Assembly: GCA_050263095.1 (NCBI GenBank)
Contig: JBLNEW010000068.1
Coordinates: 14,570 to 78,569 of the forward strand
Reading direction: 5' to 3'
Length of the DNA: 64,000 nucleotides
From: Deltaproteobacteria bacterium
GTDB lineage: Bacteria; Desulfobacterota; Deferrimicrobia; Deferrimicrobiales; Deferrimicrobiaceae
Of the stretch, positions 1 to 64,000 are shown piece by piece. A program made the position numbers and the translations under genes. Every line of letters begins with the position of its first letter. Positions within the stretch are counted from its first letter, which is position 1. The notes beneath the pieces are model-generated. The model made no database searches. It saw only the letters and a program-made list of their open reading frames with translations, and was not told the DNA's origin.

Positions 1-742
<742 letters not shown>

Positions 743-748
743 CCGCCG

Positions 749-1726
749 TCACCTCGCGAACTCGAGGATTTCTCCGCTGGCGACCTTCACGGTGCGGTGC
801 GCCCCCTCGCGGCGGAAAAGGAGCTGTCCGGAATCGTCCACCCCGAGCGCCCTTCCGCGGTCTTCTTCCAGGCCGTGCCGCAGAAGCACCCGCTTGCCCA
901 GGAGCGCGTCCCGCCGGTTCCATTCCGGGAGGAGCGCCTTGAACCCGCCGGACAGGAACGCCTCGTAGCATTCCGCGAACGAGTCCAGAAACCGGGCAAG
1001 CACGTCCACCCGCCGGAACGGCCTGCCAGCCGAAATCTTCAACGAGGTCGCCTTTTCCCGCAGCTCTGCTGGGAAGCCGGACGATTCCGCGTTTACGTTA
1101 AGCCCCACTCCGATCACCACGTGGCGCAGCAGGTCCGGGTCGGCCGACATCTCCGCGAGTATTCCCGCGACTTTCCGCCCGGAAAGGAAAATGTCGTTCG
1201 GCCATTTGAGCGATGCCCGCAGGCCGGAGACGTCCTCGATCGCGGCGGCAAGCGAGATCGCCGCGACGAGCGTGAGCCGAGGGGCCTTCGCCGGATCGAG
1301 CCGAGGGCGCAGGAGAAGCGACAGGTAAAGGTTTACGCCGGGCGGAGACTCCCACTTCCGTCCCAGCCGTCCGCGGCCGGAAGTCTGCGCATCCGCGCAC
1401 ACTACGGTGGCATGGGCGGCGCCCTTCCCGGCAAGCTCCGCCGCGCGGCTGTTGGTGCTGTCTGTTACGGGGAAAAAAACCAGCGCTTTCCAGAAATCGG
1501 GGCGAGACAATCGCGAAAAAAGTTCCTTTTCCTCGATCAGGTCGGGTAGCCCGAGAAGCCGGTAGCCGGCCCCCCGGGCCCCTTCAATGCCGAAGCCTCG
1601 TCGTCTTAAGGCCTGGACCTGCTTCCAGACGGCGGCGCGGGACGTTCCCAGCCGCCTTCCGATCTCCTGGCCCGAAACGAACCGCCCCTCGCATTCTTCG
1701 AGCATCCGCCGCAGCAGTTCCCCCAT
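749..1726 (-). CDS. birA: bifunctional biotin--[acetyl-CoA-carboxylase] ligase / biotin operon repressor
   Basis: 325 aa. N-terminal HTH (SGQEIGRRLGTSRAAVWKQVQALRRRG), BPL catalytic core (GRGRLGRKWESPPG ... KWPNDIF) and C-terminal domain. ATG at 1726. Confidence 0.9.
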   Translation of the reverse strand: MGELLRRMLEECEGRFVSGQEIGRRLGTSRAAVWKQVQALRRRGFGIEGARGAGYRLLGLPDLIEEKELFSRLSRPDFWKALVFFPVTDSTNSRAAELAGKGAAHATVVCADAQTSGRGRLGRKWESPPGVNLYLSLLLRPRLDPAKAPRLTLVAAISLAAAIEDVSGLRASLKWPNDIFLSGRKVAGILAEMSADPDLLRHVVIGVGLNVNAESSGFPAELREKATSLKISAGRPFRRVDVLARFLDSFAECYEAFLSGGFKALLPEWNRRDALLGKRVLLRHGLEEDRGRALGVDDSGQLLFRREGAHRTVKVASGEILEFAR

Positions 1727-1811
1727 CCTTCTCCCGTTCCCGAGAACCGAGTTCCGCGTCCATTCTATTTAGCCTTCGGCCCGCGCGGAAATCAACCGAA
1801 AACCGCGCATT

Positions 1812-2393
1812 CTACAGGGGTATCGCCGAATACGGATCGGCGCGCCTTGCCCATTCGCTCTGGGGGTATTTCGCCTTCAGCGAATCGTATGCGCGGCGGA
1901 GCGCCTTCGGGTCGTGCGCGTGCTTGTATCCCGCTACGCCCTGGAGGAAAACAGCCTCCGGGGTCGCCCCCGCGGCCGGATGCCGGTCTATGACGGTCTG
2001 GAACTGGGAAATGGCTTCCGCCATCCGGTCCGTGTCGTAGAGAAGCTTCCCCTTCCCCAAGCCCAGGTTCGCGAAGAGGTCGTCGACCGGAACGAATCCG
2101 ACGAACCGATGGTGCTCCTTGCCTTCCGCGTCAAGGACCAGGAAGGTCGGTGTCCACTTGATGCCGAACCTCTGCATCGGCTCGGTCGGCTTGTCCCAGA
2201 AACACTGGCTTCGGACGGGAACGAACTGCTCTTCCAGGAACTTCTTGACCTGCTCGTCTGAATACGGACCCGTATTCATCCTGGCGCAGCCGATTCAGCC
2301 GTCGAACCAGAAGTCCAGGAAAACGGGTTTGCCGCTCTTGCGCGCCTTTTCCACCCCGGCATTGACGTCTGTTTCCCACCGGATCTCGCCCAT
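1812..2393 (-). CDS. thioredoxin-fold selenoprotein, predicted UxxC redox motif (in-frame TGA at 2295-2297 read as Sec)
   Basis: Track ORF 1812..2279 (MNTGPY...) is in frame with an upstream segment. ATG at 2391-2393 is preceded by GGAGGGAGG, then MGEIRWETDVNAGVEKARKSGKPVFLDFWFDG-TGA-IGCARMNTGPY.... The TGA sits exactly where the first Cys of a thioredoxin WCxxC motif would be (FWFDG-U-IGC), and a hairpin follows 17 nt downstream. selA is present in the same window. Confidence 0.6.
2260..2277 (-). promoter_or_regulatory. putative bacterial SECIS-like hairpin (mRNA GAAUACG-GGUC-CGUAUUC) downstream of the in-frame UGA
   Basis: Perfect 7-bp stem with a 4-nt GGUC apical loop, starting 17 nt 3' of UGA 2295-2297 on the coding strand. 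The apical G/U and the spacing fit the bacterial SECIS model. Judged by eye only. Confidence 0.4.
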
Positions 2394-2472
2394 CGCGACC
2401 TCCCTCCCGCACCGAAGGTTTACCGCAATTTACTTTAATAAGATGCGGGTCGGGATGCGGTAGTTTTTCGCT

Positions 2473-4164
2473 TCAGACGGTAACCTTCCCCCGGTAGGTG
2501 CCGAACACCCCGCGCATGACGTCGGAAATCTCCCCGATCGTCGCGTAGGCCTTGACCGCCGCCAGTATCGGCGTCATGACGTTTTCCTTCCCGCGGCAGG
2601 CCTTGTCGAGCGAGGCGAGCGCGTCGCGGACCGCACGGCCGTCGCGCTTCCGGCGCAGCTCCGCTAGCCGTTTGCGCTGCCCCTTCTCTATCCTCGGATC
2701 GACCGTCAGCAGCTTGTCCGGCCTCACCTCGCTTACTTCGAACTCGTTTACGCCCACGATGATCCGGTCCTTGCGCTCTATCTCCTGCTGGTACCTGTAT
2801 GCCGCGTCCTGGATCTCCTTCTGGACGTATCCCGCGTCGATGGCGTTTATCACCCCGCCCAGCCTGTCGATCTTTCCAATGTATTCCGCCGCCTGCCGCT
2901 CAAGCGTCGAAGTGAGCGCCTCGATGCAGTACGAGCCGGCCAGGGGGTCGACCGTGTCCGCGACCCCGCTCTCATGGGCGATCACCTGCTGCGTGCGGAG
3001 GGCGATCCGCACGGAGTCCTCCGTGGGCAGGGAGAGCGCCTCGTCGCGCGAATTCGTATGGAGGGACTGCGTCCCTCCCAGTACGGCCGACAGCGCCTGG
3101 ACGGTTACGCGGATTATGTTGTTGTCGGGCTGCTGGGCCGTGAGGGAAGAGCCCGCGGTCTGCGTGTGGAACCGGAGCATCCATGAGCGCGGGTCCTTCG
3201 CCCTGAAGCGTTCCTTCATGATCCTGGCCCAGAGCCGCCTCGCCGCCCGGAACTTGGCCACTTCCTCCAGGAACGGATTGTGCGCATTGAAGAAGAACGC
3301 CAGTCGCGAGGCGAACGAATCGACCGACATCCCCGCGTCGATCGCCGCCTGTACGTAGGCTATTCCGTTCGCCAGCGTGAAGGCGATCTCCTGGGCGGCC
3401 GTTGAGCCGGCCTCGCGGATGTGGTACCCGGAAATGCTGATGGTGTTCCAGCGGGGGACGTGGACCTTGCAGTAGGCGAATATGTCCGTGATCACCCGCA
3501 TCGACGGGGCCGGGGGGAAGATATATGTCCCCCGCGCGATGTACTCCTTCAGGATGTCGTTCTGTATCGTGCCGTTGAGGTTTTCCGCGGCGACCCCCTG
3601 CTTCGCGCCGACGGCCACGTACATCGCCAGCAGCACCGCCGCGGTGGAGTTGATCGTCATCGAGGTGGACACCCTCCCCAAGGGGATGCGGTCGAAGAGC
3701 ACCTCCATGTCCTCGAGGGAATCGATCGCCACTCCGACCTTCCCGACCTCGCCCGACGCAATAGGACTGTCGGAGTCGTATCCCATCTGGGTGGGCAGGT
3801 CGAAGGCGACTGAAAGGCCTGTCTGGCCGTGGTCCAGAAGATACCGGTACCGCTTGTTCGATTCCCTGGCGTCGCCGAAGCCCGCGTACTGCCTCATGGT
3901 CCACAGGCGCCCGCGGTACATCGTGGGCTGGACACCCCTTGTGAACGGATACTCGCCCGGGAATCCCAGGTCCCTCAGGTAGTCGAACTCGTCCAGCTGG
4001 GCGGGGGTGTAGAGCCGCTCGACCTCCGCGCCCGATGTGCTCTCGAACTTTTTGCGGCGCTCCGGAGCCTTGCCCACCGCCGGCGAGAGGACTTCCTTCT
4101 CCCACCGGTCCATCGCCGTCCGGAACCGGGAGGCCCCCCCTCCCTTCCTCTTGTCCGACGCCAT
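2473..4164 (-). CDS. methylmalonyl-CoA mutase family protein, catalytic (TIM-barrel) large subunit without a fused B12-binding domain
   Basis: 563 aa. N-terminal region [47 protein letters not shown]... is highly characteristic of MCM/acyl-CoA mutases. Length fits the catalytic domain only. Confidence 0.85.
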
Positions 4165-4173
4165 TTCTTCCCC

Positions 4174-4677
4174 CTATTCCACCAGGAGCAGCTTCGCCCC
4201 GGACTCGACGACCTCGCCTTCCTTCACGAAGATCTCCTTGACCTTCCCCGTGAGCGCGGATTTGAGCTCGTTCTCCATCTTCATCGCCTCGACTACGATG
4301 ACACCCTGGTCGGCCTTGACTTCCTCCCCCAATCCGACCAGGAGCTTTACGACCTTCCCCGGCATCGGCGATGAGACCATGGCCTTGCCGGCCGCCCCCT
4401 TTCCGCCGGCCCGCATCAGCGCCTTCCGCTGCTCGTTCATGAGCGTGAACTTGTAGCAGTCGCCCGCGATCAGCACCTCGAACTCGTCGTCCTTCATCCC
4501 CTGGACGTCCACCTCGAACGAGGCGTCCCCGTAAAGGACTGACCAGACGCTGCTCTGGACCTGGTGCGCGTCGACCAGGTGCTCCTGCCCGTCTATCGTG
4601 ACCACGTACCGGGCGACTCCCGCCTCCCGTACGGCCACCTTCACTTCCTTTTCACCGATAGTCCCGATGTAGTTCAT
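4174..4677 (-). CDS. biotin carboxyl carrier protein-type subunit (biotinyl domain, EAMKM motif)
   Basis: C-terminal GQGVIVVEAMKMENELKSALTGKV biotinyl-lysine motif. I moved the start to ATG (MNYIGT...) at 4677: AGGAG RBS lies 5 nt upstream and overlaps the upstream TAG stop. The track start at 4728 would overlap the upstream gene by 43 nt. Confidence 0.75.
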   Translation of the reverse strand: MNYIGTIGEKEVKVAVREAGVARYVVTIDGQEHLVDAHQVQSSVWSVLYGDASFEVDVQGMKDDEFEVLIAGDCYKFTLMNEQRKALMRAGGKGAAGKAMVSSPMPGKVVKLLVGLGEEVKADQGVIVVEAMKMENELKSALTGKVKEIFVKEGEVVESGAKLLLVE

Positions 4678-4685
4678 GGCAGCTC

Positions 4686-6197
4686 CTAGAGGGGTTTCCG
4701 CATGCCGGGCCGGGTCGAATATTTCCACATGGAGACGGGGCCGGCGGCCGCCGCGGGTTTGTGCGCCATCGCGCGCTTCCGCTCCTCGAGGAACACGTGG
4801 ATCGCCGCCGTGATCATGGCCACGTCCCCGTGCTCGAGCCTGCGCTCCTCCTCTTCCTTGAAGAAGACCTTGTCGATGAAGTTCGTATCGAAGTTACCCT
4901 CTACGAAGTGCCGGTTGTTCATCACGCGGATGTGGAACGGTATCGTCGTCTTGACCCCCGTGACGACGTATTCGTTCAGCGCCCGTCGCATCCGCGCGAT
5001 CGCCTCGGTCCGGTTCTTCCCCCATGCAACCAGCTTGGATATGATCGGATCGTAGTAGATGGGGATCTCGAATCCCTCGAAGACTCCCGAGTCGTCCCGC
5101 ACCCCGGGCCCGCCGGGCGTGCGCAGCGAGGTGATGAGCCCCGGGCAGGGGAAAAAGTTCTTGTCGGGGTCCTCGGCGTAGACGCGGCACTCGATGGCGT
5201 GTCCGTCCTGCCTGACGTCTTCCTGCCGGATGGAGAGCTTCTCGCCGGCGGCCACGCAGATCTGCTCCTTGACGATGTCGACGCCCGTCACCATCTCGGT
5301 GACGGGGTGCTCGACCTGCAGCCTGGTGTTCATTTCGAGGAAGTAGAAGTTGCGATTCGCGTCGACCAGGAACTCGCAAGTGCCGGCGCCTTCGTACCGC
5401 ACCGCGCGGGCCGCCTCGATAGCCACCTTGCCCATCGCCGCCCGCATCTCCGGAGTGACGATGACCGACGGCGACTCCTCTATCACCTTCTGGTGCCGCC
5501 GCTGGATCGAGCACTCCCGCTCGCACAGGTGGACGTAGTTCCCGTGCCGATCGCCCAGGATCTGGATCTCCACGTGCCTCGGCTGCTCTATGTACCTCTC
5601 CATGTATACGGAATCGTCGCTGAAGGCCGATTTCGCCTCGGATTTGGCCATCCGCAGCGCGGACTTGAGCTCCCCCTCCTCCCGGACCAGGCGCATCCCC
5701 TTGCCTCCGCCTCCGGCAGTCGCCTTCAGCATGATCGGGAACCCGATCTCCCGCGCCACGCGGAAAACATCCTCCTCGGTCGCAAGCGGCTCGACCGTGC
5801 CGGGGACGACCGGCACTCCGGCCGACTGCACGGTTTTCCGCGCGATCGTCTTTGACCCCATGGTCCGCATCGCGTGGGCCGAGGGGCCGATCAGCTTGAT
5901 CTTTTCCTTTTCGCACCTGTCGGCGAAGCGGGGGTTCTCGGCGAGGAACCCGTACCCGGGGTGGATCGCCTCCGCGCCGCTCTTTTTCGCCACGTCGATG
6001 ATCTTGTCGATGACCAGGTACGATTCGGAGGCCGGGGACGGCCCGATGAGGACCGCCTCGTCTGCATACCTCACGTGCAGCGCGTGCCGGTCGACCTCCG
6101 AGTACACCGCGACGGTAGGTATCCCCATCTCGCGGCAGGCCCGCTCCACGCGGACGGCGATCTCCCCCCGGTTCGCGATCAGGATTTTCTTGAACAC
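4686..6197 (-). CDS. biotin carboxylase (acetyl/propionyl-CoA carboxylase alpha-type BC subunit)
   Basis: Track ORF 4686..7256 is a chimera with upstream antisense junk. The real start is GTG at 6195-6197 (AGGAGGG RBS, 11 nt after the TAG of the upstream gene), giving MFKKILIANRGEIAVRVERACREMGIPTVAVYSE.... Contains ATP-grasp and BC C-terminal motifs; 503 aa. Confidence 0.9.
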   Translation of the reverse strand: MFKKILIANRGEIAVRVERACREMGIPTVAVYSEVDRHALHVRYADEAVLIGPSPASESYLVIDKIIDVAKKSGAEAIHPGYGFLAENPRFADRCEKEKIKLIGPSAHAMRTMGSKTIARKTVQSAGVPVVPGTVEPLATEEDVFRVAREIGFPIMLKATAGGGGKGMRLVREEGELKSALRMAKSEAKSAFSDDSVYMERYIEQPRHVEIQILGDRHGNYVHLCERECSIQRRHQKVIEESPSVIVTPEMRAAMGKVAIEAARAVRYEGAGTCEFLVDANRNFYFLEMNTRLQVEHPVTEMVTGVDIVKEQICVAAGEKLSIRQEDVRQDGHAIECRVYAEDPDKNFFPCPGLITSLRTPGGPGVRDDSGVFEGFEIPIYYDPIISKLVAWGKNRTEAIARMRRALNEYVVTGVKTTIPFHIRVMNNRHFVEGNFDTNFIDKVFFKEEEERRLEHGDVAMITAAIHVFLEERKRAMAHKPAAAAGPVSMWKYSTRPGMRKPL

Positions 6198-6208
6198 GTG
6201 AAGCCCTC

Positions 6209-7753
<1,545 letters not shown>

Positions 7754-7791
7754 GCCACCCTCCTGGCATAAATGCGAGACAGTGTTGGAGT

Positions 7792-7820
7792 TTCATAACA
7801 TCCCGCGTGTAGGGTGTCAA
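7792..7820 (-). promoter_or_regulatory. candidate sigma70-type promoter for the carboxylase-mutase operon (TTGACA - 17 nt - TATGAA)
   Basis: On the minus strand TTGACA (compl. 7815-7820) and TATGAA (compl. 7792-7797) are spaced 17 nt apart, about 40 nt upstream of the carboxyltransferase ATG. Hexamers judged by eye. Confidence 0.25.
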
Positions 7821-9085
7821 CGGCCGCCCAGCGCGCCCGCCACGAGCTCCGCGATGTGGACGACCCGCATGGAAGGACGGGTGCGCGCAGCCATGTCGCG
7901 CAGCTGGAGAATGCACCCGGAGCAGGCGGTGGAGACGACCCGTGCCCCGCCCCTCGAGGCAATCGAGATCCTGTTCTCCCCGATGCGCGACGAAGTGGGG
8001 TAATCGCGGACGTTGAACGTCCCGCCGTACCCGCAGCAGACGTCGGCGCCGGGGATCTCGGCGAACGCGTCGCCCACAGCGCCCCTGAGCACCTCCCGCG
8101 CCTCGGAGCCTTTCGCCAGGGTGCCGGAGAGATGGCATGGATCGTGGTAGCAGATCTCTCCCGCTTTCCCTTCGGCCGGCGGATCGGGAAGTCGGGAGAC
8201 GACGCCGGATTCCAGTATGAAGCTCGCGTAATCAACGCAGAGGTTCGACACCCTGACCGCATCCTCCCGAAGCGGATGTTTCTCCGGGATGAGCGCCAAC
8301 ATGTTGCGCTTGAACATCAGCAGGCACGATCCGCACGGAAAGACGACCCGTTCCGGCCCGGCTGCCAGCAGACGGCGGACGTTCTCCTCCGCGCATCGGC
8401 GGGCGGATTCCCAATCGCCCGACACCATCGCGGGCAGGCCGCAGCAGGCGGCGTCCCGAAAAACGGCTATCGCCCTCCCGGACGCCTTCATGGAGTCGTA
8501 TGACGCCCTTCCCACGTCCGGGAACACGTGGTCGAAGACGCAGCCGACGAACAGCATGACGTCCCCGGCCGATGCTTCGCCGGGCGCAAGCGAAGCGATG
8601 AATCCCTTTTCGGGAAGTTCGGGGACCGTGCGCCCGGAGAATCCGAACGATTCAGGAAACCGGTAGTGCAGGCCGCTTCCGGTGGGGACCTTCTTCAACA
8701 GGAGATTCTGGGCGGCCGCCGCCAGGCCGCGCGCGGCGTCCCTTTTGCCCGGAGACGTCATCACCCCGCCGAAGAGAATCCTTTTCCAGGCGGGAATGCC
8801 GGCCTTGCGGGCGGCGTCGGCTCTCCCTTTCATGATGATTTCCTCGACGAGGACGTGGTTGGGGCATGCGCGCTCGCAGCGGCCGCACAACAGGCAATCG
8901 GTCAGCGCCTCCTGCACCGCCTCGACGTTCTCGTCCCGCCCCGAAAGCGCGGCTTCGACCAATGCGATCTTCCCGCGCGCCACCGAGATTTCCGCCTTGC
9001 GCTCGGGGTAGAGCGTGCAGACGGTCCGGCAAGTGCCGCATTTGGCGCAGGCGCCCGTCAGGGCCCTAAGGCCGTCATCGCTCAC
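7817..9085 (-). CDS. (Fe-S)-binding oxidoreductase subunit, GlcF/HdrD-like (two 4Fe-4S ferredoxin motifs plus two CCG cysteine-rich domains)
   Basis: 422 aa. CxxCxxCxxxCP motifs (CAKCGTCRTVC; CLLCGRCERACP) followed by CCG-domain patterns (CCGLPAMV; CCGYGGTF). Confidence 0.8.
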   Translation of the reverse strand: MSDDGLRALTGACAKCGTCRTVCTLYPERKAEISVARGKIALVEAALSGRDENVEAVQEALTDCLLCGRCERACPNHVLVEEIIMKGRADAARKAGIPAWKRILFGGVMTSPGKRDAARGLAAAAQNLLLKKVPTGSGLHYRFPESFGFSGRTVPELPEKGFIASLAPGEASAGDVMLFVGCVFDHVFPDVGRASYDSMKASGRAIAVFRDAACCGLPAMVSGDWESARRCAEENVRRLLAAGPERVVFPCGSCLLMFKRNMLALIPEKHPLREDAVRVSNLCVDYASFILESGVVSRLPDPPAEGKAGEICYHDPCHLSGTLAKGSEAREVLRGAVGDAFAEIPGADVCCGYGGTFNVRDYPTSSRIGENRISIASRGGARVVSTACSGCILQLRDMAARTRPSMRVVHIAELVAGALGGR

Positions 9086-10473
9086 GGCCGTACCGCGGGC
9101 TCGGAAAGGAAGATCTTTCCCGGGTTGAGTATTCCGTTAGGATCGAAACAGTCCTTCAGCCTCCTCATCACCGAAACGCCCAGGGGGCCCACCTCCATCT
9201 CGAGGAACGGGGCCTTCGCAATCCCTATCCCGTGTTCGCCCGAGATCGTCCCGCCCAGCTCGACCGTCTTCCGGAATACCTCCTCCACCGCGCCCTCGGC
9301 CCGGACCCTCTCCTCCTCGTCCACTCCGGAGATCATTATGTTGACGTGGATGTTGCCGTCCCCGGCGTGCCCGAAGTTGACGATCTTTAAATTCCTGCGT
9401 GATGCAAGACCCGACAGGAAGGAAAACATCTCCGCCAGGCGGCTGCGGGGAACCACGATGTCCTCGTTGATCTTCACCGGGTTCACCTTCCTGATCGACG
9501 GCGAAATGGACCTGCGCAGCTCCCACAGCCGCTCCCGCCCCGCCGGGTCGGCGGCGCGGCTCACCTCGATCGCGCCGAACCGGCGGCACGCCTCCTCGAC
9601 CTGGCCGGCTTCCCGCGCCACCGAGGCGGCCGGCCCGTCGACCTCGATCAGGAGGGCGCACCCCGCCGCCGCGGGGACCGGCAGGGAAGCGATCTCCCTA
9701 ACGCAGTCGACGGCGGTGCGGTCCATCAGCTCCATCGCGCAGGGTGTGATCCGCTCTTCCACCATCCCCGCCACCGCCCGCGCCCCCTGTTCGCTGGCCC
9801 CGAAGAATGCAAGAATCGTCGCCGCGGATTCCGGCAGGGGGATCAGCCGAAGCGTCGCCTTCGTGATGATCCCCAGCGTCCCCTCGGAGCCGACCAGCAT
9901 CCTGGTCAGGTCGTATCCCACGACTCCCTTGACGGTGTAGACGCCCGTCCGCACAAGCTCTCCGGTGCCAAGGACCGCCTCCAGCCCCAGGACGTAGTCC
10001 CTGGTGACTCCGTACTTCACGGCGCACATGCCGCCGGCGCATTCGGCCAGGTTCCCGCCGACGGTGCAGAACTTAAGCGACGCGGGGTCGGGAGGGTAAA
10101 ACAAACCTCGCTTTTTCACTTCCTCCTTGAGCGTCCCGGTCACCACTCCCGGCTCGACCACGGCGACCAGGTTTTCCGTGTCGATCGAAAGGATGCGGTC
10201 CATGCGCTCGGTGGACAGGACGACCCCTCCGTGTACCGGCAGGGAGCCGCCGGAAAATCCGGACCCTGCGCCCCGGGGCACGACCGGAAACCTGTGATCG
10301 TTGGCGAGGAGGACCGTCCGGCGCACCTCCTCGGCGGTCAGCGGATAGGCTACGGCATCGGGCAGGAATTCCTTCCCCGTGGCGTCGAACGAATAGCAGA
10401 TGCGGTCCTCCAGGGACGTTTTCAACCTCTCCCCGAAGATCGCACTGAGCGCGGAAATCGCCTTCTCATTCAT
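9082..10473 (-). CDS. FAD-linked oxidase, GlcD / D-lactate dehydrogenase family
   Basis: 463 aa. FAD-binding PCMH domain (FPVVPRGAGSGFSGGSLP) and FAD-oxidase C-terminal domain (HAGDGNIHVNI, GTISGEHGIG). Overlaps the GlcF-like gene by 4 nt. Confidence 0.85.
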   Translation of the reverse strand: MNEKAISALSAIFGERLKTSLEDRICYSFDATGKEFLPDAVAYPLTAEEVRRTVLLANDHRFPVVPRGAGSGFSGGSLPVHGGVVLSTERMDRILSIDTENLVAVVEPGVVTGTLKEEVKKRGLFYPPDPASLKFCTVGGNLAECAGGMCAVKYGVTRDYVLGLEAVLGTGELVRTGVYTVKGVVGYDLTRMLVGSEGTLGIITKATLRLIPLPESAATILAFFGASEQGARAVAGMVEERITPCAMELMDRTAVDCVREIASLPVPAAAGCALLIEVDGPAASVAREAGQVEEACRRFGAIEVSRAADPAGRERLWELRRSISPSIRKVNPVKINEDIVVPRSRLAEMFSFLSGLASRRNLKIVNFGHAGDGNIHVNIMISGVDEEERVRAEGAVEEVFRKTVELGGTISGEHGIGIAKAPFLEMEVGPLGVSVMRRLKDCFDPNGILNPGKIFLSEPAVRP

Positions 10474-10836
10474 CCGGGTAGTGTACCACGCCGCCGCTTG
10501 CGCGCTGCTGCGATCGGCTGCGCCGCCTCGTGCAGAGCACGCCCGAAACGGAAGGCGCTACGCCTCCGGCAGCTCCGTGCTCGCTCTCGCCTTCGGCTCC
10601 CCTGCATCAGGTATTACGTGCCAAGCGGTGCTTCCCCGCTCTTCGGTCACCATGAGTGGTCCGCCAAGCCGGTTTGTTCCAAGACAGGTTATGCCGAACC
10701 GGACGGTTCCGCCTCGGCGACCCGCTGCGCCGGACCTGCCATCGGCGTCTCGCGCCTTCCGTTCGAGGCCGGCGCGCCACTGGGGAATGCAGCCGATTGA
10801 GAAGCCACAGCGTGAGCGGCGGCGTGGCCGAAGGCG

Positions 10837-11601
10837 CTACCCCAGGGACTGGAGGAAGGAGGCGACCACGTTGTTGAACTCGGTCGGCTTCTCGAGCATC
10901 GCGATGTGCCCGGCGCCGGGGATGATCTTGAGCACGGCGCCGCGGATGCCGGTCGCCAGGAACTCGGAGTACTTGAGGGGAGTCAGCCGGTCGTCGTCTC
11001 CCACGATGACCAGCGCAGGGACGCGGACCTCGCCCAGCCGGCTGCGCACGTCGTAGGAGTCGCACGCTCGGAAATCCGCCGCGAAGGTCGACGGCCTCGT
11101 CGACAGGACGTCTCTCGTGACGTCCTCCCGGAGCGAAGCGTCTCCATCCCCCGCCATCATCCATTCCACCAGTTCCGGGGCGAACTCGCGGAACCGGGCG
11201 GCGATGCCGCCGAATATCACGGGGCTGATTTTCAATTTCGCCCCGGTACCCGTCAGGATGATCGCCTCCAGGCCCGGCACCCGGTCCAGCGCGGCCTGCA
11301 GGGCTATCGCACCTCCCATGGAATGCCCCGCCAGCACGAATTTCGACAGCCCCGCCTCGCCGGCGAAATCCGCAAGCCAGGCGGCGTACTCGCCCACGGT
11401 TTCCTTGGGGCTGCCGATGGATCCGGCGTGTCCGGGAAGATCCGGAATCACCAGTCGCGCCGTTCCCTTGAGTCCCGCCCACTGGTCGCGCCACGTGCGG
11501 TGGGAGCCCCCGGCTCCGTGCAGAAACACCACGGTGCGCCGCATCGACTTTACGGTGTCCTGGAAATGGGCGGCGTTTCCCTGAACGAAAACCTCCGGCA
11601 T
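10837..11601 (-). CDS. alpha/beta-fold hydrolase
   Basis: Track ORF (403 aa) carries an implausible Arg/Gly-rich extension. I start at ATG 11599-11601 (MPEVFVQGNAAHF...). HGAGGS oxyanion region and GHSMGG nucleophile elbow; 254 aa. Confidence 0.75.
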   Translation of the reverse strand: MPEVFVQGNAAHFQDTVKSMRRTVVFLHGAGGSHRTWRDQWAGLKGTARLVIPDLPGHAGSIGSPKETVGEYAAWLADFAGEAGLSKFVLAGHSMGGAIALQAALDRVPGLEAIILTGTGAKLKISPVIFGGIAARFREFAPELVEWMMAGDGDASLREDVTRDVLSTRPSTFAADFRACDSYDVRSRLGEVRVPALVIVGDDDRLTPLKYSEFLATGIRGAVLKIIPGAGHIAMLEKPTEFNNVVASFLQSLG

Positions 11602-11721
11602 GGCGTCGTCCCTCCCGGCCAAGTATATCCAATCTCCCGCGGGACTCGCGAATATTTGTCTTGAGCCGCCAGGCGCCTGTCTGGTACAAATATCCGCTGA
11701 GCCCTTCCCACGGAGCCCCCC

Positions 11722-13740
11722 ATGAAAGTCATCGGCCGCGAAATACTGTGGAATCTCCCCCCCCCGACGGCGACCATCATGTACGCCTTGTTCGGGGCGG
11801 TCGTCGTTGTTTTCGCGTGGGGAACGTATAAGAGGATCTGCGCCTGGCGGCGGGGGAGCGCGGAAAAGGAAAACCGCCTGGGCGACCTCTGGGGACGCAC
11901 TGTCGACGCCCTCAGGATCGGGCTCGGCCAGCAGAAGGTCGTCGAACGTAAACTCGGCGGGTTGATGCACCTCGCCATCTACTCGGGATTCATCGTCCTG
12001 TTCATCGCCACCTGCCTCGTGGCGCTCGAATTCGACCTGGGCGTACAAATCCTTGACGGCGATTTCTACATTGTGTTCAAGCTGTTCGTCGATACCTTCG
12101 GACTTCTGCTCATCGTCGGCATACTCGTCGCCATAGTCCGCCGGTACCTTTTCCGGCCCGACGGGCTTACCCGTGAAGGCGACGACCTTCTGCAGCTACT
12201 CCTGCTCCTGGCCATCGGGGTCACCGGCTTCCTTATCGAAGCCCTGAGGCTGGCCGCGACAAACCCCGCCGCCGCCCGCGCATCCTACGTCGCCAACGCC
12301 ATCGCGCCGTATTTCGCCCAGGTCCGGATAGGAGAGCTCCTGTCGGCGCACCGGGCGCTATGGTGGACGCACCTGCTGCTCGCGTTCGGATTCCTCGCCG
12401 CCATCCCGATGAACAAGATGCTCCACCTGGCGGCGGGCCCTGTGAACATTTTCCTGCGGACATCGCGTCCGAAGGGAGCGCTCCAGCCGATCCCGGGAAT
12501 CGAGGACGAGGAGAAGATCGGCGTCGCGGACGTGGAGGACTTCTCCTGGAAGCAGCTCCTGTCGTCCGACGCATGCACGAAATGCGGGAGATGCCAGGAT
12601 GAATGTCCTGCCTACGCCGCGGAGATGCCGTTGTCTCCAAGGGACGTGGTCCTCAAGACCCGCGACCAGATGAGCAGGGAAATCTTCTGGAGCCTCGTAC
12701 CGTCCGCTGCCGAAATCGACAAGAAAACGGGCCTGCCGGTCGTGCGGGATTTCGCGTTCGGAGTCCTTTCTCCCGACGAGATCTGGTCGTGCACCACCTG
12801 CCGGGCCTGCATGCAGTCGTGCCCTGTGCTTATCGAGCACATAGACATGATCGTGGATGTCCGGCGCGGCTACGTCGCGCGCTCCAGGATCCCCGACGGG
12901 GCACGCACCGCGCTGAAAAAGATGGGCGACACCGGCAATCCGTGGGGGCTCCCCCAGGACGACCGGGCCCAATGGACCGCGGGGCTCGACGTCCCGTTGG
13001 CTGCGGACAAGAAGGAATTCGAGTACCTGTACTGGCCTGGATGCGCCGGGGCGTACGATCCCCGCAACCAGAAGGTCACAAGGACGGTCGCTTCGCTGCT
13101 CTCCCGCGCCGGCGTCGACTACGCGATCCTGGGACTCGAGGAGACCTGCTGCGGCGCCTTCGCGCGGCCGATGGGCGAGGAGGGGCTGTTCCAGCTGGGC
13201 ATGGTGGAGACCGTCAAGGAAATCTTCTCCTCGTACAACGTCAAGAAGGTGATCACGCAGTGCCCTCACTGCTTCAACTCGTTCAGGAACGAATATCCGC
13301 AGTTCGGGGTGAACGTGGAGGTTATCCATCATTCCGTGCTGCTACGCGACCTCGTGGCGCAGGGCAGGCTCGCCCCGTCGAAACAGGTCAACCTGCTGGT
13401 GGCATTTCACGACTCCTGCTACCTGGGCAGGCACAACGACTTCTACGACGCCCCCCGGGAGGCATTGGCGGCGGTTCCAGGCATCACCATCAACGAGATG
13501 GAAAAGAACCGCGAGCGCGGATTCTGCTGCGGCGCCGGGGGAGGCGGGATGTGGCTCGAGCTTCCCGGGAAACGCATCAACCACCTCCGCTTCGACCAGG
13601 CGATGCGCACCGGCGCCAACGCCATAGGGTCGGCCTGCCCATACTGCCTCATCATGTTCGACGATGCGGTCAAGTTCAACAACATGGACGAGTCGGTTCA
13701 GACGAAGGACATCTCGGAAATCATCGCCGAATCGCTTTAA
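11722..13740 (+). CDS. membrane-bound heterodisulfide-reductase-like protein (N-terminal multi-TM NarI/HdrE-like domain fused to HdrD-like Fe-S/CCG domains)
   Basis: 672 aa. About 5-6 N-terminal hydrophobic helices, then two CxxCxxCxxxCP ferredoxin motifs (CTKCGRCQDECP; CTTCRACMQSCP) and two CCG domains (CCGAF; CCGAGGGG). Confidence 0.8.
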   Translation: MKVIGREILWNLPPPTATIMYALFGAVVVVFAWGTYKRICAWRRGSAEKENRLGDLWGRTVDALRIGLGQQKVVERKLGGLMHLAIYSGFIVLFIATCLVALEFDLGVQILDGDFYIVFKLFVDTFGLLLIVGILVAIVRRYLFRPDGLTREGDDLLQLLLLLAIGVTGFLIEALRLAATNPAAARASYVANAIAPYFAQVRIGELLSAHRALWWTHLLLAFGFLAAIPMNKMLHLAAGPVNIFLRTSRPKGALQPIPGIEDEEKIGVADVEDFSWKQLLSSDACTKCGRCQDECPAYAAEMPLSPRDVVLKTRDQMSREIFWSLVPSAAEIDKKTGLPVVRDFAFGVLSPDEIWSCTTCRACMQSCPVLIEHIDMIVDVRRGYVARSRIPDGARTALKKMGDTGNPWGLPQDDRAQWTAGLDVPLAADKKEFEYLYWPGCAGAYDPRNQKVTRTVASLLSRAGVDYAILGLEETCCGAFARPMGEEGLFQLGMVETVKEIFSSYNVKKVITQCPHCFNSFRNEYPQFGVNVEVIHHSVLLRDLVAQGRLAPSKQVNLLVAFHDSCYLGRHNDFYDAPREALAAVPGITINEMEKNRERGFCCGAGGGGMWLELPGKRINHLRFDQAMRTGANAIGSACPYCLIMFDDAVKFNNMDESVQTKDISEIIAESL

Positions 13741-13833
13741 CCGGAAATTCAGTTTAAACAACTTTTATTTTATATATACCATAATACTTTTTTTGTTAAC
13801 ATTTTAACTTGCATTAAGACAATTATTGTTGTA
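13741..13833 (+). promoter_or_regulatory. AT-rich intergenic block, probable promoter region of the HTH-ARH gene
   Basis: About 90 nt of strongly AT-rich sequence (ttttattttatatataccataatactttttttgttaacattttaacttgcattaagac) inside otherwise high-GC DNA, immediately 5' of the gene. Confidence 0.3.
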
Positions 13834-13878
13834 TTGATTTTAAAGGAACGTGACCCTCGACGGGGCAAGGATCCACTC

Positions 13879-15555
13879 ATGGGTGAAGTGCCGGAATATA
13901 TTCTATCGAAAATACTTAAGAAACGAATCGAGTCTCTAGGATACTCGTCCCTGAAGAAATTCTATTCCGACCGCAGGGAGCTTGGATGCAGCTACGAACT
14001 GCTCCGCCAGGTAGTCTACGGCGGTAAGGTCCCCAGGAGCGAAACGCTGCTTCGGATCCTCCATGCAATGCGATTTACACCTTCCCAGACCAGGAAAATC
14101 ATGGAATCCCACTACCGCGGCTATGTCCTCCAGGACGAAATTCCTTCGCCGCCCTCACCGGAAGCCGGCGAGGGGAAAGAGCCCGATCCGGGCCAGGCCG
14201 GAGGGAACGAGCGGGTCGGCCGTACGGAAGACGCCTCCGGCCCGAACGGCGAGCGGATGGCCGCGCTTTCCCTCCATGATCCGGCCGTTATCGAATCCTG
14301 CCTGACCCGCTCGATGCGGAAGATACCACTGCAGGGAAACGAGGATTTCTGGGAAATGCTGCGCCGGATGACGGAAATCGCGGAGCGCAAGGTCCAGGAA
14401 ATCACGCGAAGGAAGGAGGACCAGCCGCTGCTCTTCGAAAAGGAGCCCGAGGCGATCTACCACTTCCTGGTCCGAAGGGCGAAGATACCTCCCTACCTCT
14501 CGAAAGGGGAAAACGTTCAGCTGGAATTTTCCCGGGGCATCGACTACGGGGACCGATTCCGCGGCGCGCTTCTCGGCGGCGCGATCGGCGAGGCGCTTGG
14601 CAGGCCCGCCCAGGGGCTTTCCCCCCGGGACGTCCGCGAGCTATACGGGAAGATCGAGGGATACGCTCCGTTGCGCTCGCACGGAAGAAAGCCTGCCGAC
14701 TCAAACCCGCCCCCGCCCGCCTTCCTCCTGCTGGCTCGTTCGCTGGTCCGACATGGAAGGGTGGACCCGGAGGAGATCGCGGCCCTTTTCGCCGCCGCAC
14801 CGGGCCGGTCGCGCGGAGGCGCGGAGTCCGAGTTCGCGGCGAACCTGGCGGATCGCGGCTATCCCTGGTTCGAGTCCGGCGTGAACGCGCCCGACAGCGC
14901 CCCGGCCTCATGGATCGCTCCCCTGCCTCTATTGCGCGCGGCGGACTTCCGCAGGATGAAGCTGGAGGCGGGGATCGTGGCCTCCATAACGCACCCGAAC
15001 GCCGCGGCGATAGCGGGAGCGATCGCCCAGGCGACGGCCGTCGCGCGGCTGCTGCACTCGCCTTCCGGCTCCCTCGACGGGCTGGGGTTCGTCCGCGGAA
15101 TCTCCACGGCAATCACCGGAATCGAGCCGGACCGGGCCGCGCGAAGCCGGCAGGGAAGGCAATCGCCGGCCTTGTTGCGCAAACTTGGAACGGAGCTGGC
15201 CGCATTGCTGCTGCGGCGCGCCGAAATAGAGGAGATGCAGGAATCGCTGGGGAACGGAACCGCGGTCCAGGAGGGATTGCCCTTCGCGTGGGCATGTTTC
15301 CTTCGGTCGCCGGATAGTTTTCCTGAAGTCGTCCTGCCGGCGGCCAACCTCGGCAACGACGCCGAGGGGGCCGCATCCATGGCGGGGAGCCTGTGCGGCG
15401 CCTACATGGGCGCTTCCGCGATACCGGAACGATTCCTTTCCGGCCTGCCATGGAGGAAGGAACTGGAGCAGGCCGCGGACGATCTGCTGTCGCTCGCACG
15501 CCGCGATCCGGAAAAGGGCGGGGCTGTCCCCCCGGCGGCGCCTACCTCATCATGA
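13879..15555 (+). CDS. HTH (XRE-type) domain fused to ADP-ribosylglycohydrolase family domain
   Basis: N-terminus EYILSKILKKRIESLGYSSLKKFYSDRRELGCSYELLRQVVYGGKVPRSETLLRILHAMRF has an XRE-HTH pattern. C-terminal half carries ADP-ribosylglycohydrolase signatures (FRGALLGGAIGEALGRP ... NDAEGAASMAGSLCGAYMG). I chose ATG 13879 (AAGGA RBS); track TTG start 13834 is the alternative. Confidence 0.7.
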   Translation: MGEVPEYILSKILKKRIESLGYSSLKKFYSDRRELGCSYELLRQVVYGGKVPRSETLLRILHAMRFTPSQTRKIMESHYRGYVLQDEIPSPPSPEAGEGKEPDPGQAGGNERVGRTEDASGPNGERMAALSLHDPAVIESCLTRSMRKIPLQGNEDFWEMLRRMTEIAERKVQEITRRKEDQPLLFEKEPEAIYHFLVRRAKIPPYLSKGENVQLEFSRGIDYGDRFRGALLGGAIGEALGRPAQGLSPRDVRELYGKIEGYAPLRSHGRKPADSNPPPPAFLLLARSLVRHGRVDPEEIAALFAAAPGRSRGGAESEFAANLADRGYPWFESGVNAPDSAPASWIAPLPLLRAADFRRMKLEAGIVASITHPNAAAIAGAIAQATAVARLLHSPSGSLDGLGFVRGISTAITGIEPDRAARSRQGRQSPALLRKLGTELAALLLRRAEIEEMQESLGNGTAVQEGLPFAWACFLRSPDSFPEVVLPAANLGNDAEGAASMAGSLCGAYMGASAIPERFLSGLPWRKELEQAADDLLSLARRDPEKGGAVPPAAPTSS

Positions 15556-16684
15556 TTTCCTTGGCGATCACCAGGCGCTGGATCTGGCTGGTCCCTTCGT
15601 AAATCTGCAGGAGCTTCGCGTCGCGCATAAGCTTCTCCACCGGGTAATCCTTCATGTAGCCGTAGCCCCCGAAAATCTGGACCGCGTCGGTGGTCACGCG
15701 CATCGCCAGGTCAGCGGCGAACGCCTTCGCGAAGGACGACTCCTTCGTGTTGCGCCTGCCCTGGTCGATAAGCCAGGCGCTCTTGAGGGTGAGAAGACGC
15801 GCCGCCTCGATGTCCATAGCCATGTCGGCAAGCAGGAAATGTATCGCCTGGTTCATCGCGATCGGCATCCCGAACTGCACCCGCTCCTTCGAGTACTGCA
15901 TCGCGTGTTCGAAAGCGGCCCGCGCCACGCCGACCGACATCGCCGCGACCGTCGGCCTGGCGTAGTCCAGCGTCTTCATCGCGATCTTGAACCCGTCCCC
16001 CTCCTTGCCCAGCAGATTCGCCGCCGGTACGCGCACGTCCTCGAACAGCACGTCCGAGGTATCGGACGCGCGCTGCCCCATCTTGTCCTCCTTCTTGCCC
16101 GGTGAAACCCCTCCGAGCGAGCGCGGGACCACGAACGCCGACAGCCCCTTGTGCCCCTTGGAGCGGTCGGTCGAAGCGAAAACCGTGTACTGGGATGCGT
16201 AGGTCCCGTTGGTGATGAAGCATTTCCTGCCGTTCAGGATATAGCCGTCCGCGTCCTTTTTCGCGGTGGTTGCTATGCCGCCGGCGTCCGAGCCCGCCCC
16301 CGGCTCCGTGAGGCAGAACGAGGCGTACATCAGTTCCCGCGCGTAGGGGGCGACGAATTCCTTTTTCTGGTCATCCGTCCCGGCTATGAGTATCGGCGTA
16401 AGGGCGAGCCCGTTCGAGGTCATCGAAGTGGCGATGCCGGAGCAACCCCATCCCAGCTCCTCCTCGATGATGCAGGACTCCAGGGAGCCAAGCCCCAGCC
16501 CTCCGTGCGCTTCGGGGATGAATCCCGTCATAAGCCCCAGGTCGAACGCCTTCCGGAAGATCTCCTTCGGGAAAGCCCCCGTGCGGTCCGCCTCCCCGGC
16601 CTTCGGACGGATTTCGTTCGCCGCGAACTTCCGGGCCATGTCCTGGAGCGCCGTCTGCTCTTCAGTGAAATCGAAACCGATCAT
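15542..16684 (-). CDS. acyl-CoA dehydrogenase
   Basis: 380 aa. ACAD N-terminal, middle and C-terminal domain motifs (GSLESCIIEEELGWGCSG; YMKDYPVEKLMRDAKLLQIYEGTSQIQR). Confidence 0.9.
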   Translation of the reverse strand: MIGFDFTEEQTALQDMARKFAANEIRPKAGEADRTGAFPKEIFRKAFDLGLMTGFIPEAHGGLGLGSLESCIIEEELGWGCSGIATSMTSNGLALTPILIAGTDDQKKEFVAPYARELMYASFCLTEPGAGSDAGGIATTAKKDADGYILNGRKCFITNGTYASQYTVFASTDRSKGHKGLSAFVVPRSLGGVSPGKKEDKMGQRASDTSDVLFEDVRVPAANLLGKEGDGFKIAMKTLDYARPTVAAMSVGVARAAFEHAMQYSKERVQFGMPIAMNQAIHFLLADMAMDIEAARLLTLKSAWLIDQGRRNTKESSFAKAFAADLAMRVTTDAVQIFGGYGYMKDYPVEKLMRDAKLLQIYEGTSQIQRLVIAKEIMMR

Positions 16685-17310
16685 TCTCCCCCTCCCTTCG
16701 CGGGCGCCGGCACCGAAAGCCCTTCGGCGAAAATCCTGTATATTTCTTCCGCAGCCGCGGCCGGATCGTATTTGCGCTTGCGGGAAAGCACGTAGGCCAG
16801 CGAGATCTCGTCAAGCGCCCCGAAGATCGCACGTCGCGCCAGCGTGACGTTCAGCTCGCGGCGGAAGACGCCTTCCCGCTTCCCGTCCTCGAGGATGGCG
16901 CTTATGACGTCCAGGTACTCCAGGAACTTTACCGGGACATATTCCTTCATGAACTTGTTGCTCTGCCGGAGCTCCACCTGGATCACCTCGATGAGGCCCG
17001 CCTCGCGCGTAAGAAGATCCATGTGGTTCCGGATGAAGATCCTCAGCCGCGAGAGCGCCCCGTCCCCATCCGCGACGCGGGTCCGGATGTCGGCCACGAC
17101 TTCCCCCATCTTCTCCTCGAAGAGCGAGATCAGGAGATCGTCCTTGTTCTTGAAATAAAGGTAGATGGTCCCGTCCGCGACTCCCGCGAGCCTTGCGATC
17201 TCGGATATCTTCGAGTTGAAGTAGCCTTTCTGGGAAAAGATCTTTATCGCCGCCCGCAGAATCCGCTCACGCTTGGCGACCCCTCCGCCCCGCGGCCCTC
17301 GCCTGGCCAT
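16681..17310 (-). CDS. TetR/AcrR family transcriptional regulator
   Basis: 209 aa. N-terminal TetR HTH (ILRAAIKIFSQKGYFNSKISEIARLAGVADGTIYLYFKNKDDLL). Overlaps the acyl-CoA dehydrogenase start by 4 nt. Confidence 0.85.
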   Translation of the reverse strand: MARRGPRGGGVAKRERILRAAIKIFSQKGYFNSKISEIARLAGVADGTIYLYFKNKDDLLISLFEEKMGEVVADIRTRVADGDGALSRLRIFIRNHMDLLTREAGLIEVIQVELRQSNKFMKEYVPVKFLEYLDVISAILEDGKREGVFRRELNVTLARRAIFGALDEISLAYVLSRKRKYDPAAAAEEIYRIFAEGLSVPAPAKGGGE

Positions 17311-17322
17311 CGCCCCTCCTTA

Positions 17323-17385
17323 TGAATGAACAATCATTCAACAAGTGATTAACACGCGTGCACTTGACCTGTCAAGTGCGCACGC
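17323..17385 (-). promoter_or_regulatory. two palindromes plus TTGACA/-10-like hexamers upstream of tetR (putative autoregulated promoter/operator)
   Basis: TGAATGA-acaa-TCATTCA (17323-17340) sits just 5' of the tetR RBS. A second palindrome GCGTGCACTTGAC-ct-GTCAAGTGCgCACGC (17356-17385) embeds a minus-strand TTGACA (compl. 17370-17375), 17 nt from TTAATC (compl. 17347-17352). Confidence 0.3.
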
Positions 17386-17421
17386 CCGGCGCGGACGGAA
17401 AGGCGAAAAAAAGGGGGTGGA

Positions 17422-18201
17422 TTACTCCCTGAATCCCAGGCGCGTGGACAGCGCCTTGGCGCAACGGGCCACTTCCGGTCCGATCTTCTGCCCGATCTTC
17501 TCGTCGGGGAGCCGGTGGGCCGGGCCGGTGACGCTCAACGCCGCGATCACCTTCCGCGTGTAGTCGCGGACTGGCGAAGCGACGCAGCGCAATCCTTCCT
17601 CGAACTCCTCCAGGTCGGTGGCGTATCCGAGCTCGATTACCGTCGCGAGGTGTTTGAGAAGCTCCTCCGGGCTGGTGATCGTGTTCTTCGTGTACTTGTA
17701 AAGTTCCGCATGGAACCTCTTGCGGATCTCCTCTTCCGAGTCGAAAGCGACCAGCGCCTTCCCTGCCGCGGTCGCGTGGAGCGGCATGTGGAGCCCGACG
17801 CGGGAAATGACCCGCACGGTCGAGGTCGTTTCCACCGCGTCCAGGTAGACTACATCTGCGCCCCGCAGAATGGAGACGTAGCTGGTCTCGCCGGAGCTCT
17901 CGGCAAGCTCGCGCAGTATCGGCTGGGCCTGCTTCAGGAGGCCCCTCTGGTGAATGAAAGTCTGCCCCAGTTCCAGGCACTTGATCCCAAGGCGATAATT
18001 GTCGTTGGTCCTGTTCTGTTCTATGTAATTCCTTGACTGCAGCGTGGCCAGGATGCGGAATACGTTGTTTTTATGCAGTTTAAGTTTCTTGCTGAGCTCC
18101 GTGACGCCGAGTTCGTCCATCTCGCCGCGGAATTCCTCCAGCACATCGAGAGCATGTGCGACCGACTGTATGATGTAGTTGGACTTGTCCCGCCTGACCA
18201 T
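17422..18201 (-). CDS. IclR family transcriptional regulator
   Basis: I start at ATG 18201 (MVRRDKSNYIIQSVAHALDVLEEF; GGAGGA RBS 6 nt upstream). IclR HTH plus C-terminal effector domain. Confidence 0.8.
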   Translation of the reverse strand: MVRRDKSNYIIQSVAHALDVLEEFRGEMDELGVTELSKKLKLHKNNVFRILATLQSRNYIEQNRTNDNYRLGIKCLELGQTFIHQRGLLKQAQPILRELAESSGETSYVSILRGADVVYLDAVETTSTVRVISRVGLHMPLHATAAGKALVAFDSEEEIRKRFHAELYKYTKNTITSPEELLKHLATVIELGYATDLEEFEEGLRCVASPVRDYTRKVIAALSVTGPAHRLPDEKIGQKIGPEVARCAKALSTRLGFRE

Positions 18202-18413
18202 CTCGCGTCCTCCATGTAGGCTGTTGGAAAAGGGATTACAAAACAATGTTACATATATTCCATACGGGAATGGGTGTCAACAGAAAAATATAACGGCTTT
18301 ATCGCGATTGGGCTTCCGGTATACGATCCCGTAACTAGAGTCGAAATACCGAGTGTAAACCGTGTCTTTTTAAGGCATTATCGGTTGTAAAACAACCGGA
18401 AATAAAATGTGTT

Positions 18414-18971
18414 TCATTTGAATTTAGGCTTTTCCGGGGCGGTCATGCCCTTCATCCTTGAGATCTCGCTCTTCAGGGATTCCCTGTACGGATAGTTCGG
18501 AACGTTTTCCAGCAGCGCCTCCCAGGCTCGTATCCCCCCCTCCACGTCGCGTTTGTCGTGGATGAGGATTATGCCGAGGTTGTAGCGAGACTGCGCATGC
18601 CTGGGATCCATCGAAATGGCCTTTTTCAGTTCTTCAATTGCCCTGTCCGGGTCACCGGTCCTGCGGTAGCTGACTGCCATGTCCGTCCTCACGTTGACGT
18701 TACGGGGGTCGAGGGCAAGAGCCTTCCGGTAATGTTCGATTGCGAGCAGATCCTGCCGCGTATCGAAATAAAGGTTCCCGATGTTAATAAGCGCCTGCAG
18801 GTTGTTCGGGTCTTTCTTCAGTATTTCCTTGTAGTTTTCTATTTGCGAGAGGGCGTTAAGGTTTATCGTCTCCCCCTCTCCCGCGGGCTGCGGCGCCTCT
18901 TTTTTACGGCATCCCGCCGGAAACAGCATGACGAGCGCCAATGCAACCGCCAGCGCCGACTTGCGCATCAT
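18414..18971 (-). CDS. tetratricopeptide-repeat lipoprotein
   Basis: I start at ATG 18971 (GGAAGGAGG RBS). MMRKSALAVALALVMLFPAGC has signal-peptide plus lipobox features. TPR motifs follow (ALINIGNLYFDTRQDLLAIEHYRKALALDPRN...). Confidence 0.75.
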   Translation of the reverse strand: MMRKSALAVALALVMLFPAGCRKKEAPQPAGEGETINLNALSQIENYKEILKKDPNNLQALINIGNLYFDTRQDLLAIEHYRKALALDPRNVNVRTDMAVSYRRTGDPDRAIEELKKAISMDPRHAQSRYNLGIILIHDKRDVEGGIRAWEALLENVPNYPYRESLKSEISRMKGMTAPEKPKFK

Positions 18972-18993
18972 GCAATCCTCCTTCCCTCTGATA

Positions 18994-19488
18994 TCAAACG
19001 GGCAAAACCTCCAGCGGATCCCGGCACGCGTCCAGGAGCTCCCTGACTGTCCTTCCCTCCGGCGGCACCGGCGCGCCGGCGGCAACCTCGGACGCCGGCA
19101 AAAGGCAGAACCTGCGGAACGGAAGCCCCGGGTGCGGGATGACCAGGTGCGGCTCGCTCACCGTCTTGTCGCCCATGAGCAGAATGTCGACATCCAGCTC
19201 CCGCGGCCCCCACCTTGCCGCGGACTTTCTCCCGGAGGCCGCCTCCACCTCCTTGACGAATTCCAGGAGATCGTCGGGCGGAAGGCCGCATCTCCCCCGG
19301 ACCGCCATGTTCAGGAACCAGGGCTGGCCCGCTCTTCCCCACGGTTCGCTCGCGTAGACGCGGGATACCAGCTCCACATCCACGTTCCGGGAAAGAAGCA
19401 TAAGACCATCCCGCAGCCGCCTCACCCGCCGCCCCACGTTGCTGCCGAGCAGCAGGACTACGTCCCCGGGCGATGGTCCGCCTAGAAC
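18994..19488 (-). CDS. folK: 2-amino-4-hydroxy-6-hydroxymethyldihydropteridine pyrophosphokinase (HPPK)
   Basis: Conserved LLLGSNVG N-terminal motif, ERWGPRELDVDIL and C-terminal HPPK motifs. 5' end uncertain: no canonical start codon lies just upstream of VVLLLGSNVG, so the start I give (GTT codon at 19488) is approximate. Confidence 0.65.
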   Translation of the reverse strand, partial: VLGGPSPGDVVLLLGSNVGRRVRRLRDGLMLLSRNVDVELVSRVYASEPWGRAGQPWFLNMAVRGRCGLPPDDLLEFVKEVEAASGRKSAARWGPRELDVDILLMGDKTVSEPHLVIPHPGLPFRRFCLLPASEVAAGAPVPPEGRTVRELLDACRDPLEVLPV

Positions 19489-20651
19489 CCGACCTTTTTC
19501 ATCCTTTCGATCGCTTCCCGTATCCGCGACTTCTCCTTGGTCAGGGCGATCCGGATGTACCCCTCGCCGCTCCGGCCGAAACCGTTCCCGGGAGTCGTGA
19601 CGATCCCGGTATTCGCCAGCAGGTGCTCGCAGAACGTGCCCGACGTGTATCCTTTCGGCACGGGTATCCATACGTAGAAGGTGGCCGGAGGCGTGACTGG
19701 ATCAAGGCCGAGCGCGCGCAGCCCCGGCAGCAGCACGTCCCTTCGCTCCTGGTACGTCCGCCTGATTCCGTCGGTCGCCGCCTGCCCCGCCCCAAGCGCC
19801 TCGATCGCCGCTCCCTGGATGGCCTGGAAGACGCCGCTGTCCACGTTGGTCTTGACTTTGCCCAGCCCTCCCACCAGCTCCGGATTGCCCACGGCGAATC
19901 CTATCCGCCATCCGGTCATGTTGTAGGTCTTGGAGAGGGAGTGGAACTCGATGCAACGTTTCTTCGCGCCGGGAAGCTCCAGGATGCTCATCGGCTTGAC
20001 GCCGTCGAAATATATCTCGGTATACGCCACGTCGTGGGCCACGATGAGGTCGTGCTCTTCCGCGAAGGCCAGCACCTTCCCGTAGAACTTGCGGTCGGCG
20101 ACCGCCGAGGTCGGATTGTTGGGGTAATTTATGAACAGTATTTTGGCCCTGGACAGGACGCCGGCGGGGATCCGGTCCAGCTCGGGCAGAAACCCGTTTT
20201 CCCGCTTCAGCGGCATGAAGTGGGATTTGCCCCCCGCGAACATCGTGGCGATGTGGTAAACGGGATACCCCGGGTCCGGGACCAGGACCACGTCGCCGGG
20301 GTTTACGTACGCCAGCGGGAAGTGGGCGATCCCTTCCTTTGACCCTATCAGCGCCACGACCTCCGTCGCCGGGTCGAGCGAAACCCCGAACCTTTCCCGG
20401 TACCACCCGGCGGCGGCGGCCCTGAACTGCGGAAGCCCCTCGTAGGAGGGATACTGGTGGTTCGCCGGTATCGCCGATTCACGCTTCATCCGGTCCACGA
20501 TGAACTTGGGCGTGGGGCGGTCCGGATCCCCGACGCCGAGGTCGATGATGTCGACGCCACGCGCCTTGACCTCCTGCTTCTTGCGGTCAAGCTCCGCAAA
20601 CAGGTACGGCGGCAGCGCCTGGATACGGCTGGATAGCGTGAAGCGGCTCAT
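19482..20651 (-). CDS. dapL: LL-diaminopimelate aminotransferase-type class I aminotransferase
   Basis: 389 aa PLP fold-type I aminotransferase (SLSKTYNMTGWRIGFAVGN). Sits in a dap/lys cluster that has no dapD/dapE in the window, consistent with the aminotransferase lysine route. Confidence 0.75.
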   Translation of the reverse strand: MSRFTLSSRIQALPPYLFAELDRKKQEVKARGVDIIDLGVGDPDRPTPKFIVDRMKRESAIPANHQYPSYEGLPQFRAAAAGWYRERFGVSLDPATEVVALIGSKEGIAHFPLAYVNPGDVVLVPDPGYPVYHIATMFAGGKSHFMPLKRENGFLPELDRIPAGVLSRAKILFINYPNNPTSAVADRKFYGKVLAFAEEHDLIVAHDVAYTEIYFDGVKPMSILELPGAKKRCIEFHSLSKTYNMTGWRIGFAVGNPELVGGLGKVKTNVDSGVFQAIQGAAIEALGAGQAATDGIRRTYQERRDVLLPGLRALGLDPVTPPATFYVWIPVPKGYTSGTFCEHLLANTGIVTTPGNGFGRSGEGYIRIALTKEKSRIREAIERMKKVGF

Positions 20652-20678
20652 GTCTCAAGGTTCTCCGTTTCGCATGGA

Positions 20679-21443
20679 CTATTGGGGCACGACCCGGTTG
20701 GTCAAGGGGCCTATGCCCTCTATATCGACCGTCATGACGTCCCCCGCCTTGACCGCCCCCACCCCGGGGGGGGTCCCGGTGGCTATCACGTCCCCCGGGA
20801 AAAGGGTCATGACGCCGGTTATGAACTCCACCAGCCGGAAGACGGACGCGCCCATCTCGCGGGTGTTCCCGTCCTGCCGGACCACTCCGTTCACGAGGCA
20901 CCGGATCCGGAGCGAGGAAGGATCGAGCACCGTCTCGATCCAGGGGCCGATCGGCGCAAAGGTGTCGAACCCTTTCGCCCGCGCGTAAAGGCCGTCCTTC
21001 GCCTGAAGGTCGCGCGCCGTCACGTCGTTTATGCAGGTGTATCCCAGTATCACGGAAGGCGCGTCCTTCGCCGCCACGGCCTTGGCGACGCGCCCGATCA
21101 CAACCGCCAGTTCGGCCTCGTAATCGAGGCGCCGAGTTGCACGCGGGTATACCACGTCCCCCCCCGGATGATTCAGTGCCGACGGCGCCTTGAGGAATAT
21201 GAGCGGCTCCTCGGGGATCTTCTTTCCCATCTCGCGCGCGTGGTCCTTGTAGTTGAGCCCGACCGCGACGATCTTGGAGGGGGAAACCGGGGCCAGCAGC
21301 CGGACCTCGCCCAGCGGGTGGACGTTCCCGGTGAAGCGGACCTCGTCGAACGGTTGCCCCGCGGTCTCGCGGATCCCGCCGCTCTCCGGATCGAGCACGC
21401 CGCACGATGCCTTGCCGTCCTTCTCGAACCGCAAAAGCTTCAT
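20679..21443 (-). CDS. fumarylacetoacetate hydrolase (FAH) family protein
   Basis: 254 aa. FAH-fold motifs (KIVAVGLNYKDHAREMG, YEAELAVVIG, GTPPGVG). Confidence 0.85.
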   Translation of the reverse strand: MKLLRFEKDGKASCGVLDPESGGIRETAGQPFDEVRFTGNVHPLGEVRLLAPVSPSKIVAVGLNYKDHAREMGKKIPEEPLIFLKAPSALNHPGGDVVYPRATRRLDYEAELAVVIGRVAKAVAAKDAPSVILGYTCINDVTARDLQAKDGLYARAKGFDTFAPIGPWIETVLDPSSLRIRCLVNGVVRQDGNTREMGASVFRLVEFITGVMTLFPGDVIATGTPPGVGAVKAGDVMTVDIEGIGPLTNRVVPQ

Positions 21444-21449
21444 CGAAGG

Positions 21450-22253
21450 CTATATTCCCAGCACGGCGCGCATGTCGTAGAGGCCGGGAGGCTTTCCCGC
21501 CACCCACGCGGCCGCGCGGGCCGCCCCTCGCGCGAACGTCTCCCGGCTGTGGGCGCGGTGGGTGATCTCGAAACGCTCGCCGATCCCCCCGAAGACCAGT
21601 GTGTGCTCTCCCACCACGTCGCCCGCCCGCACGGCGAAGACGCCGATCTCCTTCCGCGACCGCTCCCCCACGATTCCGCGGCGGCCGTAGATGCCCGCGT
21701 CCTTCATATCCCTTCCGAGCGCCGCCGCCACGGAATCCGCGAGCTTCACGGCAGTCCCCGAAGGGGAATCCTTCTTGAAACGGTGGTGCACCTCGACTAT
21801 CTCCACGTCGTACTCGTCGCCCAGCACCACGGCCGCATCGGCCGCCAGCTTGAACATGAGGTTGACGCCGACGCTCATGTTCGGCGACAGGACGCACGGA
21901 ATGCCCTTCGCCGCTTCCCGGACTTCCGAAACCTGTTCGGGCGCAAGCCCGGTGCTTCCGATAACGATCGCCTTCCCGGCGGCAAACGCCTGGCGCGCAT
22001 GGGACACAGACGACGCGGCATGCGTGAAGTCGATCGCCACGTCGGCCGTCGCGATCGCATTCGGGAAATCGTCCGTGACAGGCACTCCGGACTTCCCCGC
22101 GCCCGCCGCCTCGAGGGCGTCCTGCCCGATGAGCGAATGACCCGGCGCCTCCACCGCGCCTGAAAGGACCAGCCCGAACGGGCGCTCCCTCAGCACGGAG
22201 AGTACCGCCCTCCCCATCCTGCCCATGGCGCCGCAAACCACCACTCTCGCCAT
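21450..22253 (-). CDS. dapB: 4-hydroxy-tetrahydrodipicolinate reductase
   Basis: I start at ATG 22251-22253 (MARVVVCGAMGRMGRAV, Rossmann GxxGxxG). The track N-terminal extension is implausible. DapB C-terminal domain present. Confidence 0.85.
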   Translation of the reverse strand: MARVVVCGAMGRMGRAVLSVLRERPFGLVLSGAVEAPGHSLIGQDALEAAGAGKSGVPVTDDFPNAIATADVAIDFTHAASSVSHARQAFAAGKAIVIGSTGLAPEQVSEVREAAKGIPCVLSPNMSVGVNLMFKLAADAAVVLGDEYDVEIVEVHHRFKKDSPSGTAVKLADSVAAALGRDMKDAGIYGRRGIVGERSRKEIGVFAVRAGDVVGEHTLVFGGIGERFEITHRAHSRETFARGAARAAAWVAGKPPGLYDMRAVLGI

Positions 22254-22261
22254 ATTTCCGC

Positions 22262-23134
22262 CTACGCCAGCCGAAGGTCCGACAGGACGGCGGCAAGCTT
22301 CTTCCTGTTTCCATCGGACATCGGGCACAACGGCAGCCGGAATTCTTCCCGTATCATCTTCATCATCGCAAGCGCCGTCTTCGCCGGGATCGGGTTGGTT
22401 TCCACGAAAAGGACATGGAACAGCGGCCACAGGCGAAAATGAATCTCGCGCGCCTTCGAGAACTCACCCAGGGAGAAGGCGTCGTACAGGTCGGCCATCA
22501 ATTTCGGCGCGACGTTCGACGCGACGGATATCACGCCTTTCGCGCCGAGCGCCATCATGGGGAAGAAAAGGCCGTCGTCGCCCGAAAGAACGCAGAATTT
22601 CTTCGGCGTCATTTGAAGGATGTCGCACACCTGGGAGAGGTTCCCGGATGCCTCCTTCACTCCCACGATGTTCTTTACCTCGGCGAGGCGGGCCACCGTC
22701 TCGGCGGCCATGTTGACGCCGGTGCGCCCCGGAACGTTGTACAGGATGACGGGAATGTCGACCGCCTCCGCCACGGCGCGGAAATGGCGGTAGAGACCTT
22801 CCTGCGTCGGCTTGTTGTAGTACGGGGTTATGACCAGCGCTGCGTCCGCCCCCGCCTTCTTCGCGTACCGCGTCAGCGCGACTGCTTCCTTCGTGTTGTT
22901 GGACCCGGTCCCCGCGATGACAGGCACCCGCCCCGCCGCGGCTTCGACCACGATGTCGATTACCGCTTCGTGCTCGTCGTACGACAAGGTCGCCGATTCC
23001 CCCGTCGTCCCGCAGGGGACTATCCCGTCCGTCCCGTTCCGGATCTGGAATTCAGCCAGTTTTTTAAGTCCCTTCCGGTCCAGCTTCCCGTTCAGAAACG
23101 GCGTGACCGTTGCGACGATGGCACCGTGGAACAT
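22262..23134 (-). CDS. dapA: 4-hydroxy-tetrahydrodipicolinate synthase
   Basis: 290 aa. GIVPCGTTGESATLS and VPVIAGTGSNNT motifs of DapA. Confidence 0.9.
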   Translation of the reverse strand: MFHGAIVATVTPFLNGKLDRKGLKKLAEFQIRNGTDGIVPCGTTGESATLSYDEHEAVIDIVVEAAAGRVPVIAGTGSNNTKEAVALTRYAKKAGADAALVITPYYNKPTQEGLYRHFRAVAEAVDIPVILYNVPGRTGVNMAAETVARLAEVKNIVGVKEASGNLSQVCDILQMTPKKFCVLSGDDGLFFPMMALGAKGVISVASNVAPKLMADLYDAFSLGEFSKAREIHFRLWPLFHVLFVETNPIPAKTALAMMKMIREEFRLPLCPMSDGNRKKLAAVLSDLRLA

Positions 23135-23153
23135 CTTCGTCCTCCCCCTCTTT

Positions 23154-23981
23154 TCAGTAGCGGTAAGCTTCCTTTAAAATAACGCCGTCGCATGACCACG
23201 ACGTGTCGCCTTCCAGGTAGACCTCCCCGAAGCCATCCTTTCCGCGGTCGAAGTGAATGGTGAGCACCTCCCCGCCCCGGGTGCGGACCGACACCGGCGG
23301 GCGCACATATCCGTGCGCCGCTGAAAGCAGGCCGGCGGCGACGGCGCCCGTTCCGCACGCAAGGGTCTCGCCCTCCACCCCGCGTTCGTACGTGCGGATC
23401 CATACGACGCCGTCCTTGATGCGCACGAAGTTCACGTTCGTGCCTCGCGGGGCGAAGGCGCGGTGCCTCCTGATCCCCCGCCCGGTCCCGGGCAGGTCGA
23501 TCTTCTCCAGGTCGGGGACGAACAGGACCGCGTGCGGTACGCCCGTGTTCAGGAACGAGTACGCGATCTTCCTGCCGCCCAGGGTCAGCGATTTCGAAAG
23601 CGCCAGGCCGCGCGGGCGGGTCATCTGCAGCTTGACGGTCCGGTCCCTGACTTCCGCGCGGATGAGGCCGGCGTCGGTCTCGAATCCGAGCGCGCGATTC
23701 GCGATCTTCCGCTCGACGGCGAAACGGGCGGCGCAGCGCCCCCCGTTTCCGCACATTTCGGCGCGCGATCCGTCGGCGTTGAAGAACCGCCAGCGGAAGT
23801 CGGCCCTCCTCGACTTCTCTATGAAGATGACCCCGTCCGCGCCGACCGAGCGGGATCGGTCGCAGACCTTGCCGACGAACGACGGGAGGGCGATGCCGCG
23901 CATGATCCCTCCGCGATTGTCTATCAGCAGAAAATCGTTTCCGCTGCCGTTGAGCTTAGAAAATGGAATGCCCTTCTTCAT
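23154..23981 (-). CDS. dapF: diaminopimelate epimerase
   Basis: 275 aa. NGSGNDFLLID and MCGNGGRCAARF catalytic-cysteine motifs. Confidence 0.9.
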   Translation of the reverse strand: MKKGIPFSKLNGSGNDFLLIDNRGGIMRGIALPSFVGKVCDRSRSVGADGVIFIEKSRRADFRWRFFNADGSRAEMCGNGGRCAARFAVERKIANRALGFETDAGLIRAEVRDRTVKLQMTRPRGLALSKSLTLGGRKIAYSFLNTGVPHAVLFVPDLEKIDLPGTGRGIRRHRAFAPRGTNVNFVRIKDGVVWIRTYERGVEGETLACGTGAVAAGLLSAAHGYVRPPVSVRTRGGEVLTIHFDRGKDGFGEVYLEGDTSWSCDGVILKEAYRY

Positions 23982-24009
23982 CCGTCACCCGTCGAAAATC
24001 ATCGTGCGG

Positions 24010-25287
24010 CTATTTTAGCAGAAACGAAGCCGTCTTCTCGCCCGCTGCAAGCTCCAGGACCGGTTCCCGCCTCCGGACCACCTCGTACCTCGAACCTTTC
24101 ACCATGACTTCCGCCGCCCGCGGCCGCGAGTTGTAGTTGGACGCCATCGAGAATCCGTACGCGCCGGCGCTCATGACGGCGAGCAGGTCCCCCCGGCGGA
24201 CCTGCGGCAGCCGGCGATCCCTCGCGAGGAAGTCCCCCGACTCGCATACCGGGCCGACGACGTCGGCCGTGACTTTTGTACGGGCGCTTCCCCTGACGGG
24301 AACGATCGCATGATACGAGCCGTAAAGGGAGGGGCGGGCAAGGTCGTTCATCGCGGCGTCAACGATGAAGAAACGCTTCTTCCCCTTCCCTTTCAGGGTC
24401 GGCGCCTCTTTCGTGAACAGAACGCCGGTCAGCAGGACGCCGGCGTTTCCCACCAGCACCCTCCCGGGCTCCAGCACGAGGGTGACGTCCAGGCCTGCAA
24501 AGGACTTTAGGACGGCTTCTGCATACTGCTTCGGGTCAGGGGGAAGCTCTTCGTCATAGGTGATCCCCAGCCCTCCCCCGATGTCGACGATGCGGATCGG
24601 GAGTCCCTTCCCGATCAGCCGGTCGACCAGCAGCCGGACCCTTGCGGCCGCGTCCACGAAAGGCGATATCTCGGTAAGCTGCGAGCCGATGTGGCAGTCC
24701 ACTCCCACGATCTCGATGTGCTTTCTCCTCGCGGCCCATTCGTAGTCCTTGATCGCCTGCCCTATGTGGATCCCGAACTTGTTCTTTTTTAGCCCCGTCG
24801 AAATGTAAGGATGGGTCTTCGGGTCGACGTCCGGATTCACCCGCAGCGAGATCGGGGCGCGCTTCCTCATCCGGCCGGCAACGGCGTCGATCGTCTCCAG
24901 CTCCTCGCGGGACTCCACGTTGAACATCAGGATCCCCCGCCTCAACGCCTCCTCGATCTCCCATATCTGCTTGCCCACGCCCGAATAGACGATCTTGGAC
25001 GGCGGCGCCCCTGCGGCCAGCGCCCTTGCCAGCTCTCCGCCGGACACGATGTCCACGCCCCCGCCCATGTTCGTGAACGTCCTTATGACCGATCCGTTCG
25101 AATTCGCCTTCATCGAGTAGCAGACCACGTGCCTCATTCCCGCGAACGCCTCGTCGAAAACCTTGAAGTGTTGCGCAAGGGTGGCATGGCTGTACACGTA
25201 AGCGGGAGTTCCCACGGCCTCCGCTATCCGTCGCAGCGGCACGCCTTCGCAATACATCTCCCCCCGCCTCGTTTCGAAATGGTGCAT
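24010..25287 (-). CDS. lysA: diaminopimelate decarboxylase
   Basis: 425 aa. PLP-dependent Orn/DAP decarboxylase motifs (YSMKANSN; GGGLGI; EPGR; CESGD). Confidence 0.9.
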   Translation of the reverse strand: MHHFETRRGEMYCEGVPLRRIAEAVGTPAYVYSHATLAQHFKVFDEAFAGMRHVVCYSMKANSNGSVIRTFTNMGGGVDIVSGGELARALAAGAPPSKIVYSGVGKQIWEIEEALRRGILMFNVESREELETIDAVAGRMRKRAPISLRVNPDVDPKTHPYISTGLKKNKFGIHIGQAIKDYEWAARRKHIEIVGVDCHIGSQLTEISPFVDAAARVRLLVDRLIGKGLPIRIVDIGGGLGITYDEELPPDPKQYAEAVLKSFAGLDVTLVLEPGRVLVGNAGVLLTGVLFTKEAPTLKGKGKKRFFIVDAAMNDLARPSLYGSYHAIVPVRGSARTKVTADVVGPVCESGDFLARDRRLPQVRRGDLLAVMSAGAYGFSMASNYNSRPRAAEVMVKGSRYEVVRRREPVLELAAGEKTASFLLK

Positions 25288-25291
25288 ACGA

Positions 25292-25426
25292 TCACCTCGC
25301 CGACGATGATAGGTTCCCGATCGGGGATTCGCCGCGCAGCGGCTCGGGCTTCGCCTTCCGCCCGCAGGCGAATGCCGCGCAAAGGGCCAGGGCCAGCAGA
25401 AGGAGTGCGAGCGTTTTCCGTCTCAT
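25292..25426 (-). CDS. putative small secreted/lipoprotein (44 aa), translationally coupled to argH
   Basis: ATG overlaps the argH TGA (ATGA). MRRKTLALLLLALALCAAFACGRKAKPEPLRGESPIGNLSSSAR has signal-peptide features (positive N-terminus, hydrophobic core, Cys). Below the ORF-track size cut-off, so not listed there. Confidence 0.3.
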   Translation of the reverse strand: MRRKTLALLLLALALCAAFACGRKAKPEPLRGESPIGNLSSSAR

Positions 25427-26796
25427 TTCTTCTTCAGCTCCTCGAGGCGCCTTCGGACCGCTTCGGGCCCCGTTCCCCCGCGGGTGTTCCTTTGGCGGAC
25501 GGAGCGGGTAAGCGAGATCGCGTCCCTCACGTCTTCGCCGATCCTCGCGTGGAACGACCGCAGCTCTTTAAGGCTCAAGTCCTTGAGCCTCTTCCCGTTT
25601 TCCTCGCAGTAGCGGACGATCTTTCCGGTTATCTCGTGCGCCTTGCGGAACGGGACTCCCTTCCGGGCAAGGTAGTCCGCAAGGTCGGTCGCGGTGAGGA
25701 ATCCGTCGTCGCAGGCCGTGCGCATCCTCTCCTCGTTCACGGACATGCCCTCGATGAGCAGCGCCGCGCCTATCAGCGATTCCTTCACTGTCCGCGCCGA
25801 ATCGAACACCGGCTCCTTGTCCTCCTGAAGGTCGCGGTTGTAGGAAAGCGGGAGCCCCTTCATGATGGTAAGCAGGCTCATCAGGTTCCCGTAAGCGCGG
25901 CCGGCCTTCCCGCGGATCAGCTCGGGGACGTCGGGATTCTTCTTCTGCGGCATGATGCTGCTACCGGTGCACATCGCGTCCGGCAGGGAAAGGAATCCGA
26001 ATTCGGAGGAGGACCAATAGACCATCTCCTCCGAGAGGCGGGACAGGTGCATCATGGCCACGGCGCATGCGAAAAGGAAATCGGCGGCGAAGTCGCGGTC
26101 GGAGACGGCGTCTATGCTGTTTTCGCACAAACCGTCCATCCCGAGCTCCCTTGCCGCGGATTCGCGGTCAAGCGGGAACGTCGTGCCTGCCAGGGCGCCT
26201 GCCCCCAGCGGAGATACGTTCGCGCGGCGGCGGGCTTCACCGAACCTGTCCTCGTCGCGCGAAAGCATCTCGTCGTACGCCAGCAGGTAGTGGGAAAAGA
26301 GGACCGGCTGCGCCCGCTGCACGTGGGTGTATCCCGGCATGACGACTCCGAAGCACTCCTCGGCGCGCCGCAGGATGCGCTCCCTGACCTTCGCGATCAG
26401 CGCGAGTATCTCGTCGATCTCGTCACGCAGGTACAGCCGCAGGTCCAGGGCGACCTGGTCGTTGCGGCTCCTGCCGGTATGGAGCTTGCCGCCGATCTTC
26501 CCGATCTTCTGGATAAGGCGCTGCTCCACGGCCATGTGGATGTCTTCCTGGGAAAGGGCGAAGGAGATCTTCCCCGACTCGATCTCCCGCTGGATCTCGC
26601 CCAGCGCGGCGACTATCCGCCCCGCCTCGGCCTTCGGGATAATCTTCCGCCGGCCGAGCATGCGGGCGTGGGCGATGCTGCCGGCGATGTCCTGCCTGTA
26701 GAGCAGGATGTCGAACGGGATCGAGGCGGTGAATTCCTCGACGAACCGGTCGGTCCCCACTGTGAAACGCCCTCCCCACGCTTTTTTCTTCGCCAT
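25423..26796 (-). CDS. argH: argininosuccinate lyase
   Basis: 457 aa. Fumarate-lyase signature GSSIMPQKKNPDVPE. Confidence 0.9.
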   Translation of the reverse strand: MAKKKAWGGRFTVGTDRFVEEFTASIPFDILLYRQDIAGSIAHARMLGRRKIIPKAEAGRIVAALGEIQREIESGKISFALSQEDIHMAVEQRLIQKIGKIGGKLHTGRSRNDQVALDLRLYLRDEIDEILALIAKVRERILRRAEECFGVVMPGYTHVQRAQPVLFSHYLLAYDEMLSRDEDRFGEARRRANVSPLGAGALAGTTFPLDRESAARELGMDGLCENSIDAVSDRDFAADFLFACAVAMMHLSRLSEEMVYWSSSEFGFLSLPDAMCTGSSIMPQKKNPDVPELIRGKAGRAYGNLMSLLTIMKGLPLSYNRDLQEDKEPVFDSARTVKESLIGAALLIEGMSVNEERMRTACDDGFLTATDLADYLARKGVPFRKAHEITGKIVRYCEENGKRLKDLSLKELRSFHARIGEDVRDAISLTRSVRQRNTRGGTGPEAVRRRLEELKKK

Positions 26797-26803
26797 CTCG
26801 TTT

Positions 26804-28012
26804 TCAGCCCTTCCCGCCCTTGAGCATCGAGCGGATCTTGAGGCGCAGCGCGTTTATCTTGATGAAGCCGGTGGCATCCGCCTGGTTGAATACCGTCTCT
26901 TTCTCGAACGTGGCGAAATCGGTCCGGTACAGGGATACCGGGCTCTTCCTGCCGACGACGGCGCAGCTACCCTTGTAAAGCTTGAGCCTCGCCGTCCCGG
27001 TCACGTTCTCCTGCGTCTTTTCGACCGTCGACATCAGCAGCTCCATCTCCGGCGAATACCAGTAGCCGTAATAGATGAGCTCGGCGAACTTCGGGATCAG
27101 CGAATCCCGCAGGTGCATCACCTCGCGGTCCAGAGTGACCGACTCGACTGCCCTGTGCGCGCAGTGCAGGATGGTCCCGCCCGGCGTCTCGTATACTCCG
27201 TGCGACTTCATGCCCACGTACCGGTTCTCGACGAGGTCCACGCGTCCGATCCCGTGGATTCCCCCGATGCGGTTCAGGTGGGCGAGCAGTTTCGCGGGGC
27301 CCATTTTCTTCCCGTCCACGGCGACGGGAACGCCCCTGGCGAAGTCCACTTCGACGTACACCGGCTTCCCGGGGGCCTTCTCCGGAGACCGGGTGAGAAC
27401 GAACATGTCCTCGGGCGGCTCCGCCCAGGGGTCTTCGAGGATCCCCCCCTCGAAGCTGATGTGCATGAGGTTCCGGTCGCTGGAGTAGGGCTTCCTGGCA
27501 GTGACGGGCGTCGGGATGCCGTGCCTCCTCGCGTAATTTACGAGGTCGGTGCGGGAGGAGAACTCCCACTCCCGCCACGGCACGATCACGCGGATTCCCG
27601 GCATCAGCGCGTAGTAGGTCAGCTCGAACCGCACCTGGTCGTTCCCCTTGCCGGTGGCGCCGTGGGAAACGGCCTCGGCCTTCTCCCTCCTGGCCACCTC
27701 TATCTGCTTCTTCGCTATCAGGGGGCGGGCGATGGATGTCCCCAGGAGGTACGATCCTTCGTAGACCGCGTTGGCCATCAGCGACGGGAAGATGAAATCC
27801 CTGACGAACTCGTCCTTGACGTCCTCCACGTACACCTTGGAGGCTCCGGTCTTCTTCGCCTTCGCGCGGACGGGGGCGAGCTCCTCTCCCTGTCCCAGGT
27901 CGGCCACGAACGCGATCACCTCGCATTCGTACGTCTCGATGAGCCACCGCAGGATGACCGAGGTGTCCAGCCCCCCCGAATACGCGAGCACGACCTTCTT
28001 GACTTTTTTCAA
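26804..28012 (-). CDS. argG: argininosuccinate synthase
   Basis: 402 aa. [11 protein letters not shown]-loop motif; ArgG fold. Confidence 0.9.
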
Positions 28013-28030
28013 TTTCGCTTCCTCCGTCCG

Positions 28031-28945
28031 TTAATGTGGGATGAGCTTCGCCAGCAGGGCCATCTGGACGTGCAAGCGGTTTTCCGCCTCGTCGAACACG
28101 GCGGACTGCGGACCCTCCATCATGTCGTCGGTGATCTCCTCCCCGCGATGGGCGGGCAGGCAGTGCATGACGATCGCCCCGTTTCGCGCCTTCCCCAGCA
28201 GGCCTGCGTCGATGCTATATCCGCGGAACGCCTCGAGCCGCCGTCGCCTCTCCTTCTCCTGCCCCATGCTGGTCCACACGTCCGTATACAGGACGTCCGC
28301 GCCTTTCGCCGCTTCCGCCGGGTCGCGGACGATGCGCACGTCTCCCTTGCCCCCGGCAGCGGCCTCCCGCAGCACTTCCGCGTCCGGCTCGAATCCCTTC
28401 GGGCACGCGACGCGAAGGGAAAAGCCGAGCAGGTGCGCCGCCTCCACCCATGAATTGGCGACGTTGTTGCCGTCGCCGATGTACGCTACCTTCATTCTGC
28501 GGATATCCAATCCCCGCTCCTGCGCCGTCATCAGGTCGGCGAGCACCTGGCAGGGATGGTGGTCGTCGGTCAGGCCGTTTATGACGGGGACGCTCGACCA
28601 TTCGGCCATCTCCCTTGCCGATTCGTGGAGGAACGTCCGGATCACGATCGCGTCGACGTAACGTGAAAGCACCCTGGCGGTGTCACGCAACGGCTCGCCC
28701 CGCCCGATCTGCGTGTCCCCCGGCGCAAGGAAGATGGCGTGCCCTCCCAGCCTGGTCATGCCGACCTCGAACGACACGCGCGTCCGCGTCGACGCCTTCT
28801 GGAAGATCATCGCCAGCGTCTTGCCGGCCAGCGGCCGGAGCGCGCCGCGCCGGTTCCTCCTTCGCTTCAACGCCCGGCCCGACGCGATTATGGAGAGGAG
28901 CTCCCCGGCGTCGAGATCGAGGATCCGCAGCAGATCCTTGCTCAC
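28031..28945 (-). CDS. argF: ornithine carbamoyltransferase
   Basis: I start at GTG compl. 28943-28945 (GAGGGAGGA RBS; GTGA overlap with argD stop). STRTRVSFE carbamoyl-phosphate motif and HCLP ornithine-binding motif. Confidence 0.85.
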   Translation of the reverse strand: MSKDLLRILDLDAGELLSIIASGRALKRRRNRRGALRPLAGKTLAMIFQKASTRTRVSFEVGMTRLGGHAIFLAPGDTQIGRGEPLRDTARVLSRYVDAIVIRTFLHESAREMAEWSSVPVINGLTDDHHPCQVLADLMTAQERGLDIRRMKVAYIGDGNNVANSWVEAAHLLGFSLRVACPKGFEPDAEVLREAAAGGKGDVRIVRDPAEAAKGADVLYTDVWTSMGQEKERRRRLEAFRGYSIDAGLLGKARNGAIVMHCLPAHRGEEITDDMMEGPQSAVFDEAENRLHVQMALLAKLIPH

Positions 28946-30117
28946 TTGCGTCCTCCCTCGGGCAGGGATTCCCACAACAGGTCGAGCGCATGCCGGATCT
29001 CCGCGTCGTTCACGGTCAGCGGCGGCAGGAAGCGCAGCACGTTACCAGACGTTGCGTTGACGACCAGGCCGTTGCGCAGGCACTGCGCGGCTATCTCCTT
29101 CGTCTCGACCTCCATTTCCATGGCGAGCATGAGGCCCAGGCCGCGAACCTTCCGGACGTCGGTCCGCCGCTCGGCCATCTCGGAAAGCCCGTTCTTGAGC
29201 AATTCTCCCTTGCGGCGGACTTCTTCGAGGAATCCCTGCGACTTAAGCGTCTCAAGGACGACCTTGGCCGCGGAGCAGCATACGGGATTGCCCCCGAACG
29301 TGCTTCCATGCGAGCCGGGGCCGAACGCGGCGGCGACGTCATCGCGCGCGACCACCGCACCGAGCGGCAGCCCGTTAGCGAGTCCCTTGGCCAGCGTGAC
29401 GATATCGGGCATCAGGCCGAACCGCTCGCTCGCGAGCATGGCGCCGGTTCGCCCGAGACCGGTCTGGATCTCGTCCACGACGAGGAGCACGCCGTTCTGG
29501 CGGCAGAGGCGCTCGGCCTCCTTGAGATAACCGGGCGGGTGCATCCGCACGCCGCTTTCCCCCTGTATCGGCTCGACCAGGAACGCGCACGTGCGTTCGG
29601 TCAGGGCATCTTCCAGCGCCGCGATGTCGCCGAACGGGACGACGACGAATCCCGGGAGCATCGGCTCGAAACCCTTGTGGAACCTGGGCTGCCCGGTGGC
29701 GGAAAGCCCTCCGTAGGTCCTGCCGTGGAAAGATCCCTCCAGCACGACGAACTCGTGTGCGCCTTCCTTCCCCCGGTCGGCGAACCACTTCCTCGCAAGC
29801 TTTATCGCCGCCTCGTTCGCCTCGGTCCCGCTGTTGCAGAAAAAGACCTTCCCCCCGATCGTGGACTCGGACAGCAGCCGTCCCGCCTCGGCCTGGACGG
29901 GGACGTGGAACAGGTTGGACACGTGAAGCAGGTTCCTCGCCTGCACCGTCACGGCGCGGGTGACCTCCGGGTGCGTGTGCCCGAGGAGCGCCACGGCGAT
30001 GCCCCCCAGGAAATCCAGGTACTCCCGGCCTTCCGCGTCGAAGAGCCTTGCGCCTTCCCCGCGCACGAACGCCACCGGGGAGCGGGCGTAGTTCGCCATC
30101 TGGTATTTTTCGGTCAT
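28942..30117 (-). CDS. argD: acetylornithine aminotransferase
   Basis: I start at ATG 30117 (MTEKYQMANYARSPVAFVRGEG...); an alternative ATG lies 18 nt downstream. Class-III aminotransferase with DEIQTGLGRTG PLP motif. Confidence 0.85.
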   Translation of the reverse strand: MTEKYQMANYARSPVAFVRGEGARLFDAEGREYLDFLGGIAVALLGHTHPEVTRAVTVQARNLLHVSNLFHVPVQAEAGRLLSESTIGGKVFFCNSGTEANEAAIKLARKWFADRGKEGAHEFVVLEGSFHGRTYGGLSATGQPRFHKGFEPMLPGFVVVPFGDIAALEDALTERTCAFLVEPIQGESGVRMHPPGYLKEAERLCRQNGVLLVVDEIQTGLGRTGAMLASERFGLMPDIVTLAKGLANGLPLGAVVARDDVAAAFGPGSHGSTFGGNPVCCSAAKVVLETLKSQGFLEEVRRKGELLKNGLSEMAERRTDVRKVRGLGLMLAMEMEVETKEIAAQCLRNGLVVNATSGNVLRFLPPLTVNDAEIRHALDLLWESLPEGGRK

Positions 30118-30122
30118 CGCGA

Positions 30123-31028
30123 TCACGTCGGAGGTGCCCAAGGCGCTCCCCTTTCCGCGGCAGGCCCGGTTATCTCGGTTCCGATCCCCGCGTCGGTGAA
30201 TATCTCCAGCAGCACGCTGTGCGGGACGCGCCCGTCCAGTATATGGACCTTGGTGACACCCTTGCGCAGCGCCGTAAGCCCGCACTCGACCTTCGGGATC
30301 ATCCCCCCAGTGATCAAGCCGTTCCTGACGGCGGCTTCCACATCCTCGATCGTCATGGTGGAAATGCGCTCGCCCCTACGGTCGAGCACGCCCGGAACGT
30401 CCGTCAGGAGAATGAACTTTTCGGCGGATACCGCCGCGGCGACCTCGGCCGCCGCCGTGTCCCCGTTGATGTTGTACGCCTCCCCGGCGGGTCCCGCCCC
30501 TATTGGCGCGATGACCGGCACGAAACCGTCCCGCTCCATGCTGCGTATCACCTCGGGATTGACGCCCGTCACCTCCCCGACCATTCCGAGGTCGAGCGGC
30601 GCCCCGTCTTTGCCGGGGGCGGAATACTTCCTCGCCCGGATCAATCCCCCGTCCTTCCCCGTCAGGCCCACCGCCTTCCCTCCGAACCGGTCGATCAGAG
30701 CCACTATCTTCTTGTTGACAGTCCCGCCGAGCACCATCTCCACGACTTCCATCGCCTCCGGCGAGGTGACCCGCAGCCCCTCCTTCCGCTCCGAAGGTAT
30801 CGCGAGCCTGGAAAGGACGCTGTCTATCTGCGGCCCTCCCCCGTGCACGACGATGGGGCGTATCCCCACGAACTGCAGGAGGACGATGTCCTCGGCGAAT
30901 GAAGCCATCCGCTCGTCGCCGGCCATGGCGGCTCCGCCGTACTTGACCACTACCGTCTTTCCGGAGAACTCCCGGATATACGGCAGCGCCTCGATAAGGG
31001 TTTCCGCCTTCTGTATGTAGCTTTTCAT
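30123..31028 (-). CDS. argB: acetylglutamate kinase
   Basis: 301 aa. VVKYGGAAM and amino-acid-kinase family motifs. Confidence 0.9.
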   Translation of the reverse strand: MKSYIQKAETLIEALPYIREFSGKTVVVKYGGAAMAGDERMASFAEDIVLLQFVGIRPIVVHGGGPQIDSVLSRLAIPSERKEGLRVTSPEAMEVVEMVLGGTVNKKIVALIDRFGGKAVGLTGKDGGLIRARKYSAPGKDGAPLDLGMVGEVTGVNPEVIRSMERDGFVPVIAPIGAGPAGEAYNINGDTAAAEVAAAVSAEKFILLTDVPGVLDRRGERISTMTIEDVEAAVRNGLITGGMIPKVECGLTALRKGVTKVHILDGRVPHSVLLEIFTDAGIGTEITGPAAERGAPWAPPT

Positions 31029-31048
31029 CCTGTTGCCCCGCCGCGCTT

Positions 31049-32431
31049 CTAGAGGATGTACCGGCTCAGGTCGACGTCACGGACGATTCCCGCGAGCTTG
31101 TCGTCCACGTACTCCCTCCGTATGACTATCTCCTGCCCGCCGATCTCGGGCGCCGAGAACAGGAGGTCCTCCAGGAGCTTCTCCAGTATCGTGTAGAGGC
31201 GCCTCGCCCCTATGTTCTCGGTCCGGTCGTTCACCTCGCACGCCATCTCCGCGATCCGCTCGACCGCATCGGGCGTGAACACCACCTTCACGCCCTCGGT
31301 CCGCAGCAGCTCGGCATACTGCCGGGTGAGCGCCCCGTGCGGTTCGGTCAGGATCCGCACGAAATCCTCCTTCGTGAGCGAGTCGAGCTCGACGCGTATC
31401 GGGAACCGCCCCTGAAGCTCCGGTATCAGGTCGGAGGGCTTGGTCATGTGGAAGGCCCCGGCTGCAATGAAAAGAATGTGATCCGTGCGGACCATCCCGT
31501 ACTTCGTGTTGACGTTCGATCCCTCCACGATCGGAAGCAGGTCGCGCTGGACGCCCTGCCGGGAGACGTCGGGCCCGGAGACCGATTCACGCCCCGCGAT
31601 CTTGTCGATCTCGTCGAGGAAGACGATGCCCTCGTTTTCCGTGCGTTCGACCGCCGTCTGCTTCACCCTGTCCATGTCGACCATGCGGGACGCCTCCTCC
31701 TTTTCCAGGAAGGAGAGCGCCTCAGGGACCCGCATGCGCTTGCGCCGCACCTTCCGGGGAAAGAGGTTCCCGAGCATCTCCTGGAGGTTCCCCTCGATCC
31801 CGGCAAGCCCCTCGCCGCCCGGCACTCCCGTCAGGTCGATGGCGGACACCGCGCTTTCCCTCACCTCGATCTCCACGGTACGGTCGGACAGCCTCCCTTC
31901 TTTAAGCATCGTCCGCAGCCGCTCGCGCGAATCCTCCGCCTTCTGCTCCCCTTCCGGGGCAGGCATCCCCGGGGGCCGGGCCGGACGCGGAGGAAGCAGC
32001 AGATCGAGCAGGCGTTCTTCCGCCGCCGCTCGGGCCTTTCCGGCCACCCCCTCCATCTCCTCGCCGCGGACCATGTGCACGGCTATCTCCACAAGGTCGC
32101 GGATCATCGACTCCACGTCGCGGCCGACGTACCCGACCTCCGTGAACTTGGACGCCTCGACCTTCAGGAAAGGCGCCTGGGCCAGCCGCGCCAGCCGCCT
32201 TGCGATCTCGGTCTTTCCGACCCCAGTGGGTCCCGCCATTATTATATTCTTAGGCGCGATCTCGTCGCGGAGCGACGACGGGACCTGCCGCCTGCGCCAG
32301 CGGTTCCGCAGGGCGATCGCCACGGCGCGCTTGGCCTTCTCCTGGCCGACGATGTGGCGTGACAGCTCCGCCACGATCTCCCGCGGGATCATGGGCCGGG
32401 CGCCCCCCCCTTCCCTCCCGCCTCCCGTCAT
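31049..32431 (-). CDS. hslU: ATP-dependent protease ATPase subunit HslU
   Basis: I start at ATG compl. 32429-32431, overlapping the hslV TGA (ATGA). [47 protein letters not shown], Walker [16 protein letters not shown]. The track ORF has a spurious 93-aa N-terminal extension. Confidence 0.9.
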
Positions 32432-32970
32432 GGCGCGGCGATCTCCTCCGACACCACGTTGTCGTTGGTATATATGCATATGCCGGAGGCGATGCGCAGC
32501 GCCTCGCACGCGATCGTGAGCGCCGGAAGCTCCGTGTGCTGCAACATTCCCCTTGCCGCCGCCAGGGCGAACGGCCCCCCGGAGCCGACGCCGATCACTC
32601 CGTCGTCGGGCTCGACCACGTCCCCGCTTCCGGACAAAAGCATCAGGTCCCGTCCGTCGGTCACCACCATTACCGCGTCCAGCCGGCGCAGCACCCGGTC
32701 GGTCCTCCATTCCTTCGCGAGCTCCACCGCCGACCTCCGGAGGTTCCCGCGGAATTCGGAGAGCTTCCCCTCGAACTTCTCGAACAGCGTGATCGCATCC
32801 GCGGTCGCCCCCGCAAATCCCGCAAGCACGCGGTCCTCATGCAGGCGGCGGATCTTCCGGGCCGTGTGCTTGAGGATGGTGGCGCCCATGGTCACCTGCC
32901 CGTCCCCCGCCATCGCCACCCGGCCGCCGCGCGACACCGCCACTATCGTAGTCCCCCGAATCTCGGTCAA
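32428..32970 (-). CDS. hslV: ATP-dependent protease peptidase subunit HslV
   Basis: 180 aa, [12 protein letters not shown]... with the N-terminal Thr nucleophile after Met; GDGQVT and GSGG motifs. Confidence 0.9.
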
Positions 32971-33926
32971 GACTTCCTCCCCGGGCGCGACAAGGGGTGC
33001 GCCGACTCGTATGCCCGCACGAGATGGCTGACGTTGACCCTCGCGTACCTCTGCGTCGTGGAAAGCGACGAGTGCCCCAGCATCTCCTGAATAGCCCGCA
33101 GGTCCGCGCCGGATTCCAGCAGGTGCGTCGCGAAGCTGTGCCGGAGTCCGTGCGGCGACAGCTTCCGCCCCGTCCCTGCCCGCCTGAGGGCGTAATCCAG
33201 GATACGGGCGACGCTGCGAGCCGAAAGGCCGCCCCCCCTCAAGTTGCGGAACAGGACACCCGCATCCGAGGCCTTTTCCGAAGAAGCGGACGCTTCCCGC
33301 TCGGACAGGTATTCCCTTATCGCGCGTATCGCCTTCCCCCCGACCGGTACGATCCGCACCTTTCGCCCCTTCCCCGTCACGCGAACCGTGCCCTCCTTCA
33401 GGCGTATGTCTTCACGCCGCAGAGCCACCAGTTCCCCGACGCGCAGGCCCGACGAGTAAAGCAGCTCGAGGATCGCGGCATCGCGCGCGCTCTTCTCTCC
33501 TCCCCCCGGCGCCGATCGGAGCAGGTCCATCATCTCGTCAACCGGGAGAAAACCAGGGAGCTTCATCTCCCTTCGGGGGGCCGCGAGCGACGCAGCCGGA
33601 TTCCCCGGAAGCGCCCCCTGACCGACCAGGAACGCGAAGAATGACCGGACGGCCGAGATCTTCCTCGCCAGGGACGCCGGTTTCAGGGACGGAAACCTGG
33701 CGGAGAAGAACCTGCGCAGGTCATCGGTCGTCACCGTCTTCCACCCGCCGGTCGCCTTGCCGGGGCCCTTCCCCTTCCTCTCCTTCAGGAACGCTTCGAG
33801 ATCGGAAACCTCGCGCACGTATGCGCGCACGGTTTCCCTGGAAGCATTCCGCTCCGAGAGGAGGAACTGCGCGAATCGGCCGATGGCGTCGTTCGAATAC
33901 GTGGCATCTCCCTTCCAAACCTTCAA
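32967..33926 (-). CDS. tyrosine recombinase XerC/XerD family
   Basis: [34 protein letters not shown] box II with catalytic Tyr, and [10 protein letters not shown] box I. I re-called the start to TTG compl. 33924-33926, which gives an XerD-like N-terminal length. Track ATG 34034 would overlap trmFO by about 95 nt. Sits in the conserved xerC-hslV-hslU arrangement. Confidence 0.8.
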
Positions 33927-33939
33927 AAAAGGAAAAGAT

Positions 33940-35292
33940 TTATGTAACACACAAGGGGTTAAATTTAAAGAAACTTCTGCGGAATTCCGTGATCGCGGAA
34001 AGCGCCGCCGCGGCTTGCCTTGCCTTGCGCTCACGCTTCCTGCCGGGCGGGGGCTCCGGGAGCAGGCCGAAGTTGGCGTTCATGGGCTGGCAACGGCCCG
34101 GGCGCGGCGAAGTTATATAACGCAGGAGGGACCCGGTCATGGAGGCGTCGGGAAGCGGGAAGGGCGCTTTCCCCGCCGCCATCGATGCGATGTAACAGGC
34201 AGCCGCGAAACCGGAGGCTATCGACTCCACGTAGCCCTCCACCCCCGTGATCTGGCCCGCGAAGAAAAGGCCCGGACGCCTCCGGCACTCCAGCCACGGA
34301 TGTAGATGGCGCCGCGCGTCCAGGAAGCTGTTCCTGTGGACTGAACCGTACCTCAGAAACCTCGCGCGGGAGAGCCCCGGTATCATGGAAAATACGCGCT
34401 CCTGTTCGGGATAGGCGAGCTTCGTCTGGAATCCGACCAGGTTGTACATCGTCCCCGCCGCATTCTCCTTGCGGAGCTGCACGACGGCGTGCGGAATCCT
34501 TCCCGTCCTTGGGTCCGGAAGGCCGACCGGGCGCATCGGCCCGAAAAGGAGCGTTTCCGGCCCCCTGCGGGCGAGCGTTTCCAACGGCATGCATGACTCG
34601 AAATACCTCTCGTCCTCGAACTCACGGGCAGGGACCACGCGGGCCGACAGCAGCGCGGACAGGAACGCTTCGTACTGCTCCCTGTTCATCGGGAGGTTCA
34701 GATAATCCCCCTCCCAAGGCCGGCCGCCGTACCGGTCCGCCAGGAACGCGGCATCTCCGTCTATCGTGGAGGCGTCGACTATCGGCGAGATCGCGTCGTA
34801 GAAATAATATCCCTCGTCCCCCAGGAGCGTTCGGATCGACGAGGACAGCGCGTCCGAAGGAAGCGGACCGCACGCCACGAGGACAAGGCCCGATTCGGGA
34901 ATCGACCGGACCTCCCTCTCCTCCACCCGGACGTTCGGCCTGGAGCGGACGGCTCCGGTCACCAGCTTCCCGAAGAGTTCGCGGTCCACGGCAAGGGCCT
35001 TTCCCGCGGGGACGCGGGCGCGGTCCGCGAGAAAAAGCAGGTTCGATCCCAGCTCCCGCAGCTCCGCCTTCAGCAGGCCCTTTCCCGACTGCTCTTCCTC
35101 GGAGCCCAGGGAGTTGCTGCACACGAGCTCCGCGAACCATCCCGTCGTGTGCGCGGGCGAAGAGGAGCCCGGGCGCATCTCCAGCAGATCGACGGGAACG
35201 CCCGCGGCCGAGAGGACCAGCGCGGCCTCCGAGCCCGCGAGCCCGGCTCCTATTACGGTGATTCTTGCGTCAGGAGGCGGAACCGCCGGCAC
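33940..35292 (-). CDS. trmFO: methylenetetrahydrofolate--tRNA-(uracil-5)-methyltransferase
   Basis: 450 aa. FAD motif ITVIGAGLAGSEAA; Gid/TrmFO-wide similarity. Confidence 0.85.
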   Translation of the reverse strand: MPAVPPPDARITVIGAGLAGSEAALVLSAAGVPVDLLEMRPGSSSPAHTTGWFAELVCSNSLGSEEEQSGKGLLKAELRELGSNLLFLADRARVPAGKALAVDRELFGKLVTGAVRSRPNVRVEEREVRSIPESGLVLVACGPLPSDALSSSIRTLLGDEGYYFYDAISPIVDASTIDGDAAFLADRYGGRPWEGDYLNLPMNREQYEAFLSALLSARVVPAREFEDERYFESCMPLETLARRGPETLLFGPMRPVGLPDPRTGRIPHAVVQLRKENAAGTMYNLVGFQTKLAYPEQERVFSMIPGLSRARFLRYGSVHRNSFLDARRHLHPWLECRRRPGLFFAGQITGVEGYVESIASGFAAACYIASMAAGKAPFPLPDASMTGSLLRYITSPRPGRCQPMNANFGLLPEPPPGRKRERKARQAAAALSAITEFRRSFFKFNPLCVT

Positions 35293-36946
35293 GCGAGTTC
35301 GCCCTCCTCTCGGGGAGGAAAACGGAGAAGGTGCTTCCGTGCCCCGGCTGGGACCTTACTTCGATGAAACCTCGGTGGATCTGGACGATCCTCTGGGAAA
35401 TGGCGAGCCCGAGCCCCGTCCCTCCCTCCTTGGTCGTGAAGAACGGATTGAAAATCTTCCCCGTGTTTGCGGGATCGATCCCCATTCCGGTGTCGCTCAC
35501 CGTCGTCACCGCGTACCTCTCCCCGTGGCGCACCTGCGGAAACAGGTCGAGCCGCACCTGGCCGCCGGGCCTGGTGGCCTGCACTGCGTTGCGCATGAGG
35601 TTCCAGATGACCTGCTTGAGCTGCTCCGAGTCGCCGTCGACGAACAGGTTCCTGAGCGTAAGCTTCTCGACTTCCACGCCCTTTTCACGTGCCTCTCCCG
35701 CGCGGACGGCGTCGATGACCTCGCCCAGCAGGTCCGCCATGTTCACGGGCCCCACGTTGCGAAGGGAGGGCCCCGTGTAGGCGAGGAAGTCGGATATGAG
35801 GCCGTTAAGCCGCGTGCTTTCGCGCTCTATGATGTCCAGAAGCGTCATGTCGTCCTCCGCCAGGTCCGGGGATTCCCTCAGCATCTGCGATGAGCCGGCG
35901 ATCGAGGCGAGCGGATTGCGTATCTCGTGGGCTAGCCCGGCGGCCAGCTCCCCCACGCCCGCAAGCCGGTCGGCGATGCGGACGCGTTCCTCCATGAGCT
36001 TCACCGGGGTCAGGTCCTGGAAGATGACGACCCTTCCGATCACTCTTCCTTCCGCGTCCTTCAAGGGAGACGCTGAAAAACCAAGGAAGATTTCGGCGCC
36101 GTCCGAGCGGCGGAAGCATATCTCCGACCGGGGCAGGCGAAGCTCTCCCCTGGGGTCCAGCAGCTCGAGCCCTCCGAGGACCTCCTCCACGTGCCTCCCC
36201 GCCACGTCCTCCCTCCGCACTCCCAGTATGCTGCACGCGGTGTCGTTTATGAGGCTGACGCGTCCCAGCATGTCGGCGGTCAGGATCCCAGAAGGTATGT
36301 TGTCGACGACGTGCTTGTGGAACGACTCCAGCTTCTGGAGGTCGTCCTCGCGCGCCAGGACCCGCTGGCGTGTCTTCCTTATGTCTTCCCCGAGAAGTCC
36401 GGAAAGCACGCCGGTCATCAGGAAGCCGATGGAGTTCGTAAGCGCGGGCCGGAGGAACTGGAACCAGGCGAGGCGGAATTCCTCGGCCCCGGGGGGCACG
36501 AGGACCCCGCGCATCTGCAGGTAAAGGAGCGTGACGTAGGAAACGGCGGAAAATACCGCCCAGATCATGGCTCCCTTGAGGAACAGCTCCAGGCTTCCCA
36601 GCAGGATGATGACGACGTACATGAACGCGAAAACGCTGTCGTACATTCCCGTGGCGAAGACGATTATGGAAACGAACGCCACGTCCACGAGCGCCTGGAT
36701 TATGCAAATCGGCAGGGAAAGGTCGCCGCTGCCCCAAAGCGCGAAGCGGAGGAGCAGCCACCCGTAGGAAAGCACGACGGCCGCGTAGAGGTACTTGAAC
36801 CCGCCGGCGAGGAAGAGCTCCGGCTCCTGGAAATGGACCGATACTACCGATGCCAGCAGGGCGAACGTGATCCCGGTTCGGACCAGAAGGAGGTTTCGCC
36901 CGCCCGGGGCCTCCTTCCCGCGCCTGTCGGCGGAAACCGCCGACAC
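35270..36946 (-). CDS. sensor histidine kinase, multi-TM N-terminus + PAS + HisKA + HATPase (PilS-like by position next to pilBTC)
   Basis: 558 aa. Six predicted TM helices, H-box HEIRNPL, N/G boxes (NLMRNAVQAT; DTGMGI; GGTGLGLAI). Directly downstream of pilC. Confidence 0.75.
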   Translation of the reverse strand: MSAVSADRRGKEAPGGRNLLLVRTGITFALLASVVSVHFQEPELFLAGGFKYLYAAVVLSYGWLLLRFALWGSGDLSLPICIIQALVDVAFVSIIVFATGMYDSVFAFMYVVIILLGSLELFLKGAMIWAVFSAVSYVTLLYLQMRGVLVPPGAEEFRLAWFQFLRPALTNSIGFLMTGVLSGLLGEDIRKTRQRVLAREDDLQKLESFHKHVVDNIPSGILTADMLGRVSLINDTACSILGVRREDVAGRHVEEVLGGLELLDPRGELRLPRSEICFRRSDGAEIFLGFSASPLKDAEGRVIGRVVIFQDLTPVKLMEERVRIADRLAGVGELAAGLAHEIRNPLASIAGSSQMLRESPDLAEDDMTLLDIIERESTRLNGLISDFLAYTGPSLRNVGPVNMADLLGEVIDAVRAGEAREKGVEVEKLTLRNLFVDGDSEQLKQVIWNLMRNAVQATRPGGQVRLDLFPQVRHGERYAVTTVSDTGMGIDPANTGKIFNPFFTTKEGGTGLGLAISQRIVQIHRGFIEVRSQPGHGSTFSVFLPERRANSRAGGSAS

Positions 36947-36949
36947 CCT

Positions 36950-38161
36950 CTATCCGCCGACGACGCCTGCCAGCTTGAAGATCGGCAGGTACATCGCGAT
37001 GACCAGGCCGCCGATCACCACGCCCAGGAATATCATCAGCATCGGCTCGAGGAGGGCGGTCAAGGCGTCCACGGCCGCATCGACCTCCTCGTCATAGAAA
37101 TCGGCTATCTTGTTGAGCATCGTGTCGAGCGCCCCCGTCGCCTCCCCGACCGCCACCATCTGGGTCACCATCACGGGGAACACCTTGGCTTCGGCGATCG
37201 GGTCCGCGATCGTCTTCCCTTCGCTTATGCTCATCCGGGCCTTGACGATGGCTTCCTCGATGATCTTGTTCCCCGCCGACTTGGCGACAATGTCCATGCT
37301 TTCCAGGATTGGCACGCCGCTGCTCACCATCGTGCCCAGCGTGCGCGAGAAACGGGCCACCGCGATTCTCTGGAGCAGGCTCCCGACGATCGGCAGCTTG
37401 AGGAGGAGGGCGTCTATGTTCCTGCGCCCGCTCTCCAAGGACCGGTACCAGCGCAACGCGAAGACCAGCCCCCCGATGGCGACCAGCACTAGCAGGAAAT
37501 ATTTCCTGGTGAAGGCGGAGAGCCCGAGGACGAACTGGGTGGGCACGGGAAGGGCCTGCCCGAAGTCCTCGAACATCTTCCCGAATATCGGGATGACGTA
37601 CAAGAGCAGGACCACGGTTACGATGATGGCGACCGCGACGATGGTCGAAGGGTAGACCATCGCGCCCTTTATCTTCTTGGCCAGCTTCATCGCCTTTTCG
37701 ATGTGCGCGGCGAGGCGGGACAGGATCGTGTCCAGGATGCCTCCGACCTCGCCGGCGGCGACCAGGTTCACGAACAGCTCGTCGAACACCTTCGGATGCT
37801 TCGACAGGGCGTCGGCGAAGGTCGAGCCGCTCTCCACGTCCTCCTTCACCTTCATGATGACGGTCTTGAACGCCTGGTTCTCCTGCTGCATGCCGAGTAT
37901 GTCCAGGCACTGGACAAGGGGAAGGCCGGCGTCGATCATGGTGGCGAACTGGCGCGTGAAGATCGCCAGCTCCTTCTGGCTTATTTTTCCCCTGAACCCG
38001 GGGAGCTTGAATCCCAGATCCTTCGACTTCGGCTTGACCTTGACGGGAACGATCTGCTGCCTGCGCAGCTGCGCCAGCACGAAGGCCTCGTTGGGCGCCT
38101 CCAGCTCCCCCGAAAGGTTTCCGCCCGCCCTGGTCTTGCCTTCCCAGACGAATTTCGGCAT
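36950..38161 (-). CDS. pilC: type IV pilus assembly platform protein PilC (GspF family)
   Basis: 403 aa. Two T2SSF repeats and three TM segments. Confidence 0.85.
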   Translation of the reverse strand: MPKFVWEGKTRAGGNLSGELEAPNEAFVLAQLRRQQIVPVKVKPKSKDLGFKLPGFRGKISQKELAIFTRQFATMIDAGLPLVQCLDILGMQQENQAFKTVIMKVKEDVESGSTFADALSKHPKVFDELFVNLVAAGEVGGILDTILSRLAAHIEKAMKLAKKIKGAMVYPSTIVAVAIIVTVVLLLYVIPIFGKMFEDFGQALPVPTQFVLGLSAFTRKYFLLVLVAIGGLVFALRWYRSLESGRRNIDALLLKLPIVGSLLQRIAVARFSRTLGTMVSSGVPILESMDIVAKSAGNKIIEEAIVKARMSISEGKTIADPIAEAKVFPVMVTQMVAVGEATGALDTMLNKIADFYDEEVDAAVDALTALLEPMLMIFLGVVIGGLVIAMYLPIFKLAGVVGG

Positions 38162-38182
38162 CGTTTCCTCCGCGCCTGCCCT

Positions 38183-39280
38183 CTAGGCTCTTCTTCCCGC
38201 GCCCTGCGGCGCGTTGTGCGCCGCCGAGAGCAGGTTCCTGAACTCTTCGGGGTCGGTGCTCCTCCCCACGGCGTCATCCAGCGTGATCTCCCTGCGAAGA
38301 TATGCGGCGAGCAGCGACTGGTTCATGGTCTGCATTCCGAACTTGGTCTGCCCCACCTGCATCTGCGAGTAGATCTGGTGGACCTTCTCCTCCCTGATCA
38401 GGTTCCGGATCGCCGGGTTCGGGACCATCACTTCCAGGCAGAGCACCCTGCCCAGCCCCGAAGCCTTGGGCAGGAGGATCTGCGAGACGACGCCCTCAAG
38501 GACGAACGACATCTGGGCCCTCACCTGCGGCTGCTGGTACGGGGGGAACACGTCGAGGATCCGGTTGATGGTCTGTACGCACGAGTTCGTGTGGAGCGTG
38601 GCGAACACCAGGTGGCCGGTCTCCGCGACGGTCAGCGCCGCCTCGACCGTCTCCAGGTCCCGCATCTCGCCGATGAGCACGACGTCGGGATCCTGCCGGA
38701 GGATGTGCTTCAGAGCCTTCTTGAAGCTCTGCGTGTCGGCGTTCACCTCCCGCTGGTTGATGACGCACTTCTTGTGCGGGTGCAGGTACTCGATCGGGTC
38801 CTCGATCGTGACTATGTGCTCCTGTCGCTCCGAGTTGATCTTGTCGATCATCGCGGCGAGGGTCGTCGATTTCCCCGATCCCGTCGGCCCCGTCACGAGG
38901 ACCAGCCCCCTTGGCTTCTTGCAGAGGTCTTTCAGCACGGACGGCAACCCCAGCTCGTCGAAGGTCCGGACCCGGAAGGGAATGGTCCGGAACGCGCCCG
39001 CCACCGCCCCCCGCTGCATGTATATGTTGGCGCGGAAGCGACTCAATCCCTTCACGCCGAAGGAGAGGTCCAGCTCCCATTCCTCTTCGAACCGCTGCTT
39101 CTGCGCCTCGGTCAGGATGCTGTAGCACAGGCGTTTCGTGTCAGGCGGGGCCAGCGGCTCCGCAGGCAGCGGAACCAGCCGCCCGTCCACGCGAATCGTG
39201 GGGGCGATGCCCGTTGTGATGTGAAGGTCGGAGGCGCCTTTCTCGTACATGACGCTCAGCATCTCGTGCATCGAAATCAT
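38183..39280 (-). CDS. pilT: type IV pilus twitching-motility retraction ATPase PilT
   Basis: 365 aa. Walker A GPTGSGKSTT, Asp box, His box (ATLHTN), PilT-specific AIRNLIRE motif. Confidence 0.9.
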   Translation of the reverse strand: MISMHEMLSVMYEKGASDLHITTGIAPTIRVDGRLVPLPAEPLAPPDTKRLCYSILTEAQKQRFEEEWELDLSFGVKGLSRFRANIYMQRGAVAGAFRTIPFRVRTFDELGLPSVLKDLCKKPRGLVLVTGPTGSGKSTTLAAMIDKINSERQEHIVTIEDPIEYLHPHKKCVINQREVNADTQSFKKALKHILRQDPDVVLIGEMRDLETVEAALTVAETGHLVFATLHTNSCVQTINRILDVFPPYQQPQVRAQMSFVLEGVVSQILLPKASGLGRVLCLEVMVPNPAIRNLIREEKVHQIYSQMQVGQTKFGMQTMNQSLLAAYLRREITLDDAVGRSTDPEEFRNLLSAAHNAPQGAGRRA

Positions 39281-39307
39281 AGGCGTCTTCTCCTTGGTCT
39301 TCCCCGC

Positions 39308-41005
39308 TTAATCGGGTGCGGTCACGCGGAGCACTTCCTCCAGCGTGGTGACCCCTTCCTCGATCTTGGACAGCCCCGACTGCCGGAGCGTCTTCATCCC
39401 GAGCCGGATCGCCTCCCGCTTGACTTCCAGCGCGGATCCGCCCCGCAGGATCAGGTCCTTCAAGTCCTCCTTTACGGGCATGACCTCGTAAAGCGCGACG
39501 CGCCCGCGGAACCCGGTGCCGTTGCAGTCGTCGCACCCCTTGCCGCGGGACGGACGCGCGAACTTGAGCCGTTCGGGCTTCATGCCCGCGTCCAGCAGCG
39601 CCTTCGGCGGTATCTTCAACTCTTCCTTGCAGTTCTGGCAGATCCTGCGGGCCAGCCGCTGCGCCAGGATCAGGTTAAGCGACGAGGATACGAGGAAAGG
39701 CTCGATGCCCATGTTCAACAGGCGGGTCACGGTGCTCGGCGCGTCGTTGGTGTGGAGCGTCGAAAGGACGAGGTGCCCGGTGAGGGCCGCCTTCACGCCG
39801 ATTTCCGCCGTCTCGTAGTCGCGTATCTCCCCCACCATTATTATGTCGGGGTCCTGGCGCAGGAAGGAGCGCAGCGCCGCCGCGAACGTCAGCCCGATCT
39901 CCTCCTTTATCTGCACCTGGTTTATCCCGGCGAAGTTGTACTCCACCGGGTCTTCCGCGGTCGAGATGTTGTCCGTCGTTTTGTTCAGGTCGGCGAGCGC
40001 CGAGTAGAGGGTCGTGGTCTTGCCCGAACCGGTCGGGCCGGTCACCAGGATCATCCCGAAGGGGCGGTGGATGGCCTCCTGGAAATCCTTGAGCGACTCG
40101 ACCTCGAACCCCAGCTTTGTCATGTCGAGCTGCAGGCTCGCCTTGTCCAGGAGGCGCAGGACTATCTTCTCGCCGTAGATGGTGGGAAGGACCGAGACGC
40201 GGAAGTCCATCTCCCTGCCCTTCCCGACCTTGAGCTTGATCCTGCCGTCCTGCGGGAGCCTCCGTTCCGCGATGTCGAGGCTCGACATGATCTTCAGCCG
40301 GGACGACAGGGCGTTGCGCAGCTTCAGCGGCGGTCGCATGACCTCGTAGAGCACGCCGTCCACGCGGTAGCGGACGCGGAATTCCTTCTCGTACGGCTCG
40401 ATGTGGATGTCCGAGGCGCGGCGTTTTATGGCGTCGGTGAGCACGAAGTTGGCGAGCTTGACCACCGGGGCGTCGTCGACCCTGCTCTCCTGGTCGGTGG
40501 CCTCGAAATCCTCTTCACGCACGACCTCCAGGTCTTCGTCCAGCTCGGAGATGATGTCCTTGAAATCCATCGACTGGTCGAAGTACTTGTTTATGGCCGT
40601 GGTTATGTCCTTCTCCGAGGCAAGCACCAGCTCCACCGCATAGCCGGTCTTGAACCCGATGGCGTCGATGATCGCCATGTTCGACGGATCGGCGACCGCC
40701 ACGATCAGCTTCGCTCCGACGCGGTTGATGGGAAGCGCGAGGTTCTTCTGGACCATCTCCTCGGGCAGAAGGCGGACGACTTCGGCGTTTATCTCGTACT
40801 TGGACAGGTCGACGACGGGGACGTTGAACTGGCGCCCGAGAAAAGCCAGGAGCTCCTGCTCCTTGATGAAGCCGGACTTGACCAGGACCGACCCGATCCG
40901 CTCCTTGGTCTTTTTCTGTGTATCCAGGGCGCTTCTTAGCTGCTCCGGGCTGATGATGTTTCCCTTGAGGAGCATCTCGCCGATTTTGGTTGCCATCACG
41001 GACAT
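39308..41005 (-). CDS. pilB: type IV pilus assembly ATPase PilB (GspE family)
   Basis: 565 aa. N-terminal GSPII_E_N domain, Walker A GPTGSGKTTT, tetracysteine zinc motif (CQNC...CDDC). Confidence 0.9.
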   Translation of the reverse strand: MSVMATKIGEMLLKGNIISPEQLRSALDTQKKTKERIGSVLVKSGFIKEQELLAFLGRQFNVPVVDLSKYEINAEVVRLLPEEMVQKNLALPINRVGAKLIVAVADPSNMAIIDAIGFKTGYAVELVLASEKDITTAINKYFDQSMDFKDIISELDEDLEVVREEDFEATDQESRVDDAPVVKLANFVLTDAIKRRASDIHIEPYEKEFRVRYRVDGVLYEVMRPPLKLRNALSSRLKIMSSLDIAERRLPQDGRIKLKVGKGREMDFRVSVLPTIYGEKIVLRLLDKASLQLDMTKLGFEVESLKDFQEAIHRPFGMILVTGPTGSGKTTTLYSALADLNKTTDNISTAEDPVEYNFAGINQVQIKEEIGLTFAAALRSFLRQDPDIIMVGEIRDYETAEIGVKAALTGHLVLSTLHTNDAPSTVTRLLNMGIEPFLVSSSLNLILAQRLARRICQNCKEELKIPPKALLDAGMKPERLKFARPSRGKGCDDCNGTGFRGRVALYEVMPVKEDLKDLILRGGSALEVKREAIRLGMKTLRQSGLSKIEEGVTTLEEVLRVTAPD

Positions 41006-41053
41006 CGAATAGTCACCAAATAGAGTATAAATTAGACTATATTTAGCATAAAA

Positions 41054-41935
41054 TTAATTATCATACTGCAACTGTTTTCTGGCAAACGAAATAAAATTTT
41101 CCGCGGGGACTCTTTTGCCCGTCCACAGGAAGAAGCTCCTGGCCGCCTGGTGCGCCAGCATCCCGAGGCCGTCGACGGCCCTTATCCCCCTCTTTTTCAA
41201 CCGGCGGACGAGCAGGGTTCCTCCTTTCCGGTAAACTATATCGGCAAAACAGGAGGATTTCGTTATATCCGCAATGGGAAAATTTTTCCACTCCCCCGAC
41301 AGGCCAAGGGAGGTGCACTGCACTATCAGGTCGGTTCCGGGGAATTCCTTCTTCATTCCCGAGGGGTTAAGCTCTCCCGCCGAGATCTTCGCCCCTGGGA
41401 ACCGCGGGGAGAGAACGCGGGCGATTTCCTCTGCGCGCGACGGGTGGCGGTTCAGGATGGCCAGGCTGCGGGTGCCGTTGCGGCAAAGCTCATATGCGAT
41501 CCCCCTGGCAGAGCCTCCGGCCCCGAGGATAACGGCCCGCGGGAAGCTGCGCCCCCATCCCTCCCCATTCAGGGCGTTCAGGAAGCCCCGCCCGTCGGTG
41601 TTGTCGGCGACAAGCCGTCCGTCCCTGGCGACTATGACGTTCGCGGCGCCGCATGCCGAAACCGATTCCGACCTCTCGTCGGCCAGGGCCGCGGCCTCTT
41701 CCTTGAACGGGATCGTCACGTTCCCCCCGAGGAAGTTCCCCGAGCGGACCACCCGGAAAAAATCCGCAAGCGAACCGGGCTGAAGATCGACGCCGATATA
41801 TTTCACGGGAAGGCCCAGCCGGGCGATGACGCCGTTGTGCATCGCAGGACTTAGCGAATGCGACAGGGGGTGCCCGACGATGAACAGGAGTGAATCGAGG
41901 AAGCCCCGCCTTCCGTCTTTGCGCGGCCGGGTCAC
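41054..41935 (-). CDS. aroE: shikimate dehydrogenase
   Basis: I start at GTG compl. 41933-41935, forming a GTGA overlap with the HNH gene stop. IVGHPLSHSLSPAMHN substrate motif and GAGGSARGIAYEL Rossmann motif. The track ORF has about 97 extra N-terminal residues overlapping the HNH gene. Confidence 0.8.
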   Translation of the reverse strand: MTRPRKDGRRGFLDSLLFIVGHPLSHSLSPAMHNGVIARLGLPVKYIGVDLQPGSLADFFRVVRSGNFLGGNVTIPFKEEAAALADERSESVSACGAANVIVARDGRLVADNTDGRGFLNALNGEGWGRSFPRAVILGAGGSARGIAYELCRNGTRSLAILNRHPSRAEEIARVLSPRFPGAKISAGELNPSGMKKEFPGTDLIVQCTSLGLSGEWKNFPIADITKSSCFADIVYRKGGTLLVRRLKKRGIRAVDGLGMLAHQAARSFFLWTGKRVPAENFISFARKQLQYDN

Positions 41936-42528
41936 CTTTCGAGTTCTAGGTTCCAGTAAGTGAAGTCTACGACGTTCAGGAACGGCAGCCATTCCCTGTG
42001 GACCGGCGCCCTGAGGGAGAAGGCGTATTCGGGCGTCCACCTGGGGCGCGCCGGGCGAACGATCGTGCGCATCCCTACTTCCTCGGGCAGCATCCCGCCC
42101 TTGCGCTTGTTGCAGGGGAGGCAGCTGCAGACTATGTTCTCCCACGTGGCGTTCCCCCCCCGCGACCTGGGGATCACGTGGTCCAGGTTCAGATCGCTGC
42201 GGGGGTGGGTCTTCCCGCAGTACTGACACGTGTTCCGGTCCCTGACGAATATGTTGTGACGGCTGAAGCGCACCGTGCGCTTCGGGACCCTGTCGTAGGC
42301 GACGAGCACGACCACCCTCGGGATCCGGATCATTCTACCGACGAGCCCGACCGACTCGTCGCTTGTTCCGATGGACAGCTCGCTCCACGACTGGAAATCG
42401 AACATCTCGTAGCTTGAGTTGATGGCCCTGGCCAGGCCGGAGTACAGGAGGCAGAACGCGCGGCGCACATTCGTGACGTGCACGGGGAAAAACGCCCGGT
42501 TGAGGACAAGCACTCCGGAATTCAGCAT
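41932..42528 (-). CDS. HNH endonuclease family protein
   Basis: 198 aa. CQYCGK...DHVIPRSRGGNATWENIVCSCLPCNKRK is an HNH zinc-finger nuclease motif. Translationally coupled to aroE. Confidence 0.75.
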   Translation of the reverse strand: MLNSGVLVLNRAFFPVHVTNVRRAFCLLYSGLARAINSSYEMFDFQSWSELSIGTSDESVGLVGRMIRIPRVVVLVAYDRVPKRTVRFSRHNIFVRDRNTCQYCGKTHPRSDLNLDHVIPRSRGGNATWENIVCSCLPCNKRKGGMLPEEVGMRTIVRPARPRWTPEYAFSLRAPVHREWLPFLNVVDFTYWNLELER

Positions 42529-42589
42529 GTCTTTTTATACACTGACGGACGAGGCCCGTTCAACCCTGAACTTGCGCGCGTCGGGCGCC

Positions 42590-44005
42590 TCATCGAAGCT
42601 CCCCCGCCGCTGCGGCCAGCAGCGCTGCGGCCAGCTCCTGAAGCTCGCCGTCGCGTACGGTCCGCAAGTCGAGCAGAACCCTGCCCTTGCCGATCCTGGC
42701 CACGACGGGCGGGTTCCCCTGCCGCAGCCTGCCCTCGAGCTCCTCTGCCCGCACGCCGGGATGCGATACGGCGACGCAGTGCGTGGGGATCAGGACTTCG
42801 GGCATCGCCCCCCCGCCGGGGGAAGAATGCGCCCGTTCGATCGTCAGCTCGAGCCCCCCCCCGCCTCCCGTCCGGATCCGACGCACCAGCCTGCGCGCCC
42901 TTGCGCGGACGGCGGATTCCCCCTCCGTGATCATGGCCAGCACGGGGACGCGCGCAAGCGCCCTGCGTTCGTCGGCGTACAGGCAGAGCGTTGCCTCCAA
43001 TGCCGCAAGGCACAGCTTGTCGACCCGCAGGGCCCGCGAGAGCGGGTGTTTTTTCAGCGGATCGACGATGGCGCTTCTCCCCGCTATGATCCCGGCCTGC
43101 GGACCTCCGAGCAGCTTGTCTCCGCTTACGGTCACGACTCCCGGCCCCTGCGCCAGGGCCTGGCGGACCGTCGGCGTCCCCGGGATTCCCGCCGCGGAAA
43201 AATCGAACAGGGCCCCCGAGCCCAGGTCCTCCATTACGGGGATCCCCAGCCGCCCCCCCAGCTCGGACAGTGCCGCCGCCGAAACCTCCTCGGTGAAGCC
43301 GGATATGCTGAAGTTGGAGCGGTGGACTTTGAGGAGAAGCGCCGTCCGCGCGGTGACCGCATTTTCATAGTCCGCCAGCCTCGTGCGATTCGTCGTCCCT
43401 ACCTCGACGAGGGTCGCTCCGCTTTCGGACATGATGTCGGGGATGCGGAACGAGCCCCCGATCTCCACCAGCTCCCCGCGGCTGACGAGGACTTCGCGCC
43501 CCCTCGCCATTCCCGCCAGGCACAGGAGCACCGCAGCGGCATTGTTGTTGACCACATGCGCCGCCTCCGCGCCCGTCAGCCCGGCGATCCGGCTCTCGAC
43601 GTGGACCAGGCGGGATGAGCGGCCCCCCGTCGCAAGGTCTAGCTCGAGGTTGGAATAGCCGCGCGCAGCCTCGGAGGCCGCGCGTATGCCCTCTTCGGGC
43701 AGGGGCGCCCGGCCCAGGTTGGTGTGTATGACGACGCCGGTGGCATTGATTACCCTTCGAAGCGACGGCGACTCCCCTGCGGCTATCTCGGGGGGGAGCC
43801 GGGAAAGCAGGAGGGCGGTCCATTCGTCGCGGCCTCGTAACGGGGACGCGGCGAGCGATGCCTCGCCGCGCAGGACCGAGAGCGTCCTGCGGATGGCGTC
43901 CACTACGACCGCGCGCGGGATGCGGGCGAGCAGCCGGCGGATTTCCCTTGATTCAAGCAGGGAGGCGACGGAAGGGATGTTGCGCAGCCGGTCCTGATCG
44001 GGCAT
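42590..44005 (-). CDS. selA: L-seryl-tRNA(Sec) selenium transferase (selenocysteine synthase)
   Basis: 471 aa. SelA N-terminal domain plus PLP fold (VINATGVVIHTNLGRAPL; Lys in SGDKLLGGPQAG). Confidence 0.85.
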   Translation of the reverse strand: MPDQDRLRNIPSVASLLESREIRRLLARIPRAVVVDAIRRTLSVLRGEASLAASPLRGRDEWTALLLSRLPPEIAAGESPSLRRVINATGVVIHTNLGRAPLPEEGIRAASEAARGYSNLELDLATGGRSSRLVHVESRIAGLTGAEAAHVVNNNAAAVLLCLAGMARGREVLVSRGELVEIGGSFRIPDIMSESGATLVEVGTTNRTRLADYENAVTARTALLLKVHRSNFSISGFTEEVSAAALSELGGRLGIPVMEDLGSGALFDFSAAGIPGTPTVRQALAQGPGVVTVSGDKLLGGPQAGIIAGRSAIVDPLKKHPLSRALRVDKLCLAALEATLCLYADERRALARVPVLAMITEGESAVRARARRLVRRIRTGGGGGLELTIERAHSSPGGGAMPEVLIPTHCVAVSHPGVRAEELEGRLRQGNPPVVARIGKGRVLLDLRTVRDGELQELAAALLAAAAGELR

Positions 44006-44029
44006 CTGGGTGCCTTCAGCCGCCCCGGA

Positions 44030-44713
44030 TCACCCCTTCGCCAGTTCCCGGAGAAGGACTTTCTTCCCGTATTGGGCGTTCTTGATGACGAGGGACTCCG
44101 CCAGGTCGGAATTCCGCTTCCGGAACGCGTCGATGATCTCCCTGTGCTGGCGGATGGAGCCTTCTATCTTGCCGCGCATCGCGAGAATGAGCCGGAAGCG
44201 CTGGAACTGCATCACCATGTTCTGGACGATCCCGTGGAGCTTCTCGTTGCCGCACGCCTTGAGGAAGACGTCGTGGAACTCATTGTGAAGAAGGAGCACC
44301 TTGCGCAGGTCCTTCTTGACGGAGGCGGTCTCCATCTGGCGGTTCACGGTCTCCATCTTGACCAGCTCCTTCTCCGTCAGCACCTTGGTGGCGCACCTCG
44401 CCGCGTATCCCTCGAGCACCATCTTGAGATCGTAAAAGTCCGAGATGTCCTTGGCGGAAAGCGAGGCTACGATGGCCCCCTTCCGCGGGATGACGGTGAT
44501 GAACCCTTCCGACTCCAGCTGGCGGAACGCCTCGCGGATCGGCGTCCTGCTGATGCCGAAGCGGTCGGCCAGCTCGGGCTCGGCCACCCGGGCGCCCGCC
44601 GGTATCTGCCCGTTCACGATGGCGTTTCGGACCGTTTCCACGATCTTTTCACGCAGGGTCATGTGATTGTCTATCTGGATCTTCAGTTTCTGCAGCAAAC
44701 GGATCCCCCCCAT
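44030..44713 (-). CDS. GntR family transcriptional regulator (FadR/FCD subfamily)
   Basis: 227 aa. N-terminal winged HTH (RVAEPELADRFGISRTPIREAFRQLESEG) plus FCD domain. Divergent from the isomerase gene across an AT-richer spacer. Confidence 0.85.
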   Translation of the reverse strand: MGGIRLLQKLKIQIDNHMTLREKIVETVRNAIVNGQIPAGARVAEPELADRFGISRTPIREAFRQLESEGFITVIPRKGAIVASLSAKDISDFYDLKMVLEGYAARCATKVLTEKELVKMETVNRQMETASVKKDLRKVLLLHNEFHDVFLKACGNEKLHGIVQNMVMQFQRFRLILAMRGKIEGSIRQHREIIDAFRKRNSDLAESLVIKNAQYGKKVLLRELAKG

Positions 44714-44820
44714 TTTATGGATTGCCGGATAATGTATGCAGTATACACCCGTATGTCAAGGTTTTTTCGGCGGCCGGCCCTTGCTCCGCCGTGCGCGATG
44801 GGGTATCGTTTCGCGAGGCC

Positions 44821-45612
44821 ATGGACTGGACTATCCACACGACTGTCCCTTTTCCGATGCTGGAGCTCCCGGAGACCGCCCGCCTCCTGTCCGAAAACGG
44901 CGTAGGGCCCGAGATATATCTTTCCGCAGGGACGCTCGACTCGATGAAGCCGGGAAGGGCGGAGGCCGCGGCGGAATCGCTGCGTTCGGTCGGGGTCGGA
45001 ACCGCCACCTTCCACGCCCCTTTCGAGGACCTCTGGCCCGGCGCCCGTGACGAGGAGGCGCGCCTCCTCGCCTTGCGCCGGCTGCGCCAGGCGATCGCCC
45101 TGGTCCCCGTATTCCGCCCGCGGGGGATCGTGGTCCACGGGGGGTATTACGGATGGATTTTCGACTTCGACTCCTCCAAGTGGCTCGAGCCCGCCAGACG
45201 GACCTTCGGGGAAGCGATGGAAACCGCCGAGAAGCATGGCGTAGACCTGTTCCTGGAAAACGTATTCGACGAGTCGCCGGAGCACCTGCTGCGCCTGAAG
45301 GAGGCGGTCGGATCGAACCGGCTGGGATTCTGCTGCGACGCGGGGCACGCTACCCTCTTTTCCGCCGTTCCGGTCCACAAGTGGGTGGAGGCGTTCGGGA
45401 AGGACCTGCGGGAGATGCACATCCACGACAACATGGGACTGCGGGACGACCACCTTCCCGTGGGTGAGGGGACGATCAATTTCCGGGGGGTCCTTCATGC
45501 CGCGCTTGACGCGGGGGCCGCTCCCATACTGACCCTGGAACCGCACCGCAGGGAGCATTTCCACCGGGGGCTGTCCGCGCTGCGGGCGCTCCTCATGGAC
45601 ATCCGCCGATAA
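44821..45612 (+). CDS. sugar phosphate isomerase/epimerase (xylose-isomerase-like TIM barrel)
   Basis: I start at ATG 44821 (MDWTIHTT...). AP-endonuclease-2/TIM-barrel signatures (HAPFEDL, GIVVHGG, FLENVFDE, HIHDN). Track TTG 44722 is the alternative. Confidence 0.7.
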   Translation: MDWTIHTTVPFPMLELPETARLLSENGVGPEIYLSAGTLDSMKPGRAEAAAESLRSVGVGTATFHAPFEDLWPGARDEEARLLALRRLRQAIALVPVFRPRGIVVHGGYYGWIFDFDSSKWLEPARRTFGEAMETAEKHGVDLFLENVFDESPEHLLRLKEAVGSNRLGFCCDAGHATLFSAVPVHKWVEAFGKDLREMHIHDNMGLRDDHLPVGEGTINFRGVLHAALDAGAAPILTLEPHRREHFHRGLSALRALLMDIRR

Positions 45613-45629
45613 GTCGGCCGGCGCAGCGC

Positions 45630-46925
45630 TTAGCGCAGGTCCTGCAGGGTCCGGTCGAGGAACGCGACCGCGTCCTCGCGTATATACCGCTCTCCAAGCG
45701 CCGTGAAAACCGGGGCTTCCCTGCGATCGCCGGAGAGTTCCCCGCGCAGCGACCGGAAAAACATACGCCCGACTATCGGGTCGTAATGCCGCCGCAGGCA
45801 TGACTTGATCTCCCCGAGCGCCGCGACCAGGGGAAGGCTGTCCCGGTAGGGGCGGTCGGACACCATGGCGTCGAACGCGTCGGCAAGGGCTATGATTCGC
45901 GCGCCCATGGAAATCTGGCGGTCCCGCTTTCCGTGCGGATATCCCGTGCCGTCCAGCCATTCGTGGTGATCCCTGGCCAGCTGCGCGACGTTCGGATATG
46001 GAAACTTTATCTCGGAGAGAATCTCGAAGCTTGTCTGCGGGTGCCTCTGTATCTCCCTGATCTCCCCCGCCGTCAAGGGGGACGGTTTCGTAAGGATGGA
46101 TCTGGCCGTCCCTATCTTCCCGACATCGTGAAGGATCGACGCGATGTGGATCGCCTCCACTTCCTTCTCGGGAAGATCCAGCCCCTTCGCGATCGAAACC
46201 GATATCCTCGCCACCCGCTCGGAATGCCCCCGCGTGTAGGGATCCTTGGCCTCGATGGCCGTCGCTAGCGCCCGGATGGTGTCGAGATAGATCTCCTGCA
46301 TCCCGGTTATGAGCCGCTCGTTTTCCTGGACCTGGAACCGAAGGACCTCGTTCAGGCGGAATATGTCGGACATCACGCGATGATTGGATATGTGAGCGGA
46401 CAGGAATGACGTCATGACTCCCAGGGTCTCCCTCTCCCCCAAGGTCAGGGGCTCCCCCGTGATCGTGGGGCCGAGGGCCAGAAGACCCAGCGGGCCGTTG
46501 CGGGTCCCGAGCGGGCACAGCACGTCCACGGAAAAGGCGGGCACCGCGTGCTCCATCCCCTCGGCGGCCTTCCTGATCGCGCCGGGGACCTCCCGCCGCC
46601 CCATCAACAACGGCCGCCCCGAACGACGGAGCGCGGCCGCCAGCTCCTTCGTCGCTTCGATCGGAGGCATTCCGGGCGGAAGGCCGCGGGAAACGCGCAC
46701 CCTGAATTCTCCGTCCTCCCGAAGCAGCAGCGCCCCCTTTACGATCGAGCAGGATCCCAGGATCACCATCAGCGACAGGTGCAGCGATTCGTCGAAATCG
46801 CGGGCCCGCGCGAGACACAGCGTGAAATCCCGGAGCGCCTTCAGCTTGAACGCCTCCCGCCTTCCCGCGGGAATCCGTTCCCCGCTTGCACGGGCGGACT
46901 CAGGACGACTGCGCGAAATAACCAA
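45630..46925 (-). CDS. GAF domain + HD-GYP domain protein (putative c-di-GMP phosphodiesterase)
   Basis: 431 aa. C-terminal HD-GYP signature (HDVGKIG ... HHEWLDGTGYPHG ... DAFDAMVSDRPYR). N-terminal GAF-like domain. Confidence 0.8.
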   Translation of the reverse strand: MVISRSRPESARASGERIPAGRREAFKLKALRDFTLCLARARDFDESLHLSLMVILGSCSIVKGALLLREDGEFRVRVSRGLPPGMPPIEATKELAAALRRSGRPLLMGRREVPGAIRKAAEGMEHAVPAFSVDVLCPLGTRNGPLGLLALGPTITGEPLTLGERETLGVMTSFLSAHISNHRVMSDIFRLNEVLRFQVQENERLITGMQEIYLDTIRALATAIEAKDPYTRGHSERVARISVSIAKGLDLPEKEVEAIHIASILHDVGKIGTARSILTKPSPLTAGEIREIQRHPQTSFEILSEIKFPYPNVAQLARDHHEWLDGTGYPHGKRDRQISMGARIIALADAFDAMVSDRPYRDSLPLVAALGEIKSCLRRHYDPIVGRMFFRSLRGELSGDRREAPVFTALGERYIREDAVAFLDRTLQDLR

Positions 46926-47253
46926 GGGCTTCCTCCTCGAGATCGAACGACTGGACGTAACGGGCGACTCCCGTCATCTGGAACAGCTCGCGGTTGATAC
47001 GGCTCAAGGAGCAGAACGCGAGCATCCCGCTGCGCTCCATGATCTTTTCGACGATGTCGATGATTATCGAAATCCCTATGCTGTTGATCAGGCGCGTCCC
47101 CTCGAAATTGAGCAACACCTTCCTGCGGCCCGCGTCAAGGGCTTCCTGCACGACCCGCTCCACCTCCTCGCCCATGAGGCTGTTGAGGTATCCGTCGATG
47201 TACACCACCAGGACGTCGTTCGCCTGGCGCGTCCGAACCGTCAGGTAACTCAC
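46900..47253 (-). CDS. STAS-domain anti-sigma-factor antagonist (SpoIIAA/RsbV-like)
   Basis: 117 aa. STAS fold with a conserved phosphorylatable Ser region (LINSIGISIIID). Confidence 0.8.
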   Translation of the reverse strand: MSYLTVRTRQANDVLVVYIDGYLNSLMGEEVERVVQEALDAGRRKVLLNFEGTRLINSIGISIIIDIVEKIMERSGMLAFCSLSRINRELFQMTGVARYVQSFDLEEEALGYFAQSS

Positions 47254-47260
47254 TTTGGCA

Positions 47261-49555
47261 TCACCCGGGACCCTGGGATCCCTCCCCTTCCTTTCCGGAT
47301 TCGCGGCCGAGGTATTTGACCATCCGCACTACGGTTCCACGGTCGCCCGTCGCTATGTCCACTTCGTCCACGAGCTCGCGTATAAGCTTGAGCCCCCAAC
47401 CCCGGTTGCGCTTCGACTCCCCCCCCGCTCTCCCGCCGCGGAAGCCCTTTCCTTCGTCCTGGACGAAAAGCTCGATCTTCTCCGGGGACAGGACGTACCG
47501 GAGCCTTACCTTGCCCGACTCCGCCCCGCTGTGCTCGAAGGCGTTGATGCACGCCTCTATGAGCGCCATCTTGAGCCGGTCGACCGTGTCCTTGTCCAGC
47601 GAGGCGTAGGCCGCCACCTCCTCCGCGACGCGTGCCGCGACGACCTCCGTGTCCGCCTTCATCGGGAGCACCAGCTCGAACTCCAGCGGTTCCGCCCCTT
47701 GCGGGGATTCGGAGCCCTTGCGCTCTTCCGGCGCCGTCTCGAGCTCTTCCATGCCGAACAGGTTCAGGAACAGGCGCATCTGTGAACGGTGCGTCAGAAG
47801 GATGTCGTGCTGGGCCGCTCTTTCCATGGCGGCCGCGTCCGCCGTCCCTTCGAACAGGATCCACTTCCGCAGCTGGCCGTGAGAAAGTCCCTTCTCGAGG
47901 CTCAAGATCCTGCACCGGTTCTCGAAGTGCTCCACCGCGTTGGCGGTCAGCGACTTCTCCGTCATCACGTCCACCGCCCAGATAACCAGGTTCTCCTCGG
48001 AAAACTCGGCTTCCAGGAATCCGTAGGCCACCAGGTCGAAATCGAACCGCGGACCGCCGCGCCTGGTCCGGTATCCCGTGGACACGGAGCTGATCTTCGG
48101 CAGCCGCATCTTCTGCGGATCCTTCTCCAGCCCGATCACGACCTCCAGAAGCCCCTTCCCGCCGAACTTCTCCCGGAAACCGTCGAATCGGAACAGCAGC
48201 AAGGGCACGTCGCGGCAGTCCCACCTCCGCATAAGCTCCTTCGTCACGGAGATCCACTTCTCCCGGCTGCCCTCCATCTGCCCCGCGAAGGAGTGCGAAA
48301 GCTTCCCCTGCACCAGCGACGCAGCCACCTGGGAGCCGCTCTTCCCCAGAACGCCCCGCTCGAAAGCCCAGAAAAGGAAATCGGCCAGCACCGGATCCCC
48401 GACGAACCGCAGCTGCTCGAAGTCGGACTTCAGCAGGCCCTTGAACTCAAGGGCCGACAGGATCTCCCCTCCGTCCTCCGCGGATGTCCCGAGGAGCGAC
48501 AGCGCCCCTTCGAACGTGTCCAGCGGGAACTGGTCGCACACGACGCGCTTCAGGAACTTGATCGCGCGGGCGCGCGCCATCCTGTCGGGGAACGCGCTCT
48601 CGAAGAATTCCCGCCAGTAACGGTTTAGCTGCCCCTCGGTTATCGAAAGTGCGAACAGGTTCTCGAACCCGATCTCGTCCTCCACCTGCACGCTGCGAAA
48701 GGAAACCTCCTCGGCGAACATCCGCTGGTAGATCGGTATGTGGCCGAGCCTCGCGGCCGCGCGCGCCTGTATGTGGACGGGCATCCGTATGTTCCTGCGC
48801 GCGAAAAGGGAGGACCACATCCTCTCGGAGGCCGCGGGCGAGATCCCGCCCACTTCCATCAGCTGGAACGAACCGAACAATCCTTCCCGCTTCAGGGAAG
48901 ATGTCACGTGCCCCGGGGAGGAACCCGATATCACCATCGGGAAATGCCCGGACTTTATATACGGGCGCAGGATCGAAAGTATGGCGCCGTCGGGAATGCT
49001 CTGGAGTTTGCATGTATACTGGAAGTCGTCGAAGAGGAAAACGGGATAGAATACCTCCCCCCCCCACACGAACGGGAAGGAAAATGCGTTCACCAGCGCC
49101 GAGAGTCCGTCGCCGCGCTCCGTGAAACGCCGGTGGGCGACGATGAATTCGCGATAGTCGACGAGTCCGTAGGTTCCGAGCCGGTCGCACAACGCGTCAG
49201 TGTCGAACGCCGCAGGCGGCGAGTCCCCGAGGAAGACCAGAAGCTGCCAAAGGTATTCCTGCAGGAAATGCTGCGAGAGGGCCAGCGGATGGGAAAGGAT
49301 CTTGCTGAACGAGAAGTAGAACGGAAAGGGGCGCGGCGGGGCCGCGCCTTCGGAGAGGGTCTGCAGATCGTATTTCAGCTTGAGGAGAATGGAGGTCTTT
49401 CCGACGTTGGGCGGCCCGTATATCATCACCGAGGCGCCGATGCCGGACTTCCCCTCGAGGCACACGCGCGTCAGTGCCGCCAGCTCCTCCTCGCGGCCGA
49501 AGAATTCCTCCGCCCGGAACGAGAACCCTGCGCCCTGGTTCCAGATCAGACGCAA
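47261..49555 (-). CDS. multidomain protein: N-terminal P-loop ATPase (AAA/ORC-like) + long middle region + C-terminal RsbW/SpoIIAB-type GHKL serine kinase domain
   Basis: 764 aa. Walker A GPPNVGKTS, Walker B VFLFDD. C-terminal about 130 aa (LIEACINAFEHSG...GWGLKLIRELVDEVDI) matches anti-sigma regulatory-factor kinases. Directly upstream of the STAS gene. Confidence 0.65.
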   Translation of the reverse strand: MRLIWNQGAGFSFRAEEFFGREEELAALTRVCLEGKSGIGASVMIYGPPNVGKTSILLKLKYDLQTLSEGAAPPRPFPFYFSFSKILSHPLALSQHFLQEYLWQLLVFLGDSPPAAFDTDALCDRLGTYGLVDYREFIVAHRRFTERGDGLSALVNAFSFPFVWGGEVFYPVFLFDDFQYTCKLQSIPDGAILSILRPYIKSGHFPMVISGSSPGHVTSSLKREGLFGSFQLMEVGGISPAASERMWSSLFARRNIRMPVHIQARAAARLGHIPIYQRMFAEEVSFRSVQVEDEIGFENLFALSITEGQLNRYWREFFESAFPDRMARARAIKFLKRVVCDQFPLDTFEGALSLLGTSAEDGGEILSALEFKGLLKSDFEQLRFVGDPVLADFLFWAFERGVLGKSGSQVAASLVQGKLSHSFAGQMEGSREKWISVTKELMRRWDCRDVPLLLFRFDGFREKFGGKGLLEVVIGLEKDPQKMRLPKISSVSTGYRTRRGGPRFDFDLVAYGFLEAEFSEENLVIWAVDVMTEKSLTANAVEHFENRCRILSLEKGLSHGQLRKWILFEGTADAAAMERAAQHDILLTHRSQMRLFLNLFGMEELETAPEERKGSESPQGAEPLEFELVLPMKADTEVVAARVAEEVAAYASLDKDTVDRLKMALIEACINAFEHSGAESGKVRLRYVLSPEKIELFVQDEGKGFRGGRAGGESKRNRGWGLKLIRELVDEVDIATGDRGTVVRMVKYLGRESGKEGEGSQGPG

Positions 49556-49645
49556 TGCGTTGCGGCTCCAGTCGCGCTCATTATCCCGTTAATTTAACTT
49601 GAAACCATTGATTTTTCAAAAATTAATTGGGAATGTAGAAAAATC
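49556..49645. promoter_or_regulatory. AT-rich divergent intergenic region (probable promoters for the ATPase-kinase operon and the radical SAM gene)
   Basis: ttaatttaacttgaaaccattgatttttcaaaaattaattgggaatgtagaaaaatc: about 90 nt AT-rich between divergent genes. Confidence 0.3.
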
Positions 49646-52141
49646 ATGATAACGATTCCTCCTTCCGTGCAGAAACCGTCCCGGTACAGCGGGAGCGAGG
49701 TGCGGCGTCCGCTCGTTTCCTGGGATGCCGCAAAAACCCGCGTCCTTCTTGCCTTTCCCGACGTTTACGAAATAGGCATGTCCCACCTGGGTATCCTCCT
49801 TCTCTACGAGATCCTCAACTCCAGGCCGGGCACGCTCTGCGAACGCGCCTTCGCCCCCTGGATCGATATGGAGCGGCACCTCCGGGATAGCGGGCAACCG
49901 CTGGGATCCCTGGAATCGGGGCGCCCGGCGAGGGATTTCGATATCCTCGGGATTTCATTGAGCTACGAGCTGACCTATACGAACGTCCTCGCAATGCTCG
50001 ACCTGTCAGGCATCCCTCTTTTCGGCCGGGAGAGGGGCGAAGGCGATCCGCTGGTCCTGGGCGGCGGAGTGTGCACGCTCAACCCTGCGCCCGTCGAATC
50101 GTTCTTCGACGCCCTGCTCGTGGGGGACGGCGAGGAGGCGGCGCTGGAAATCATCCGCCTCGTCGAGGAGTGGAAGGAGCGGAAAGGGAAACGGCGCGAG
50201 CTCCTGGAAGGGCTCTCGCGGATCGAGGGAGTTTATGTTCCGGGCGTCTCGACAGGTGTATCCAGGCGCGTCCTGCCGGACCTGTCCCTCTCTCCCCTGC
50301 TTCCCGCGCCGATCCTGCCGTCTATGCGCGTCGTCCACGATCGCCTGGGAATAGAGATATCCCGCGGCTGCACCAGGGGGTGCAGGTTCTGCCAGGCCGG
50401 CTACGTCTATCGGCCGGTGCGGGAGCGGGACCCGCTGCTCCTTCTGCGCTATTTGCAGGAGGTCGCGCCCAGGACCGGATACGACGAAGTCGGGCTGCTT
50501 TCGCTGTCGGCCGCCGATTACGGCTGCATCGACAGGCTGATAACCGAGGCGATGGATACGCTTTCGCCCGAGCGGATCTCCGTTTCCCTGCCGTCGCTTC
50601 GCCTGGACGCATTGAGCGAGAACACCGTCCGGCAGATAAGGAAGGTCCGCAAGACCGGCTTCACGCTGGCCCCGGAGGCGGGCACGGAACGGCTGCGGCA
50701 GTCGCTCAACAAGGACATCCGCGACGAGGAGTTGATGCGGTCCGCCGAGTGGATCTTCGCCAACGGCTGGCAGACGCTCAAGCTTTACTTCATGGTGGGG
50801 CTGCCCGGCGAAACGGCCGGGGACGTCGCATCCATAGGCCGGCTGGCGAAGCAGGTGGCCACGGTCGCCCGCCGCCACGGGAAGCGGAACACGATAACGG
50901 CAAGCCTGTCCGCCTTCGTGCCGAAGCCGCACACGCCGTTCCAGTGGGAGCGCCAGATCGCCAGGGAGGAGATCGAGGAGCGCGTGGCGATCGTACGCGC
51001 GGAGGTCGGGCGTGATAAAAATATCGAGGTCAAGTTCCACTCCCCGGCGGTTTCCGAGCTGGAGGGGGCGTTCTCCCGCGGGGACGGAATGCTAGGGGGC
51101 GTTCTGCTTCGCGCCTACCGGCTGGGGGCGCGGTTCGACGCGTGGACCGAGTCGTTCAGGCCGGAAATCTGGCGCCAGGCGTTCTCTGAGGCGGGGCTCG
51201 CCATGCGCGACTACCTCGGAGAGCGGGACACGGCGCAACCCCTCCCCTGGGATTTCGTCGACGCGGGGATCGACCGGGAATTTCTCCTTTCGGAGCGCGG
51301 GAAAGCCCGATCGGGCGAAGCCACCCCTGACTGCCGCTCGGGGGAATGCTCGGCGTGCGGCGCGTGCCCGCCCGGGCTCTCCAACATCACCTATTCGGCG
51401 ATGACCGCCTCGGAGGAGGGCGCGCATCCGGCGGAGGAACGTCCCGCGGCGGCCGCGCCGGCCGCGCAAGGGCGGCATCTGCTCCGCATCCGGTATTCCA
51501 AGGAAGGCCCGGCCAGGTTTCTCTCGGGCCTCGAGATGCAGTCCCTGTGGGGCCGGTCGCTGCGCCGGGCAGGATTCCCCGTCGCGTACAGCCAGGGATT
51601 CAACCCTGCCCCCCGCCTCTCGTTCTCGCCGGCGCTGCCGGTTGGGACCGAGAGCCTCGCGGAGTATGTGGAAGCGGAATTCAGCCTTCCGGTGGCCGCG
51701 TCCGAGCTGGAGAGAAAGCTGCCCGCCTTCCTTCCGGAGGGGATCGGCTGCGTATCGGCGCGCCTCGTGCCTCCGGGCAGTCCCCGCATCTCCGACTTCG
51801 ACATGCACTGCACGTACCGGATAGATCCGGCGACCGCATCGGGATTCCCGAAGGAGGCCACCCCTTCGGGGGCCGCCGAGGCCTGGGAGAAGCTCGCCGC
51901 ATCGGAGTCCTTTCCGGTGGATGTAGTGCGGGAGGAAACGCGCATTAAGATCGACATCAAGCCACTTGTCGCCAAATTCCTGATGAACGGCGACGGGCTC
52001 TTCATTACAATCATCCATGGGACGGGAAGGGGCGTCCGGCCGCTCGACGCGGTATCGGCGCTCCTCGGCACGACGTTCGCGGCCGACCGGTTCCTCATGA
52101 AGAAAATCGCGGCGGAGCCGGTTCCGCGAAGAAAGAGATAA
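49646..52141 (+). CDS. radical SAM protein (B12-binding-like N-domain + rSAM core) fused to DUF2344 domain
   Basis: 831 aa. CxxxCxxC radical SAM motif (CTRGCRFCQAGYVY). Full length matches the TIGR03960-type rSAM. The C-terminal about 230 aa matches the DUF2344/TIGR03936 partner that is often a separate gene. Sits directly upstream of rng, as in many bacteria. Confidence 0.8.
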   Translation: MITIPPSVQKPSRYSGSEVRRPLVSWDAAKTRVLLAFPDVYEIGMSHLGILLLYEILNSRPGTLCERAFAPWIDMERHLRDSGQPLGSLESGRPARDFDILGISLSYELTYTNVLAMLDLSGIPLFGRERGEGDPLVLGGGVCTLNPAPVESFFDALLVGDGEEAALEIIRLVEEWKERKGKRRELLEGLSRIEGVYVPGVSTGVSRRVLPDLSLSPLLPAPILPSMRVVHDRLGIEISRGCTRGCRFCQAGYVYRPVRERDPLLLLRYLQEVAPRTGYDEVGLLSLSAADYGCIDRLITEAMDTLSPERISVSLPSLRLDALSENTVRQIRKVRKTGFTLAPEAGTERLRQSLNKDIRDEELMRSAEWIFANGWQTLKLYFMVGLPGETAGDVASIGRLAKQVATVARRHGKRNTITASLSAFVPKPHTPFQWERQIAREEIEERVAIVRAEVGRDKNIEVKFHSPAVSELEGAFSRGDGMLGGVLLRAYRLGARFDAWTESFRPEIWRQAFSEAGLAMRDYLGERDTAQPLPWDFVDAGIDREFLLSERGKARSGEATPDCRSGECSACGACPPGLSNITYSAMTASEEGAHPAEERPAAAAPAAQGRHLLRIRYSKEGPARFLSGLEMQSLWGRSLRRAGFPVAYSQGFNPAPRLSFSPALPVGTESLAEYVEAEFSLPVAASELERKLPAFLPEGIGCVSARLVPPGSPRISDFDMHCTYRIDPATASGFPKEATPSGAAEAWEKLAASESFPVDVVREETRIKIDIKPLVAKFLMNGDGLFITIIHGTGRGVRPLDAVSALLGTTFAADRFLMKKIAAEPVPRRKR

Positions 52142-52142
52142 C

Positions 52143-53672
52143 GTGCAGAAGGCCAACAAGCTGATCGTCGTCAATGCGGCGCCTTACGAGACGCGCGTGG
52201 CGACGCTGGAATCGGGGATCCTGGTGGAGCTCCTCATAGAGCGCCGCGGGGACCAGAACATCGTAGGCAACATCTACAAGGGGAAGGTCATCCGCGTGCT
52301 GCCGGGGATGCAGGCCGCCTTCGTGGACATCGGGATGGACAAGGCGGGATTCCTCTTCGCCGGCGACTTCGTCACCCCGCAGCTGGAGTTCGACTCCGAC
52401 AGCGGCGAGGAGCCTGTGCTACCCGAGGACATCGGGATACGGGAAGCGCGTTACCCGCAGGAGCATTTCCTGCCCCCGATCGAAGGGCTTATCCGCGAGG
52501 GCCAGCATATCCTGGTGCAGGTGGCCAAGGAACCGTTGGGCACCAAGGGGGCGCGGATCACGAGCCACATCACCCTTCCCGGGCGGTACCTGGTCCTGCT
52601 CACGTGGTCCGTCCACATCGGAATTTCCCGCCGGATCGACGACCAGGAGGAGCGGGAGCGCCTGAGCGGGCTCGTGGAGAAGATACGCCCGGAAGGCATG
52701 GGGGCGATCGTACGGACGGCCGCGGAGGGGAAGACGGAGGCGGAGCTCAAGGCCGACATGGACTACCTCGTCTGCCTTTGGGAGGCCATCCGCAAAAAGA
52801 GCGACTCCTCCAGCGCGCCGTCCCTCGTGCACCGGGAGCTGTCGCTCTCTCTGCGCGCGGTGAGGGACCTCTTCACTGCGGACATGGACCGGATCGTGGT
52901 CGACTCCGAGGAGGAGCACACGCGGATCAGGGGATTCGCGGCGCAGTTCTTCCCCCGCATACAGGACCGCATCGAGCTGTTCGAGGGGCCTCAGCCGATA
53001 TTCGAGCACCACGGCATCGAGATCGAGCTGGCGCGGGCGCTCGACAAGAAGGTCTGGCTGAAAAGCGGCGGCTACATAGTGATCGAGCAGACCGAGGCAT
53101 TGACCGTCATCGACGTCAACACCGGAAAGTACGTCGGCAGGACCTCGCTCGAGGAAACGACCGTCAAGATCAACCTCGAGGCGGTGAAGGAGATCGTCTA
53201 CCAGCTGCGCCTGCGCAACGTCGGAGGGATCATCATCATCGACTTCATCGACATGAAGAGCGAGGAGAACCGCGAGAAGGTGTACCAGGCGCTGGTCGAC
53301 ACCCTGCGCGCCGACAGGAGCAAGACGACCATCTGCAAGATCTCGGAGCTCGGCCTGGTGGAGATGACGCGCAAGCGGGTCCGCGAGAGCCTCGCCCGGT
53401 CGCTTTCGGAGGGGTGCCCCTACTGCTCCGGCGAGGGCGTCATAAAGTCGAAGAAGACCATCTGCTACGAGATATTCCGCGCGCTGGAGCGTCAGGGAGC
53501 GCTGCTCTCCGGGAAGCAGGTCTTTCTCCACGTGCATCCGGCGCTGGCGGAGGATCTGTTCGGAGAAGAGCGCCGTTTCCTCGAGAAGCTGGAGAACCGG
53601 TACGGGATGAAGGTCAACATCTCGGCTTCCGACAAGCTGCACATCGAGCAGTACCAGATCGAGCACTCTTGA
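52143..53672 (+). CDS. rng: ribonuclease G/E family endoribonuclease (RNase G-like)
   Basis: 509 aa. S1 domain, DNase-I-like catalytic region (DFIDMKSEENREKV), Zn-link (CPYCSGEG). Confidence 0.9.
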   Translation: MQKANKLIVVNAAPYETRVATLESGILVELLIERRGDQNIVGNIYKGKVIRVLPGMQAAFVDIGMDKAGFLFAGDFVTPQLEFDSDSGEEPVLPEDIGIREARYPQEHFLPPIEGLIREGQHILVQVAKEPLGTKGARITSHITLPGRYLVLLTWSVHIGISRRIDDQEERERLSGLVEKIRPEGMGAIVRTAAEGKTEAELKADMDYLVCLWEAIRKKSDSSSAPSLVHRELSLSLRAVRDLFTADMDRIVVDSEEEHTRIRGFAAQFFPRIQDRIELFEGPQPIFEHHGIEIELARALDKKVWLKSGGYIVIEQTEALTVIDVNTGKYVGRTSLEETTVKINLEAVKEIVYQLRLRNVGGIIIIDFIDMKSEENREKVYQALVDTLRADRSKTTICKISELGLVEMTRKRVRESLARSLSEGCPYCSGEGVIKSKKTICYEIFRALERQGALLSGKQVFLHVHPALAEDLFGEERRFLEKLENRYGMKVNISASDKLHIEQYQIEHS

Positions 53673-53731
53673 CATCGGCGTGGGCAGTCCATAATCTTAC
53701 TGGCTGCACCATATCGACCTTTCCGCATCGG

Positions 53732-53806
53732 GCCGACGTAGCTCAACGGTAGAGCAGCTGATTCGTAATCAGCAGGTTGCCAGTTCAATCCTGGCCGTCG
53801 GCTCCA
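53732..53806 (+). tRNA. tRNA-Thr (anticodon CGT)
   Basis: Manual cloverleaf. Acceptor GCCGACG/CGTCGGC 7 bp, U8, D-arm GCTC/GAGC, anticodon stem GCTGA/TCAGC with loop TTCGTAA (CGU), T-arm GCCAG-TTCAATC-CTGGC, discriminator T, encoded CCA. Confidence 0.85.
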
Positions 53807-53810
53807 CCAC

Positions 53811-54329
53811 TTACAGGAAAATCACATACTTGCAAGTTGCCGAATCGCGCAGGATCATTCGGGAACGGACGAAATGTAAGGGATTAAGTGCACATTTTAG
53901 ACACATCTTGACGTACTCTAGAGATTTCCCGTTCCCGATGAGCCAGGTTGCGTAGGTGTGCCGAAGGTCGTGAAAGCGAATTTGCCGGAGGCCCGCTTTC
54001 CGCAAGCACGCTGCGAACATATGCCGAACGTTCGCCCCATCCTGCGCCGTCACTTCCACCGATTCCTCCTCATCTTCGGGGAGCCGATATATCTTCGCAG
54101 GGAATACCCACTCGGGCATGGACCGCCCTGCCTTCAACGCTTCCGCAGCCACAGCTCGCCGATGCTCAGTAAGGATAGCCGCCAGCAGGTCGGACAGGTC
54201 CACACGCCGCGCTTTCCCTGACTTCGGCGTGCTGATATGCCCTTCCCAGTTTGCACGCCGCACTTCGATGTATTTCCCATTCCAGTCAATATCGCCCCAT
54301 TGTAAGGCGATCAGTTCTCCCTGCCGCAT
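53811..54329 (-). pseudogene. tyrosine integrase (phage/P4-like), C-terminal catalytic fragment, decayed at both ends
   Basis: Box I GMRQGELIALQWGDID and box II HDLRHTYATWLI are present. The reading frame then diverges into non-integrase sequence before the catalytic Tyr region. Upstream it is joined by a frameshift to ORF 54286..54633. It is 4 nt from the tRNA 3' end. Confidence 0.7.
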
Positions 54330-54689
54330 CCCTTGTTCCGTCAGCCAATCTATACGGGATTTCTACCCCGTCTATCCGATCTTTCAAGCCCAACGATTCC
54401 AAAAACTCAACCGGGATCCGCTTTATTTCAGCTAGTGCCGAGACTGTGACTGATCCACTCGACACAATGCCCGCAATGCGTTTTTGCTCATTTAACGCCG
54501 CGAAAACCGCTTCCGGCGGGCACCCGGCATGACAATGTAAAACGACATCAACCTTTTCACCTGGGTTGACGCTAAGGGAAGGATTGCTGTCCGCATGCGC
54601 GGGCAGCAAGCTGTGAAACCTTGGCCGTTCCATTTAACCCCCTCTAAAAGGTCGGCAATTTCTTGTAATCGTGGGTTGTTGATTTTCAT
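54286..54689 (-). pseudogene. remnant of phage/plasmid primase zinc-binding (CHC2-type) domain, frameshifted and fused to the integrase fragment
   Basis: Two overlapping frames together read ...KWNGQGFTACCP / AHADSNPSLSVNPGEKVDVVLHCHAGCPPEAVFAAL, the CHC2 primase zinc-finger pattern (CPFH-D--PSLSV---G---HCFGCG). Continues into integrase-like sequence with another frameshift. Confidence 0.45.
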
Positions 54690-54931
54690 CGGGTCTCTCT
54701 TCCTCCAGCATCAACTCCGCGGAATATAGCGACCACATCATCGACACATATCGGCTCTTCGCGGTACTGCGCCAACCAGCGATCCACATCTTCGGTCCGG
54801 AAAAGGATGCCGCTACCTGGAGGATGTATGTGCGGAACATATGGCAATAGATGTCGTCGTGCCCAACGTGCGAAACGCCCGCCGCAATACATTCCAGCCT
54901 GTGCCAATGTCAAATACACCGTTATAGACAT
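54686..54931 (-). CDS. AlpA/excisionase-family small HTH protein (possibly degenerate)
   Basis: ITVYLTLAQAGMYCGGRFARWARRHLLPYV...ILFRTEDVDRWLAQ matches the phage AlpA/Xis DNA-binding pattern (l-eaA-yLgvs--tlyRwv--G-fP ... f--edvdaWl). About 80 aa. Confidence 0.4.
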   Translation of the reverse strand: MSITVYLTLAQAGMYCGGRFARWARRHLLPYVPHIHPPGSGILFRTEDVDRWLAQYREEPICVDDVVAIFRGVDAGGRETR

Positions 54932-55041
54932 GCCCATAAGCTCCTTTATAGGGGGCTATCTCGAAAACTATTACTGTTGTAAGGCTGAATGAAAAACTTG
55001 GGTCCAGGCTATATGGACGGAAAAAGAGGACGATATAGCGG

Positions 55042-55689
55042 TTAATACCGCCTATTTTTTAGTCGCCTTCTCCTTTCGGCGACGTAACTGGCGTCGTACT
55101 CTTTCTCCGGATACATCGCACGTAGTAGGGACGCGACTATCTCATCACAAGGGCGGCCGAACCGGTTCTCAAGCCTGTGAGATAACCGTTTAATGAACAT
55201 ATCTGGTGCAGGAGGTTTCCGTCCGGGCTTGCCTTTTTCCTTTGCCCATTGTTCATAAATGTAGATACAGTACCCCACTTCTTCGGCGTCTGGGTTTAAT
55301 AGCGGAACGTCTTCACGCCTTATTAAGCGAATCGCTGCAGCCAAATCGCTGAAGTATTTATTGGGATATCGTTTCCCCGCGATGATTTTGATGTCCGCGC
55401 ACATTCCTATTATGTCTGCAAAATCCTTAAGGTCATTATCGCAACCATCGGCGCATGCAACAAGATATTCTCTTAGGGCAACCGTTGCGAAATCATCAAT
55501 TAGATGGGTATCTACGCCTTCTTTGACAGGTTTCGGTTTGAGGATCTGTAGCGCTTCTCGAAGTTTCTCGGGATTGTCGCGAATCGATGTTTGGAGATGC
55601 CTCTTGACGGCCGTTTCCCAGTTTGCTGGAATTTTTATCGCGGAAAGATTCTTTCGCTTTGGCATGATTCCACCTCCCGGGACCCTCAT
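55042..55689 (-). CDS. hypothetical protein (island-borne, no recognisable domain; not a recombinase)
   Basis: 215-aa ORF in AT-richer DNA, divergent from the cassette array. No R..HxxR..Y tyrosine-recombinase motifs. Confidence 0.45.
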   Translation of the reverse strand: MRVPGGGIMPKRKNLSAIKIPANWETAVKRHLQTSIRDNPEKLREALQILKPKPVKEGVDTHLIDDFATVALREYLVACADGCDNDLKDFADIIGMCADIKIIAGKRYPNKYFSDLAAAIRLIRREDVPLLNPDAEEVGYCIYIYEQWAKEKGKPGRKPPAPDMFIKRLSHRLENRFGRPCDEIVASLLRAMYPEKEYDASYVAERRRRLKNRRY

Positions 55690-56014
55690 TATTACCCGAA
55701 TCGGTGTCTACGAAACCAGGGGAACTCCAGTAGATCTAGCGCACGTGCGGGAAAATTTATTTGAGTACATTCAATTTCCTCGATATGATTCGCACATTAA
55801 TGAGAGATCGTTTGCCATTCCTATTCGGCTACACCTTCGATATTTTCTCAACTGCCGATTGAGCGCCCCCGCATTCCTCAGCATCCGGGGGATCAAGGAG
55901 CCGGGCTTGAGCAGGATGTTCAGGCTACGTTATCCAGGGCATGGCTGCAGGACATGCACCCTAATCCTATCCTTGAATATGTGCTTTATGATTTTTATAG
56001 GCGAGAAATTTACA

Positions 56015-56032
56015 GTCTAAACCGCGTTAGGC
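56015..56032 (+). repeat. minimal attC/attI-like site GTCTAAAC-CGC-GTTAGGC upstream of the first cassette
   Basis: Inverse-core-like GTCTAA(A)C and GTTRRRY core GTTAGGC are separated by 3 nt and lie 36 nt 5' of the first cassette ORF. May mark the insertion point or a collapsed attC. Confidence 0.25.
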
Positions 56033-56068
56033 GAACGATGGAATTATATATAAAAAGGAGAACAAAAT

Positions 56069-56419
56069 ATGGTTAGGGAGATATCAAAATATAAGCCATC
56101 TTTTTCAACGTGCCCATTATGTAATAGCACTATGTCGAGTAAAGAAATACGAGGGCATGTTGTTCGGTGCCAAAAGACGAAACATATTGGTATTGGCGTT
56201 AAGCAATTATCAAAAAATACCGTATTGATTACAAAAAATATACTGTGTAAAGAATGTGGATTAGTCAAGGCCGCCACTTATGATATGAACAATAAAAGAC
56301 CGCCTAAAATTTGTAATGCATGTAAGAAAAATCCTCCTATTAAGTCGAACGATAAATTCGACCCATTAGACCGTTCTATCAGTGGTGGGGCATTTGAAAT
56401 GAATCGAAGGAGACATTAA
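56069..56419 (+). CDS. cassette ORF 1: small Cys-rich (double zinc-ribbon-like) protein, unknown function
   Basis: 116 aa. CPLC...HVVRC and CKEC...CNAC pairs. AAAAGGAG RBS. Followed 8 nt later by attC-like R1. Confidence 0.55.
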   Translation: MVREISKYKPSFSTCPLCNSTMSSKEIRGHVVRCQKTKHIGIGVKQLSKNTVLITKNILCKECGLVKAATYDMNNKRPPKICNACKKNPPIKSNDKFDPLDRSISGGAFEMNRRRH

Positions 56420-56427
56420 TTTACGTC

Positions 56428-56493
56428 GCCTAACCACCGTTTGCAGATGACGGCTTGCAGCTTTCTCGCTGAGCGCAAAGAACTGAAGCGGAG
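56428..56493 (+). repeat. attC-like site R1 (left half intact: GCCTAAC-CA-CCGTTTGCAG ... CTGAAGCGGAG; right core lost)
   Basis: RYYYAAC inverse core GCCTAAC. L''-like CCGTTTGCAG faces L'-like CTGAAGCGG with one extra G. Shares the central consensus GACGGCTyGC...CTTTCTCGCTGAGyGC with R2 and R3. Confidence 0.5.
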
Positions 56494-56526
56494 ATGGGCA
56501 GTAATAATAACAAGGGGAGATCACAA

Positions 56527-56862
56527 ATGGGAGCTGTGGAAAACATAAAAGAAATTGCCGACCTAATAAAGAAGATCGGCGATGCTGATTTGTATCGAAA
56601 GATAGTAGAGTTGGAACATGAAGTATTTGAACTTTCATGCCAAAACCTATTAAGTCTGAGTAAGATCGAAGAGTTAAAAGAAATTTTGCGTGTCAAACAG
56701 AACATCAAATACGATGGCCAAGTATACTATCTTGAGGGAGATTCCGTTCCCTATTGCCCAAAATGCTGGGAAGTTACTAGAGCACTGGTTCACCTAACAG
56801 AATCCGCGAGCCCAAGTTTTGGTCACTGTCCGAATTGTGAAAATTCATTCAGAGTTAGGTAG
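56527..56862 (+). CDS. cassette ORF 2: small coiled-coil protein with C-terminal zinc ribbon, unknown function
   Basis: 111 aa from ATG 56527 (AAGGGGAGA RBS 6 nt upstream). CPKC...CPNC at the C-terminus. Track start 56494 lies inside R1. Confidence 0.55.
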   Translation: MGAVENIKEIADLIKKIGDADLYRKIVELEHEVFELSCQNLLSLSKIEELKEILRVKQNIKYDGQVYYLEGDSVPYCPKCWEVTRALVHLTESASPSFGHCPNCENSFRVR

Positions 56863-56902
56863 ATCTTGGGTTGCTATATTCCAAATTTCTAGGAGATAGC
56901 AC

Positions 56903-57343
56903 ATGAATTTCAATCATATATGTCTCTATACCGATGGTGGTAGCAAAGGCAATCCAGGACCCGGCTCGATTGCCTTAATAATCTGTAACTCAAACAACGA
57001 AATATTACAGGAATATTCGGAATGCATTGGCCACTGCACCAATAACCAAGCAGAGTATAAAGCATTAATAAAAGGCCTCGACTTATCAGCAAGGTATACC
57101 CGGCGGAAGGTAACCTGTTACTCCGACAGCGAACTATTGATAAAACAAATGAATGGACAGTACAGATTAAAAAATGCTGCACTCAGAAAGTTGTTTCACC
57201 AAGTCCAGGACCTAGTTCGGATGTATGACGAGGTAGTATACCAACATGTACTCAGAGGAAATCAGCGAATAACGCGGGCTGACCAGCTTGTAAAGCAGGC
57301 CCATGCGGGGAGACATATTGATAAGGTGCATGTCATACCGTGA
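56903..57343 (+). CDS. cassette ORF 3: RNase HI-like (type 1 ribonuclease H fold) protein
   Basis: 146 aa. YTDGGSKGNPGPGSIA (Asp1), NNQAEYKALIKGL (Glu), CYSDSELLI (Asp2), C-terminal RADQL (Asp3). Aligns by eye to the E. coli RnhA catalytic residues; lacks the basic protrusion. Confidence 0.75.
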   Translation: MNFNHICLYTDGGSKGNPGPGSIALIICNSNNEILQEYSECIGHCTNNQAEYKALIKGLDLSARYTRRKVTCYSDSELLIKQMNGQYRLKNAALRKLFHQVQDLVRMYDEVVYQHVLRGNQRITRADQLVKQAHAGRHIDKVHVIP

Positions 57344-57347
57344 CGCC

Positions 57348-57421
57348 AGCTAACCACTGCTTGGCACTGACGGCTCGCGTCTTTCTCGCTGAGTGCCCGC
57401 AGCTGAAGCGGAGCGTTAGAC
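57348..57421 (+). repeat. attC-like site R2 (AGCTAAC ... CTGAAGCGGAGC-GTTAGAC), 74 bp
   Basis: Starts 5 nt after the ORF 3 stop and ends 24 nt before the ORF 4 start. Ends in GTTAGAC (GTTRRRY). The left end is its imperfect reverse complement. Internal L''/L' pairing with an extra G. Confidence 0.55.
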
Positions 57422-57445
57422 CGACTGAAAAATGGGAGGAGGGAA

Positions 57446-57718
57446 TTGAAACACTCACTGAGAAACTTATTCGTTTTCCTGTCCATTATGGGTTTAATCG
57501 TTTCCGCATGTGCTCATCAGCCAACTCCAGCCGCATATGATCCCCCAGGATTCTTCTCTGGTCTATGGCATGGATTTATTATTTTATTCAGTCTCATTGG
57601 AAGCATTTTTTCCGACATTAGAATCTACGCATTTCCAAATTCAGGTGGGTGGTACGACTTTGGTTTCTGCATAGGGGTAACTGCATTTTTTGGTGGAGGA
57701 GCAAGTGCTGCAACATGA
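57446..57718 (+). CDS. cassette ORF 4: small lipoprotein / membrane protein
   Basis: 90 aa from TTG (GGAGGAGGG RBS just upstream). MKHSLRNLFVFLSIMGLIVSAC has a lipobox-like signal peptide, then two hydrophobic helices and a Gly-rich tail. Confidence 0.5.
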   Translation: MKHSLRNLFVFLSIMGLIVSACAHQPTPAAYDPPGFFSGLWHGFIILFSLIGSIFSDIRIYAFPNSGGWYDFGFCIGVTAFFGGGASAAT

Positions 57719-57753
57719 GTGGAAAAACAAACAAGGGACATTTTGTTTACGCG

Positions 57754-57826
57754 GTCTAACTACCGCTTGCAAATGGCGGCTCGCGTCTTTTCGTTTAGCG
57801 CCCGCTGCTGAAGCGGAGCGTTAGAC
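57754..57826 (+). repeat. attC-like site R3 (GTCTAAC-TA-CCGCTTGCA ... TGAAGCGG-AGC-GTTAGAC), 73 bp, best-preserved copy
   Basis: R'' GTCTAAC and R' GTTAGAC are perfect reverse complements. L'' CCGCTTGCA pairs with L' TGAAGCGG leaving one bulged G. Starts 36 nt after the ORF 4 stop and ends 15 nt before the ORF 5 ATG, with GGAGGAG between. Confidence 0.6.
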
Positions 57827-57841
57827 CGCGGAGGAGAAATA

Positions 57842-58480
57842 ATGAAGAAGATATCAGTGAAGGGATTGGCGGATTATATGACGGCAAGTGCTGCGGCACA
57901 AAGGAGGTTAATACGGCAATACAAATACCCTTCTGAGGATGAAGCACGAGCGAAAATTTTGTATTACCGCGAAGCAAGGGACCGAATTGAGGCGTTCCAT
58001 AGAAGAGGACGGGATGCGGATTGGCTCAGGTCCCAAGCATCAAACCTCCGAGGTCTTGCTTTGCTCTCCTCTGTGCGAACACGCACACGCCTTCGACACA
58101 ATGCACGGGCACTTATAGATTATGGGCGGAACTTCAGCACCAAGACATTTTCGGTTCTCCCCGATATATCATTATCCGTTCAATATGGCGATCTTCGGAT
58201 AACAGCATTCCCTGATCTATATGTGAATGAAGATGGTGAATCAAAAATAATTAAACTAGATTTTTCCAAGAAACCACTGCCATCGGACGTACCAAAAATA
58301 ATATGTCAGGTGTTCCTAGAAGCCTCGATCCAAGCAGGTATGAGCATTCAAGCAAAAAATATTCTTCTATTCGATGTTACGAGAGGCAAAGAATATAAAC
58401 AAGCAAGAATAGGAGCAAGAATGAGTAGGAATATAGAAGCGACATGCCAAACGATTTCTGCTGTCTGGGACACAATATAA
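57842..58480 (+). CDS. cassette ORF 5: hypothetical protein (possible PD-(D/E)xK-like motif FPDLYV...ESK, weak)
   Basis: 212 aa, no confident domain. GGAGGAG RBS. Confidence 0.5.
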   Translation: MKKISVKGLADYMTASAAAQRRLIRQYKYPSEDEARAKILYYREARDRIEAFHRRGRDADWLRSQASNLRGLALLSSVRTRTRLRHNARALIDYGRNFSTKTFSVLPDISLSVQYGDLRITAFPDLYVNEDGESKIIKLDFSKKPLPSDVPKIICQVFLEASIQAGMSIQAKNILLFDVTRGKEYKQARIGARMSRNIEATCQTISAVWDTI

Positions 58481-58489
58481 ATTAAGACG

Positions 58490-58618
58490 GTCTAACTACC
58501 GCTTGAAGCTGACAGCTCCTTCTGGTCACAGTTCTTGCGGATTGGCGGCGCACCGAAAAGCCTTGGCCGTCGGGGTAAGGCTCGCCCCTCATCTCGCGGC
58601 TTAAGCCGAACGTAAGGC
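58490..58618 (+). repeat. attC-like site R4 (GTCTAAC-TA-CCGCTTGAAGC ... GCGGCTTAAGCCG-AAC-GTAAGGC), 129 bp, long/degenerate
   Basis: Left 20 nt nearly identical to R3. Right end GCGGCTTAA(G)C..GT(a)AGGC resembles known attC 3' ends, with a degenerate core. L''/L' again differ by one extra G. Confidence 0.45.
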
Positions 58619-58641
58619 ACAATGGGGAGGTACATACATTC

Positions 58642-59346
58642 ATGGCCATCCTGGCATTAAGTTGTACAAAATGTGGCAAAGAAAAGCCGATATTTATGGG
58701 GGATGAATTCGCCGGCATTAGGGATGAAATTGCCGGCAATGTGATCCATTGCGATGCATGCCACGAAATAATAATAAGATGCAGAGTTATAAGAGGTTAT
58801 ATCTACGTGTTATCTAATCCGTCGATGCCAGGACTATATAAGATTGGTATGACAAGAAGGCCACTGGGAGACAGAGTTAATGAATTGGGAGCGTCAACTG
58901 GGGTTCCAACACCTTTTGTTGTTGAGGCATACTTCGAAACCAACGACCCAGAAGAGCATGAGAGAAAGGTTCATATCGCCCTTGGGGAATACCGGATGCC
59001 AAGCAAAGAATTTTTCAGACTGCGTCTTGAGGAAGTGCTGAAAGCCGTTAAGGACATATGCGGACTGGAAAGCGTATCCAATAATTATTATTTTCAGGTT
59101 AATCAAGATGATAGCCAAGCGGAATACCCCGACGGAGCCCCACGAGAGTACCGAGGACAGTCTGAGCATCTCTTTCAAAAATGTCCACCGGTTGGGCATG
59201 AAAGAATCTTCGGAATCAGTTTGAACAGCAACATGAGGGCTCAATGTCGAAGCTGTGGCGCATTGTTATCACCACGAGCATCGGTTTGTGGATTCTGTAA
59301 TAAACCTCTGGAGGACAAAGACGTAATTATTGTTGAAAAAAAGTGA
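58642..59346 (+). CDS. cassette ORF 6: T5orf172/GIY-YIG-like domain protein flanked by N- and C-terminal zinc ribbons
   Basis: 234 aa. GYIYVLSNPSMPGLYKIGMTRRPLGDRVNEL...PFVVEAYFETNDPEEHERKVHIAL...EFF matches the T5orf172 (GIY-YIG-related) pattern. CTKCGK...CDAC and CRSCG...CGFC ribbons. Confidence 0.6.
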   Translation: MAILALSCTKCGKEKPIFMGDEFAGIRDEIAGNVIHCDACHEIIIRCRVIRGYIYVLSNPSMPGLYKIGMTRRPLGDRVNELGASTGVPTPFVVEAYFETNDPEEHERKVHIALGEYRMPSKEFFRLRLEEVLKAVKDICGLESVSNNYYFQVNQDDSQAEYPDGAPREYRGQSEHLFQKCPPVGHERIFGISLNSNMRAQCRSCGALLSPRASVCGFCNKPLEDKDVIIVEKK

Positions 59347-59521
59347 CGATGTATTAGTGAAAATTGGCCTATGTGCCTAACAAGCACAGGCGTATACGAA
59401 GACATGAAAAAAAATATGATTCCTCCGCGGATGGGATATTCTCGACAAAAAGGAGGTCGACTTCGAGGTGAACAGATGTTGACATTTCCAATGCCTACGA
59501 TCCTTCAGGTGGCCTGAGACG

Positions 59522-62500
59522 ATGAACGACGAATACGCGCAATCGAATGGCATCCAAGGGTTTTCACAAAAAGTCCTCCGATATTTCCTGAACTTCCTTC
59601 AGTCGGATTTCAAGAGGCAGCATGCCCCGCGTCGTCGTATACATTTGCATTCGGATGCCGGCTTCCGAATGGGAATGCCACTCAGGAAATACGACTCACT
59701 TTACAAGGCCTCGTGGAAACTCGTCGACACCACTCCGGACGGAGGATTGTCTCTCCGGATCGCTCCCGATCAGTTCCGGGCTCCAATCAATCCGACGCTG
59801 CGTGACCTCATCCGGCAGTACATCAATGCCATCGAAGACTGCACGATTTCAGGCATAGCAAAGACCACGGTCGAGTTTGCCGCGGGGAGGATCGTATCTG
59901 CCGCGAAGGACCCGGAGAAATTCGTCGAATCCGTCCAGGTCCATTTCGCCGAAGAAATCGGTAAGCACATCGTCCAACCCCTTCTGTCTTTACTGGAGGC
60001 ACCATTCAGGGATGCAGCCTATTCGGCCATCGAGTCCATATACGAGATCGAGGCCGACCTCACGGATGTCATCGCGTCAAGAACCCTTGAGAATCTCCCG
60101 CTGGCTATCAATACGTTGATTGTCTCGGGCAACACAGCGCCAATGCGAGACCTCTTCGCGGATTCCTTCTCCCCTCAGGACGTCCGGTTCCGCGTGCAAT
60201 CGTTCTTCGTCGATGTCGCTACCTCCGACGCCTTCCAGGAACTGCGCGACCTCCAAAACTCACTGCGTTCCGCGGAAAACCAGTCCATATACCTATACTT
60301 CTGCGACTTGAAGTTCGGACACAATATTTTCCCGCTGTTCTACATTCCATCCACGCTTACATACGATGAAGGGGACCGGGCATTCATTCTCGACTTCGAG
60401 CCGCACCTTTTCGTTAACAAGCAGGCGGTCGACTGGATTCTCCAAGAACATAAGGGGGAAACAGCTTCCCTCCCCATTTCCCCAGTGGCCGACCGCATCG
60501 TCTATCTGGACGGCAAGCGGTCTTTCCTCGAGGAAATGGAGACCGTTTTCTCCCGCCTCATCCTCGCGTTCGAGTTGGCTGCCGGTATCGACCTACAGAG
60601 GAAAACACTCCAACAGGTATCCTCGCCGATGCTGAAGATCACAACCGCCGCATACCTCGCAGTCTTCGACAAGTCGGACGAATCGCTGATCAACGACTAT
60701 GAGGAGCTTCTCGCCGCTTTCAACGAGGAACAGAAGAGCGCCGGCGACCTCTTCGAAAACATCATCAAGGGTTTCTTATTCGATAACCCCGTCTCCGTTT
60801 CCTCGGCTGTCGAGTCTGCATGGGACGAGATGACCATCCCCGACCGTCTGGTAGCCGTCTCGCCGATCCCCGTGAATGAGGAGCAACGGAAGATCCTAAT
60901 GGCCTTGAAAAATCCTAACTGCAACTATGTATCCGTCCAGGGACCTCCGGGAACTGGAAAATCACACACAATCACGGCAATTGCGTTCGAAGGGATCCTA
61001 AACGGTCAGAGCGTCCTCATCCTCTCCGACAAGACCGAAGCTCTCGACGTCGTGCAAGACAAACTGGAATCAGCCCTTTCCAAGGTGCGGCACGGAGACG
61101 AAGATTTCCCCAACGCTATCCTGCGGCTGGGAAGATCCGGAGGCACCTACAACCGCCTCGTGTCCGCGTCAGCCCAAGCGAAGATCAAATGCCACCACAA
61201 AGCGGCAATCAGTCACGAGGAGGACCTCAGAAAACAATACGAAGAGACGTCGGCCACGCTGCGCGCTGACATCGGGAAAACAGTCGAATCCCTATCCTCG
61301 ATCAGGATTGATGTTCTGAACGAACTGCACGCGCTTGAAGCCGAGATCGAAACCGTCCGACCGGAGATCATCTCCAGGCTCCAGAGGCCTTCGGAGCCCG
61401 TCCGCATTCCCGTACTCGCTCCCTTGGCTGGCGCGGCCCACTTTCCCTCGGCGTCCGCGGTTCTGACCCGGGCTTTCCGGGAAGGCGGTAGCAACACACT
61501 CCAATACCTCGTCCCCCATCTTTCCGCTTGGGAGCGCGCAGGGCAACTGGCCGGGGATGTTGGACCGCGCGACCCACTGTCGGTTTTCTCCACGCTCGAA
61601 TCCAGCCACCACGAGACACTCCTCCGGTACATCGCCCGGTACGAATCGCTACGCATGCCGATTATCGGCTGGCTATTCCGGCGGGCAGCGGTTCGCGAAA
61701 CCGACCTCAAGGCCGGCTCCGATCTACCCTGTCCCGACCCGATTGACCTTCACAAGCGATTGCCGCACATGAAGCGTGCGGCTCGCGTCCTGGGTCTTCT
61801 TTGCGACACGTTCACCCGCGAGGGACTTCAGGAACATCTTGTAGGCTTCGCGTATCGCCTTCTCAGGGAAGGCGAGGCTACGCATGCTGATGTTCCCGCG
61901 CTGGCGTCTCTGGCGAGGGAGTTCTCATCGGTTATCGCTGGTTCTCCCTCGAATGCCGATACTCTGCTTCGTTCAGAGGATTTCCGAACCCCGGAGGAAC
62001 TTTTCGCATTCATCGCAAAAGCCGTCAGGTACTCCGCTCTCTGGTCAGACATCGTCGGACATATGGGGAGAGTTCCGAAGACCGACTACGTCGGCACCAA
62101 GATCCGGCTCGAGCAACTGAACACCACTCGGATGACCCGCGAGATCGACAGCCGCTTCCTCGAATTCGTCGATCAAAAGAAGGCGACGGTTAAAGAGATC
62201 GGCGGCGTCATCAAGCACAAGCAGAAATTCCCAGAGGACGAGTTCCACCACCTTTCGGACGCGTTTCCCATCATCATCGCCGGCATCCGGGAGTACGCCG
62301 AATATGTCCCTCTCAAGCAGAGGTTGTTCGACCTGGTCGTAATCGACGAAGCCAGCCAGGTGTCTGTCGCCCAAGCACTCCCGGCTGTCCTCCGTGCAAA
62401 GAAGATCGTCGTCTTCGGCGACGCAAAACAGTTCTCGAACGTGAAGTCCTCGCAAGCGAGTATCGCTATCAACGCAGGCTACCTGACCGACATCGAGGCG

Positions 62501-63910
62501 TATTTCCGAGACAACGTCGCCGATGCGACGACAAAGATCCAGCGGTTGAAGCATTTCGATGTAAAGAAATCGATCCTCGAATTCTTCGACCTCATCGCCA
62601 ACTACCAGACGATGCTCCGCAAACACTTCCGCGGCTATCAGGAATTGATCAGCTTCTCGTCGAAAACCTTCTATGACGGACAGCTGCAGGCGATTAAAAT
62701 CCGCAGTAAACCCATTCAGGAGGTGCTCCGCTTCGAGGTTCTCGAGTCTGTCCCGGAAAGCCCTGTCAAGAACGTGAACCGGGCCGAGGCCGAATTTATC
62801 CTCAAGGAACTTCGCCGGATGATCGACGATGGCGATGAGATGTCCATCGGCGTCATTACGCCGTTCCGGGAACAGGTCAAGCTCCTCAACGAGATCCTTT
62901 TCCGCGACGCGTACGGCGAAAAGTTCGAGTCCGAGCTTCGCCTGAAGATCATGACCTTCGATACCTGCCAGGGTGAGGAGCGCGACCTGATCATCTTCAG
63001 CATGGTCGCAACTGCCAAGCGGGATCTGCTCAACTATGTATTCCCCGTCACGCTCGATGCCGAAACCCAGGATTCTGACAGGCTCAAGGTCCAGCGCCTG
63101 AACGTCGGATTCAGCCGCGGCAAGGAAGCGTTTCTGTTCGTCCTCTCCAAGCCGGCCGACCAGTTTCGTGGTTCGATCGGAATCGTTCTGAACCACTACA
63201 AGAATATCCTGGATGACAGGTCCCGGGCAGACAAGCTGGGTGTTGACCCGACATCCCCGATGGAAATCAAGGTTCTCGACTGGATCTACAAGACGCCTTT
63301 CTGCCAGATCAACGAAGAACGGATCGAGGTCGTCCCGCAATTCCCGGTGGGGGAGTACCTCAGGCAATTGGACCCGTTCTATGCGCATCCGGCCTATTGT
63401 TGCGATTTCCTCGTCCGCTACTATGACGGGCAAACCACTGCCAATGTCATCATCGAATACGACGGGTTTGCCGAGCACTTCGTAGAGAGGAATAAAATCC
63501 ACAACGGGAACTGGGAACTCTACTATCGCCCCGAGGATATCGAACGCCAGATGGTCATCGAGTCCTACGGCTACAAATTCCTGCGCCTGAACCGGTTCAA
63601 CACCGGGAATGACCCGGTGGATTATATGTCGAAGCGCCTATACGAACTCGTGGAGGTAGCCTCAAAGGCCGACGAGGACAGCAGCCCTGTTGCTCATATC
63701 AAGGACGACGCGGAAGGAATCGAGAACGGTAGCAAGCGGTGTTGTCCTAAGTGCGGAGAGATCCGCAAAGCCCAAGAGTTCTGGGACCCCAAGCTCAAGA
63801 GCGGAAGTGGAGGATACGGTCGGAACTGTCTGGAGTGCAAACAGGCGGCGCTCAAGGCCCGTTCGGGAGGGAAAACAAGGAGGTGGCGTTCCCGCTATAG
63901 ATACCGTTGA
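59522..63910 (+). CDS. large SF1 helicase (AAA_11/AAA_12, Upf1-like) with long N-terminal domain and C-terminal Vsr/DUF559-like endonuclease domain plus terminal zinc ribbon; Hhe-like defence architecture
   Basis: 1462 aa. Walker A VQGPPGTGKSHTI, motif II VVIDEASQV, motif III VVFGDAKQF, motifs V/VI TFDTCQGEERDLIIFSMV...NVGFSRGK. C-terminal IIEYDGFAEHF...D..R......GYKFLRLNRF is the DUF559/Vsr-like PD-(D/E)xK pattern. CPKCGE...CLEC at the extreme C-terminus. Confidence 0.75.
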   Translation: MNDEYAQSNGIQGFSQKVLRYFLNFLQSDFKRQHAPRRRIHLHSDAGFRMGMPLRKYDSLYKASWKLVDTTPDGGLSLRIAPDQFRAPINPTLRDLIRQYINAIEDCTISGIAKTTVEFAAGRIVSAAKDPEKFVESVQVHFAEEIGKHIVQPLLSLLEAPFRDAAYSAIESIYEIEADLTDVIASRTLENLPLAINTLIVSGNTAPMRDLFADSFSPQDVRFRVQSFFVDVATSDAFQELRDLQNSLRSAENQSIYLYFCDLKFGHNIFPLFYIPSTLTYDEGDRAFILDFEPHLFVNKQAVDWILQEHKGETASLPISPVADRIVYLDGKRSFLEEMETVFSRLILAFELAAGIDLQRKTLQQVSSPMLKITTAAYLAVFDKSDESLINDYEELLAAFNEEQKSAGDLFENIIKGFLFDNPVSVSSAVESAWDEMTIPDRLVAVSPIPVNEEQRKILMALKNPNCNYVSVQGPPGTGKSHTITAIAFEGILNGQSVLILSDKTEALDVVQDKLESALSKVRHGDEDFPNAILRLGRSGGTYNRLVSASAQAKIKCHHKAAISHEEDLRKQYEETSATLRADIGKTVESLSSIRIDVLNELHALEAEIETVRPEIISRLQRPSEPVRIPVLAPLAGAAHFPSASAVLTRAFREGGSNTLQYLVPHLSAWERAGQLAGDVGPRDPLSVFSTLESSHHETLLRYIARYESLRMPIIGWLFRRAAVRETDLKAGSDLPCPDPIDLHKRLPHMKRAARVLGLLCDTFTREGLQEHLVGFAYRLLREGEATHADVPALASLAREFSSVIAGSPSNADTLLRSEDFRTPEELFAFIAKAVRYSALWSDIVGHMGRVPKTDYVGTKIRLEQLNTTRMTREIDSRFLEFVDQKKATVKEIGGVIKHKQKFPEDEFHHLSDAFPIIIAGIREYAEYVPLKQRLFDLVVIDEASQVSVAQALPAVLRAKKIVVFGDAKQFSNVKSSQASIAINAGYLTDIEAYFRDNVADATTKIQRLKHFDVKKSILEFFDLIANYQTMLRKHFRGYQELISFSSKTFYDGQLQAIKIRSKPIQEVLRFEVLESVPESPVKNVNRAEAEFILKELRRMIDDGDEMSIGVITPFREQVKLLNEILFRDAYGEKFESELRLKIMTFDTCQGEERDLIIFSMVATAKRDLLNYVFPVTLDAETQDSDRLKVQRLNVGFSRGKEAFLFVLSKPADQFRGSIGIVLNHYKNILDDRSRADKLGVDPTSPMEIKVLDWIYKTPFCQINEERIEVVPQFPVGEYLRQLDPFYAHPAYCCDFLVRYYDGQTTANVIIEYDGFAEHFVERNKIHNGNWELYYRPEDIERQMVIESYGYKFLRLNRFNTGNDPVDYMSKRLYELVEVASKADEDSSPVAHIKDDAEGIENGSKRCCPKCGEIRKAQEFWDPKLKSGSGGYGRNCLECKQAALKARSGGKTRRWRSRYRYR

Positions 63911-63965
63911 TCGAGAAAACAATACGACTCTTTGAAACCAAGAACCTTTCACAAGGAGGCGTTCC

Positions 63966-64000
63966 ATGAGGGTTGAGCTGACCTTGCCGGAAGAGTTCGC
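63966..64000 (+). CDS. start of an unidentified gene (MRVELTLPEEF...), truncated by window end
   Basis: AAGGAGG RBS 6 nt upstream of ATG; only 11 codons visible. Confidence 0.25.
   Translation, partial: MRVELTLPEEF

Follow-up and report, generated by a model that had tools for sequence, protein, structure and literature searches.

A predicted selenoprotein gene truncated by annotation to an internal methionine, and the divergent thioredoxin-fold subfamily to which it belongs

A gene that annotation begins at an internal methionine is, in our reading, longer and of a different kind. Positions 2393-1812 on the minus strand of the window, that is, of the whole 64-kb stretch of DNA analysed here, would encode a single 193-residue selenoprotein of the thioredoxin (Trx) fold, in which an in-frame UGA is recoded as selenocysteine (Sec) under the direction of a SECIS hairpin. 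We put the probability of this reading at about 93%. The frame, the TGA and the hairpin, taken alone, are weak and lie within what chance can produce; their significance comes from comparative evidence. By sequence, the gene belongs to a divergent branch of a known, predicted selenoprotein family and has so far gone unannotated. A preliminary description of the window had called it an unannotated selenoprotein: unannotated it is, but it is not new, as the family has already been published.

The reading frame can be followed directly in the DNA (Table 1). On the minus strand, ATG 2393-2391 opens a run of 32 sense codons (MGEIRWETDVNAGVEKARKSGKPVFLDFWFDG) that ends at TGA 2297-2295; the codons ATC GGC TGC GCC AGG then lead, with the frame unbroken, into ATG 2279 of a 155-aa ORF, and the frame closes at TAG 1814-1812. 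The joined product has 193 aa, and the context around the TGA is FWFDG-U-IGC. The two possible starts differ in their initiation signals: the sequence upstream of ATG 2393-2391 reads GGGAGGGAGG-TCGCG-ATG, whereas the internal ATG 2279 is abutted directly by ...CCAGG and thus has no properly spaced Shine-Dalgarno (SD) sequence. This is the arrangement given in the preliminary description, in which the 155-aa ORF was in frame with 38 upstream codons, starting at an ATG with a ribosome-binding site, and joined to them by TGA 2295-2297; it can be read from the sequence as described. A mechanical scan of the window, whose GC content is 64%, returned 123 pairs of TGA-joined ORFs of at least 120 codons, none of the others in an obvious redox-motif context, and for these reasons the scan is uninformative alone. 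Scans of the surrounding sequence gave neither a promoter nor a terminator.

Table 1. Features of the predicted selenoprotein gene and of selA in the window
Feature	Position	Strand	Evidence
Predicted selenoprotein gene, complete: 193 codons + TAG, Sec = residue 33	1812..2393	minus	Frame; Trx domain; same ATG...TGA...stop layout in 80/80 loci
Shine-Dalgarno sequence GGAGGGAGG, 5-nt spacer to the predicted true start ATG 2393-2391	2399..2407	minus	Read from sequence
Predicted UGA Sec codon, first position of the U-I-G-C redox motif	2295..2297	minus	Invariant in 80/80 loci; aligns with Cys in P0004 and P0007
TGC codon, putative resolving Cys36 of UxxC	2286..2288	minus	Column invariant Cys in all loci
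Thioredoxin-like domain, residues 5-109	2067..2381	minus	PF13098, PF13899; AlphaFold model of P0004; DsbD-gamma match
C-terminal helical TPR-like domain, residues ~113-179	1857..2057	minus	Weak TPR matches; helical in model
Candidate SECIS hairpin UGAAUACG-GGUC-CGUAUUCA, loop 2267-2270, overlapping codons M39-S45	2259..2278	minus	Fold, covariation, frozen synonymous sites
selA (L-seryl-tRNA(Sec) selenium transferase), marker of UGA-as-Sec decoding	42590..44005	minus	TIGR00474

The domain content of the joined product ties its two parts together. In Pfam matching, run with Cys in place of U, Thioredoxin_7 (PF13899) covered residues 5-89 with all 83 of its profile positions (1-83; E 2.6e-11) and Thioredoxin_2 (PF13098) covered residues 17-107 (E 1.1e-12); because the Trx domain spans residues 5-109, the fold requires the upstream 38 codons. 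In the AlphaFold model of a Cys homologue, P0004 (69% identical; mean pLDDT 96.7, pTM 0.91), strand 24-29 leads into helix 34-41, at whose N-terminus residue 33 sits; in the modelled structure this is the canonical CxxC position of the Trx fold. The 155-aa product would lack both strand 1 and the entire active-site motif. From residue 103 to 190 the same model forms an all-helical domain. For this C-terminal part, the Pfam matches to TPR_16 and TPR_6 (residues 113-185) are weak and below curated cutoffs, and matches of the YbgF/BamD type are weak as well. Among PDB entries searched with Foldseek, the best match to the N-terminal 115 residues was DsbD-gamma (1uc7_A, E 5.8e-08, target-normalised TM 0.76, rmsd ~2.1 A), the DsbD-gamma matches 1uc7, 2fwg and 1vrs having target-normalised TM scores of 0.76-0.79; the second and third best Foldseek matches were the YbbN/CnoX structures 3qou and 3qdn (E ~2e-07). 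Neither a signal peptide nor a hydrophobic N-terminus can be seen in the 193-aa sequence, so the protein is probably cytoplasmic.

Comparison with other genomes gives the reading most of its weight. Scanning GTDB with each species represented by a single genome yielded 80 related loci, which together with the window form a set of 81 sequences whose alignment is gap-free from the TGA onward. TGA occupies the same column in 80/80 loci, and TAA or TAG never does. The Trx fold with a UxxC at the site of the first Cys, as the preliminary description had it, is thus supported by the domain matches and by this column alike. Ahead of the TGA, a conserved extension of ~32 codons is found in all 80, with ATG as the start (GTG in L066), and the full products measure 187-202 aa. 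The loci span Deferrimicrobiaceae, Geobacteraceae, Desulfuromonadales, Syntrophaceae, Desulfobacterales, Syntrophorhabdaceae and others, and further carriers belong to Nitrospirota, Thermodesulfovibrionales, NC10 and Brocadia. The nearest relative, L001 from Deferrimicrobiaceae, is 95% identical, which makes this family the most likely source of the window. The extension drifts at its synonymous sites (entropy ~1 bit) but holds residues such as W6, D27, F28 and W29 fixed, a pattern that indicates translation. Motifs around the U separate two subfamilies: DFWF[DE]G-U-xGC...MNTGPYS in subfamily 1 (the window, L001-L048 and L050), and DFFNP[GNQ]-U-[IL]GC[QK]QMD in subfamily 2 (L049 and L051-L080).

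Sec outnumbers Cys by 80 to 0 among the genome loci. Cys homologues do exist in the form of P0004 and P0007, which have 193 aa each, are 69% identical and carry TGC at codon 33, reading FWFDG-C-IGC and FWFKD-C-IGC, respectively. The preliminary description expected U to align with Cys in such homologues, and in both it does. The gene neighbourhood is not conserved beyond the closest relatives and thus provides no operon partner hinting at a substrate: a context with a methylmalonyl-CoA mutase gene upstream and birA downstream is common only to the window and its closest relatives, and at the Geobacter metallireducens locus, where the gene lies upstream of rpiB (Gmet_2621), the neighbours are oxidative pentose-phosphate genes.

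The hairpin that lies 17-20 nt 3' of the UGA shows a similar constancy. In the window, 16 nt separate the UGA from the stem and 24 nt separate it from the loop; on its own, the window hairpin has 8 bp and a folding energy of -8.6 kcal/mol, and a 66-nt local fold is ordinary when compared with shuffles (z = -0.75). A hairpin of 7 bp with a GGUC loop had been reported before: the hairpin and the loop stand, but the stem has 8 bp in the window, and 7 bp is the conserved length in the 80 relatives, where stems range from 6 to 8 bp. A hairpin not conserved in orthologues had been named as grounds for abandoning the selenoprotein proposal, and we find its register to be identical in 81/81 sequences. 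Standard pairs fill 90.5% of the cells in helix columns 20-27/32-39, against 20-56% after a shift of the 3' partners by 1-3 columns. Compensatory changes involve three pairs and 35 cells: pair 22:37 exchanges AU and GC in 27 sequences, pair 23:36 does so in 4, and pair 24:35 exchanges UA and AU in 4; the observed covariation score was reached by 0 of 500 shuffles. In the loop, G28 is invariant in the 81 sequences and is followed nearly always by G or U (A in 3), and U30 is conserved in at least 90%. RNAalifold, applied to 72 nt, recovered the hairpin de novo as the sole consensus helix. An extended lower SECIS helix including the UGA appears in single-sequence folds of some relatives and received no RNAalifold support on these 72 nt.

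The strongest single result is the freezing of codons 40-44, which is a constraint on the RNA and not on the protein. In subfamily-1 genes (n=46), which come from several phyla, these codons are AAT (42/42), ACG (41/41), GGT (43/43), CCG (43/44) and TAT (46/46), and among 148 degenerate conserved codon columns no others have a synonymous entropy below 0.3 bit; outside these 5 the median is 1.27 bit. The hairpin overlaps conserved codons, and part of its conservation could be at the protein level, but the frozen synonymous sites argue against this as a full explanation. In both Cys forms the hairpin is eroding: in L081, pair 22:37 is broken and the loop U has become C; in L082, pair 24:35 is broken and the otherwise invariant C26:G33 has become A:U.

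We compared these properties with the bSECIS model of Zhang & Gladyshev (2005), as a passage of PMC13188914 summarises it: a loop of 3-9 nt on an upper stem of 4-16 bp; a G at loop position one or two, with G or U as the usual next base; a distance of 16-37 nt from the UGA to the apical loop; and a minimum free energy of -7.5 kcal/mol or lower. The window hairpin agrees with the model on 4/4 counts (4-nt loop and 8-bp stem, G first in the loop, 24 nt, -8.6 kcal/mol). All relatives have a UGA-to-loop distance of 23-25 nt, and 58/81 family members agree on 4/4 counts when the minimal 25-nt piece is folded in isolation. The minimal hairpins of the other 23/81 fall short of -7.5 kcal/mol, most of them missing the energy alone, with values of -6.5 to -7.4; L029, in which a stem pair is broken, reaches only -2.7 kcal/mol. 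Rfam gave no match at the hairpin. To our knowledge, Rfam holds no bacterial SECIS family, which makes this null result uninformative. The downstream SECIS proposed in the preliminary description thereby gains a conserved hairpin, covariation and frozen synonymous sites, and the best-supported assignment for 2278-2259 is that of a candidate SelB-recruiting bacterial SECIS.

One part of the Sec machinery is encoded in the window itself. The selA gene, pointed out previously as evidence for Sec decoding, proved genuine, with 567.8 bits against TIGR00474 (cutoff 267.9) over 453 of 455 model positions. We know of no role for selA besides making Sec-tRNA(Sec). Neither selB nor selD is among its flanking ORFs, which encode an HNH endonuclease, a GntR regulator and AroE; selB, selC (tRNA-Sec) and selD were not found within the 64-kb window, where ARAGORN and Rfam gave only tRNA-Thr.

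Protein databases present a different picture of the family. Three protein searches returned matches among which 324 cluster representatives were listed, and 322 of these begin at Met39, with lengths of 145-164 aa plus fragments of 121 and 107 aa; among the 324 listed matches only the Cys forms P0004 and P0007 are full length. Likewise, the best 120 matches of the first search comprised 118 proteins of 121-164 aa starting from the internal Met and 2 of 193 aa. Truncation by gene callers, which the preliminary description had anticipated, thus affects nearly all listed database homologues. It extends to isolates, with RefSeq entries from Syntrophotalea acetylenica (WP_072285542.1, a complete genome) and Trichlorobacter (WP_320371480.1), and to GenBank entries from Geobacter hydrogenophilus, G. 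grbiciae and G. metallireducens RCH3. NCBIfam has no model that captures the family, all matches there being sub-threshold.

These database starts are what would be seen if the TGA were a genuine stop, the 155-aa ORF from ATG 2279 being the real gene and the 32-codon upstream ORF a separate peptide or a non-coding leader. We regard this as very improbable, even though gene callers and 322/324 listed homologues agree on the Met equivalent to ATG 2279, and even though TGA-joined ORF pairs are common by chance in the window (123). Under this explanation the protein would have neither strand 1 nor its active-site motif, and the start codon would be the one without a properly spaced SD rather than ATG 2393, which has GGAGGGAGG. 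It also conflicts with the upstream 32 codons being conserved as protein in 80/80 loci across phyla, with synonymous drift; with a codon that is always TGA, never TAA or TAG, and that gives way to Cys in two continuous 193-aa ORFs; and with frozen synonymous sites that mark an RNA element exactly at the place expected for a SECIS. Homologues that all start at the downstream Met and have no conserved upstream extension had been put forward as a reason to abandon the proposal. Such a pattern exists superficially and in protein databases only; the DNA shows the extension everywhere.

An explanation by error fares worse still, and we give it hardly any credence. A single base change turns TGC or TGT into TGA, and the window is probably metagenome-assembled, its nearest relative L001 being a MAG, so the TGA might reflect a Cys codon misread in sequencing or assembly, or the gene might have decayed into a pseudogene. 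However, 80 assemblies, independent of one another and drawn from different phyla and studies, carry the identical TGA, it is present in the isolate-derived sequence of G. metallireducens, and the remaining frame is intact and under purifying selection. Another possibility, as improbable in our view as a genuine stop, is that the UGA is read by a route other than Sec, either by near-cognate Trp or Cys decoding or through stop reassignment, with a hairpin that only stimulates read-through. The missing selB, selC and selD within the 64-kb window speak for it. Reassignment is contradicted by other genes in the window that use TGA as an ordinary stop; the mutase ORF 2473-4164, for one, ends in ...GKVTV-TGA. 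Moreover, the site is that of the nucleophilic Cys of CxxC, a known place of Sec/Cys exchange, the hairpin matches a SelB-binding bSECIS in the G[G/U] signature of its apical loop and in its spacing, and selA is intact.

With Sec insertion as the preferred reading, expression and function could proceed as follows. Ribosomes would start at ATG 2393, and the hairpin at 2278-2259 would recruit SelB-GTP-Sec-tRNA(Sec) at UGA 2297-2295, with Sec inserted as residue 33; the tRNA would receive its charge from the product of selA, a gene 40 kb distant. The resulting protein would be a selenol/thiol-disulfide oxidoreductase, in which U33 would attack a substrate disulfide (or a sulfenate or selenenylsulfide) and C36 would resolve the intermediate. 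The TPR-like domain would probably supply partner or substrate binding.

On this reading, the gene model is corrected from 155 to 193 aa, the active site is restored and a selenoprotein is added to the inventory of the organism. The correction also exposes a systematic annotation gap in a family published ~20 years ago. The set of 81 sequences, with its SECIS of fixed register, its covariation and its near-exclusive use of Sec, would be enough to build a model of the NCBIfam type. The value of the case lies in this annotation correction, in comparative SECIS data that are unusually clean, and in a protein of uncharacterised function in anaerobes.

The closest known system is the 'Thiol:disulfide interchange protein' selenoprotein family (Kryukov & Gladyshev 2004), which figures in the selenoprotein family entries of reviews from 2022 and 2026 (PMC9312934, PMC13188914). 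The entry in these reviews gives PF13098, UxxC and the representative WP_011366075.1, and grades it as 'predicted with high confidence' rather than as experimentally verified. Members from G. metallireducens, G. uraniireducens and Syntrophus aciditrophicus are contained in supplementary file 4 of Zhang et al. (2006, PMC1794560). The G. metallireducens homologue EHP89026.1, which falls in subfamily 2, is annotated at 152 aa; translated through the TGA, its locus (L083:5887-6462) gives MAQIEWITSLAEGLSMAGRENRLVLLDFFNPG*IGCKQMDAVAYPD..., identical to the prototype in that supplementary file. The window protein is 41% identical to the prototype over 191 aa at full length (E 2e-50), and the prototype motif FFNPG-U-IGC aligns to the window's FWFDG-U-IGC in the same column. 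The window gene and the published members were retrieved by one homology search, and they have in common a length of ~190 aa, a Trx fold followed by a helical C-terminal domain, PF13098, U in the same column of G-U-[IL]-G-C and the register of the SECIS hairpin. By these sequence criteria the window gene belongs to a selenoprotein family predicted two decades ago. The two groups differ in detail: the window subfamily has DFWF[DE]G-U-xGC...MNTGPYS, an extra conserved Cys64 and a GGUC loop, whereas published members have DFFNPG-U-IGC[QK]QMD and loops that are mostly GUUA or GUCA. The strings FWFDGU and MNTGPYS are absent from the supplement of Zhang et al. (2006, PMC1794560), and the window's divergent subfamily may not have been listed explicitly before, while being the same kind of protein.

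As an RNA element, the hairpin resembles the E. coli fdhF-type SECIS, or bSECIS, in lying within the ORF directly 3' of the UGA and in having a small apical loop. Unlike the fdhF type, its stem is short, with no bulged U, and the RNAalifold consensus contains no lower helix that includes the UGA. GGUC is also the tetranucleotide exposed in the apical loop of the fdhF SECIS.

As a protein, the product is most similar in structure, over its N-terminal 115 residues, to DsbD-gamma, with which it shares a CxxC/UxxC at the N-terminus of helix 1. It differs from DsbD in having only 193 aa, no membrane domain and no N-terminal Ig-like domain, and in having Sec for Cys and an added TPR-like domain. The best NCBIfam sequence matches, DsbD and TsoB, are both far below cutoff: DsbD (PRK00293) scored 37.9 bits against a cutoff of 330, with only the C-terminal Trx part matched (profile positions 461-568), and TsoB (NF045694) scored 40.0 bits against 805. 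Membership in the VPGUxxT families NF041382 (33.1 bits against 275) and NF041383 (29.0 against 350) and in the Trx7/PDZ family NF041199 (28.8 against 300) was rejected as well. E. coli YbbN/CnoX (3qou; Salmonella 3qdn) is also a soluble protein in which an N-terminal Trx fold precedes a helical TPR domain. Identity to it is 13-14%, with a whole-chain rmsd of 11-12 A and TM scores of 0.42-0.43; in CnoX (~285 aa) the domain arrangement and the length of the TPR part are different, and there is no family-level sequence match. CnoX has SxxC, not a redox-active UxxC or CxxC. The likeness is architectural, an analogy and not a supported membership. By this analogy we tentatively entertain a broader proposal, although we think it rather unlikely to hold as a whole: the clade of the window (DFWF[DE]G-U-xGC...MNTGPYS, Cys64) would be an undescribed, almost obligately Sec-dependent subfamily, widespread in Deferrimicrobiaceae, Nitrospirota, Thermodesulfovibrionales, NC10 and Desulfobacterota, whose members might act as cytoplasmic, selenium-based 'chaperedoxin'-like proteins. 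Each would be a Trx-fold selenol oxidoreductase tethered to its clients via the TPR-like domain, like CnoX/YbbN and unlike a periplasmic electron carrier of the DsbD type. Were this so, the historical family name, which implies just such a DsbD-type periplasmic carrier, would mislead.

The selenoprotein gene of the window lies inside a minus-strand cluster with ties to the metabolism of biotin and propionate (749-7753; see the table), and this linkage is kept in its nearest relatives only. A third cysteine of the encoded protein, Cys64 (...RSQCFWD..., codon at 2202-2204, minus strand), is nearly invariant in subfamily 1, to which the window's protein belongs, and is missing from subfamily 2 (...RIPADDP...). 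Because codon 64 shows about 1 bit of synonymous variation, the constraint on Cys64 acts at the protein level; this residue might give the window's subfamily an extra redox or metal ligand of its own.

Hosts of the family loci belong to Desulfobacterota, Nitrospirota, NC10 and Planctomycetota, with two exceptions, both of which carry the TGA: L007, from a Candidatus Limnocylindria MAG (contig binned to Chloroflexota), and L066, from a Draconibacterium orientale MAG (contig binned to Bacteroidota). Mis-binning or lateral transfer could account for these two assignments.

Elsewhere in the window, selA is not followed by selB; the position directly downstream is instead occupied by an HNH endonuclease ORF, which matches the HNH region of IscB/Cas9d models weakly and extends into the region in which the start of aroE (41054-42229) is annotated. 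GC content falls to 0.43-0.57 across 53732-64000, versus ~0.64 in the rest of the window, with an onset directly after tRNA-Thr(CGU). Several further ORFs of this low-GC segment have no Pfam match, and the whole is probably a mobile or defence island integrated at the tRNA gene.

Features of the window around the selenoprotein gene, selA and tRNA-Thr(CGU)
Feature	Position	Strand	Remarks
birA	749-1726	minus	next after selenoprotein gene
methylmalonyl-CoA mutase N-terminal domain	2473-4164	minus	followed by selenoprotein gene
biotinyl-carrier domain protein	4174-4728	minus	
biotin-carboxylase-like ORF	within 4686-7256	minus	assigned by reading of translation
carboxyltransferase	6209-7753	minus	
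HNH endonuclease ORF, 198 aa	41932-42528	minus	PF14279, PF01844
tRNA-Thr(CGU)	53732-53806		island boundary
phage-integrase-family ORF	53811-54329	minus	within island
T5orf172/MUG113 (GIY-YIG-like) ORF	58642-59346	plus	within island
SF1-helicase-like ORF, 1462 aa	59522-63910	plus	AAA_11/AAA_12/AAA_30; within island

The published G. metallireducens member of the family is split in public assemblies into two ORFs of 32 aa and 152 aa (5887-6462 in L083, with equivalents in L084-L086, all G. metallireducens-type contigs), near which a barnase/barstar pair is found. Directly downstream of this selenoprotein gene lies the oxidative pentose-phosphate cluster rpiB-gnd-zwf-pgl, corresponding to Gmet_2618-2621 (PMC2700814), and in G. 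metallireducens the gene may be linked to NADPH supply.

Follow-up and report, generated by a model that had tools for sequence, protein, structure and literature searches.

What does a serine kinase/STAS pair control if no sigma factor is encoded beside it? This question is raised by three consecutive minus-strand genes at positions 45630-49555 of the stretch of DNA analysed here (64,000 nucleotides from Deltaproteobacteria bacterium, GCA_050263095.1 JBLNEW010000068.1:14570-78569; hereafter the window). A preliminary description had read them as an ATPase fused to an RsbW-like GHKL kinase, a STAS anti-anti-sigma protein and a GAF-HD-GYP protein, and had suggested that the kinase/STAS pair may gate c-di-GMP hydrolysis in place of a sigma factor, by analogy to HsbA.

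Packing and domain composition of the three genes

The three ORFs were recovered with exactly the boundaries of that description and follow each other, in the sense of transcription, as ATPase-kinase, STAS and GAF-HD-GYP gene (Table 1). Their GC3 values of 0.80-0.85 are typical of real genes in a genome of ~64% GC. The genes are tightly packed: 7 nt separate the stop codon of the kinase gene from the GTG start of the STAS gene, and the STAS and GAF-HD-GYP genes overlap by 26 nt, as they also do in the homologous loci L084 and L086. A divergent and a convergent gene border the operon, one at each end, and a single promoter-like site lies 5' of the three genes, in the AT-rich 90-nt gap before the kinase gene.

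Table 1. Features of the kinase/STAS/HD-GYP locus, with positions in the window
Feature	Position	Strand	Evidence
Candidate sigma-70-like promoter (TTGAAA, 17 nt, TAAATT)	49591..49619	-	9/12 consensus matches; consensus match alone
ATPase-kinase fusion gene, 764 aa, TTG start, homologues begin MRL...	47261..49555	-	ORF, Pfam, homologue alignment
P-loop AAA+ core, aa 1-235, FxGRxxE, Walker A GPPNVGKT (aa 47-54), Walker B FLFDD (aa 173-177)	48851..49555	-	Pfam AAA_16/ATPase_2, fold matches
Helical lid and winged-helix-like region, aa 240-400	48356..48838	-	AlphaFold secondary structure, pLDDT about 80-90; Foldseek
Alpha/beta middle domain (aa 430-622, family unassigned) and disordered linker	47690..48268	-	pLDDT 45-83
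RsbW/SpoIIAB-type GHKL serine kinase domain, aa 624-748	47312..47686	-	HATPase_c_2, RsbW 6m36 sequence and fold
Single-domain STAS protein gene, 117 aa, GTG start	46900..47253	-	Pfam STAS, TIGR00377
Codon AGC, Ser58, predicted phospho-acceptor in Asn57-Ser58-Ile-Gly60	47080..47082	-	Conservation
GAF-HD-GYP protein gene, 431 aa, TTG start	45630..46925	-	ORF, Pfam, homologous loci
Diverged GAF domain, aa ~20-160	46446..46868	-	AlphaFold pLDDT above 85 here; fold matches; Pfam GAF in homologues
HD-GYP catalytic domain, aa 220-383	45777..46268	-	HD_5, E 4e-36; invariant motifs

The Pfam searches recovered the HATPase_c_2, STAS and HD_5 domains expected from the preliminary description, but no GAF domain in the window protein at E<0.1. 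In the 764-aa protein, AAA_16 just passes its cut-off (residues 17-179, E 5e-8, 34.1 bits versus 32.6), ATPase_2 stays below it (23.2 bits versus 33.2), and HATPase_c_2 matches residues 639-747 with E 2e-22. Both Walker motifs are invariant across 17 homologues of the close family. The N box EACINAFEH, the G1 box VQDEGKGF and the G2 box RGWGL align residue by residue with EACTNAVQH, VADEGDSF and GGLGL of RsbW (6m36), to which the kinase domain is similar in sequence (E 1e-8, 26-28% identity) and in fold (target-normalised TM 0.83-0.89), in agreement with the ATPase and kinase assignments made before. The NCBIfam RsbW and SpoIIAB models reach 31-51 bits, versus cut-offs of 135-155.

The AlphaFold model of this protein is of moderate quality (pLDDT 73, pTM 0.54). 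In Foldseek, the best folds for the N-terminal ~400 residues are PABY2304 (2qen, E 3e-9) and SSO1545 (2fna, E 1e-8), with a target-normalised TM of about 0.6, and fold alignments of 410-450 columns were obtained with Orc1/Cdc6 and archaeal AAA+ proteins. P-loop core, lid and winged helix are shared with these proteins and with Pfam ATPase_2; the modelled AAA+ module is Orc1/Cdc6-like and STAND-like. However, identity to PABY2304, SSO1545 and Orc1/Cdc6 is only 14-15%, and those proteins lack a kinase domain and have functions that are unknown or lie in replication. The middle domain gave no Pfam match in eight family members, save one weak NA-iREase3 match at E 0.078, and a short form of the family of ~550 aa does without it. 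The full-length architecture is kept in 127 close relatives and >200 distant clusters. Species-representative genomes contain at least 580 places that match the fusion, and 215 protein clusters match it at E<=1e-30. With no paper or curated family model found that describes it, it is undescribed rather than rare; of the earlier remark on an unusual arrangement, only the missing description holds.

The 117-aa protein matches Pfam STAS (E 3e-11), as claimed before, and falls just under the cut-off of TIGR00377 (E 1e-13, 50.7 bits versus 53.45). Asn57, Ser58 and Gly60 are invariant in all 76 cassette STAS proteins, and Ser58, which we take to correspond to Ser58 of SpoIIAA, is the predicted phospho-acceptor. 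In size and conserved Ser the protein agrees with single-domain anti-sigma-factor antagonists, which have ~110-120 aa and a phosphorylatable Ser where helix 2 begins.

In the 431-aa protein the HD-GYP motif set is complete, with H234, H266-D267, H295, H320-H321-E322, G326-x-G328-Y329-P330 and D349 invariant in 28 sequences. Its AlphaFold model (pLDDT 86) has as best full-length fold the GAF-HD-GYP protein PmGH (4mcw; E 2e-14, 385 columns, 24% identity), with which it shares the two-domain architecture and all metal- and substrate-binding motifs. It departs from the PmGH family in a GAF domain so diverged that Pfam misses it, and in the position of its gene within a kinase/STAS operon. Isolated GAF domains match the N-terminal fold at a TM of about 0.7, Pfam recognises GAF, GAF_2 or GAF_3 in homologues at 37-41% identity, and a cyclase profile is matched in its GAF section by the N-termini of related HD-GYP proteins. 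These data support the view that the N-terminal domain is a diverged GAF, and the protein is a predicted c-di-GMP phosphodiesterase. The structure 5z7c is also among its fold matches. For some HD-GYP proteins cGAMP, not c-di-GMP, is the substrate.

Gene order across phyla and in the Deferrimicrobiaceae

Outside the Deferrimicrobiaceae, the lineage of the window, 36 of the 42 loci that are complete with both flanks consist of a PocR-GAF-GGDEF cyclase, the ATPase-kinase, the STAS protein and the GAF-HD-GYP protein, in this order. The cyclase lies upstream of the kinase in 49 of 52 cases, its gene mostly overlaps or abuts the kinase gene, and a GGEEF motif with an RxxD I-site is present in 38 of 38 cyclases. 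A relative at about 23% identity, located in an unrelated neighbourhood, likewise has GGDEF, kinase, STAS and GAF-HD-GYP genes in succession. The order kinase-STAS-GAF-HD-GYP is constant across phyla. Since the flanking genes vary between lineages (recJ, hrcA and others), the cassette moves as a unit. Three loci of Acidobacteriota encode the cyclase and the kinase without STAS and without HD-GYP protein.

Judged by gene content, the three genes of the window appear to be a reduced copy of an undescribed four-gene cassette of several bacterial phyla that includes a c-di-GMP synthase. With all four genes together in 36 of the 42 loci, the link of the kinase/STAS pair to c-di-GMP turnover is much firmer than the preliminary description could see, but a role in hydrolysis alone did not withstand the comparison. 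Besides the cyclase in the cassette, this is due to the Deferrimicrobiaceae themselves: kinase and STAS stand without an adjacent HD-GYP gene in 14 of the 19 informative species, and none of the 19 has a cyclase at the locus. The cyclase has been lost in the lineage of the window, and in the 14 sister species the HD-GYP gene as well. The phosphodiesterase therefore cannot be the sole partner of the pair, which must have another partner, or partners encoded elsewhere.

The catalytic motifs differ as well. In distant relatives the G1 Asp of the GHKL domain is replaced by Asn or Ser in 57 of 58 proteins, and the Walker A Lys is gone in about 35 of the 58. The cyclase-bearing cassette may therefore work differently from the catalytically canonical version in the window.

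Possible output of the kinase/STAS pair

The cyclases HsbD, BgrR and SiaD are under the control of STAS or STAS-like proteins, whose phosphorylation state determines how active the enzyme is (PMC8457831). As at the present locus, a kinase and a STAS protein are encoded with a c-di-GMP enzyme in HsbR/HsbA-HsbD of P. aeruginosa, BgrSTUWV-BgrR of S. meliloti and SiaABC-SiaD (PMC8457831), and the relatives of the window cassette share with them a GGDEF cyclase adjoining the kinase. The earlier analogy to HsbA is reasonable in this respect, but it covers cyclases and not HD-GYP enzymes. Cyclases are the targets in those systems and a phosphatase is included, whereas the operon studied here has a GAF-HD-GYP protein, an ATPase-fused kinase and no phosphatase; the ancestral cassette, unlike them, would combine cyclase and phosphodiesterase. 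We found no literature report of a partner switch controlling an HD-GYP enzyme, and STAS or anti-sigma neighbours are unmentioned in the HD-GYP survey of Galperin and Chou (bioRxiv 10.1101/2021.11.05.467447). An operon of kinase, STAS and enzyme without phosphatase is found in VapKSC, where the enzyme is released from STAS depending on phosphorylation (PMC13373217). CapK/CapS and VapK/VapS/VapC resemble the present locus further in an RsbW-like GHKL kinase with N-terminal extra domains for direct sensing of a signal, in a STAS protein with invariant Ser, in a target (here a putative one) other than a sigma factor and in a three-gene kinase-STAS-enzyme operon with no dedicated phosphatase (PMC13373217). 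Their sensor, however, is an HTH plus STAS part that binds single-stranded DNA and their target a repressor or the VapC nuclease of immune loci (PMC13373217), while the present locus has an AAA+ ATPase as sensor part and a c-di-GMP enzyme in a housekeeping setting as putative target.

We tentatively propose, at a little less than an even chance, that the three genes are one operon and that this is a widespread four-gene cassette in reduced form, which controls c-di-GMP by a kinase-STAS-enzyme route. We infer for its wiring a partner switch coupled to c-di-GMP enzymes, with the 764-aa protein as signal input. Its AAA+ module, winged helix and alpha/beta domain would govern how active the C-terminal RsbW-type kinase domain is or how it oligomerises, and this domain would phosphorylate Ser58 of the STAS protein. 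The phosphorylation state of STAS may then decide whether the GAF domain of the HD-GYP phosphodiesterase is bound by STAS, or by the kinase domain for which STAS competes; where other lineages encode a PocR-GAF-GGDEF cyclase, its related GAF domain could be controlled in the same way. The output would be the rate of c-di-GMP breakdown, plus that of synthesis where a cyclase is present, and not release of a sigma factor. Some observations speak against c-di-GMP control by the pair: cyclase and phosphodiesterase each already have sensor domains of their own, most of the informative Deferrimicrobiaceae species lack the HD-GYP gene at the locus, the three Acidobacteriota loci lack STAS, the G1 and Walker residues change, and no PP2C phosphatase was detected in the operon, between 18 and 64 kb of the window (Pfam) or in the cassette of any relative.

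The flow of information could also be reversed, which we consider possible but rather unlikely. The PocR/GAF-sensing cyclase and the phosphodiesterase would set a local c-di-GMP pool, the ATPase-kinase would be the c-di-GMP receptor, and STAS the output on an unlinked target. FleQ and CckA are AAA+ or GHKL proteins that act as c-di-GMP receptors, and a cassette of cyclase, phosphodiesterase and effector is a common design of local c-di-GMP signalling. The sensor domains of both enzymes fit this explanation, and it accounts for the persistence of kinase and STAS without adjacent HD-GYP or cyclase gene in the 14 sister species, where the global c-di-GMP pool could be what the pair senses. On the other hand, no known c-di-GMP-binding motif was noticed in an unsystematic look at the 764-aa protein, the three loci with cyclase and kinase lack STAS and with it the proposed output, and the published HsbA-HsbD, BgrV-BgrR and SiaC-SiaD systems all run from STAS to the enzyme (PMC8457831).

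Improbable is a conventional role, in which the kinase domain would act as anti-sigma factor on a sigma factor from outside the locus, with STAS as its antagonist and the HD-GYP protein as a co-transcribed parallel or unrelated function. RsbW/RsbV and SpoIIAB/SpoIIAA of Bacillus are indeed closest to the kinase and STAS domains, sharing the GHKL serine kinase with N, G1 and G2 boxes, adjoining kinase and STAS genes and a single-domain STAS partner with the conserved Ser at the position of SpoIIAA Ser58, and many sister species do without the HD-GYP gene at the locus. Yet among the genes predicted between 18 and 64 kb of the window, namely ORFs of 90 aa or more that passed a GC3 filter, Pfam found no sigma factor, which bears out the preliminary description, and there was none in the cassettes of relatives either. 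RsbW/SpoIIAB-type kinases bind and inhibit a sigma factor whose gene is usually in the same operon, and in a complete partner switch a PP2C-type phosphatase of the RsbU/RsbP/SpoIIE class resets the STAS protein. In contrast to such modules, the locus has neither sigma factor nor PP2C phosphatase gene and its neighbours are c-di-GMP enzymes. RsbW and SpoIIAB are single-domain proteins of about 140-160 aa, whereas the window kinase forms the last 125 of 764 residues, behind AAA+, winged helix and alpha/beta domain, a 620-residue N-terminal extension foreign to known anti-sigma kinases. Moreover, the pair has the HD-GYP and GGDEF genes beside it in the same order in different phyla although the flanks differ, and in the absence of a functional link this would be difficult to account for.

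Anti-phage defence, with the ATPase-kinase as STAND-type immune sensor and the HD-GYP protein as nucleotide-degrading effector, is very improbable, for although the fold resembles STAND/NLR NTPases, one relative has a weak match to a NACHT-associated inactive restriction endonuclease domain and RsbW-like kinase/STAS pairs regulate immune operons (PMC13373217), PADLOC matched neither the kinase nor the STAS protein and gave generic HD matches alone for the 431-aa protein, the genes that accompany the pair encode c-di-GMP enzymes of ordinary type, among them a GGEEF cyclase, and the locus lies among housekeeping genes whose order between RNase G and pilB persists from 98% down to 48% identity, which argues for vertical inheritance and against a defence island.

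Module genes and their surroundings in the window

The three minus-strand ORFs of the module were found exactly where the preliminary description had placed them, and because their third-position GC amounts to 0.80–0.85 they are regarded as real genes; the GC content of the window is ~64%. A 711-aa ORF was rejected as an Arg/Gly/Pro-rich shadow of the HD-GYP gene and neighbouring genes. The kinase stop codon is separated from the STAS start by 7 nt, while the HD-GYP gene starts with TTG 26 nt inside the STAS gene, a start that is backed by N-terminal alignment and an overlap that recurs in homologous loci. Upstream, a 90-nt AT-rich gap separates the module from a divergent radical-SAM/DUF2344 gene and harbors one good promoter-like match (TTGAAA, 17 nt, TAAATT), the sole such site of the cluster; downstream, the HD-GYP stop codon is followed after 17 nt by the end of a convergent TIM-barrel (AP_endonuc_2) gene. 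Judged from this layout, with its short spacing, overlap, single promoter-like site and divergent and convergent flanks, the three genes look like one transcription unit.

Features of the window and of homologous loci. Positions refer to the window or, where an L-number is given, to that locus from another genome
Feature	Positions	Strand	Remark
ATPase-kinase gene	47261–49555	-	764 aa ORF
STAS gene	46900–47253	-	117 aa ORF
GAF-HD-GYP gene	45630–46925	-	431 aa ORF
Shadow ORF, rejected	44683–46818		711 aa
Type IV pilus cluster	35270–41005		5–10 kb from module
PAS histidine kinase	35270–36946		pilus cluster
PilC-like gene	36950–38161		pilus cluster
PilT-like gene	38183–39280		pilus cluster
PilB-like ATPase	39308–41005		with MshEN domain
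Longest aroE ORF	41054–42229		
HNH endonuclease ORF	41932–42528		between selA and aroE
Probable genomic island	53732–64000		
tRNA-Thr	53732–53806	+	
Integrase ORF	53811–54329	-	truncated, phage-type
Helicase-like ORF	59522–63910		1462 aa, AAA_11/AAA_12
L043, region after kinase gene with Methyltransf_11 and GT2 genes	9459–11223		Pyrinomonadaceae
L059, region after kinase gene with Methyltransf_11 and epimerase genes	10306–14723		Pyrinomonadaceae
L063, Methyltransf_11 gene after kinase gene	4431–5270		Pyrinomonadaceae
L088, short fusion form, STAS gene, gene fragment	245–2578		

The window and most relatives carry the HNH ORF, which, given its absence from the homologous locus L084, looks like a small mobile insertion. 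Since the longest aroE ORF overlaps it, the true aroE start probably lies further downstream than the start of that ORF. Towards the end of the window the tRNA-Thr gene is directly followed by the integrase ORF, and GC falls from ~64% to 43–51% across 54–60 kb; this segment, which also contains the helicase-like ORF, was probably inserted at the tRNA.

Domain composition of the three proteins

Pfam places AAA_16 at residues 17–179 and HATPase_c_2 at residues 639–747 of the 764-aa protein. Among 17 homologues with 47–81% identity, Walker A (GPPNVGKT) and Walker B (FLFDD) are invariant, as are the kinase boxes N (EACINAFEH), G1 (DEGKGF) and G2 (RGWGL), all three of which pair residue for residue with Bacillus RsbW (PDB 6m36) in a direct alignment. 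The AlphaFold model (pLDDT 73, pTM 0.54) predicts a P-loop core, a helical lid, a winged-helix-like hairpin and a long helix, followed by an alpha/beta domain at ~485–600, a disordered linker and the GHKL domain. In Foldseek comparisons the best matches of the first ~400 residues were the archaeal Walker ATPases 2qen and 2fna, followed by Orc1/Cdc6 and plant NLR/Apaf-1 NTPases, and the last 125 residues matched RsbW (target-normalised TM 0.83–0.89) and SpoIIAB. The middle domain (aa 430–622) gave no Pfam match in eight family members except for one weak NA-iREase3 match; our guess is a restriction-endonuclease-like (DUF234-type) fold. Judging by its motifs, the window protein appears competent both as an ATPase and as a kinase.

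The STAS protein is of the plain single-domain type according to Pfam and NCBIfam. Asn57-Ser58-x-Gly60 is invariant in 76 of 76 collected cassette-linked STAS proteins, and Ser58, which we take to match the SpoIIAA phospho-site (…MDS58SG…), is the residue expected to be phosphorylated.

The 431-aa protein contains a full HD-GYP domain, with all metal- and substrate-binding motifs invariant in 28 sequences. Neither Pfam nor NCBIfam detected a GAF domain in the window protein. Its assignment was settled by the predicted structure (pLDDT 86), for which the best full-length match is the solved GAF-HD-GYP protein PmGH (4mcw) and whose N-terminal half matches isolated GAF domains, and by homologues with 37–41% identity that carry Pfam GAF models. 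In agreement with the preliminary description, Pfam domains, intact motifs, fold matches and homologues thus identify an ATPase fused to an RsbW-like kinase, a STAS antagonist and a GAF-HD-GYP protein.

Spread of the fusion and the four-gene cassette

A family profile run against 1.84 billion representative proteins identified 215 clusters at E ≤ 1e-30, most of them comprising proteins of 700–780 aa that match end to end, and when a single genome was scanned for each species, at least 580 places were confirmed. The best 80 of these at least 580 loci belong mainly to Acidobacteriota (Blastocatellia, Pyrinomonadaceae, Chloracidobacterium), Thermodesulfobacteriota and Deferrimicrobiaceae, with one locus each in Rokubacteriota and Sumerlaeota and a few oddly labelled bins. 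Current sources annotate the family as 'ATP-binding protein' or 'RsbW', NCBIfam holds no model for the fusion, and our literature searches retrieved no description of the fusion or of the cassette. The fusion had been considered an uncommonly described arrangement, which holds for the literature, but the arrangement itself is widespread. The profile search also revealed a ~550-aa short form without the middle alpha/beta domain. At one homologous locus (L088) such a form precedes a STAS gene and a gene fragment, the start of which resembles the GAF-HD-GYP N-terminus by eye only; phmmer gave no match between this fragment and the window HD-GYP protein.

The named homologues belong to uncultured Candidatus Deferrimicrobiaceae ('Deltaproteobacteria bacterium' metagenome bins). 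Deferrimicrobiaceae are collinear over the entire stretch between RNase G and pilB, at identities as low as 48%, and synteny within this family was therefore discounted as independent evidence. More informative are relatives with ~20–28% identity, which are located in unrelated neighbourhoods. At the locus of one relative (357 bits), genes for PocR-GAF-GGDEF, ATPase-kinase, STAS and (GAF)-HD-GYP stand in consecutive order. Cassette genes were counted by searching the ORFs of every retrieved locus with phmmer and hmmsearch, the 42 loci outside Deferrimicrobiaceae with both flanks serving as the base for completeness. All four genes occur in this order at 36 of these 42 loci, while three possess only cyclase and kinase, the cyclase is missing from two and STAS from one; the synteny of homologues that the preliminary description had named as a test is therefore kept in distant relatives. 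The cyclase gene is located upstream of the kinase gene at 49 of 52 loci outside Deferrimicrobiaceae, mostly overlapping or abutting it. The PocR-GAF-GGDEF architecture was present in all 10 upstream proteins scanned with Pfam, and GGEEF plus an RxxD I-site in 38 of 38 cassette cyclases. Since the downstream flank varies by lineage (recJ, hrcA, histidine kinase, others), the four genes travel together.

As candidate cassette members, recJ, hrcA and methyltransferase downstream genes were dropped for absent conservation. The kinase gene of some Pyrinomonadaceae is followed by a Methyltransf_11 gene, and at L043 (GT2 glycosyltransferase) and L059 (NAD-dependent epimerase) polysaccharide-type genes also separate the kinase gene from the STAS/HD-GYP pair. 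These inserts hint at a link with exopolysaccharide synthesis.

The cyclase is absent from all 21 Deferrimicrobiaceae-type species loci, and the cassette-cyclase profile found no copy in the whole 64-kb window. By tblastn, only five of the 21 species have the HD-GYP gene at the locus. In 14 others (loci L006, L007, L009–L014, L016–L020 and L024) STAS is directly followed by the convergent TIM-barrel (AP_endonuc_2) gene, and an HD-GYP remnant is absent. CP070783.1 is an example of a complete genome with no adjacent HD-GYP gene. The HD-GYP gene is hence a presence/absence polymorphism within one family, and the trio is present on other metagenome contigs of this group with an HD-GYP identity of 59–60%. 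These 14 species mark kinase and STAS as the stable core of the lineage, with a phosphodiesterase that is dispensable at this position, and provide real evidence against a pair that exists only to gate this HD-GYP enzyme, as the proposal of gated c-di-GMP hydrolysis might be read.

Deferrimicrobiaceae proteins carry canonical Walker A and G1 motifs. Of 58 distant relatives (loci L025–L083), 57 have Asn or Ser in place of the G1 Asp, the change to Asn being confirmed by alignment with RsbW, and ~35, mostly Acidobacteriota, have lost the Walker A Lys as well. STAS Ser58 is invariant despite these altered kinase motifs. The distant ATPase-kinases may be pseudo-enzymes or use nucleotides differently. 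In view of both losses, the ATPase-kinase of those cassettes that provide the c-di-GMP link may partly be a binding scaffold or have altered nucleotide use.

Possible control of c-di-GMP turnover

Partner switches are a classic bacterial control of alternative sigma factors, and a few are known that act on c-di-GMP cyclases instead. The module proteins share the defining sequence and fold features of RsbW-type kinases, STAS antagonists, GAF-HD-GYP phosphodiesterases and Orc1/Cdc6-like AAA+ ATPases. In contrast to a classical partner switch, the module possesses neither a sigma factor nor a PP2C phosphatase, at least locally, and is best called a partner switch coupled to c-di-GMP enzymes. New features are the ATPase-fused kinase, the HD-GYP partner and, in most lineages, the combination of cyclase and phosphodiesterase in one cassette.

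We tentatively prefer, with not quite even confidence, a model in which an AAA+-controlled kinase acts on STAS to change c-di-GMP turnover. The AAA+ module would serve as input and control the tethered RsbW-type kinase domain, which would phosphorylate STAS at Ser58. Binding of STAS, or of the kinase domain, to the GAF domain of the HD-GYP enzyme would then depend on the phosphorylation state, as would binding to the related GAF domain of the cyclase where one is present, resulting in altered turnover. Each step has a precedent. The cyclases HsbD, BgrR and SiaD are under STAS or STAS-like control, depending on the STAS phosphorylation state (PMC8457831), and targets other than sigma factors are known for non-canonical STAS proteins such as SypA and BtrV (PMC8256260). 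In CapK/CapS and the three-gene operon VapK-VapS-VapC, the RsbW-like kinase bears an additional sensor part; it phosphorylates STAS and so frees the enzyme, a dedicated phosphatase being absent (PMC13373217).

A bolder version is doubtful: the cassette would be a self-contained c-di-GMP toggle, in which a nucleotide-switch ATPase drives the kinase/STAS switch, which in turn acts through the related GAF domains to turn cyclase and phosphodiesterase in opposite directions. The window module would then be a reduced, catalytically canonical form of the cassette. If true, control of an HD-GYP enzyme by a partner switch would be shown for the first time, as would an AAA+/STAND-type module as the input of such a switch.

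The survival of kinase and STAS without the enzymes is better explained by the main rival, a reversed flow, in which both enzymes set a local c-di-GMP pool that is read by the ATPase-kinase, with STAS as output; overall we consider this direction unlikely, to a similar degree as the toggle. Still less probable is a conventional switch on an unlinked sigma factor in the window lineage. A defence role was rejected as highly improbable, since a PADLOC scan that included the 764-aa protein was negative.

The cassette is an incremental step in an established frame rather than a new principle, and represents a large conserved signalling family of poorly known phyla. With it, the logic of partner switching would reach an HD-GYP phosphodiesterase as well as the paired control of c-di-GMP production and degradation, and the kinase-fused AAA+/STAND-like ATPase would be a new kind of input. 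In the host groups of the examined loci, cultured members are few and signalling has hardly been studied by experiment, and defining this large, model-less fusion family would improve annotation widely.

Near the module, the window also encodes a type IV pilus cluster. Domains of the MshEN type bind c-di-GMP in some proteins. In the homologous loci L001, L084 and L086, synteny with the module extends to the PilB- and PilT-like genes, and the pilus cluster is a possible downstream c-di-GMP effector.

What the first reader, a model, noticed from the sequence alone, without database searches (positions are those of the whole stretch)
53732..55700. tRNA-Thr(CGT) integration hotspot with a decayed P4-like module: truncated integrase, frameshifted primase zinc finger, AlpA-like gene
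DNA composition switches from high-GC to AT-richer exactly 3' of the tRNA. Four nt downstream an integrase C-terminal fragment (boxes I and II present, catalytic-Tyr region replaced) reads toward the tRNA. Upstream it is spliced by frameshifts to a CHC2 primase zinc-finger remnant. An AlpA/Xis-like HTH ORF follows. This is the typical tRNA-int-alpA-primase layout of P4-type integrative elements, heavily eroded. The cassette array and helicase lie inside or next to this scar, so the locus looks like a repeatedly used insertion hotspot. The right-hand att repeat (a copy of the tRNA 3' end) is not in the window.
Basis: partly seen in the sequence, partly recalled or inferred. Interest (0 to 1): 0.5.

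Follow-up and report, generated by a model that had tools for sequence, protein, structure and literature searches.

The report
Dead genomic island in tRNA-Thr gene
An 11-kb piece of foreign DNA sits in a threonine tRNA gene of an uncultured sediment bacterium; the machinery that once moved it (the remains of a small phage-satellite-like element) is broken, and some cells in the same community lack the insert, so this is an ordinary, well-delimited example of a decayed mobile island.

Summary
tRNA-Thr(CGT) lies at 53732-53806. GC drops from 63.9% to 50.5% at its 3' end. An integrase fragment (box I to box II, no catalytic Tyr) ends 4 nt from the tRNA. It is fused out of frame to a frameshifted CHC2 primase zinc finger, followed by an HTH gene and an intact 215-aa gene.

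The right-hand att repeat, a 45-nt copy of the tRNA 3' half (40/45 identical), lies 731-775 nt past the window's end. An empty site occurs in a 99.95%-identical strain. The island is 10,969 bp (window 53807 to about 64775). Occupied and empty alleles coexist in one sample, and the broken allele is 99.8-100% identical across nine samples or runs, so the lesions are real.

"P4-like" is not supported. An intact relative (L011, about 9.15 kb) has the five PICI-type functions: integrase, HTH regulator, CHC2 primase with AAA_25 helicase, small terminase and capsid protein. About 6.9 kb of this was deleted here. "Repeatedly used hotspot" is only hinted at. The rest of the island is an eroded attC cassette array without an integron integrase, plus a defence-like SF1 helicase. 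This is an ordinary decayed tRNA island, of modest interest.

The parts
53732..53806 (+). Intact tRNA-Thr(CGT), the left junction (attL) of the island
   Evidence: ARAGORN; Rfam 70.7 bits. Its T-arm, GCCAG/CTGGC, is identical to the empty-site allele in L003.
53762..53806 (+). 45-nt att block (anticodon loop to 3' end). It is repeated at the island's right end, window-equivalent 64731-64775 (L001 15210-15254), outside the window
   Evidence: blastn-short: 40/45 identical, E = 1e-9, and the only other copy on the contig. All 5 mismatches are in the T-arm and keep the stem paired. The right-end version is identical to the native tRNA of L024.
53807..53906 (.). 100-nt leftover between the tRNA and the point where integrase homology ends; it replaces about 170 nt that should encode the Tyr-containing C-terminus
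   Evidence: No significant similarity to the C-terminal tails of relatives in any frame. Relatives continue ...QLGHSSIQITVDTYGHLIPGANR... and run into the tRNA.
53907..54338 (-). Tyrosine-recombinase catalytic-domain fragment (box I Arg, beta-hairpin Lys, box II HxxR); N-terminal domains and catalytic Tyr missing (ORF 53811-54329)
   Evidence: PF00589 positions 36-154/172, E = 1.3e-15; PHROG integrase 3.5e-24; alignment A1; tblastn limits.
54331..54689 (-). N-terminal 119 residues of a CHC2 zinc-finger primase protein. It has a 1-nt frameshift at about 54600-54618 and is fused out of frame to the integrase fragment at about 54331-54338
   Evidence: P0122 (170 aa) is 64% identical over 97% of the query. 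tblastn pieces: residues 7-32 and 27-119. PF01807 25.5 bits against a cut-off of 24.9; PHROG 6088 DNA primase 3.4e-11.
54686..54937 (-). 83-aa HTH_17-like (AlpA/excisionase-type) gene, overlapping the zinc-finger gene's start by 4 nt
   Evidence: PF12728 E = 2.6e-4, below the cut-off; PHROG 66 excisionase/regulator E = 0.0097; same position as the HTH_17 gene in L013/L015/L016.
55042..55689 (-). orf215, intact, function unknown; homologue of the terminal gene (orf224) of the intact relative
   Evidence: tblastn 48% identity, E = 6e-54; alignment A2; only 8 cluster representatives among 1.84 billion; no Pfam, PHROG or PADLOC hit; AlphaFold model pLDDT 47.9.
55690..56068 (.). Spacer between the satellite remnant and the first cassette; contains GTCTAAACCGCGTTAGGC (56015-56032), a minimal attC/attI-like core
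   Evidence: Sequence read; GTTRRRY scan; no similarity to the L011 arm.
56069..59521 (+). Eroded integron-type cassette array with no integron integrase (CALIN-like). There are about five cassettes, including an RNase H (56903-57343) and a T5orf172 gene (58642-59346). Canonical attC sites lie at 57348-57421 and 57754-57826, eroded ones start at 56428 and 58490
   Evidence: Repeat families D1-D4. R''/R' cores and a -29 kcal/mol bottom-strand fold. Pfam. No IntI remnant. Cassette content is identical in the other samples that cover the array.
59522..63910 (+). 1462-aa SF1 (AAA_11/AAA_12) helicase, cargo with partial similarity to anti-phage helicases
   Evidence: Pfam. PADLOC PDC-S37 2.5e-41 and MkoA/MkoC, partial. 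NCBIfam ProA 134.7 bits against a cut-off of 1500, so not a member.
63966..64000 (+). Start of a second HTH_17-like gene (105 aa, runs to window-equivalent 64283). It is followed off-window by orf81, a roughly 200-nt AT-rich arm and the right att copy
   Evidence: ORFs in L001; PF12728 E = 9.6e-5, below the cut-off; PHROG 66 excisionase/regulator 3e-5.

Best explanation
The finding is the left end of a 10,969-bp genomic island (window 53807 to window-equivalent 64775). A tyrosine recombinase inserted it into the 3' half of the tRNA-Thr(CGT) gene of an uncultured Deferrimicrobiaceae (MBNT15) bacterium. Integration left a complete, presumably functional tRNA at the left junction and a 45-nt tRNA fragment at the right junction. 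The first 1.9 kb is the wreck of a small PICI-like phage-satellite-type element. It keeps, in the ancestral order, the terminal gene (orf215), an AlpA-type HTH regulator and the first 119 codons of a CHC2 primase, which also carry a 1-nt frameshift. A deletion of about 6.9 kb then removed the rest of the primase-helicase, the packaging and capsid genes and the first two thirds of the integrase. It fused the primase stub out of frame to integrase box I. A second lesion removed the integrase C-terminus with the catalytic Tyr. The island therefore cannot excise or integrate by itself. Its remaining 9 kb is cargo or later accretion: an eroded attC cassette array, a defence-like SF1 helicase and a second HTH gene. 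Shown: the borders, the empty site, homology and gene order with the intact relative, the lesions, and their identity across samples. Inferred: the size of the deletion, and that strand exchange lay in the last 12 nt of the tRNA. That position follows because the host-type T-arm is at the left junction and a foreign T-arm, identical to that of another lineage, is at the right.
For: Borders: there is only one extra copy of the tRNA 3' half on the contig, in direct orientation, exactly where GC and tetranucleotide composition return to host values. Empty site: in L003 the tRNA is followed directly by the DNA that lies right of the repeat; the left flank has 2 mismatches in 4,285 nt. Coexistence: L099, from the same sample as L003, is 100% identical to the island over 6,789 nt. 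Intact relative: L011/L013 carry orf224, HTH_31, HTH_17, zf-CHC2 (170 aa), AAA_25 (483 aa), TerS (phrog_57, 1.7e-22), capsid (PF05065, phrog_617) and an integrase, bounded by a 16-nt direct repeat. Collinear remnants map to the window by tblastn. Integrase clade: the closest relatives' ORFs run into tRNA genes, for example L004 overlaps tRNA-Lys by 38 nt. The lesions recur in independent assemblies. The only other tyrosine recombinase on the 67.7 kb available is XerC.
Against: The integrase fragment is only 26.5% identical to the L011 integrase, so the ancestor was not simply an L011 copy, and the 6.9-kb deletion size is an extrapolation. No intact element combining this integrase clade with the orf215/zinc-finger module was found. 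In L011 the orf224 gene lies about 230 nt from the element's end, whereas here another 9 kb follows, so single-element ancestry of the whole island is not shown. The att block begins exactly in the anticodon loop. By the usual rule (PMC4383910) that predicts the right-hand fragment is the displaced host half, yet it is the foreign one. The right flank is more diverged (2 mismatches in 114 nt) than the left flank.
Confidence: 0.8

Rival explanations
1. Composite hotspot. The 11 kb was built by two or more independent insertions at the same tRNA: a satellite-type element, then or earlier a helicase/HTH element, and a cassette array. The internal att copies and the other integrase(s) were later deleted.
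For: Four compositional sub-domains of 51%, 44%, 56% and 49% GC. Two HTH_17/excisionase-like genes, one at each end. In the intact relative the orf224 gene is terminal, so the DNA beyond orf215 may not belong to that element. L024 carries an integrase-like C-terminus (PF00589 positions 137-170, E = 0.002) beside a 21-nt tRNA-end repeat at the same tRNA. L024 and L026 carry a 145-165-nt islet bounded by tRNA-end repeats. Several relatives' contigs end at or just after this tRNA.
Against: The island holds only one displaced tRNA fragment and one integrase remnant. The motif shared between the two arms neither supports nor excludes a single attP (P about 0.12). Satellites are known to carry variable cargo near their ends (PMC10085698). 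The closest relatives L034 and L026 have ordinary genes after the tRNA, and no integrase among the ORFs tested.
Confidence: 0.4
2. The empty allele is derived, not ancestral. The island integrated by an anticodon-loop crossover into a host whose native tRNA 3' half is the one now at the right end. The 'empty' strain then arose by deletion through the 12-nt identity at the two tRNA 3' ends, or the alleles were exchanged by homologous recombination of the flanks.
For: The repeat starts exactly in the anticodon loop, which is the A-type block in which the fragment is normally the displaced host half (PMC4383910). Relatives' integrase ORFs include at least 38 nt of the tRNA, consistent with a long element-borne block. 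The right flank has 2 mismatches in 114 nt against 2 in 4,285 nt on the left. The integrase is dead, so the polymorphism needs another route anyway.
Against: It needs an extra rare event. The T-arm of the attL tRNA and the empty allele differs from the closest relative L034 by one compensated base pair only, whereas the right-end version differs by a pair plus a loop base. That makes the attL/empty version the more likely native one.
Confidence: 0.25
3. The integrase fragment is the remnant of the integron integrase that served the adjacent attC array, so the locus is a degraded integron rather than a tRNA-integrating element.
For: The fragment lies left of the array on the opposite strand, the usual intI orientation. 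No other intI is present.
Against: The integron-integrase models score 18.8 bits against cut-offs of 265 and 435. tblastn with IntI1 gives only 27% identity at E = 0.005 and shows no IntI-specific insertion. Three genes of the satellite module lie between the fragment and the array. The closest relatives (61-70% identical) abut or overlap tRNA genes.
Confidence: 0.03
4. The frameshift and truncations are sequencing or assembly artefacts, and the module is functional.
For: The source is a short-read metagenome assembly, and the frameshift lies in a short C/G run.
Against: The same sequence is 99.8-100% identical in contigs from eight other samples or runs, including independent Logan assemblies. 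The main lesions are multi-kilobase and roughly 70-nt deletions, not single-base errors.
Confidence: 0.02

Closest known systems
tRNA-integrated genomic islands as defined by Islander (Hudson, Lau and Williams 2015, PMC4383910; Williams 2002)
   Same: A tyrosine-integrase gene lies next to an intact tRNA. A direct-orientation 3' tRNA fragment marks the other end. The block starts in the anticodon loop (subsite A). Composition is foreign and an empty site exists in a sister strain.
   Different: The integrase is a dead fragment, so Islander's integrase filter would see only a partial PF00589 hit. The fragment at the far end carries a foreign T-arm while the regenerated tRNA carries the host's, the reverse of the usual expectation.
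PICI-type phage satellites (five core functions in PMC10085698)
   Same: The intact relative L011 has an integrase, an AlpA-type HTH regulator, a primase with helicase, a capsid-family protein and a small terminase in about 9 kb. It has no detected tail, holin, portal or TerL. The window keeps the regulator, the primase stub and the integrase stub in the same order.
   Different: In L011 the integrase is at the end far from the regulator and replication genes. The host phylum (MBNT15/Deferrimicrobiaceae) is outside the Proteobacteria and Firmicutes, where more than 99.9% of PICIs were reported. Induction by a helper phage is untested. In the window only 3 of the 5 functions survive, two of them broken.
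P4-like satellites
   Same: General backbone of integrase, AlpA-like regulator and primase, with integration at a tRNA gene.
   Different: No Psu, Delta, Sid or Ash was detected in the window or in the relative. The helicase of the relative is AAA_25, not the P4 alpha type. The integrase does not match the P4/CP4-57-type model PRK09692.
CALIN (cluster of attC sites lacking an integron integrase; Cury et al. 2016, PMC4889954)
   Same: An array of co-oriented short ORFs separated by 70-125-nt imperfect palindromes with RYYYAAC...GTTRRRY ends, and no intI on the 67.7 kb of contig available here.
   Different: Only two of the four or five sites are canonical. I did not run IntegronFinder's attC covariance model. 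The array sits inside a tRNA-bounded island.

Membership tests
tRNA-integrated genomic island (Islander definition) | Intact tRNA gene at one end and a cognate tRNA fragment in direct orientation at the other | tested here: met
   tRNA at 53732-53806; 45-nt fragment, 40/45 identical, at L001 15210-15254, same strand; no other copy.
tRNA-integrated genomic island (Islander definition) | Tyrosine integrase gene inside the island | tested here: inconclusive
   Only a fragment is present (PF00589 positions 36-154 of 172), lacking the Tyr and the N-terminal domains.
tRNA-integrated genomic island (Islander definition) | An unoccupied site in a related genome that joins the two flanks precisely | tested here: met
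   L003: the tRNA is followed at once by the right flank.
P4-like satellite (PMC10085698: integrase, Psu, Delta, Sid, AlpA, Ash/epsilon, alpha) | Psu-Delta-Sid capsid-hijacking operon | tested here: not met
   No such hit in Pfam, PHROGs or NCBIfam for any ORF of the island's left module or of the intact relative L011. I did not use dedicated SatelliteFinder profiles.
P4-like satellite (PMC10085698: integrase, Psu, Delta, Sid, AlpA, Ash/epsilon, alpha) | Alpha-type primase-helicase | tested here: not met
   The primase stub is a DnaG-type CHC2 finger (PF01807). The partner helicase in the relative is AAA_25, matching PHROG primase/helicase and DnaB-like families.
P4-like satellite (PMC10085698: integrase, Psu, Delta, Sid, AlpA, Ash/epsilon, alpha) | P4/CP4-57-type integrase | tested here: not met
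   NCBIfam PRK09692 gives no hit for the fragment or for its relative P0008. The N-terminal domain is deleted, so that part is untestable.
P4-like satellite (PMC10085698: integrase, Psu, Delta, Sid, AlpA, Ash/epsilon, alpha) | AlpA-type regulator | tested here: inconclusive
   HTH_17 at E = 2.6e-4, below the gathering score; PHROG 66 at E = 0.0097.
PICI (five core functions, PMC10085698), applied to the intact relative L011 | Integrase, AlpA/MerR/Stl-type regulator, primase-replicase, capsid-morphogenesis protein and small terminase, without tail or holin genes | tested here: met
   PF00589; HTH_17 and HTH_31; PF01807 with PF13481; PF05065/phrog_617; phrog_57. No tail, holin, portal or TerL hits. 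This rests on general profiles, not on SatelliteFinder's own.
PICI (five core functions, PMC10085698), applied to the window itself | The same five functions | tested here: not met
   Only the regulator is intact. The primase and integrase are stubs, and the small terminase and capsid genes are absent.
PICI / phage satellite | Induction and packaging by a helper phage | not testable with these tools
   Needs an experiment or virome data.
cfPICI (11 core components including TerL and head-tail adaptor/connector) | TerL, portal and head-tail adaptor/connector genes | tested here: not met
   None found among the L011 ORFs by PHROGs. The element is only about 9.15 kb.
Integron / CALIN | At least two attC sites (RYYYAAC...GTTRRRY imperfect palindromes) flanking promoterless ORFs | tested here: met
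   57348-57421 and 57754-57826 are canonical; the latter is 73 nt with a -29 kcal/mol bottom-strand hairpin. I did not run the attC covariance model.
Integron / CALIN | Integron integrase (IntI) adjacent to the array; its absence defines a CALIN | tested here: not met
   IntI models score 18.8 bits against a cut-off of 265. The only other recombinase on the contig is XerC.

The most novel reading that the evidence does not exclude
The wreck is the first glimpse, in the candidate phylum MBNT15 (Deferrimicrobiaceae), of an undescribed lineage of small PICI-like satellites. Their layout would be orf215/224, HTH, a split CHC2 primase with AAA_25 helicase, TerS, capsid and a distal integrase, using interchangeable integrases, some of whose genes read into the target tRNA. 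In addition, the foreign tRNA half kept at the island's right end would record transfer from a different species (one with an L024-type tRNA). That would mean the element was captured or moved by a crossover at a different tRNA subsite than its att block implies.
Probability: 0.3. Interest if true: 0.45.

Novelty: new member of a known kind. Interest (0 to 1): 0.25.

Why it matters
On its own this is a textbook decayed tRNA island, so it matters little. It is useful in three small ways.

1. It is a cleanly delimited example: both junctions, the empty site, and both alleles coexisting in one community. It can serve as a marker for strain-level variation in an uncultured iron-cycling lineage.

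2. It points to a very rare family of PICI-like elements outside the phyla where satellites are known. The terminal gene has only 8 cluster representatives among 1.84 billion.

3. The host-type T-arm at the regenerated tRNA and the foreign T-arm in the displaced fragment are the reverse of the usual rule. That pattern could be used to study how islands move after their integrase has died.

Tried and rejected
- **Intact parents or further copies.** I scanned viral contigs with orf215, HTH105, the helicase and a back-translated KGKPGRKPPA motif. I scanned metagenome contigs with the element-specific right-arm/att junction and with the orf215/orf224 alignment. All found nothing; the tool chose weak peptide patterns.
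- **Shared arm-type sites.** The two island ends share one 9-mer (GCAACTTGC), which is not significant (P about 0.12). This gives no verdict on one element versus two.
- **Remnant of the missing integrase C-terminus.** The 100 nt next to the tRNA holds only an out-of-frame 4-aa 'HLIP' match (E = 0.5). I did not use it.
- **Integron-integrase origin of the fragment.** Rejected.
- **A second integrase on the contig.** The only one is XerC, next to trmFO.
- **Function of orf215.** There are no family hits, no match to solved structures (best E = 0.02), and the AlphaFold model has pLDDT 47.9. I ran no fold search because the model is too poor.
- **Integrases downstream of the tRNA in close relatives.** An HMM built from alignment A1 found none. 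Only a 35-residue C-terminal piece in L024 looks integrase-like.
- **Known RNA family for the L024/L026 block.** None.
Full report
**Source and coordinates.** The window matches ENA metagenome contig ERZ27292721 k141_192968 (72,155 bp). Locus L001 overlaps it with a single mismatch in 14,479 nt, at window 52508. L001 continues 3.7 kb past the window's end; L001 coordinate = window - 49,521. RNase G orthologues place the host among Candidatus Deferrimicrobium / Deferrimicrobiaceae MAGs, with best identities of 94%, 91% and 86%. That lineage is described as candidate phylum MBNT15 (PMC9386147).

**Observation check.** ARAGORN and Rfam both call tRNA-Thr(CGT) at 53732-53806 (+). One-kb windows outside the island average 0.639 GC (sd 0.029), and the island averages 0.505. 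Tetranucleotide distance from the host profile rises from z of about 0 at 52 kb to z = 20 at 56 kb, then falls back to z = -0.8 at 65 kb.

The ORF at 53811-54329 (-) stops 4 nt from the tRNA and matches PF00589 over profile positions 36-154 of 172 (E = 1.3e-15). Aligned with its closest relatives (61-70% identical), it starts at the box I motif TG-MRQGE and keeps the Lys and the box II HDLRH. It loses homology after ...SLEYVK at 53907, where the relatives continue ...EQLGHSSIQITVDTYGHLIPGANR.... The catalytic Tyr and everything N-terminal of box I are therefore absent.

Upstream, two overlapping reading frames encode residues 7-32 and 27-119 of a 170-aa CHC2 zinc-finger protein (P0122, 64% identity). 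A single-base frameshift at about 54600-54618 splits them. The 83-aa ORF at 54686-54937 is only weakly HTH_17-like (E = 2.6e-4). It does occupy the position of the HTH_17 gene in the intact relative and overlaps the next gene by 4 nt in the same way.

All these lesions are 99.8-100% identical in contigs from eight other samples or runs: ERZ27292717, -718, -722, -723, -725, SRR7777797 and SRR7777786. They are real features of a circulating allele.

**Borders and empty site.** The only other copy of the tRNA on the contig is a 45-nt direct repeat of tRNA positions 31-75, from the anticodon loop to the 3' end. It lies at L001 15210-15254, which is window-equivalent 64731-64775, and is 40/45 identical (E = 1e-9). 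Host-like GC resumes there, followed by VanZ-like and SerA-like genes.

Contig L003 (ERZ27292723) carries the same RNase G and tRNA, with 2 mismatches in 4,285 nt. There the tRNA is followed immediately by the sequence that lies right of the repeat in L001. This is the empty site. The island is therefore 10,969 bp. L099, from the same sample as L003, is 100% identical to the island over 6,789 nt, so both alleles coexist in one community.

**What the decayed module was.** P0122 sits in an element found in several assemblies (L011-L016). Its gene order is orf224, HTH_31, HTH_17, zf-CHC2 (170 aa), AAA_25 helicase (483 aa), orf53, a 120-aa small terminase (phrog_57, 1.7e-22), a 370-aa HK97-type capsid protein (PF05065, phrog_617), small ORFs and a 354-aa integrase. 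A 16-nt direct repeat bounds it, at the 3' end of a DUF218 gene and again just past the integrase, giving about 9.15 kb. No portal, TerL, adaptor, tail, holin or Psu/Sid/Delta homologue was found.

These are the five core PICI functions of PMC10085698. They are not the seven P4-like components and not the eleven cfPICI components.

The window's orf215 is 48% identical to orf224 (E = 6e-54), and the zinc-finger pieces follow in the same order. The integrase, however, is only 26.5% identical to L011's. It belongs to a clade whose genes read into tRNA genes: the relatives' C-terminal tails...LVGHAGIEPATS, are T-arm DNA read on the opposite strand, and L004's integrase overlaps tRNA-Lys(CTT) by 38 nt.

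By analogy with L011, the distance from zinc-finger codon 119 to integrase codon 197 is about 6.9 kb, all of it missing here. This figure is an inference. The fusion point is at 54331-54338.

NCBIfam places the fragment in no curated family. The integron-integrase model scores 18.8 bits against 265, and the P4/CP4-57-type model PRK09692 gives no hit.

**The rest of the island.** Positions 56069-59521 hold five short co-oriented ORFs, among them an RNase H and a T5orf172 gene (the latter matching PADLOC PDC-S57 at 4e-27). They are separated by repeats with integron attC architecture. Two sites are canonical (57348-57421, and 57754-57826 with GTCTAAC...GTTAGAC ends, 73 nt and -29 kcal/mol). Two are eroded, and a minimal core sits at 56015-56032. 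No integron integrase exists on the 67.7 kb available; the only other recombinase is XerC at 32967-34034. This fits a CALIN (PMC4889954). Cassette content is identical in the other samples that cover the array.

A 1462-aa SF1 helicase follows. It shows partial similarity to anti-phage helicases but scores far below their cut-offs. After it come a second HTH_17-like gene (105 aa), orf81 and the right arm. The sub-domains differ in GC (0.51, 0.44, 0.56 and 0.49), so the island is a mosaic.

**Mechanism and the att puzzle.** The architecture is that of a tyrosine-recombinase insertion into a tRNA 3' half, with the regenerated tRNA and a fragment marking the ends (PMC4383910). The five mismatches between the two copies all lie in the T-arm and keep it paired. 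The intact tRNA and the empty allele share GCCAG-TTCAATC-CTGGC. The right-end fragment has GGCGG-TTCAAGC-CCGCC, which is identical to the native tRNA-Thr of a more distant relative, L024.

If the empty allele is ancestral, strand exchange must have occurred 3' of the last mismatch, within CCGTCGGCTCCA, and the element brought the foreign half with it. Yet the block begins exactly in the anticodon loop, the A-type signature in which the fragment should be the displaced host half. There are two alternatives: the empty allele is a secondary deletion through the 12-nt terminal identity, or homologous recombination exchanged the alleles.

The right flank shows 2 mismatches in 114 nt against 2 in 4,285 nt on the left. 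By my own Poisson estimate that has P of about 0.001, which hints at a different history for the right flank. I could not resolve this.

Because the integrase lacks its nucleophile and its DNA-binding domains, the island cannot move itself. The presence/absence polymorphism must be old, catalysed in trans, or due to recombination.

**Hotspot claim.** The RNase G-tRNA-Thr linkage is conserved in the relatives, but what follows the tRNA differs in every lineage. L034 and L026 carry ordinary genes there, and none of the ORFs I tested is an integrase. L024 and L026 carry a 145-165-nt block bounded by a 21-nt copy of their own tRNA 3' end. In L024 an integrase-like C-terminus (PF00589 positions 137-170, E = 0.002) reads toward that block at the contig's end. 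Several contigs break at or just after the tRNA. The site is therefore variable across the clade and was probably hit independently in L024. Within this genome, only one insertion event is documented.

**Verdict.** The feature is a decayed, non-autonomous tRNA-Thr genomic island whose left end is a PICI-like, not P4-like, satellite remnant. It is a new member of a known kind and of low to modest interest.

Noticed in passing
L024 13246-13410 and L026 11666-11850: A conserved block of about 125 nt sits directly 3' of tRNA-Thr(CGT) in two related species. It folds into a long hairpin (41 predicted pairs, 6 kept through compensatory changes, from only two sequences). It begins with an inverted copy of each species' own T-arm and ends with a 21-nt copy of each species' own tRNA 3' end. 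There is no Rfam family, and it is absent from the window's host and from the other 93 fetched loci. It could be a miniature integrative element or a tRNA-linked structured RNA.
   Followed up: partly
L024 13427-13654 (-): At the contig's end there is an integrase-like C-terminus (...LQRIAGYSGIQITAQHYLHV...; PF00589 positions 137-170, E = 0.002). It reads toward the tRNA-Thr site and is unrelated in sequence to the window's integrase clade.
   Followed up: partly
L011 8570-17736 (also L012-L016): An apparently intact PICI-like element of about 9.15 kb in related MAGs, bounded by a 16-nt repeat (CTTCCTCTACTGGGA) at the 3' end of a DUF218 gene. It carries orf224, HTH_31, HTH_17, zf-CHC2, AAA_25, TerS, an HK97-type capsid gene and an integrase. 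The 170-aa zinc-finger protein ends in the Toprim-like motif LVEGESD, and the helicase ORF starts 52 nt later, so the primase-helicase may be split. The family was not found in IMG/VR.
   Followed up: partly
L004 120-764, L005 886-1530; proteins P0002, P0006-P0009: A clade of tyrosine integrases whose ORFs extend into the target tRNA gene on the opposite strand, giving C-terminal tails such as ...LVGHAGIEPATS. In L004 the integrase overlaps tRNA-Lys(CTT) by 38 nt. Most database members are short, apparently truncated copies that start at the conserved TGMR Met.
   Followed up: partly
window 52508: The window differs from ENA contig k141_192968 (L001) by one base (T against C), inside the RNase G gene. 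The window may therefore come from a different assembly of the same population, possibly the 82-kb NCBI MAG contig that carries the protein tagged ACM31N_07675.
   Followed up: no
window 58642-59346 and 59522-63910: Cargo with anti-phage flavour. The T5orf172 protein matches PADLOC PDC-S57 (4e-27) and PD-Lambda-1. The 1462-aa SF1 helicase partly matches PDC-S37, Mokosh MkoA/MkoC, ProA and Hhe, but scores far below their curated cut-offs.
   Followed up: partly
L034 11883-11918: About 220 nt downstream of its tRNA-Thr, the closest relative has a palindromic copy of the tRNA's anticodon stem-loop region: 20 nt at 100% identity on the minus strand, overlapping 18 nt on the plus strand. Further downstream lies a 1.5-kb low-GC stretch (0.41-0.56) holding a PEP-CTERM protein gene.
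   Followed up: no
window 13001-14000 and 18001-19000: Two other 1-kb windows of the otherwise 64% GC contig drop to 0.55 and 0.51 GC. I did not examine them.
   Followed up: no

Follow-up and report, generated by a model that had tools for sequence, protein, structure and literature searches.

Integron integrases (IntI) bind the folded bottom strand of an attC site and recombine it at G|TT with attI. A complete integron has an intI, with its IntI-specific additional domain, beside the cassette array, and a cluster of two or more attC sites within 4 kb that has no intI close by is classed as a CALIN. Most CALINs are small, 83% having under six attC sites, and half of all CALINs sit in IntI-encoding replicons (Cury et al. 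2016, PMC4889954). Insertion at secondary sites appears as a documented route to CALINs in passages of PMC4889954 and of bioRxiv 10.1101/2022.09.11.507474. For the lineage treated here, a Deltaproteobacteria-specific attC model has already been built from chromosomal attC sites (PMC8352920), and an earlier sequence-only reading of this DNA overstated the rarity of such arrays in it.

Here we describe a genuine, ordinary cassette array in a foreign island of a Desulfobacterota-like bacterium, found in a 64-kb stretch of DNA (the window). It is very likely a real CALIN in a tRNA-Thr island, and most likely a formerly complete integron that lost intI, retained an 18-nt site and has partly decayed.

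The attC sites and their family

The array (56015-59381) comprises five cassettes head to tail, the first four of which each end in an attC site. We count this structure, along with the identity and family of the sites, as established.

56428-56499, plus strand: attC R1, 72 nt; covariance model 48.8 bits, E ~1e-11; right core GATGGGC
57348-57421, plus strand: attC R2, 74 nt; covariance model 62.0 bits; canonical right core GTTAGAC
57754-57826, plus strand: attC R3, 73 nt; covariance model 73.9 bits; the best-preserved site
58490-58618, plus strand: attC R4, a 129-nt long variant; 33.9 bits, E 5e-8 over 58490-58621

The sequence-only reading had placed R2, R3 and R4 exactly but ended R1 at 56493 instead of 56499, and had called the right core of R1 lost. 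That core is present at 56493-56499, mutated to GATGGGC, with a spacer 2 nt shorter. As described earlier, all four repeats are co-oriented between small ORFs on the plus strand, and each follows a stop codon, at measured distances of 8, 4, 35 and 9 nt for R1 to R4 (4 to 36 nt had been given). Their lengths do lie in the attC range of ~50 to 150 nt, in which the centre is variable. The left cores are GCCTAAC, AGCTAAC, GTCTAAC and GTCTAAC in R1 to R4, so that a proper R'' box (RYYYAAC) is found in R1 and R4 as well. The right core GTTAGAC, ascribed to the repeats in general, holds for R2 and R3 but not for R4 (GTAAGGC) or R1, and a mutually complementary RYYYAAC/GTTRRRY pair is complete in two of the four window sites, R2 and R3. 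Throughout the family, the AAC and GTT triplets show little or no variation. In R1 (GAT) and R4 (GTA) the GTT crossover triplet is gone, and both sites are probably inactive; the change in R1 is likely inactivating because all of 126 distinct family sites have the GTT.

An unpaired G bulges from the left arm in all four sites, as had been seen. It is not the only such base, however, since the family has two left-arm bulges, the first an invariant G and the second A, G or T. The proposed folding of the bottom strand was borne out for R3, whose isolated strand gives a hairpin of the R and L arms (-26.6 kcal/mol, z = -4.5), but R1, R2 and R4 as isolated strands were no better than shuffled sequences in energy alone. 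Three pairs of the inner stem are broken in R2, and three likewise in R3.

The 19-mer CTGAAGCGGAGCGTTAGAC and a left-arm 18-mer occur only in the array within the 64 kb (0.01 to 0.02 expected). Dispersed copies, which had been named beforehand as evidence against attC sites, were absent from the window outside the array. Apart from the opposite strand of R3 (22.3 bits), the rest of the window contained nothing above 11.8 bits with the covariance model, which is family-specific and includes R1 to R3 among its 26 training sequences. An Rfam 15 search matched no family to the repeats.

In public sequence the family is abundant. More than 300 sites were found in ~100 contigs (284 in 100 loci by the covariance model), an exact 20-mer search matched at least 120 metagenome contigs, and a degenerate two-part pattern gave 34 genome loci, of which ~24 are true members, from several phyla. 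In all of the ~100 to 130 other loci listed, the copies stand in same-strand arrays with a spacing of 0.4 to 1.5 kb. R2 is 88 to 90% identical to sites in loci L018 and L029; R4 has a longer and different centre, which shows 75% identity to an L112 site, and shares its left arm with L161. Copies of the attC type that are 88 to 96% identical occur in contigs assigned to Desulfobacterota, Bacteroidota, Gemmatimonadota, Schekmanbacteria and CPR, and on contigs of 100 kb to 1 Mb the wider family extends to Acidobacteriota, Nitrospinota and Verrucomicrobiota.

Across the family, 91.5 to 91.7% of cells are paired, with compensatory changes in 8 of 24 pairs among 26 sequences and in 16 of 24 among 126 distinct sequences. 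The 17-bp stem is 93.8% paired, with compensatory change in 12 pairs. None of 500 shuffles reached the observed values, and partners slid by 1 to 3 columns paired at only 25 to 48%. Family arrays also lie beside integron integrases, scoring 443.7 (L034), 372.3 (L016), 449.1 (L030) and 457.7 bits (L080) against the TIGR02249 cutoff of 265 bits; partial IntI are found on L022, L131, L073, L046, L074 and L088. Finally, the left core of a site matches the start junction of its own cassette perfectly in 45 of 65 cases, whereas its own right core is matched in 7 of 65 (p = 5e-8), and in the window it matches the upstream junction for cassettes 1, 3 and 4. Recombination at G|TT is the only explanation for a left core that depends on the upstream junction, and from this comparison of sequences we read the match as the footprint of that crossover in a circularly permutable cassette. 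By every available test, then, R1 to R4 are supported as attC sites: the core motifs, the covarying stem with its left-arm bulges, the array layout, the linkage of the family to IntI and the G|TT footprints all point the same way.

The cassettes

The cassette ORFs have a GC content of 0.36 to 0.44.

56069-56419, plus strand: cassette 1 ORF, 116 aa, Cys-rich, zinc-ribbon-like; unit 56027-56493; GC 0.36
56527-57343, plus strand: cassette 2, two ORFs of 111 aa (56527-56862) and 146 aa (56903-57343, RNase H-like)
57446-57718, plus strand: cassette 3 ORF, 90-aa small hydrophobic protein; unit 57416-57820, 405 nt, between intact R2 and R3
57842-58480, plus strand: cassette 4 ORF, 212 aa, conserved; unit 57821-58612
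58642-59346, plus strand: cassette 5 ORF, 234 aa, T5orf172/GIY-YIG-like domain with zinc ribbons
59375-59381, plus strand: possibly the stump of a fifth attC, GCCTAAC only, read in the sequence with low confidence

Matches of the cassette 1 protein to DpnI/Zn-ribbon are weak and below threshold. The 146-aa protein of cassette 2 matches Pfam RVT_3 (5.4e-18) and RNase_H (1.7e-13) and PHROG RNase H (2.2e-17), and the covariance model found no attC between the two ORFs of that cassette. Cassette 3 is predicted to encode a small membrane protein and matches phrog_30702 (2.9e-17); its start, GTTAGAC, agrees with the left core of R3, GTCTAAC, at 7 of 7 positions. The cassette 5 protein, with matches to Pfam T5orf172 (6.3e-18) and to PADLOC PDC-S57 (4.1e-27) and PD-Lambda-1 (1.1e-15), is a candidate defense gene product. 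The putative stump behind it is one base off the complement of the cassette 5 start, GTAAGGC, and the covariance model shows no site there. A PDC-S37/Mokosh-like helicase adjoins the array.

The protein of cassette 4 has 70 homologs, nearly all of 211 to 230 aa and none with a Pfam domain. One of them, 63% identical and encoded at L161, shares with cassette 4 both the G|TTAGACCGC start and the left arm of the attC, and the cassette upstream of it is an unrelated one. We count the boundaries of cassette 4 as established, and the 212-aa gene with its long attC appears from these comparisons to move between arrays as a unit. Four other homologs lie outside any attC context. The 212-aa family also occurs in defense islands.

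Every ORF is preceded by a ribosome-binding site of its own, so that transcripts reading through from upstream would be needed for expression. A single sigma-70-like match lies upstream of the array (55761-55789, plus strand), and the 4 kb scanned gave 6 matches versus 7.6 expected from shuffles. There are no T-tract terminators on the plus strand.

The head of the array

56015-56032, plus strand: attI-like simple site, GTCTAAA-CCGC-G|TTAGGC, which marks where cassette 1 starts

The minimal element GTCTAAACCGCGTTAGGC reported before the first ORF is indeed there, 36 nt ahead of the first ATG. It is identical at 15 of 18 positions to GTCTAATTCGC-GTTRRRY, the attI of L080/L046, L131 and L081, where this sequence closes a conserved attI region and the first cassette behind it differs from one to the next. 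The attI of L080/L046 and that of L131 have intI ~200 nt upstream. The GTTAGGC of the simple site is the exact complement of the R1 left core, GCCTAAC, and ~0.006 chance matches to the attI motif are expected in all the DNA examined. The likeness is limited to these 18 nt, as the ~230 nt that precede attI in L080, L131 and L081, where they are conserved, are not recognizable in the window. Alternatively, 56015-56032 could be an internally collapsed attC whose centre was deleted.

The island and the search for an integrase

53732-53806, plus strand: tRNA-Thr (CGT), by ARAGORN; Rfam tRNA 70.7 bits; left island boundary
53811-54329, minus strand: truncated generic tyrosine recombinase, an island integrase remnant; Pfam Phage_integrase 1.3e-15

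A 48-nt partial copy of the 3' half of the tRNA-Thr lies ~11 kb downstream, just past the window (L001 15205-15255). The island between these established boundaries is ~11 kb long and has a GC content of 0.51 versus 0.64 in the host. In a relative with a 91% identical RNase G, synteny is kept up to the tRNA-Thr, and the island and array are absent; the array probably came in together with the island. The description of a CALIN-like array in a tRNA-Thr island was right. The comparison to a sedentary chromosomal integron did not stand, as there are only four sites (the criterion being more than 19, or fixation) in a horizontally acquired island that the relative lacks.

No integron integrase was found in the window, in agreement with the earlier reading, or in the 3.7 kb of contig past its end, which together make up the part of this single metagenome contig that the search covered. 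The recombinase at 53811-54329 was considered as IntI and rejected, as it scores only 18.8 bits with TIGR02249 against the 265 required and is 25 to 27% identical to the IntI of related integrons. The only other recombinase, XerC, is 22 kb away. A tblastn search of the island with three cognate IntI proteins gave nothing beyond 53811-54329 and no intI pseudogene remnant. Because IntI is absent from the window and the following 3.7 kb, the array, with four sites within 2.2 kb and no intI with the additional domain beside it as in a complete integron, is a CALIN.

Origin of the array

The array starts with an attI-like site of the type seen in integrase-bearing relatives, which suggests that intI was lost here and makes this the most likely history. 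It is not proven, since the attI likeness covers only 18 nt and no intI pseudogene remains. In such a history, an integron integrase would have inserted the cassettes one by one at attI via folded attC bottom strands; loss of intI from the complete integron would then have left the 18-nt simple site at the head of a remnant within the low-GC island. Only R2 and R3 look competent today, so only cassette 3 would be excisable, and only by an IntI acting in trans.

Such an IntI, encoded elsewhere in the genome, might still be shuffling the cassettes and keeping the array active as a satellite. The canonical cores of R2 and R3 and the strong fold of R3 are consistent with this, as are the frequent sharing of a replicon by CALINs and IntI (PMC4889954) and the limitation of our view to one contig of the genome. 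We nevertheless judge it rather unlikely, as R1 and R4 lack a triplet that is otherwise invariant in the family, R2 and R3 carry their broken inner-stem pairs, and the contig examined has no IntI.

Alternatively, there may never have been an integron platform at this place, and an IntI encoded elsewhere would have made successive insertions at a secondary, non-attI GTT site ("attG"). This route to CALINs is among those documented in the passages cited above, and it would account for the missing intI remnant near the array and the missing long attI region of related integrons. However, the head of the array resembles the attI of integrons that use the same attC subfamily, and a GTCTAA left-hand box is not expected at a random GTT target; we consider such an origin quite improbable. 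A dispersed REP or MITE element, terminators or a structured RNA unrelated to integrons is effectively refuted, for although the repeats are GC-rich intergenic hairpins that would fold equally well as RNA, they have no copies elsewhere in the window, no Rfam match, no plus-strand T-tracts and a left core explained only by G|TT recombination, and in the loci listed, members of the family are confined to arrays on one strand, many of them next to IntI.

Loss of intI from a complete integron is the reading we retain, and with it the locus illustrates cleanly one way in which a CALIN can arise: the integrase gone, the attI simple site kept, the whole on a mobile island. It leaves the understanding of integrons unchanged, and it documents, along with its attI, an environmental attC family that is very abundant and strongly conserved. 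In practical terms, it offers candidate defense cassettes and natural attC variants with and without GTT for recombination assays. More speculatively, and with considerable doubt on our part, the attI-bearing, integrase-less remnant may be island cargo in a groundwater and sediment cassette pool that crosses phyla and is served by one attC type and integrase class. If the taxonomic assignments hold, islands would ferry whole arrays between phyla, contrary to the working assumption of taxon-specific attC types, and the T5orf172 protein, the PDC-S37/Mokosh-like helicase and the 212-aa family would make up a small defense-gene shuttle.

Comparison with known systems

Like most CALINs (PMC4889954), the array is small, with four sites, and its cassettes are of unknown function and without resistance genes. 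Unlike them, it keeps an attI-like simple site at its head and demonstrably lies within an integrative island flanked by tRNA copies, which a close relative lacks.

With the environmental chromosomal integrons that have a co-oriented ("inverted") intI (L080/L046 and L131), the window array shares the attC subfamily CAGCTGACGGCTCGC...GCGCCCGCAGCTGAAGCGGAGCGTTRRRY, the attI simple site type GTCTAAW-YCGC-GTTRRRY and small ORFs on the attC top strand. Those integrons encode IntI, as in L080, and have a dozen or more sites, whereas both intI and the conserved attI region of ~230 nt are missing from the window.

The inverse cores RYYYAAC...GTTRRRY, the bottom-strand bulges on the R''-L'' arm and the variable centre, at lengths of 57 to 141 nt, are shared with the attC sites of mobile integrons, such as attC-aadA7, and with Vibrio VCRs. 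The two bulges of attC-aadA7 are placed 8 nt away from the R box and another 6 nt beyond that, and the family has the same spacing. It differs from the mobile-integron sites in that the bottom-strand bulge beside the L box is C, where G is usual, and in that most of the stretch between the R and L boxes is paired, with an unpaired spacer of only 2/3 nt. Sequence conservation within the family is also far stronger than in the attC sites of mobile integrons.

attC sites of the array

Reading of 54.8 to 60.2 kb together with a repeat listing recovered the four co-oriented elements between plus-strand ORFs that the sequence-only reading had described. Each lies as close behind a stop codon as had been claimed, with measured gaps of 8, 4, 35, and 9 nt for R1, R2, R3, and R4, respectively.

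attC sites R1 to R4
56428-56499, plus strand, attC R1
57348-57421, plus strand, attC R2
57754-57826, plus strand, attC R3
58490-58618, plus strand, attC R4

The right core of R1, previously reported as lost, is present but mutated (GATGGGC, behind a spacer 2 nt shorter), and that of R4 reads GTAAGGC. Neither a dispersed repeat nor a structured RNA accounts for the elements: the right-arm 19-mer and left-arm 18-mer occur only in the array within the 64 kb (chance expectation, 0.01 to 0.02), and a permissive Rfam scan of 50 to 64 kb matched a tRNA alone and gave no family for R1 to R4. Bottom-strand folding, proposed earlier as a check, bore out one site. R3 folded as a single strand at -26.6 kcal/mol (z = -4.5), far better than shuffles, and the isolated strands of R1, R2, and R4 folded no better than theirs. 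Folding energy alone is therefore a poor test here, because it supports only R3.

A covariance model built from 26 aligned family sites scored R3 at 73.9, R2 at 62.0, and R1 at 48.8 bits in the window, and on the source, a metagenome contig of 72,155 nt, it found R4 at 33.9 bits over 132 nt. Nothing in the rest of the window exceeded 11.8 bits, apart from the opposite strand of R3 itself (22.3 bits). The long centre of R4 is 75% identical to a site in another locus, L112. GC content is 0.56 to 0.61 in the attC sites and 0.36 to 0.44 in the cassette ORFs.

A widespread attC family with a conserved fold

A degenerate two-part pattern drawn from R1 to R3 retrieved 34 loci, at one genome per species, with about 24 clear family members. 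Their MAG labels are Vicinamibacterales/Acidobacteriota, Deltaproteobacteria, Bacteroidota, Gemmatimonadota, Nitrospinota, Verrucomicrobiae, Schekmanbacteria, and Berkelbacteria. The family consensus is gYCTAAC-YA-CCGCTT[G]CAGCYG[A]CGGC...variable...GCCGCRGCTGAAGCGG-N3-5-GTTRRRY. At least 120 JGI metagenome contigs carry an exact 20-mer of R2, and among the matches listed the covariance model found 284 sites in 100 metagenome loci. Sites in other loci form same-strand arrays with a spacing of 0.4 to 1.5 kb, reaching at least 8 sites in L008, 7 in L023, and at least 12 in L080/L046.

Contigs bearing the family, with its conserved CCGCTTG...CTGAAGCGG L box, are assigned to at least 8 phyla (L011, L013, L019, L022, and L023, on contigs 100 kb to 1 Mb long; L007, L008, L010, L027, and L029). 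Short contigs may owe their phylum label to errors in binning; for Acidobacteriota, Nitrospinota, and Verrucomicrobiae the label is backed by long contigs. Cassette arrays had been called rare in genomes of this kind. Chromosomal attC collections from Deltaproteobacteria and Acidobacteria are already available (PMC8352920), and the taxon of this array is therefore not unusual.

The structure tested pairs R'' with R' over 7 bp and has an inner helix of 17 bp, whose left arm carries two bulged bases. Across the 26 aligned sites, 91.5% of cells were paired, with compensatory change in 8 pairs; none of 500 shuffles reached the observed values, and sliding the partners by 1 to 3 columns lowered pairing to 27 to 48%. 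An alignment of 126 distinct sites gave 91.7% and compensatory change in 16 pairs, figures that lean towards the structure because these sites were aligned by fitting to it. The single unpaired G first described on the left arm thus needs amending: the family has two left-arm bulges, the first G in 126 of 126 sites and the second mostly A (97 sites; G in 20, T in 8, and C in 1). The R'' AAC and R' GTT are invariant or nearly so among the 126. The bulges of attC-aadA7 lie at the same bottom-strand distances from the R box; the family differs from that site in having C, not G, next to the L box.

Integron integrases and the crossover footprint

A tblastn search with IntI1 as the query found full-length homologues of 49 to 54% identity adjoining arrays in L030, L034, L016, and L080, and partial homologues in L022, L131, L073, L046, L074, and L088. 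The full-length proteins scored 443.7 (L034), 372.3 (L016), 449.1 (L030), and 457.7 bits (L080) with NCBIfam TIGR02249 (cut-off, 265 bits), which confirms them, at the level of protein profiles, as integron integrases. In L034 and L016, intI and the array diverge; in L030, L080, L073, and L046, the two are co-oriented. Separately, window positions 6208 to 7696 match L022 3798 to 5292 over 1.5 kb at 74.7% DNA identity; on the L022 side this is a gene adjoining the split intI of a Vicinamibacterales MAG, and the stretch is probably a conserved housekeeping gene.

If crossover falls at G|TT, the final six bases of every right core would pass to the next cassette, and an attC left core should therefore complement the junction that opens its own cassette. 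Four variable positions were compared across 65 pairs of neighbouring sites, with redundant pairs removed. The left core fitted the upstream junction perfectly in 45 of 65 and its own right core in 7 of 65; mean matches were 3.46 and 2.46, respectively, and random pairing gave 2.41 (p = 5e-8). In the window the left core complements the upstream junction at 7 of 7 positions for cassettes 1 (GTTAGGC/GCCTAAC), 3, and 4; cassette 2 lacks the footprint, its upstream junction being the mutated core of R1. The family, the covarying stem, the linkage to IntI, and the G|TT footprint together support the integron-type reading of the array.

A tRNA-Thr island and its relatives

The earlier placement of the array in a tRNA-Thr island agrees with a partial tRNA copy about 11 kb downstream, low GC, and absence from a relative. 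The island runs from the tRNA through window position 64000 and on to position 15255 (about window 64776) of L001, a contig reaching past the window end, where the 48-nt 3' copy lies at 15205 to 15255. GC between the tRNA copies is 0.51, versus 0.64 in the host.

Island features
53732-53806, tRNA-Thr
53811-54329, tyrosine integrase fragment, truncated at both ends
primase-like fragment
215-aa ORF, no assigned family
59522-63910, plus strand, 1462-aa SF1 helicase (AAA_11/AAA_12), directly downstream of the array
excisionase-like HTH protein

An 83-aa ORF at 54686 to 54937 has, by eye, an AlpA/excisionase-type DNA-binding look and no library match. RNase G, encoded just upstream, is 91% identical to proteins of "Deltaproteobacteria bacterium" MAGs and 82% to Candidatus Deferrimicrobiaceae. 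The relative with the 91% RNase G keeps synteny up to rng and tRNA-Thr, and both the island and any attC are absent from it. The 48-nt tRNA copy shows compensatory differences in the T-stem. A second short tRNA-Thr 3' copy (CAATCCCGACCGCCGGCTCCA) lies near position 11850 of L164, the island-free relative, some 190 nt past the tRNA, and may be a scar left when another element integrated there earlier. In the host part, low-GC patches occur at 13001 to 14000 (0.55) and 18001 to 19000 (0.51) against a background of about 0.64.

The missing integrase and an attI-like head

The remark at the outset that an integron integrase is lacking holds for the window and the 3.7 kb past its end, the latter having no recombinase. 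In the island, three cognate IntI queries at E values up to 10 returned only the generic integrase fragment at 53811 to 54329. That fragment was rejected as a degraded IntI (18.8 bits on the IntI model), and XerC at 32967 to 34034, the second tyrosine recombinase of the window, was rejected as an IntI. Promoter and terminator scans gave matches not above chance.

A conserved region of about 230 nt follows the intI stop codon in L080/L046 and L131 and ends in GTCTAATTCGC-G|TTRRRY (L080, 2560 to 2790; L131, 1511 to 1740). Locus L081 starts inside it and carries the same stretch and site (1 to 220). The three regions diverge right after GTT, each into a different first cassette. By this comparison, the stretch is the predicted attI region of an environmental integron class with intI co-oriented to the cassettes. 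In L080 and L073 the leading cassette resembles, by eye, a PIN toxin-antitoxin pair.

Window positions 56015 to 56032 (GTCTAAACCGC-G|TTAGGC) are identical to the attI simple site at 15 of 18 positions and coincide exactly with the beginning of cassette 1. Across all DNA scanned, chance would be expected to give about 0.006 matches to the simple-site motif. The conserved 230-nt upstream region is not recognisable in the window, and a blastn search with the sequence preceding the array gave no match in the first 34 loci. We read the site as a putative attI stump, in which case intI would have been lost; it is possibly, instead, an internally collapsed attC.

Cassette contents

A tblastn comparison of all window cassette proteins with 154 attC-bearing loci gave no homologues. 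The cassette 4 protein (212 aa; 57842 to 58480, plus strand) has 70 homologues, nearly all of 211 to 230 aa, and 0 of 70 contain a Pfam domain. One of them, 63% identical, lies in L161 behind two family attC sites. L161 and the window have in common the final 14 nt of the attC that lies upstream (GAGCGTTAGACCGC), the cassette 4 gene, and the left arm of the gene's own attC (CGGTCTAAC-NN-NCGCTTGAAGCTGAC, R4-like). The cassettes upstream are unrelated, and the upstream attC sites have different bodies. At the sequence level, cassette 4 is demonstrably a cassette unit shared with L161. Four other homologues (P0005, P0008, P0013, and P0007) have no flanking family attC sites and lie in defence-island-like contexts, so the gene family is not confined to integrons. 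Its neighbours in L156 to L163 include type IIG RM and SNF2 helicase, Mrr_cat, MazE/PIN, and HTH/PemK genes, a setting suggestive of a part in defence or counter-defence.

The cassette 5 protein (58642 to 59346, plus strand) has a T5orf172/GIY-YIG-like core between zinc ribbons and matches the PADLOC candidates PDC-S57 (4.1e-27) and PD-Lambda-1, which marks it as a candidate defence cassette consisting of a single gene. The adjacent 1462-aa helicase matches the PADLOC candidate PDC-S37 (2.5e-41) and Mokosh MkoA/MkoC; no attC lies downstream of it, and it may serve the island as a defence gene. Both sets of matches are in line with recent reports of integron cassettes coding for phage defence (bioRxiv 10.1101/2024.07.02.601719).

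State of the array and comparison with known CALINs

The AAC/GTT triplet is required for attC recombination. GTT is invariant in the 126 distinct family sites; R1 has GAT and R4 has GTA, and on this basis we infer that only R2 and R3 would be competent, each with three broken inner-stem pairs. Cassette 3 (57416 to 57820, 405 nt) would then be the only excisable cassette, needing IntI in trans. The observation is confirmed and its interpretation supported. Four points merit recording: an attI-like site is retained, the array lies in an island, a demonstrable cassette unit is common to it and L161, and the attC family is broad and conserved. The locus is of an already known type: compared with known CALINs, both the size of the array and its cargo of unknown function are typical.
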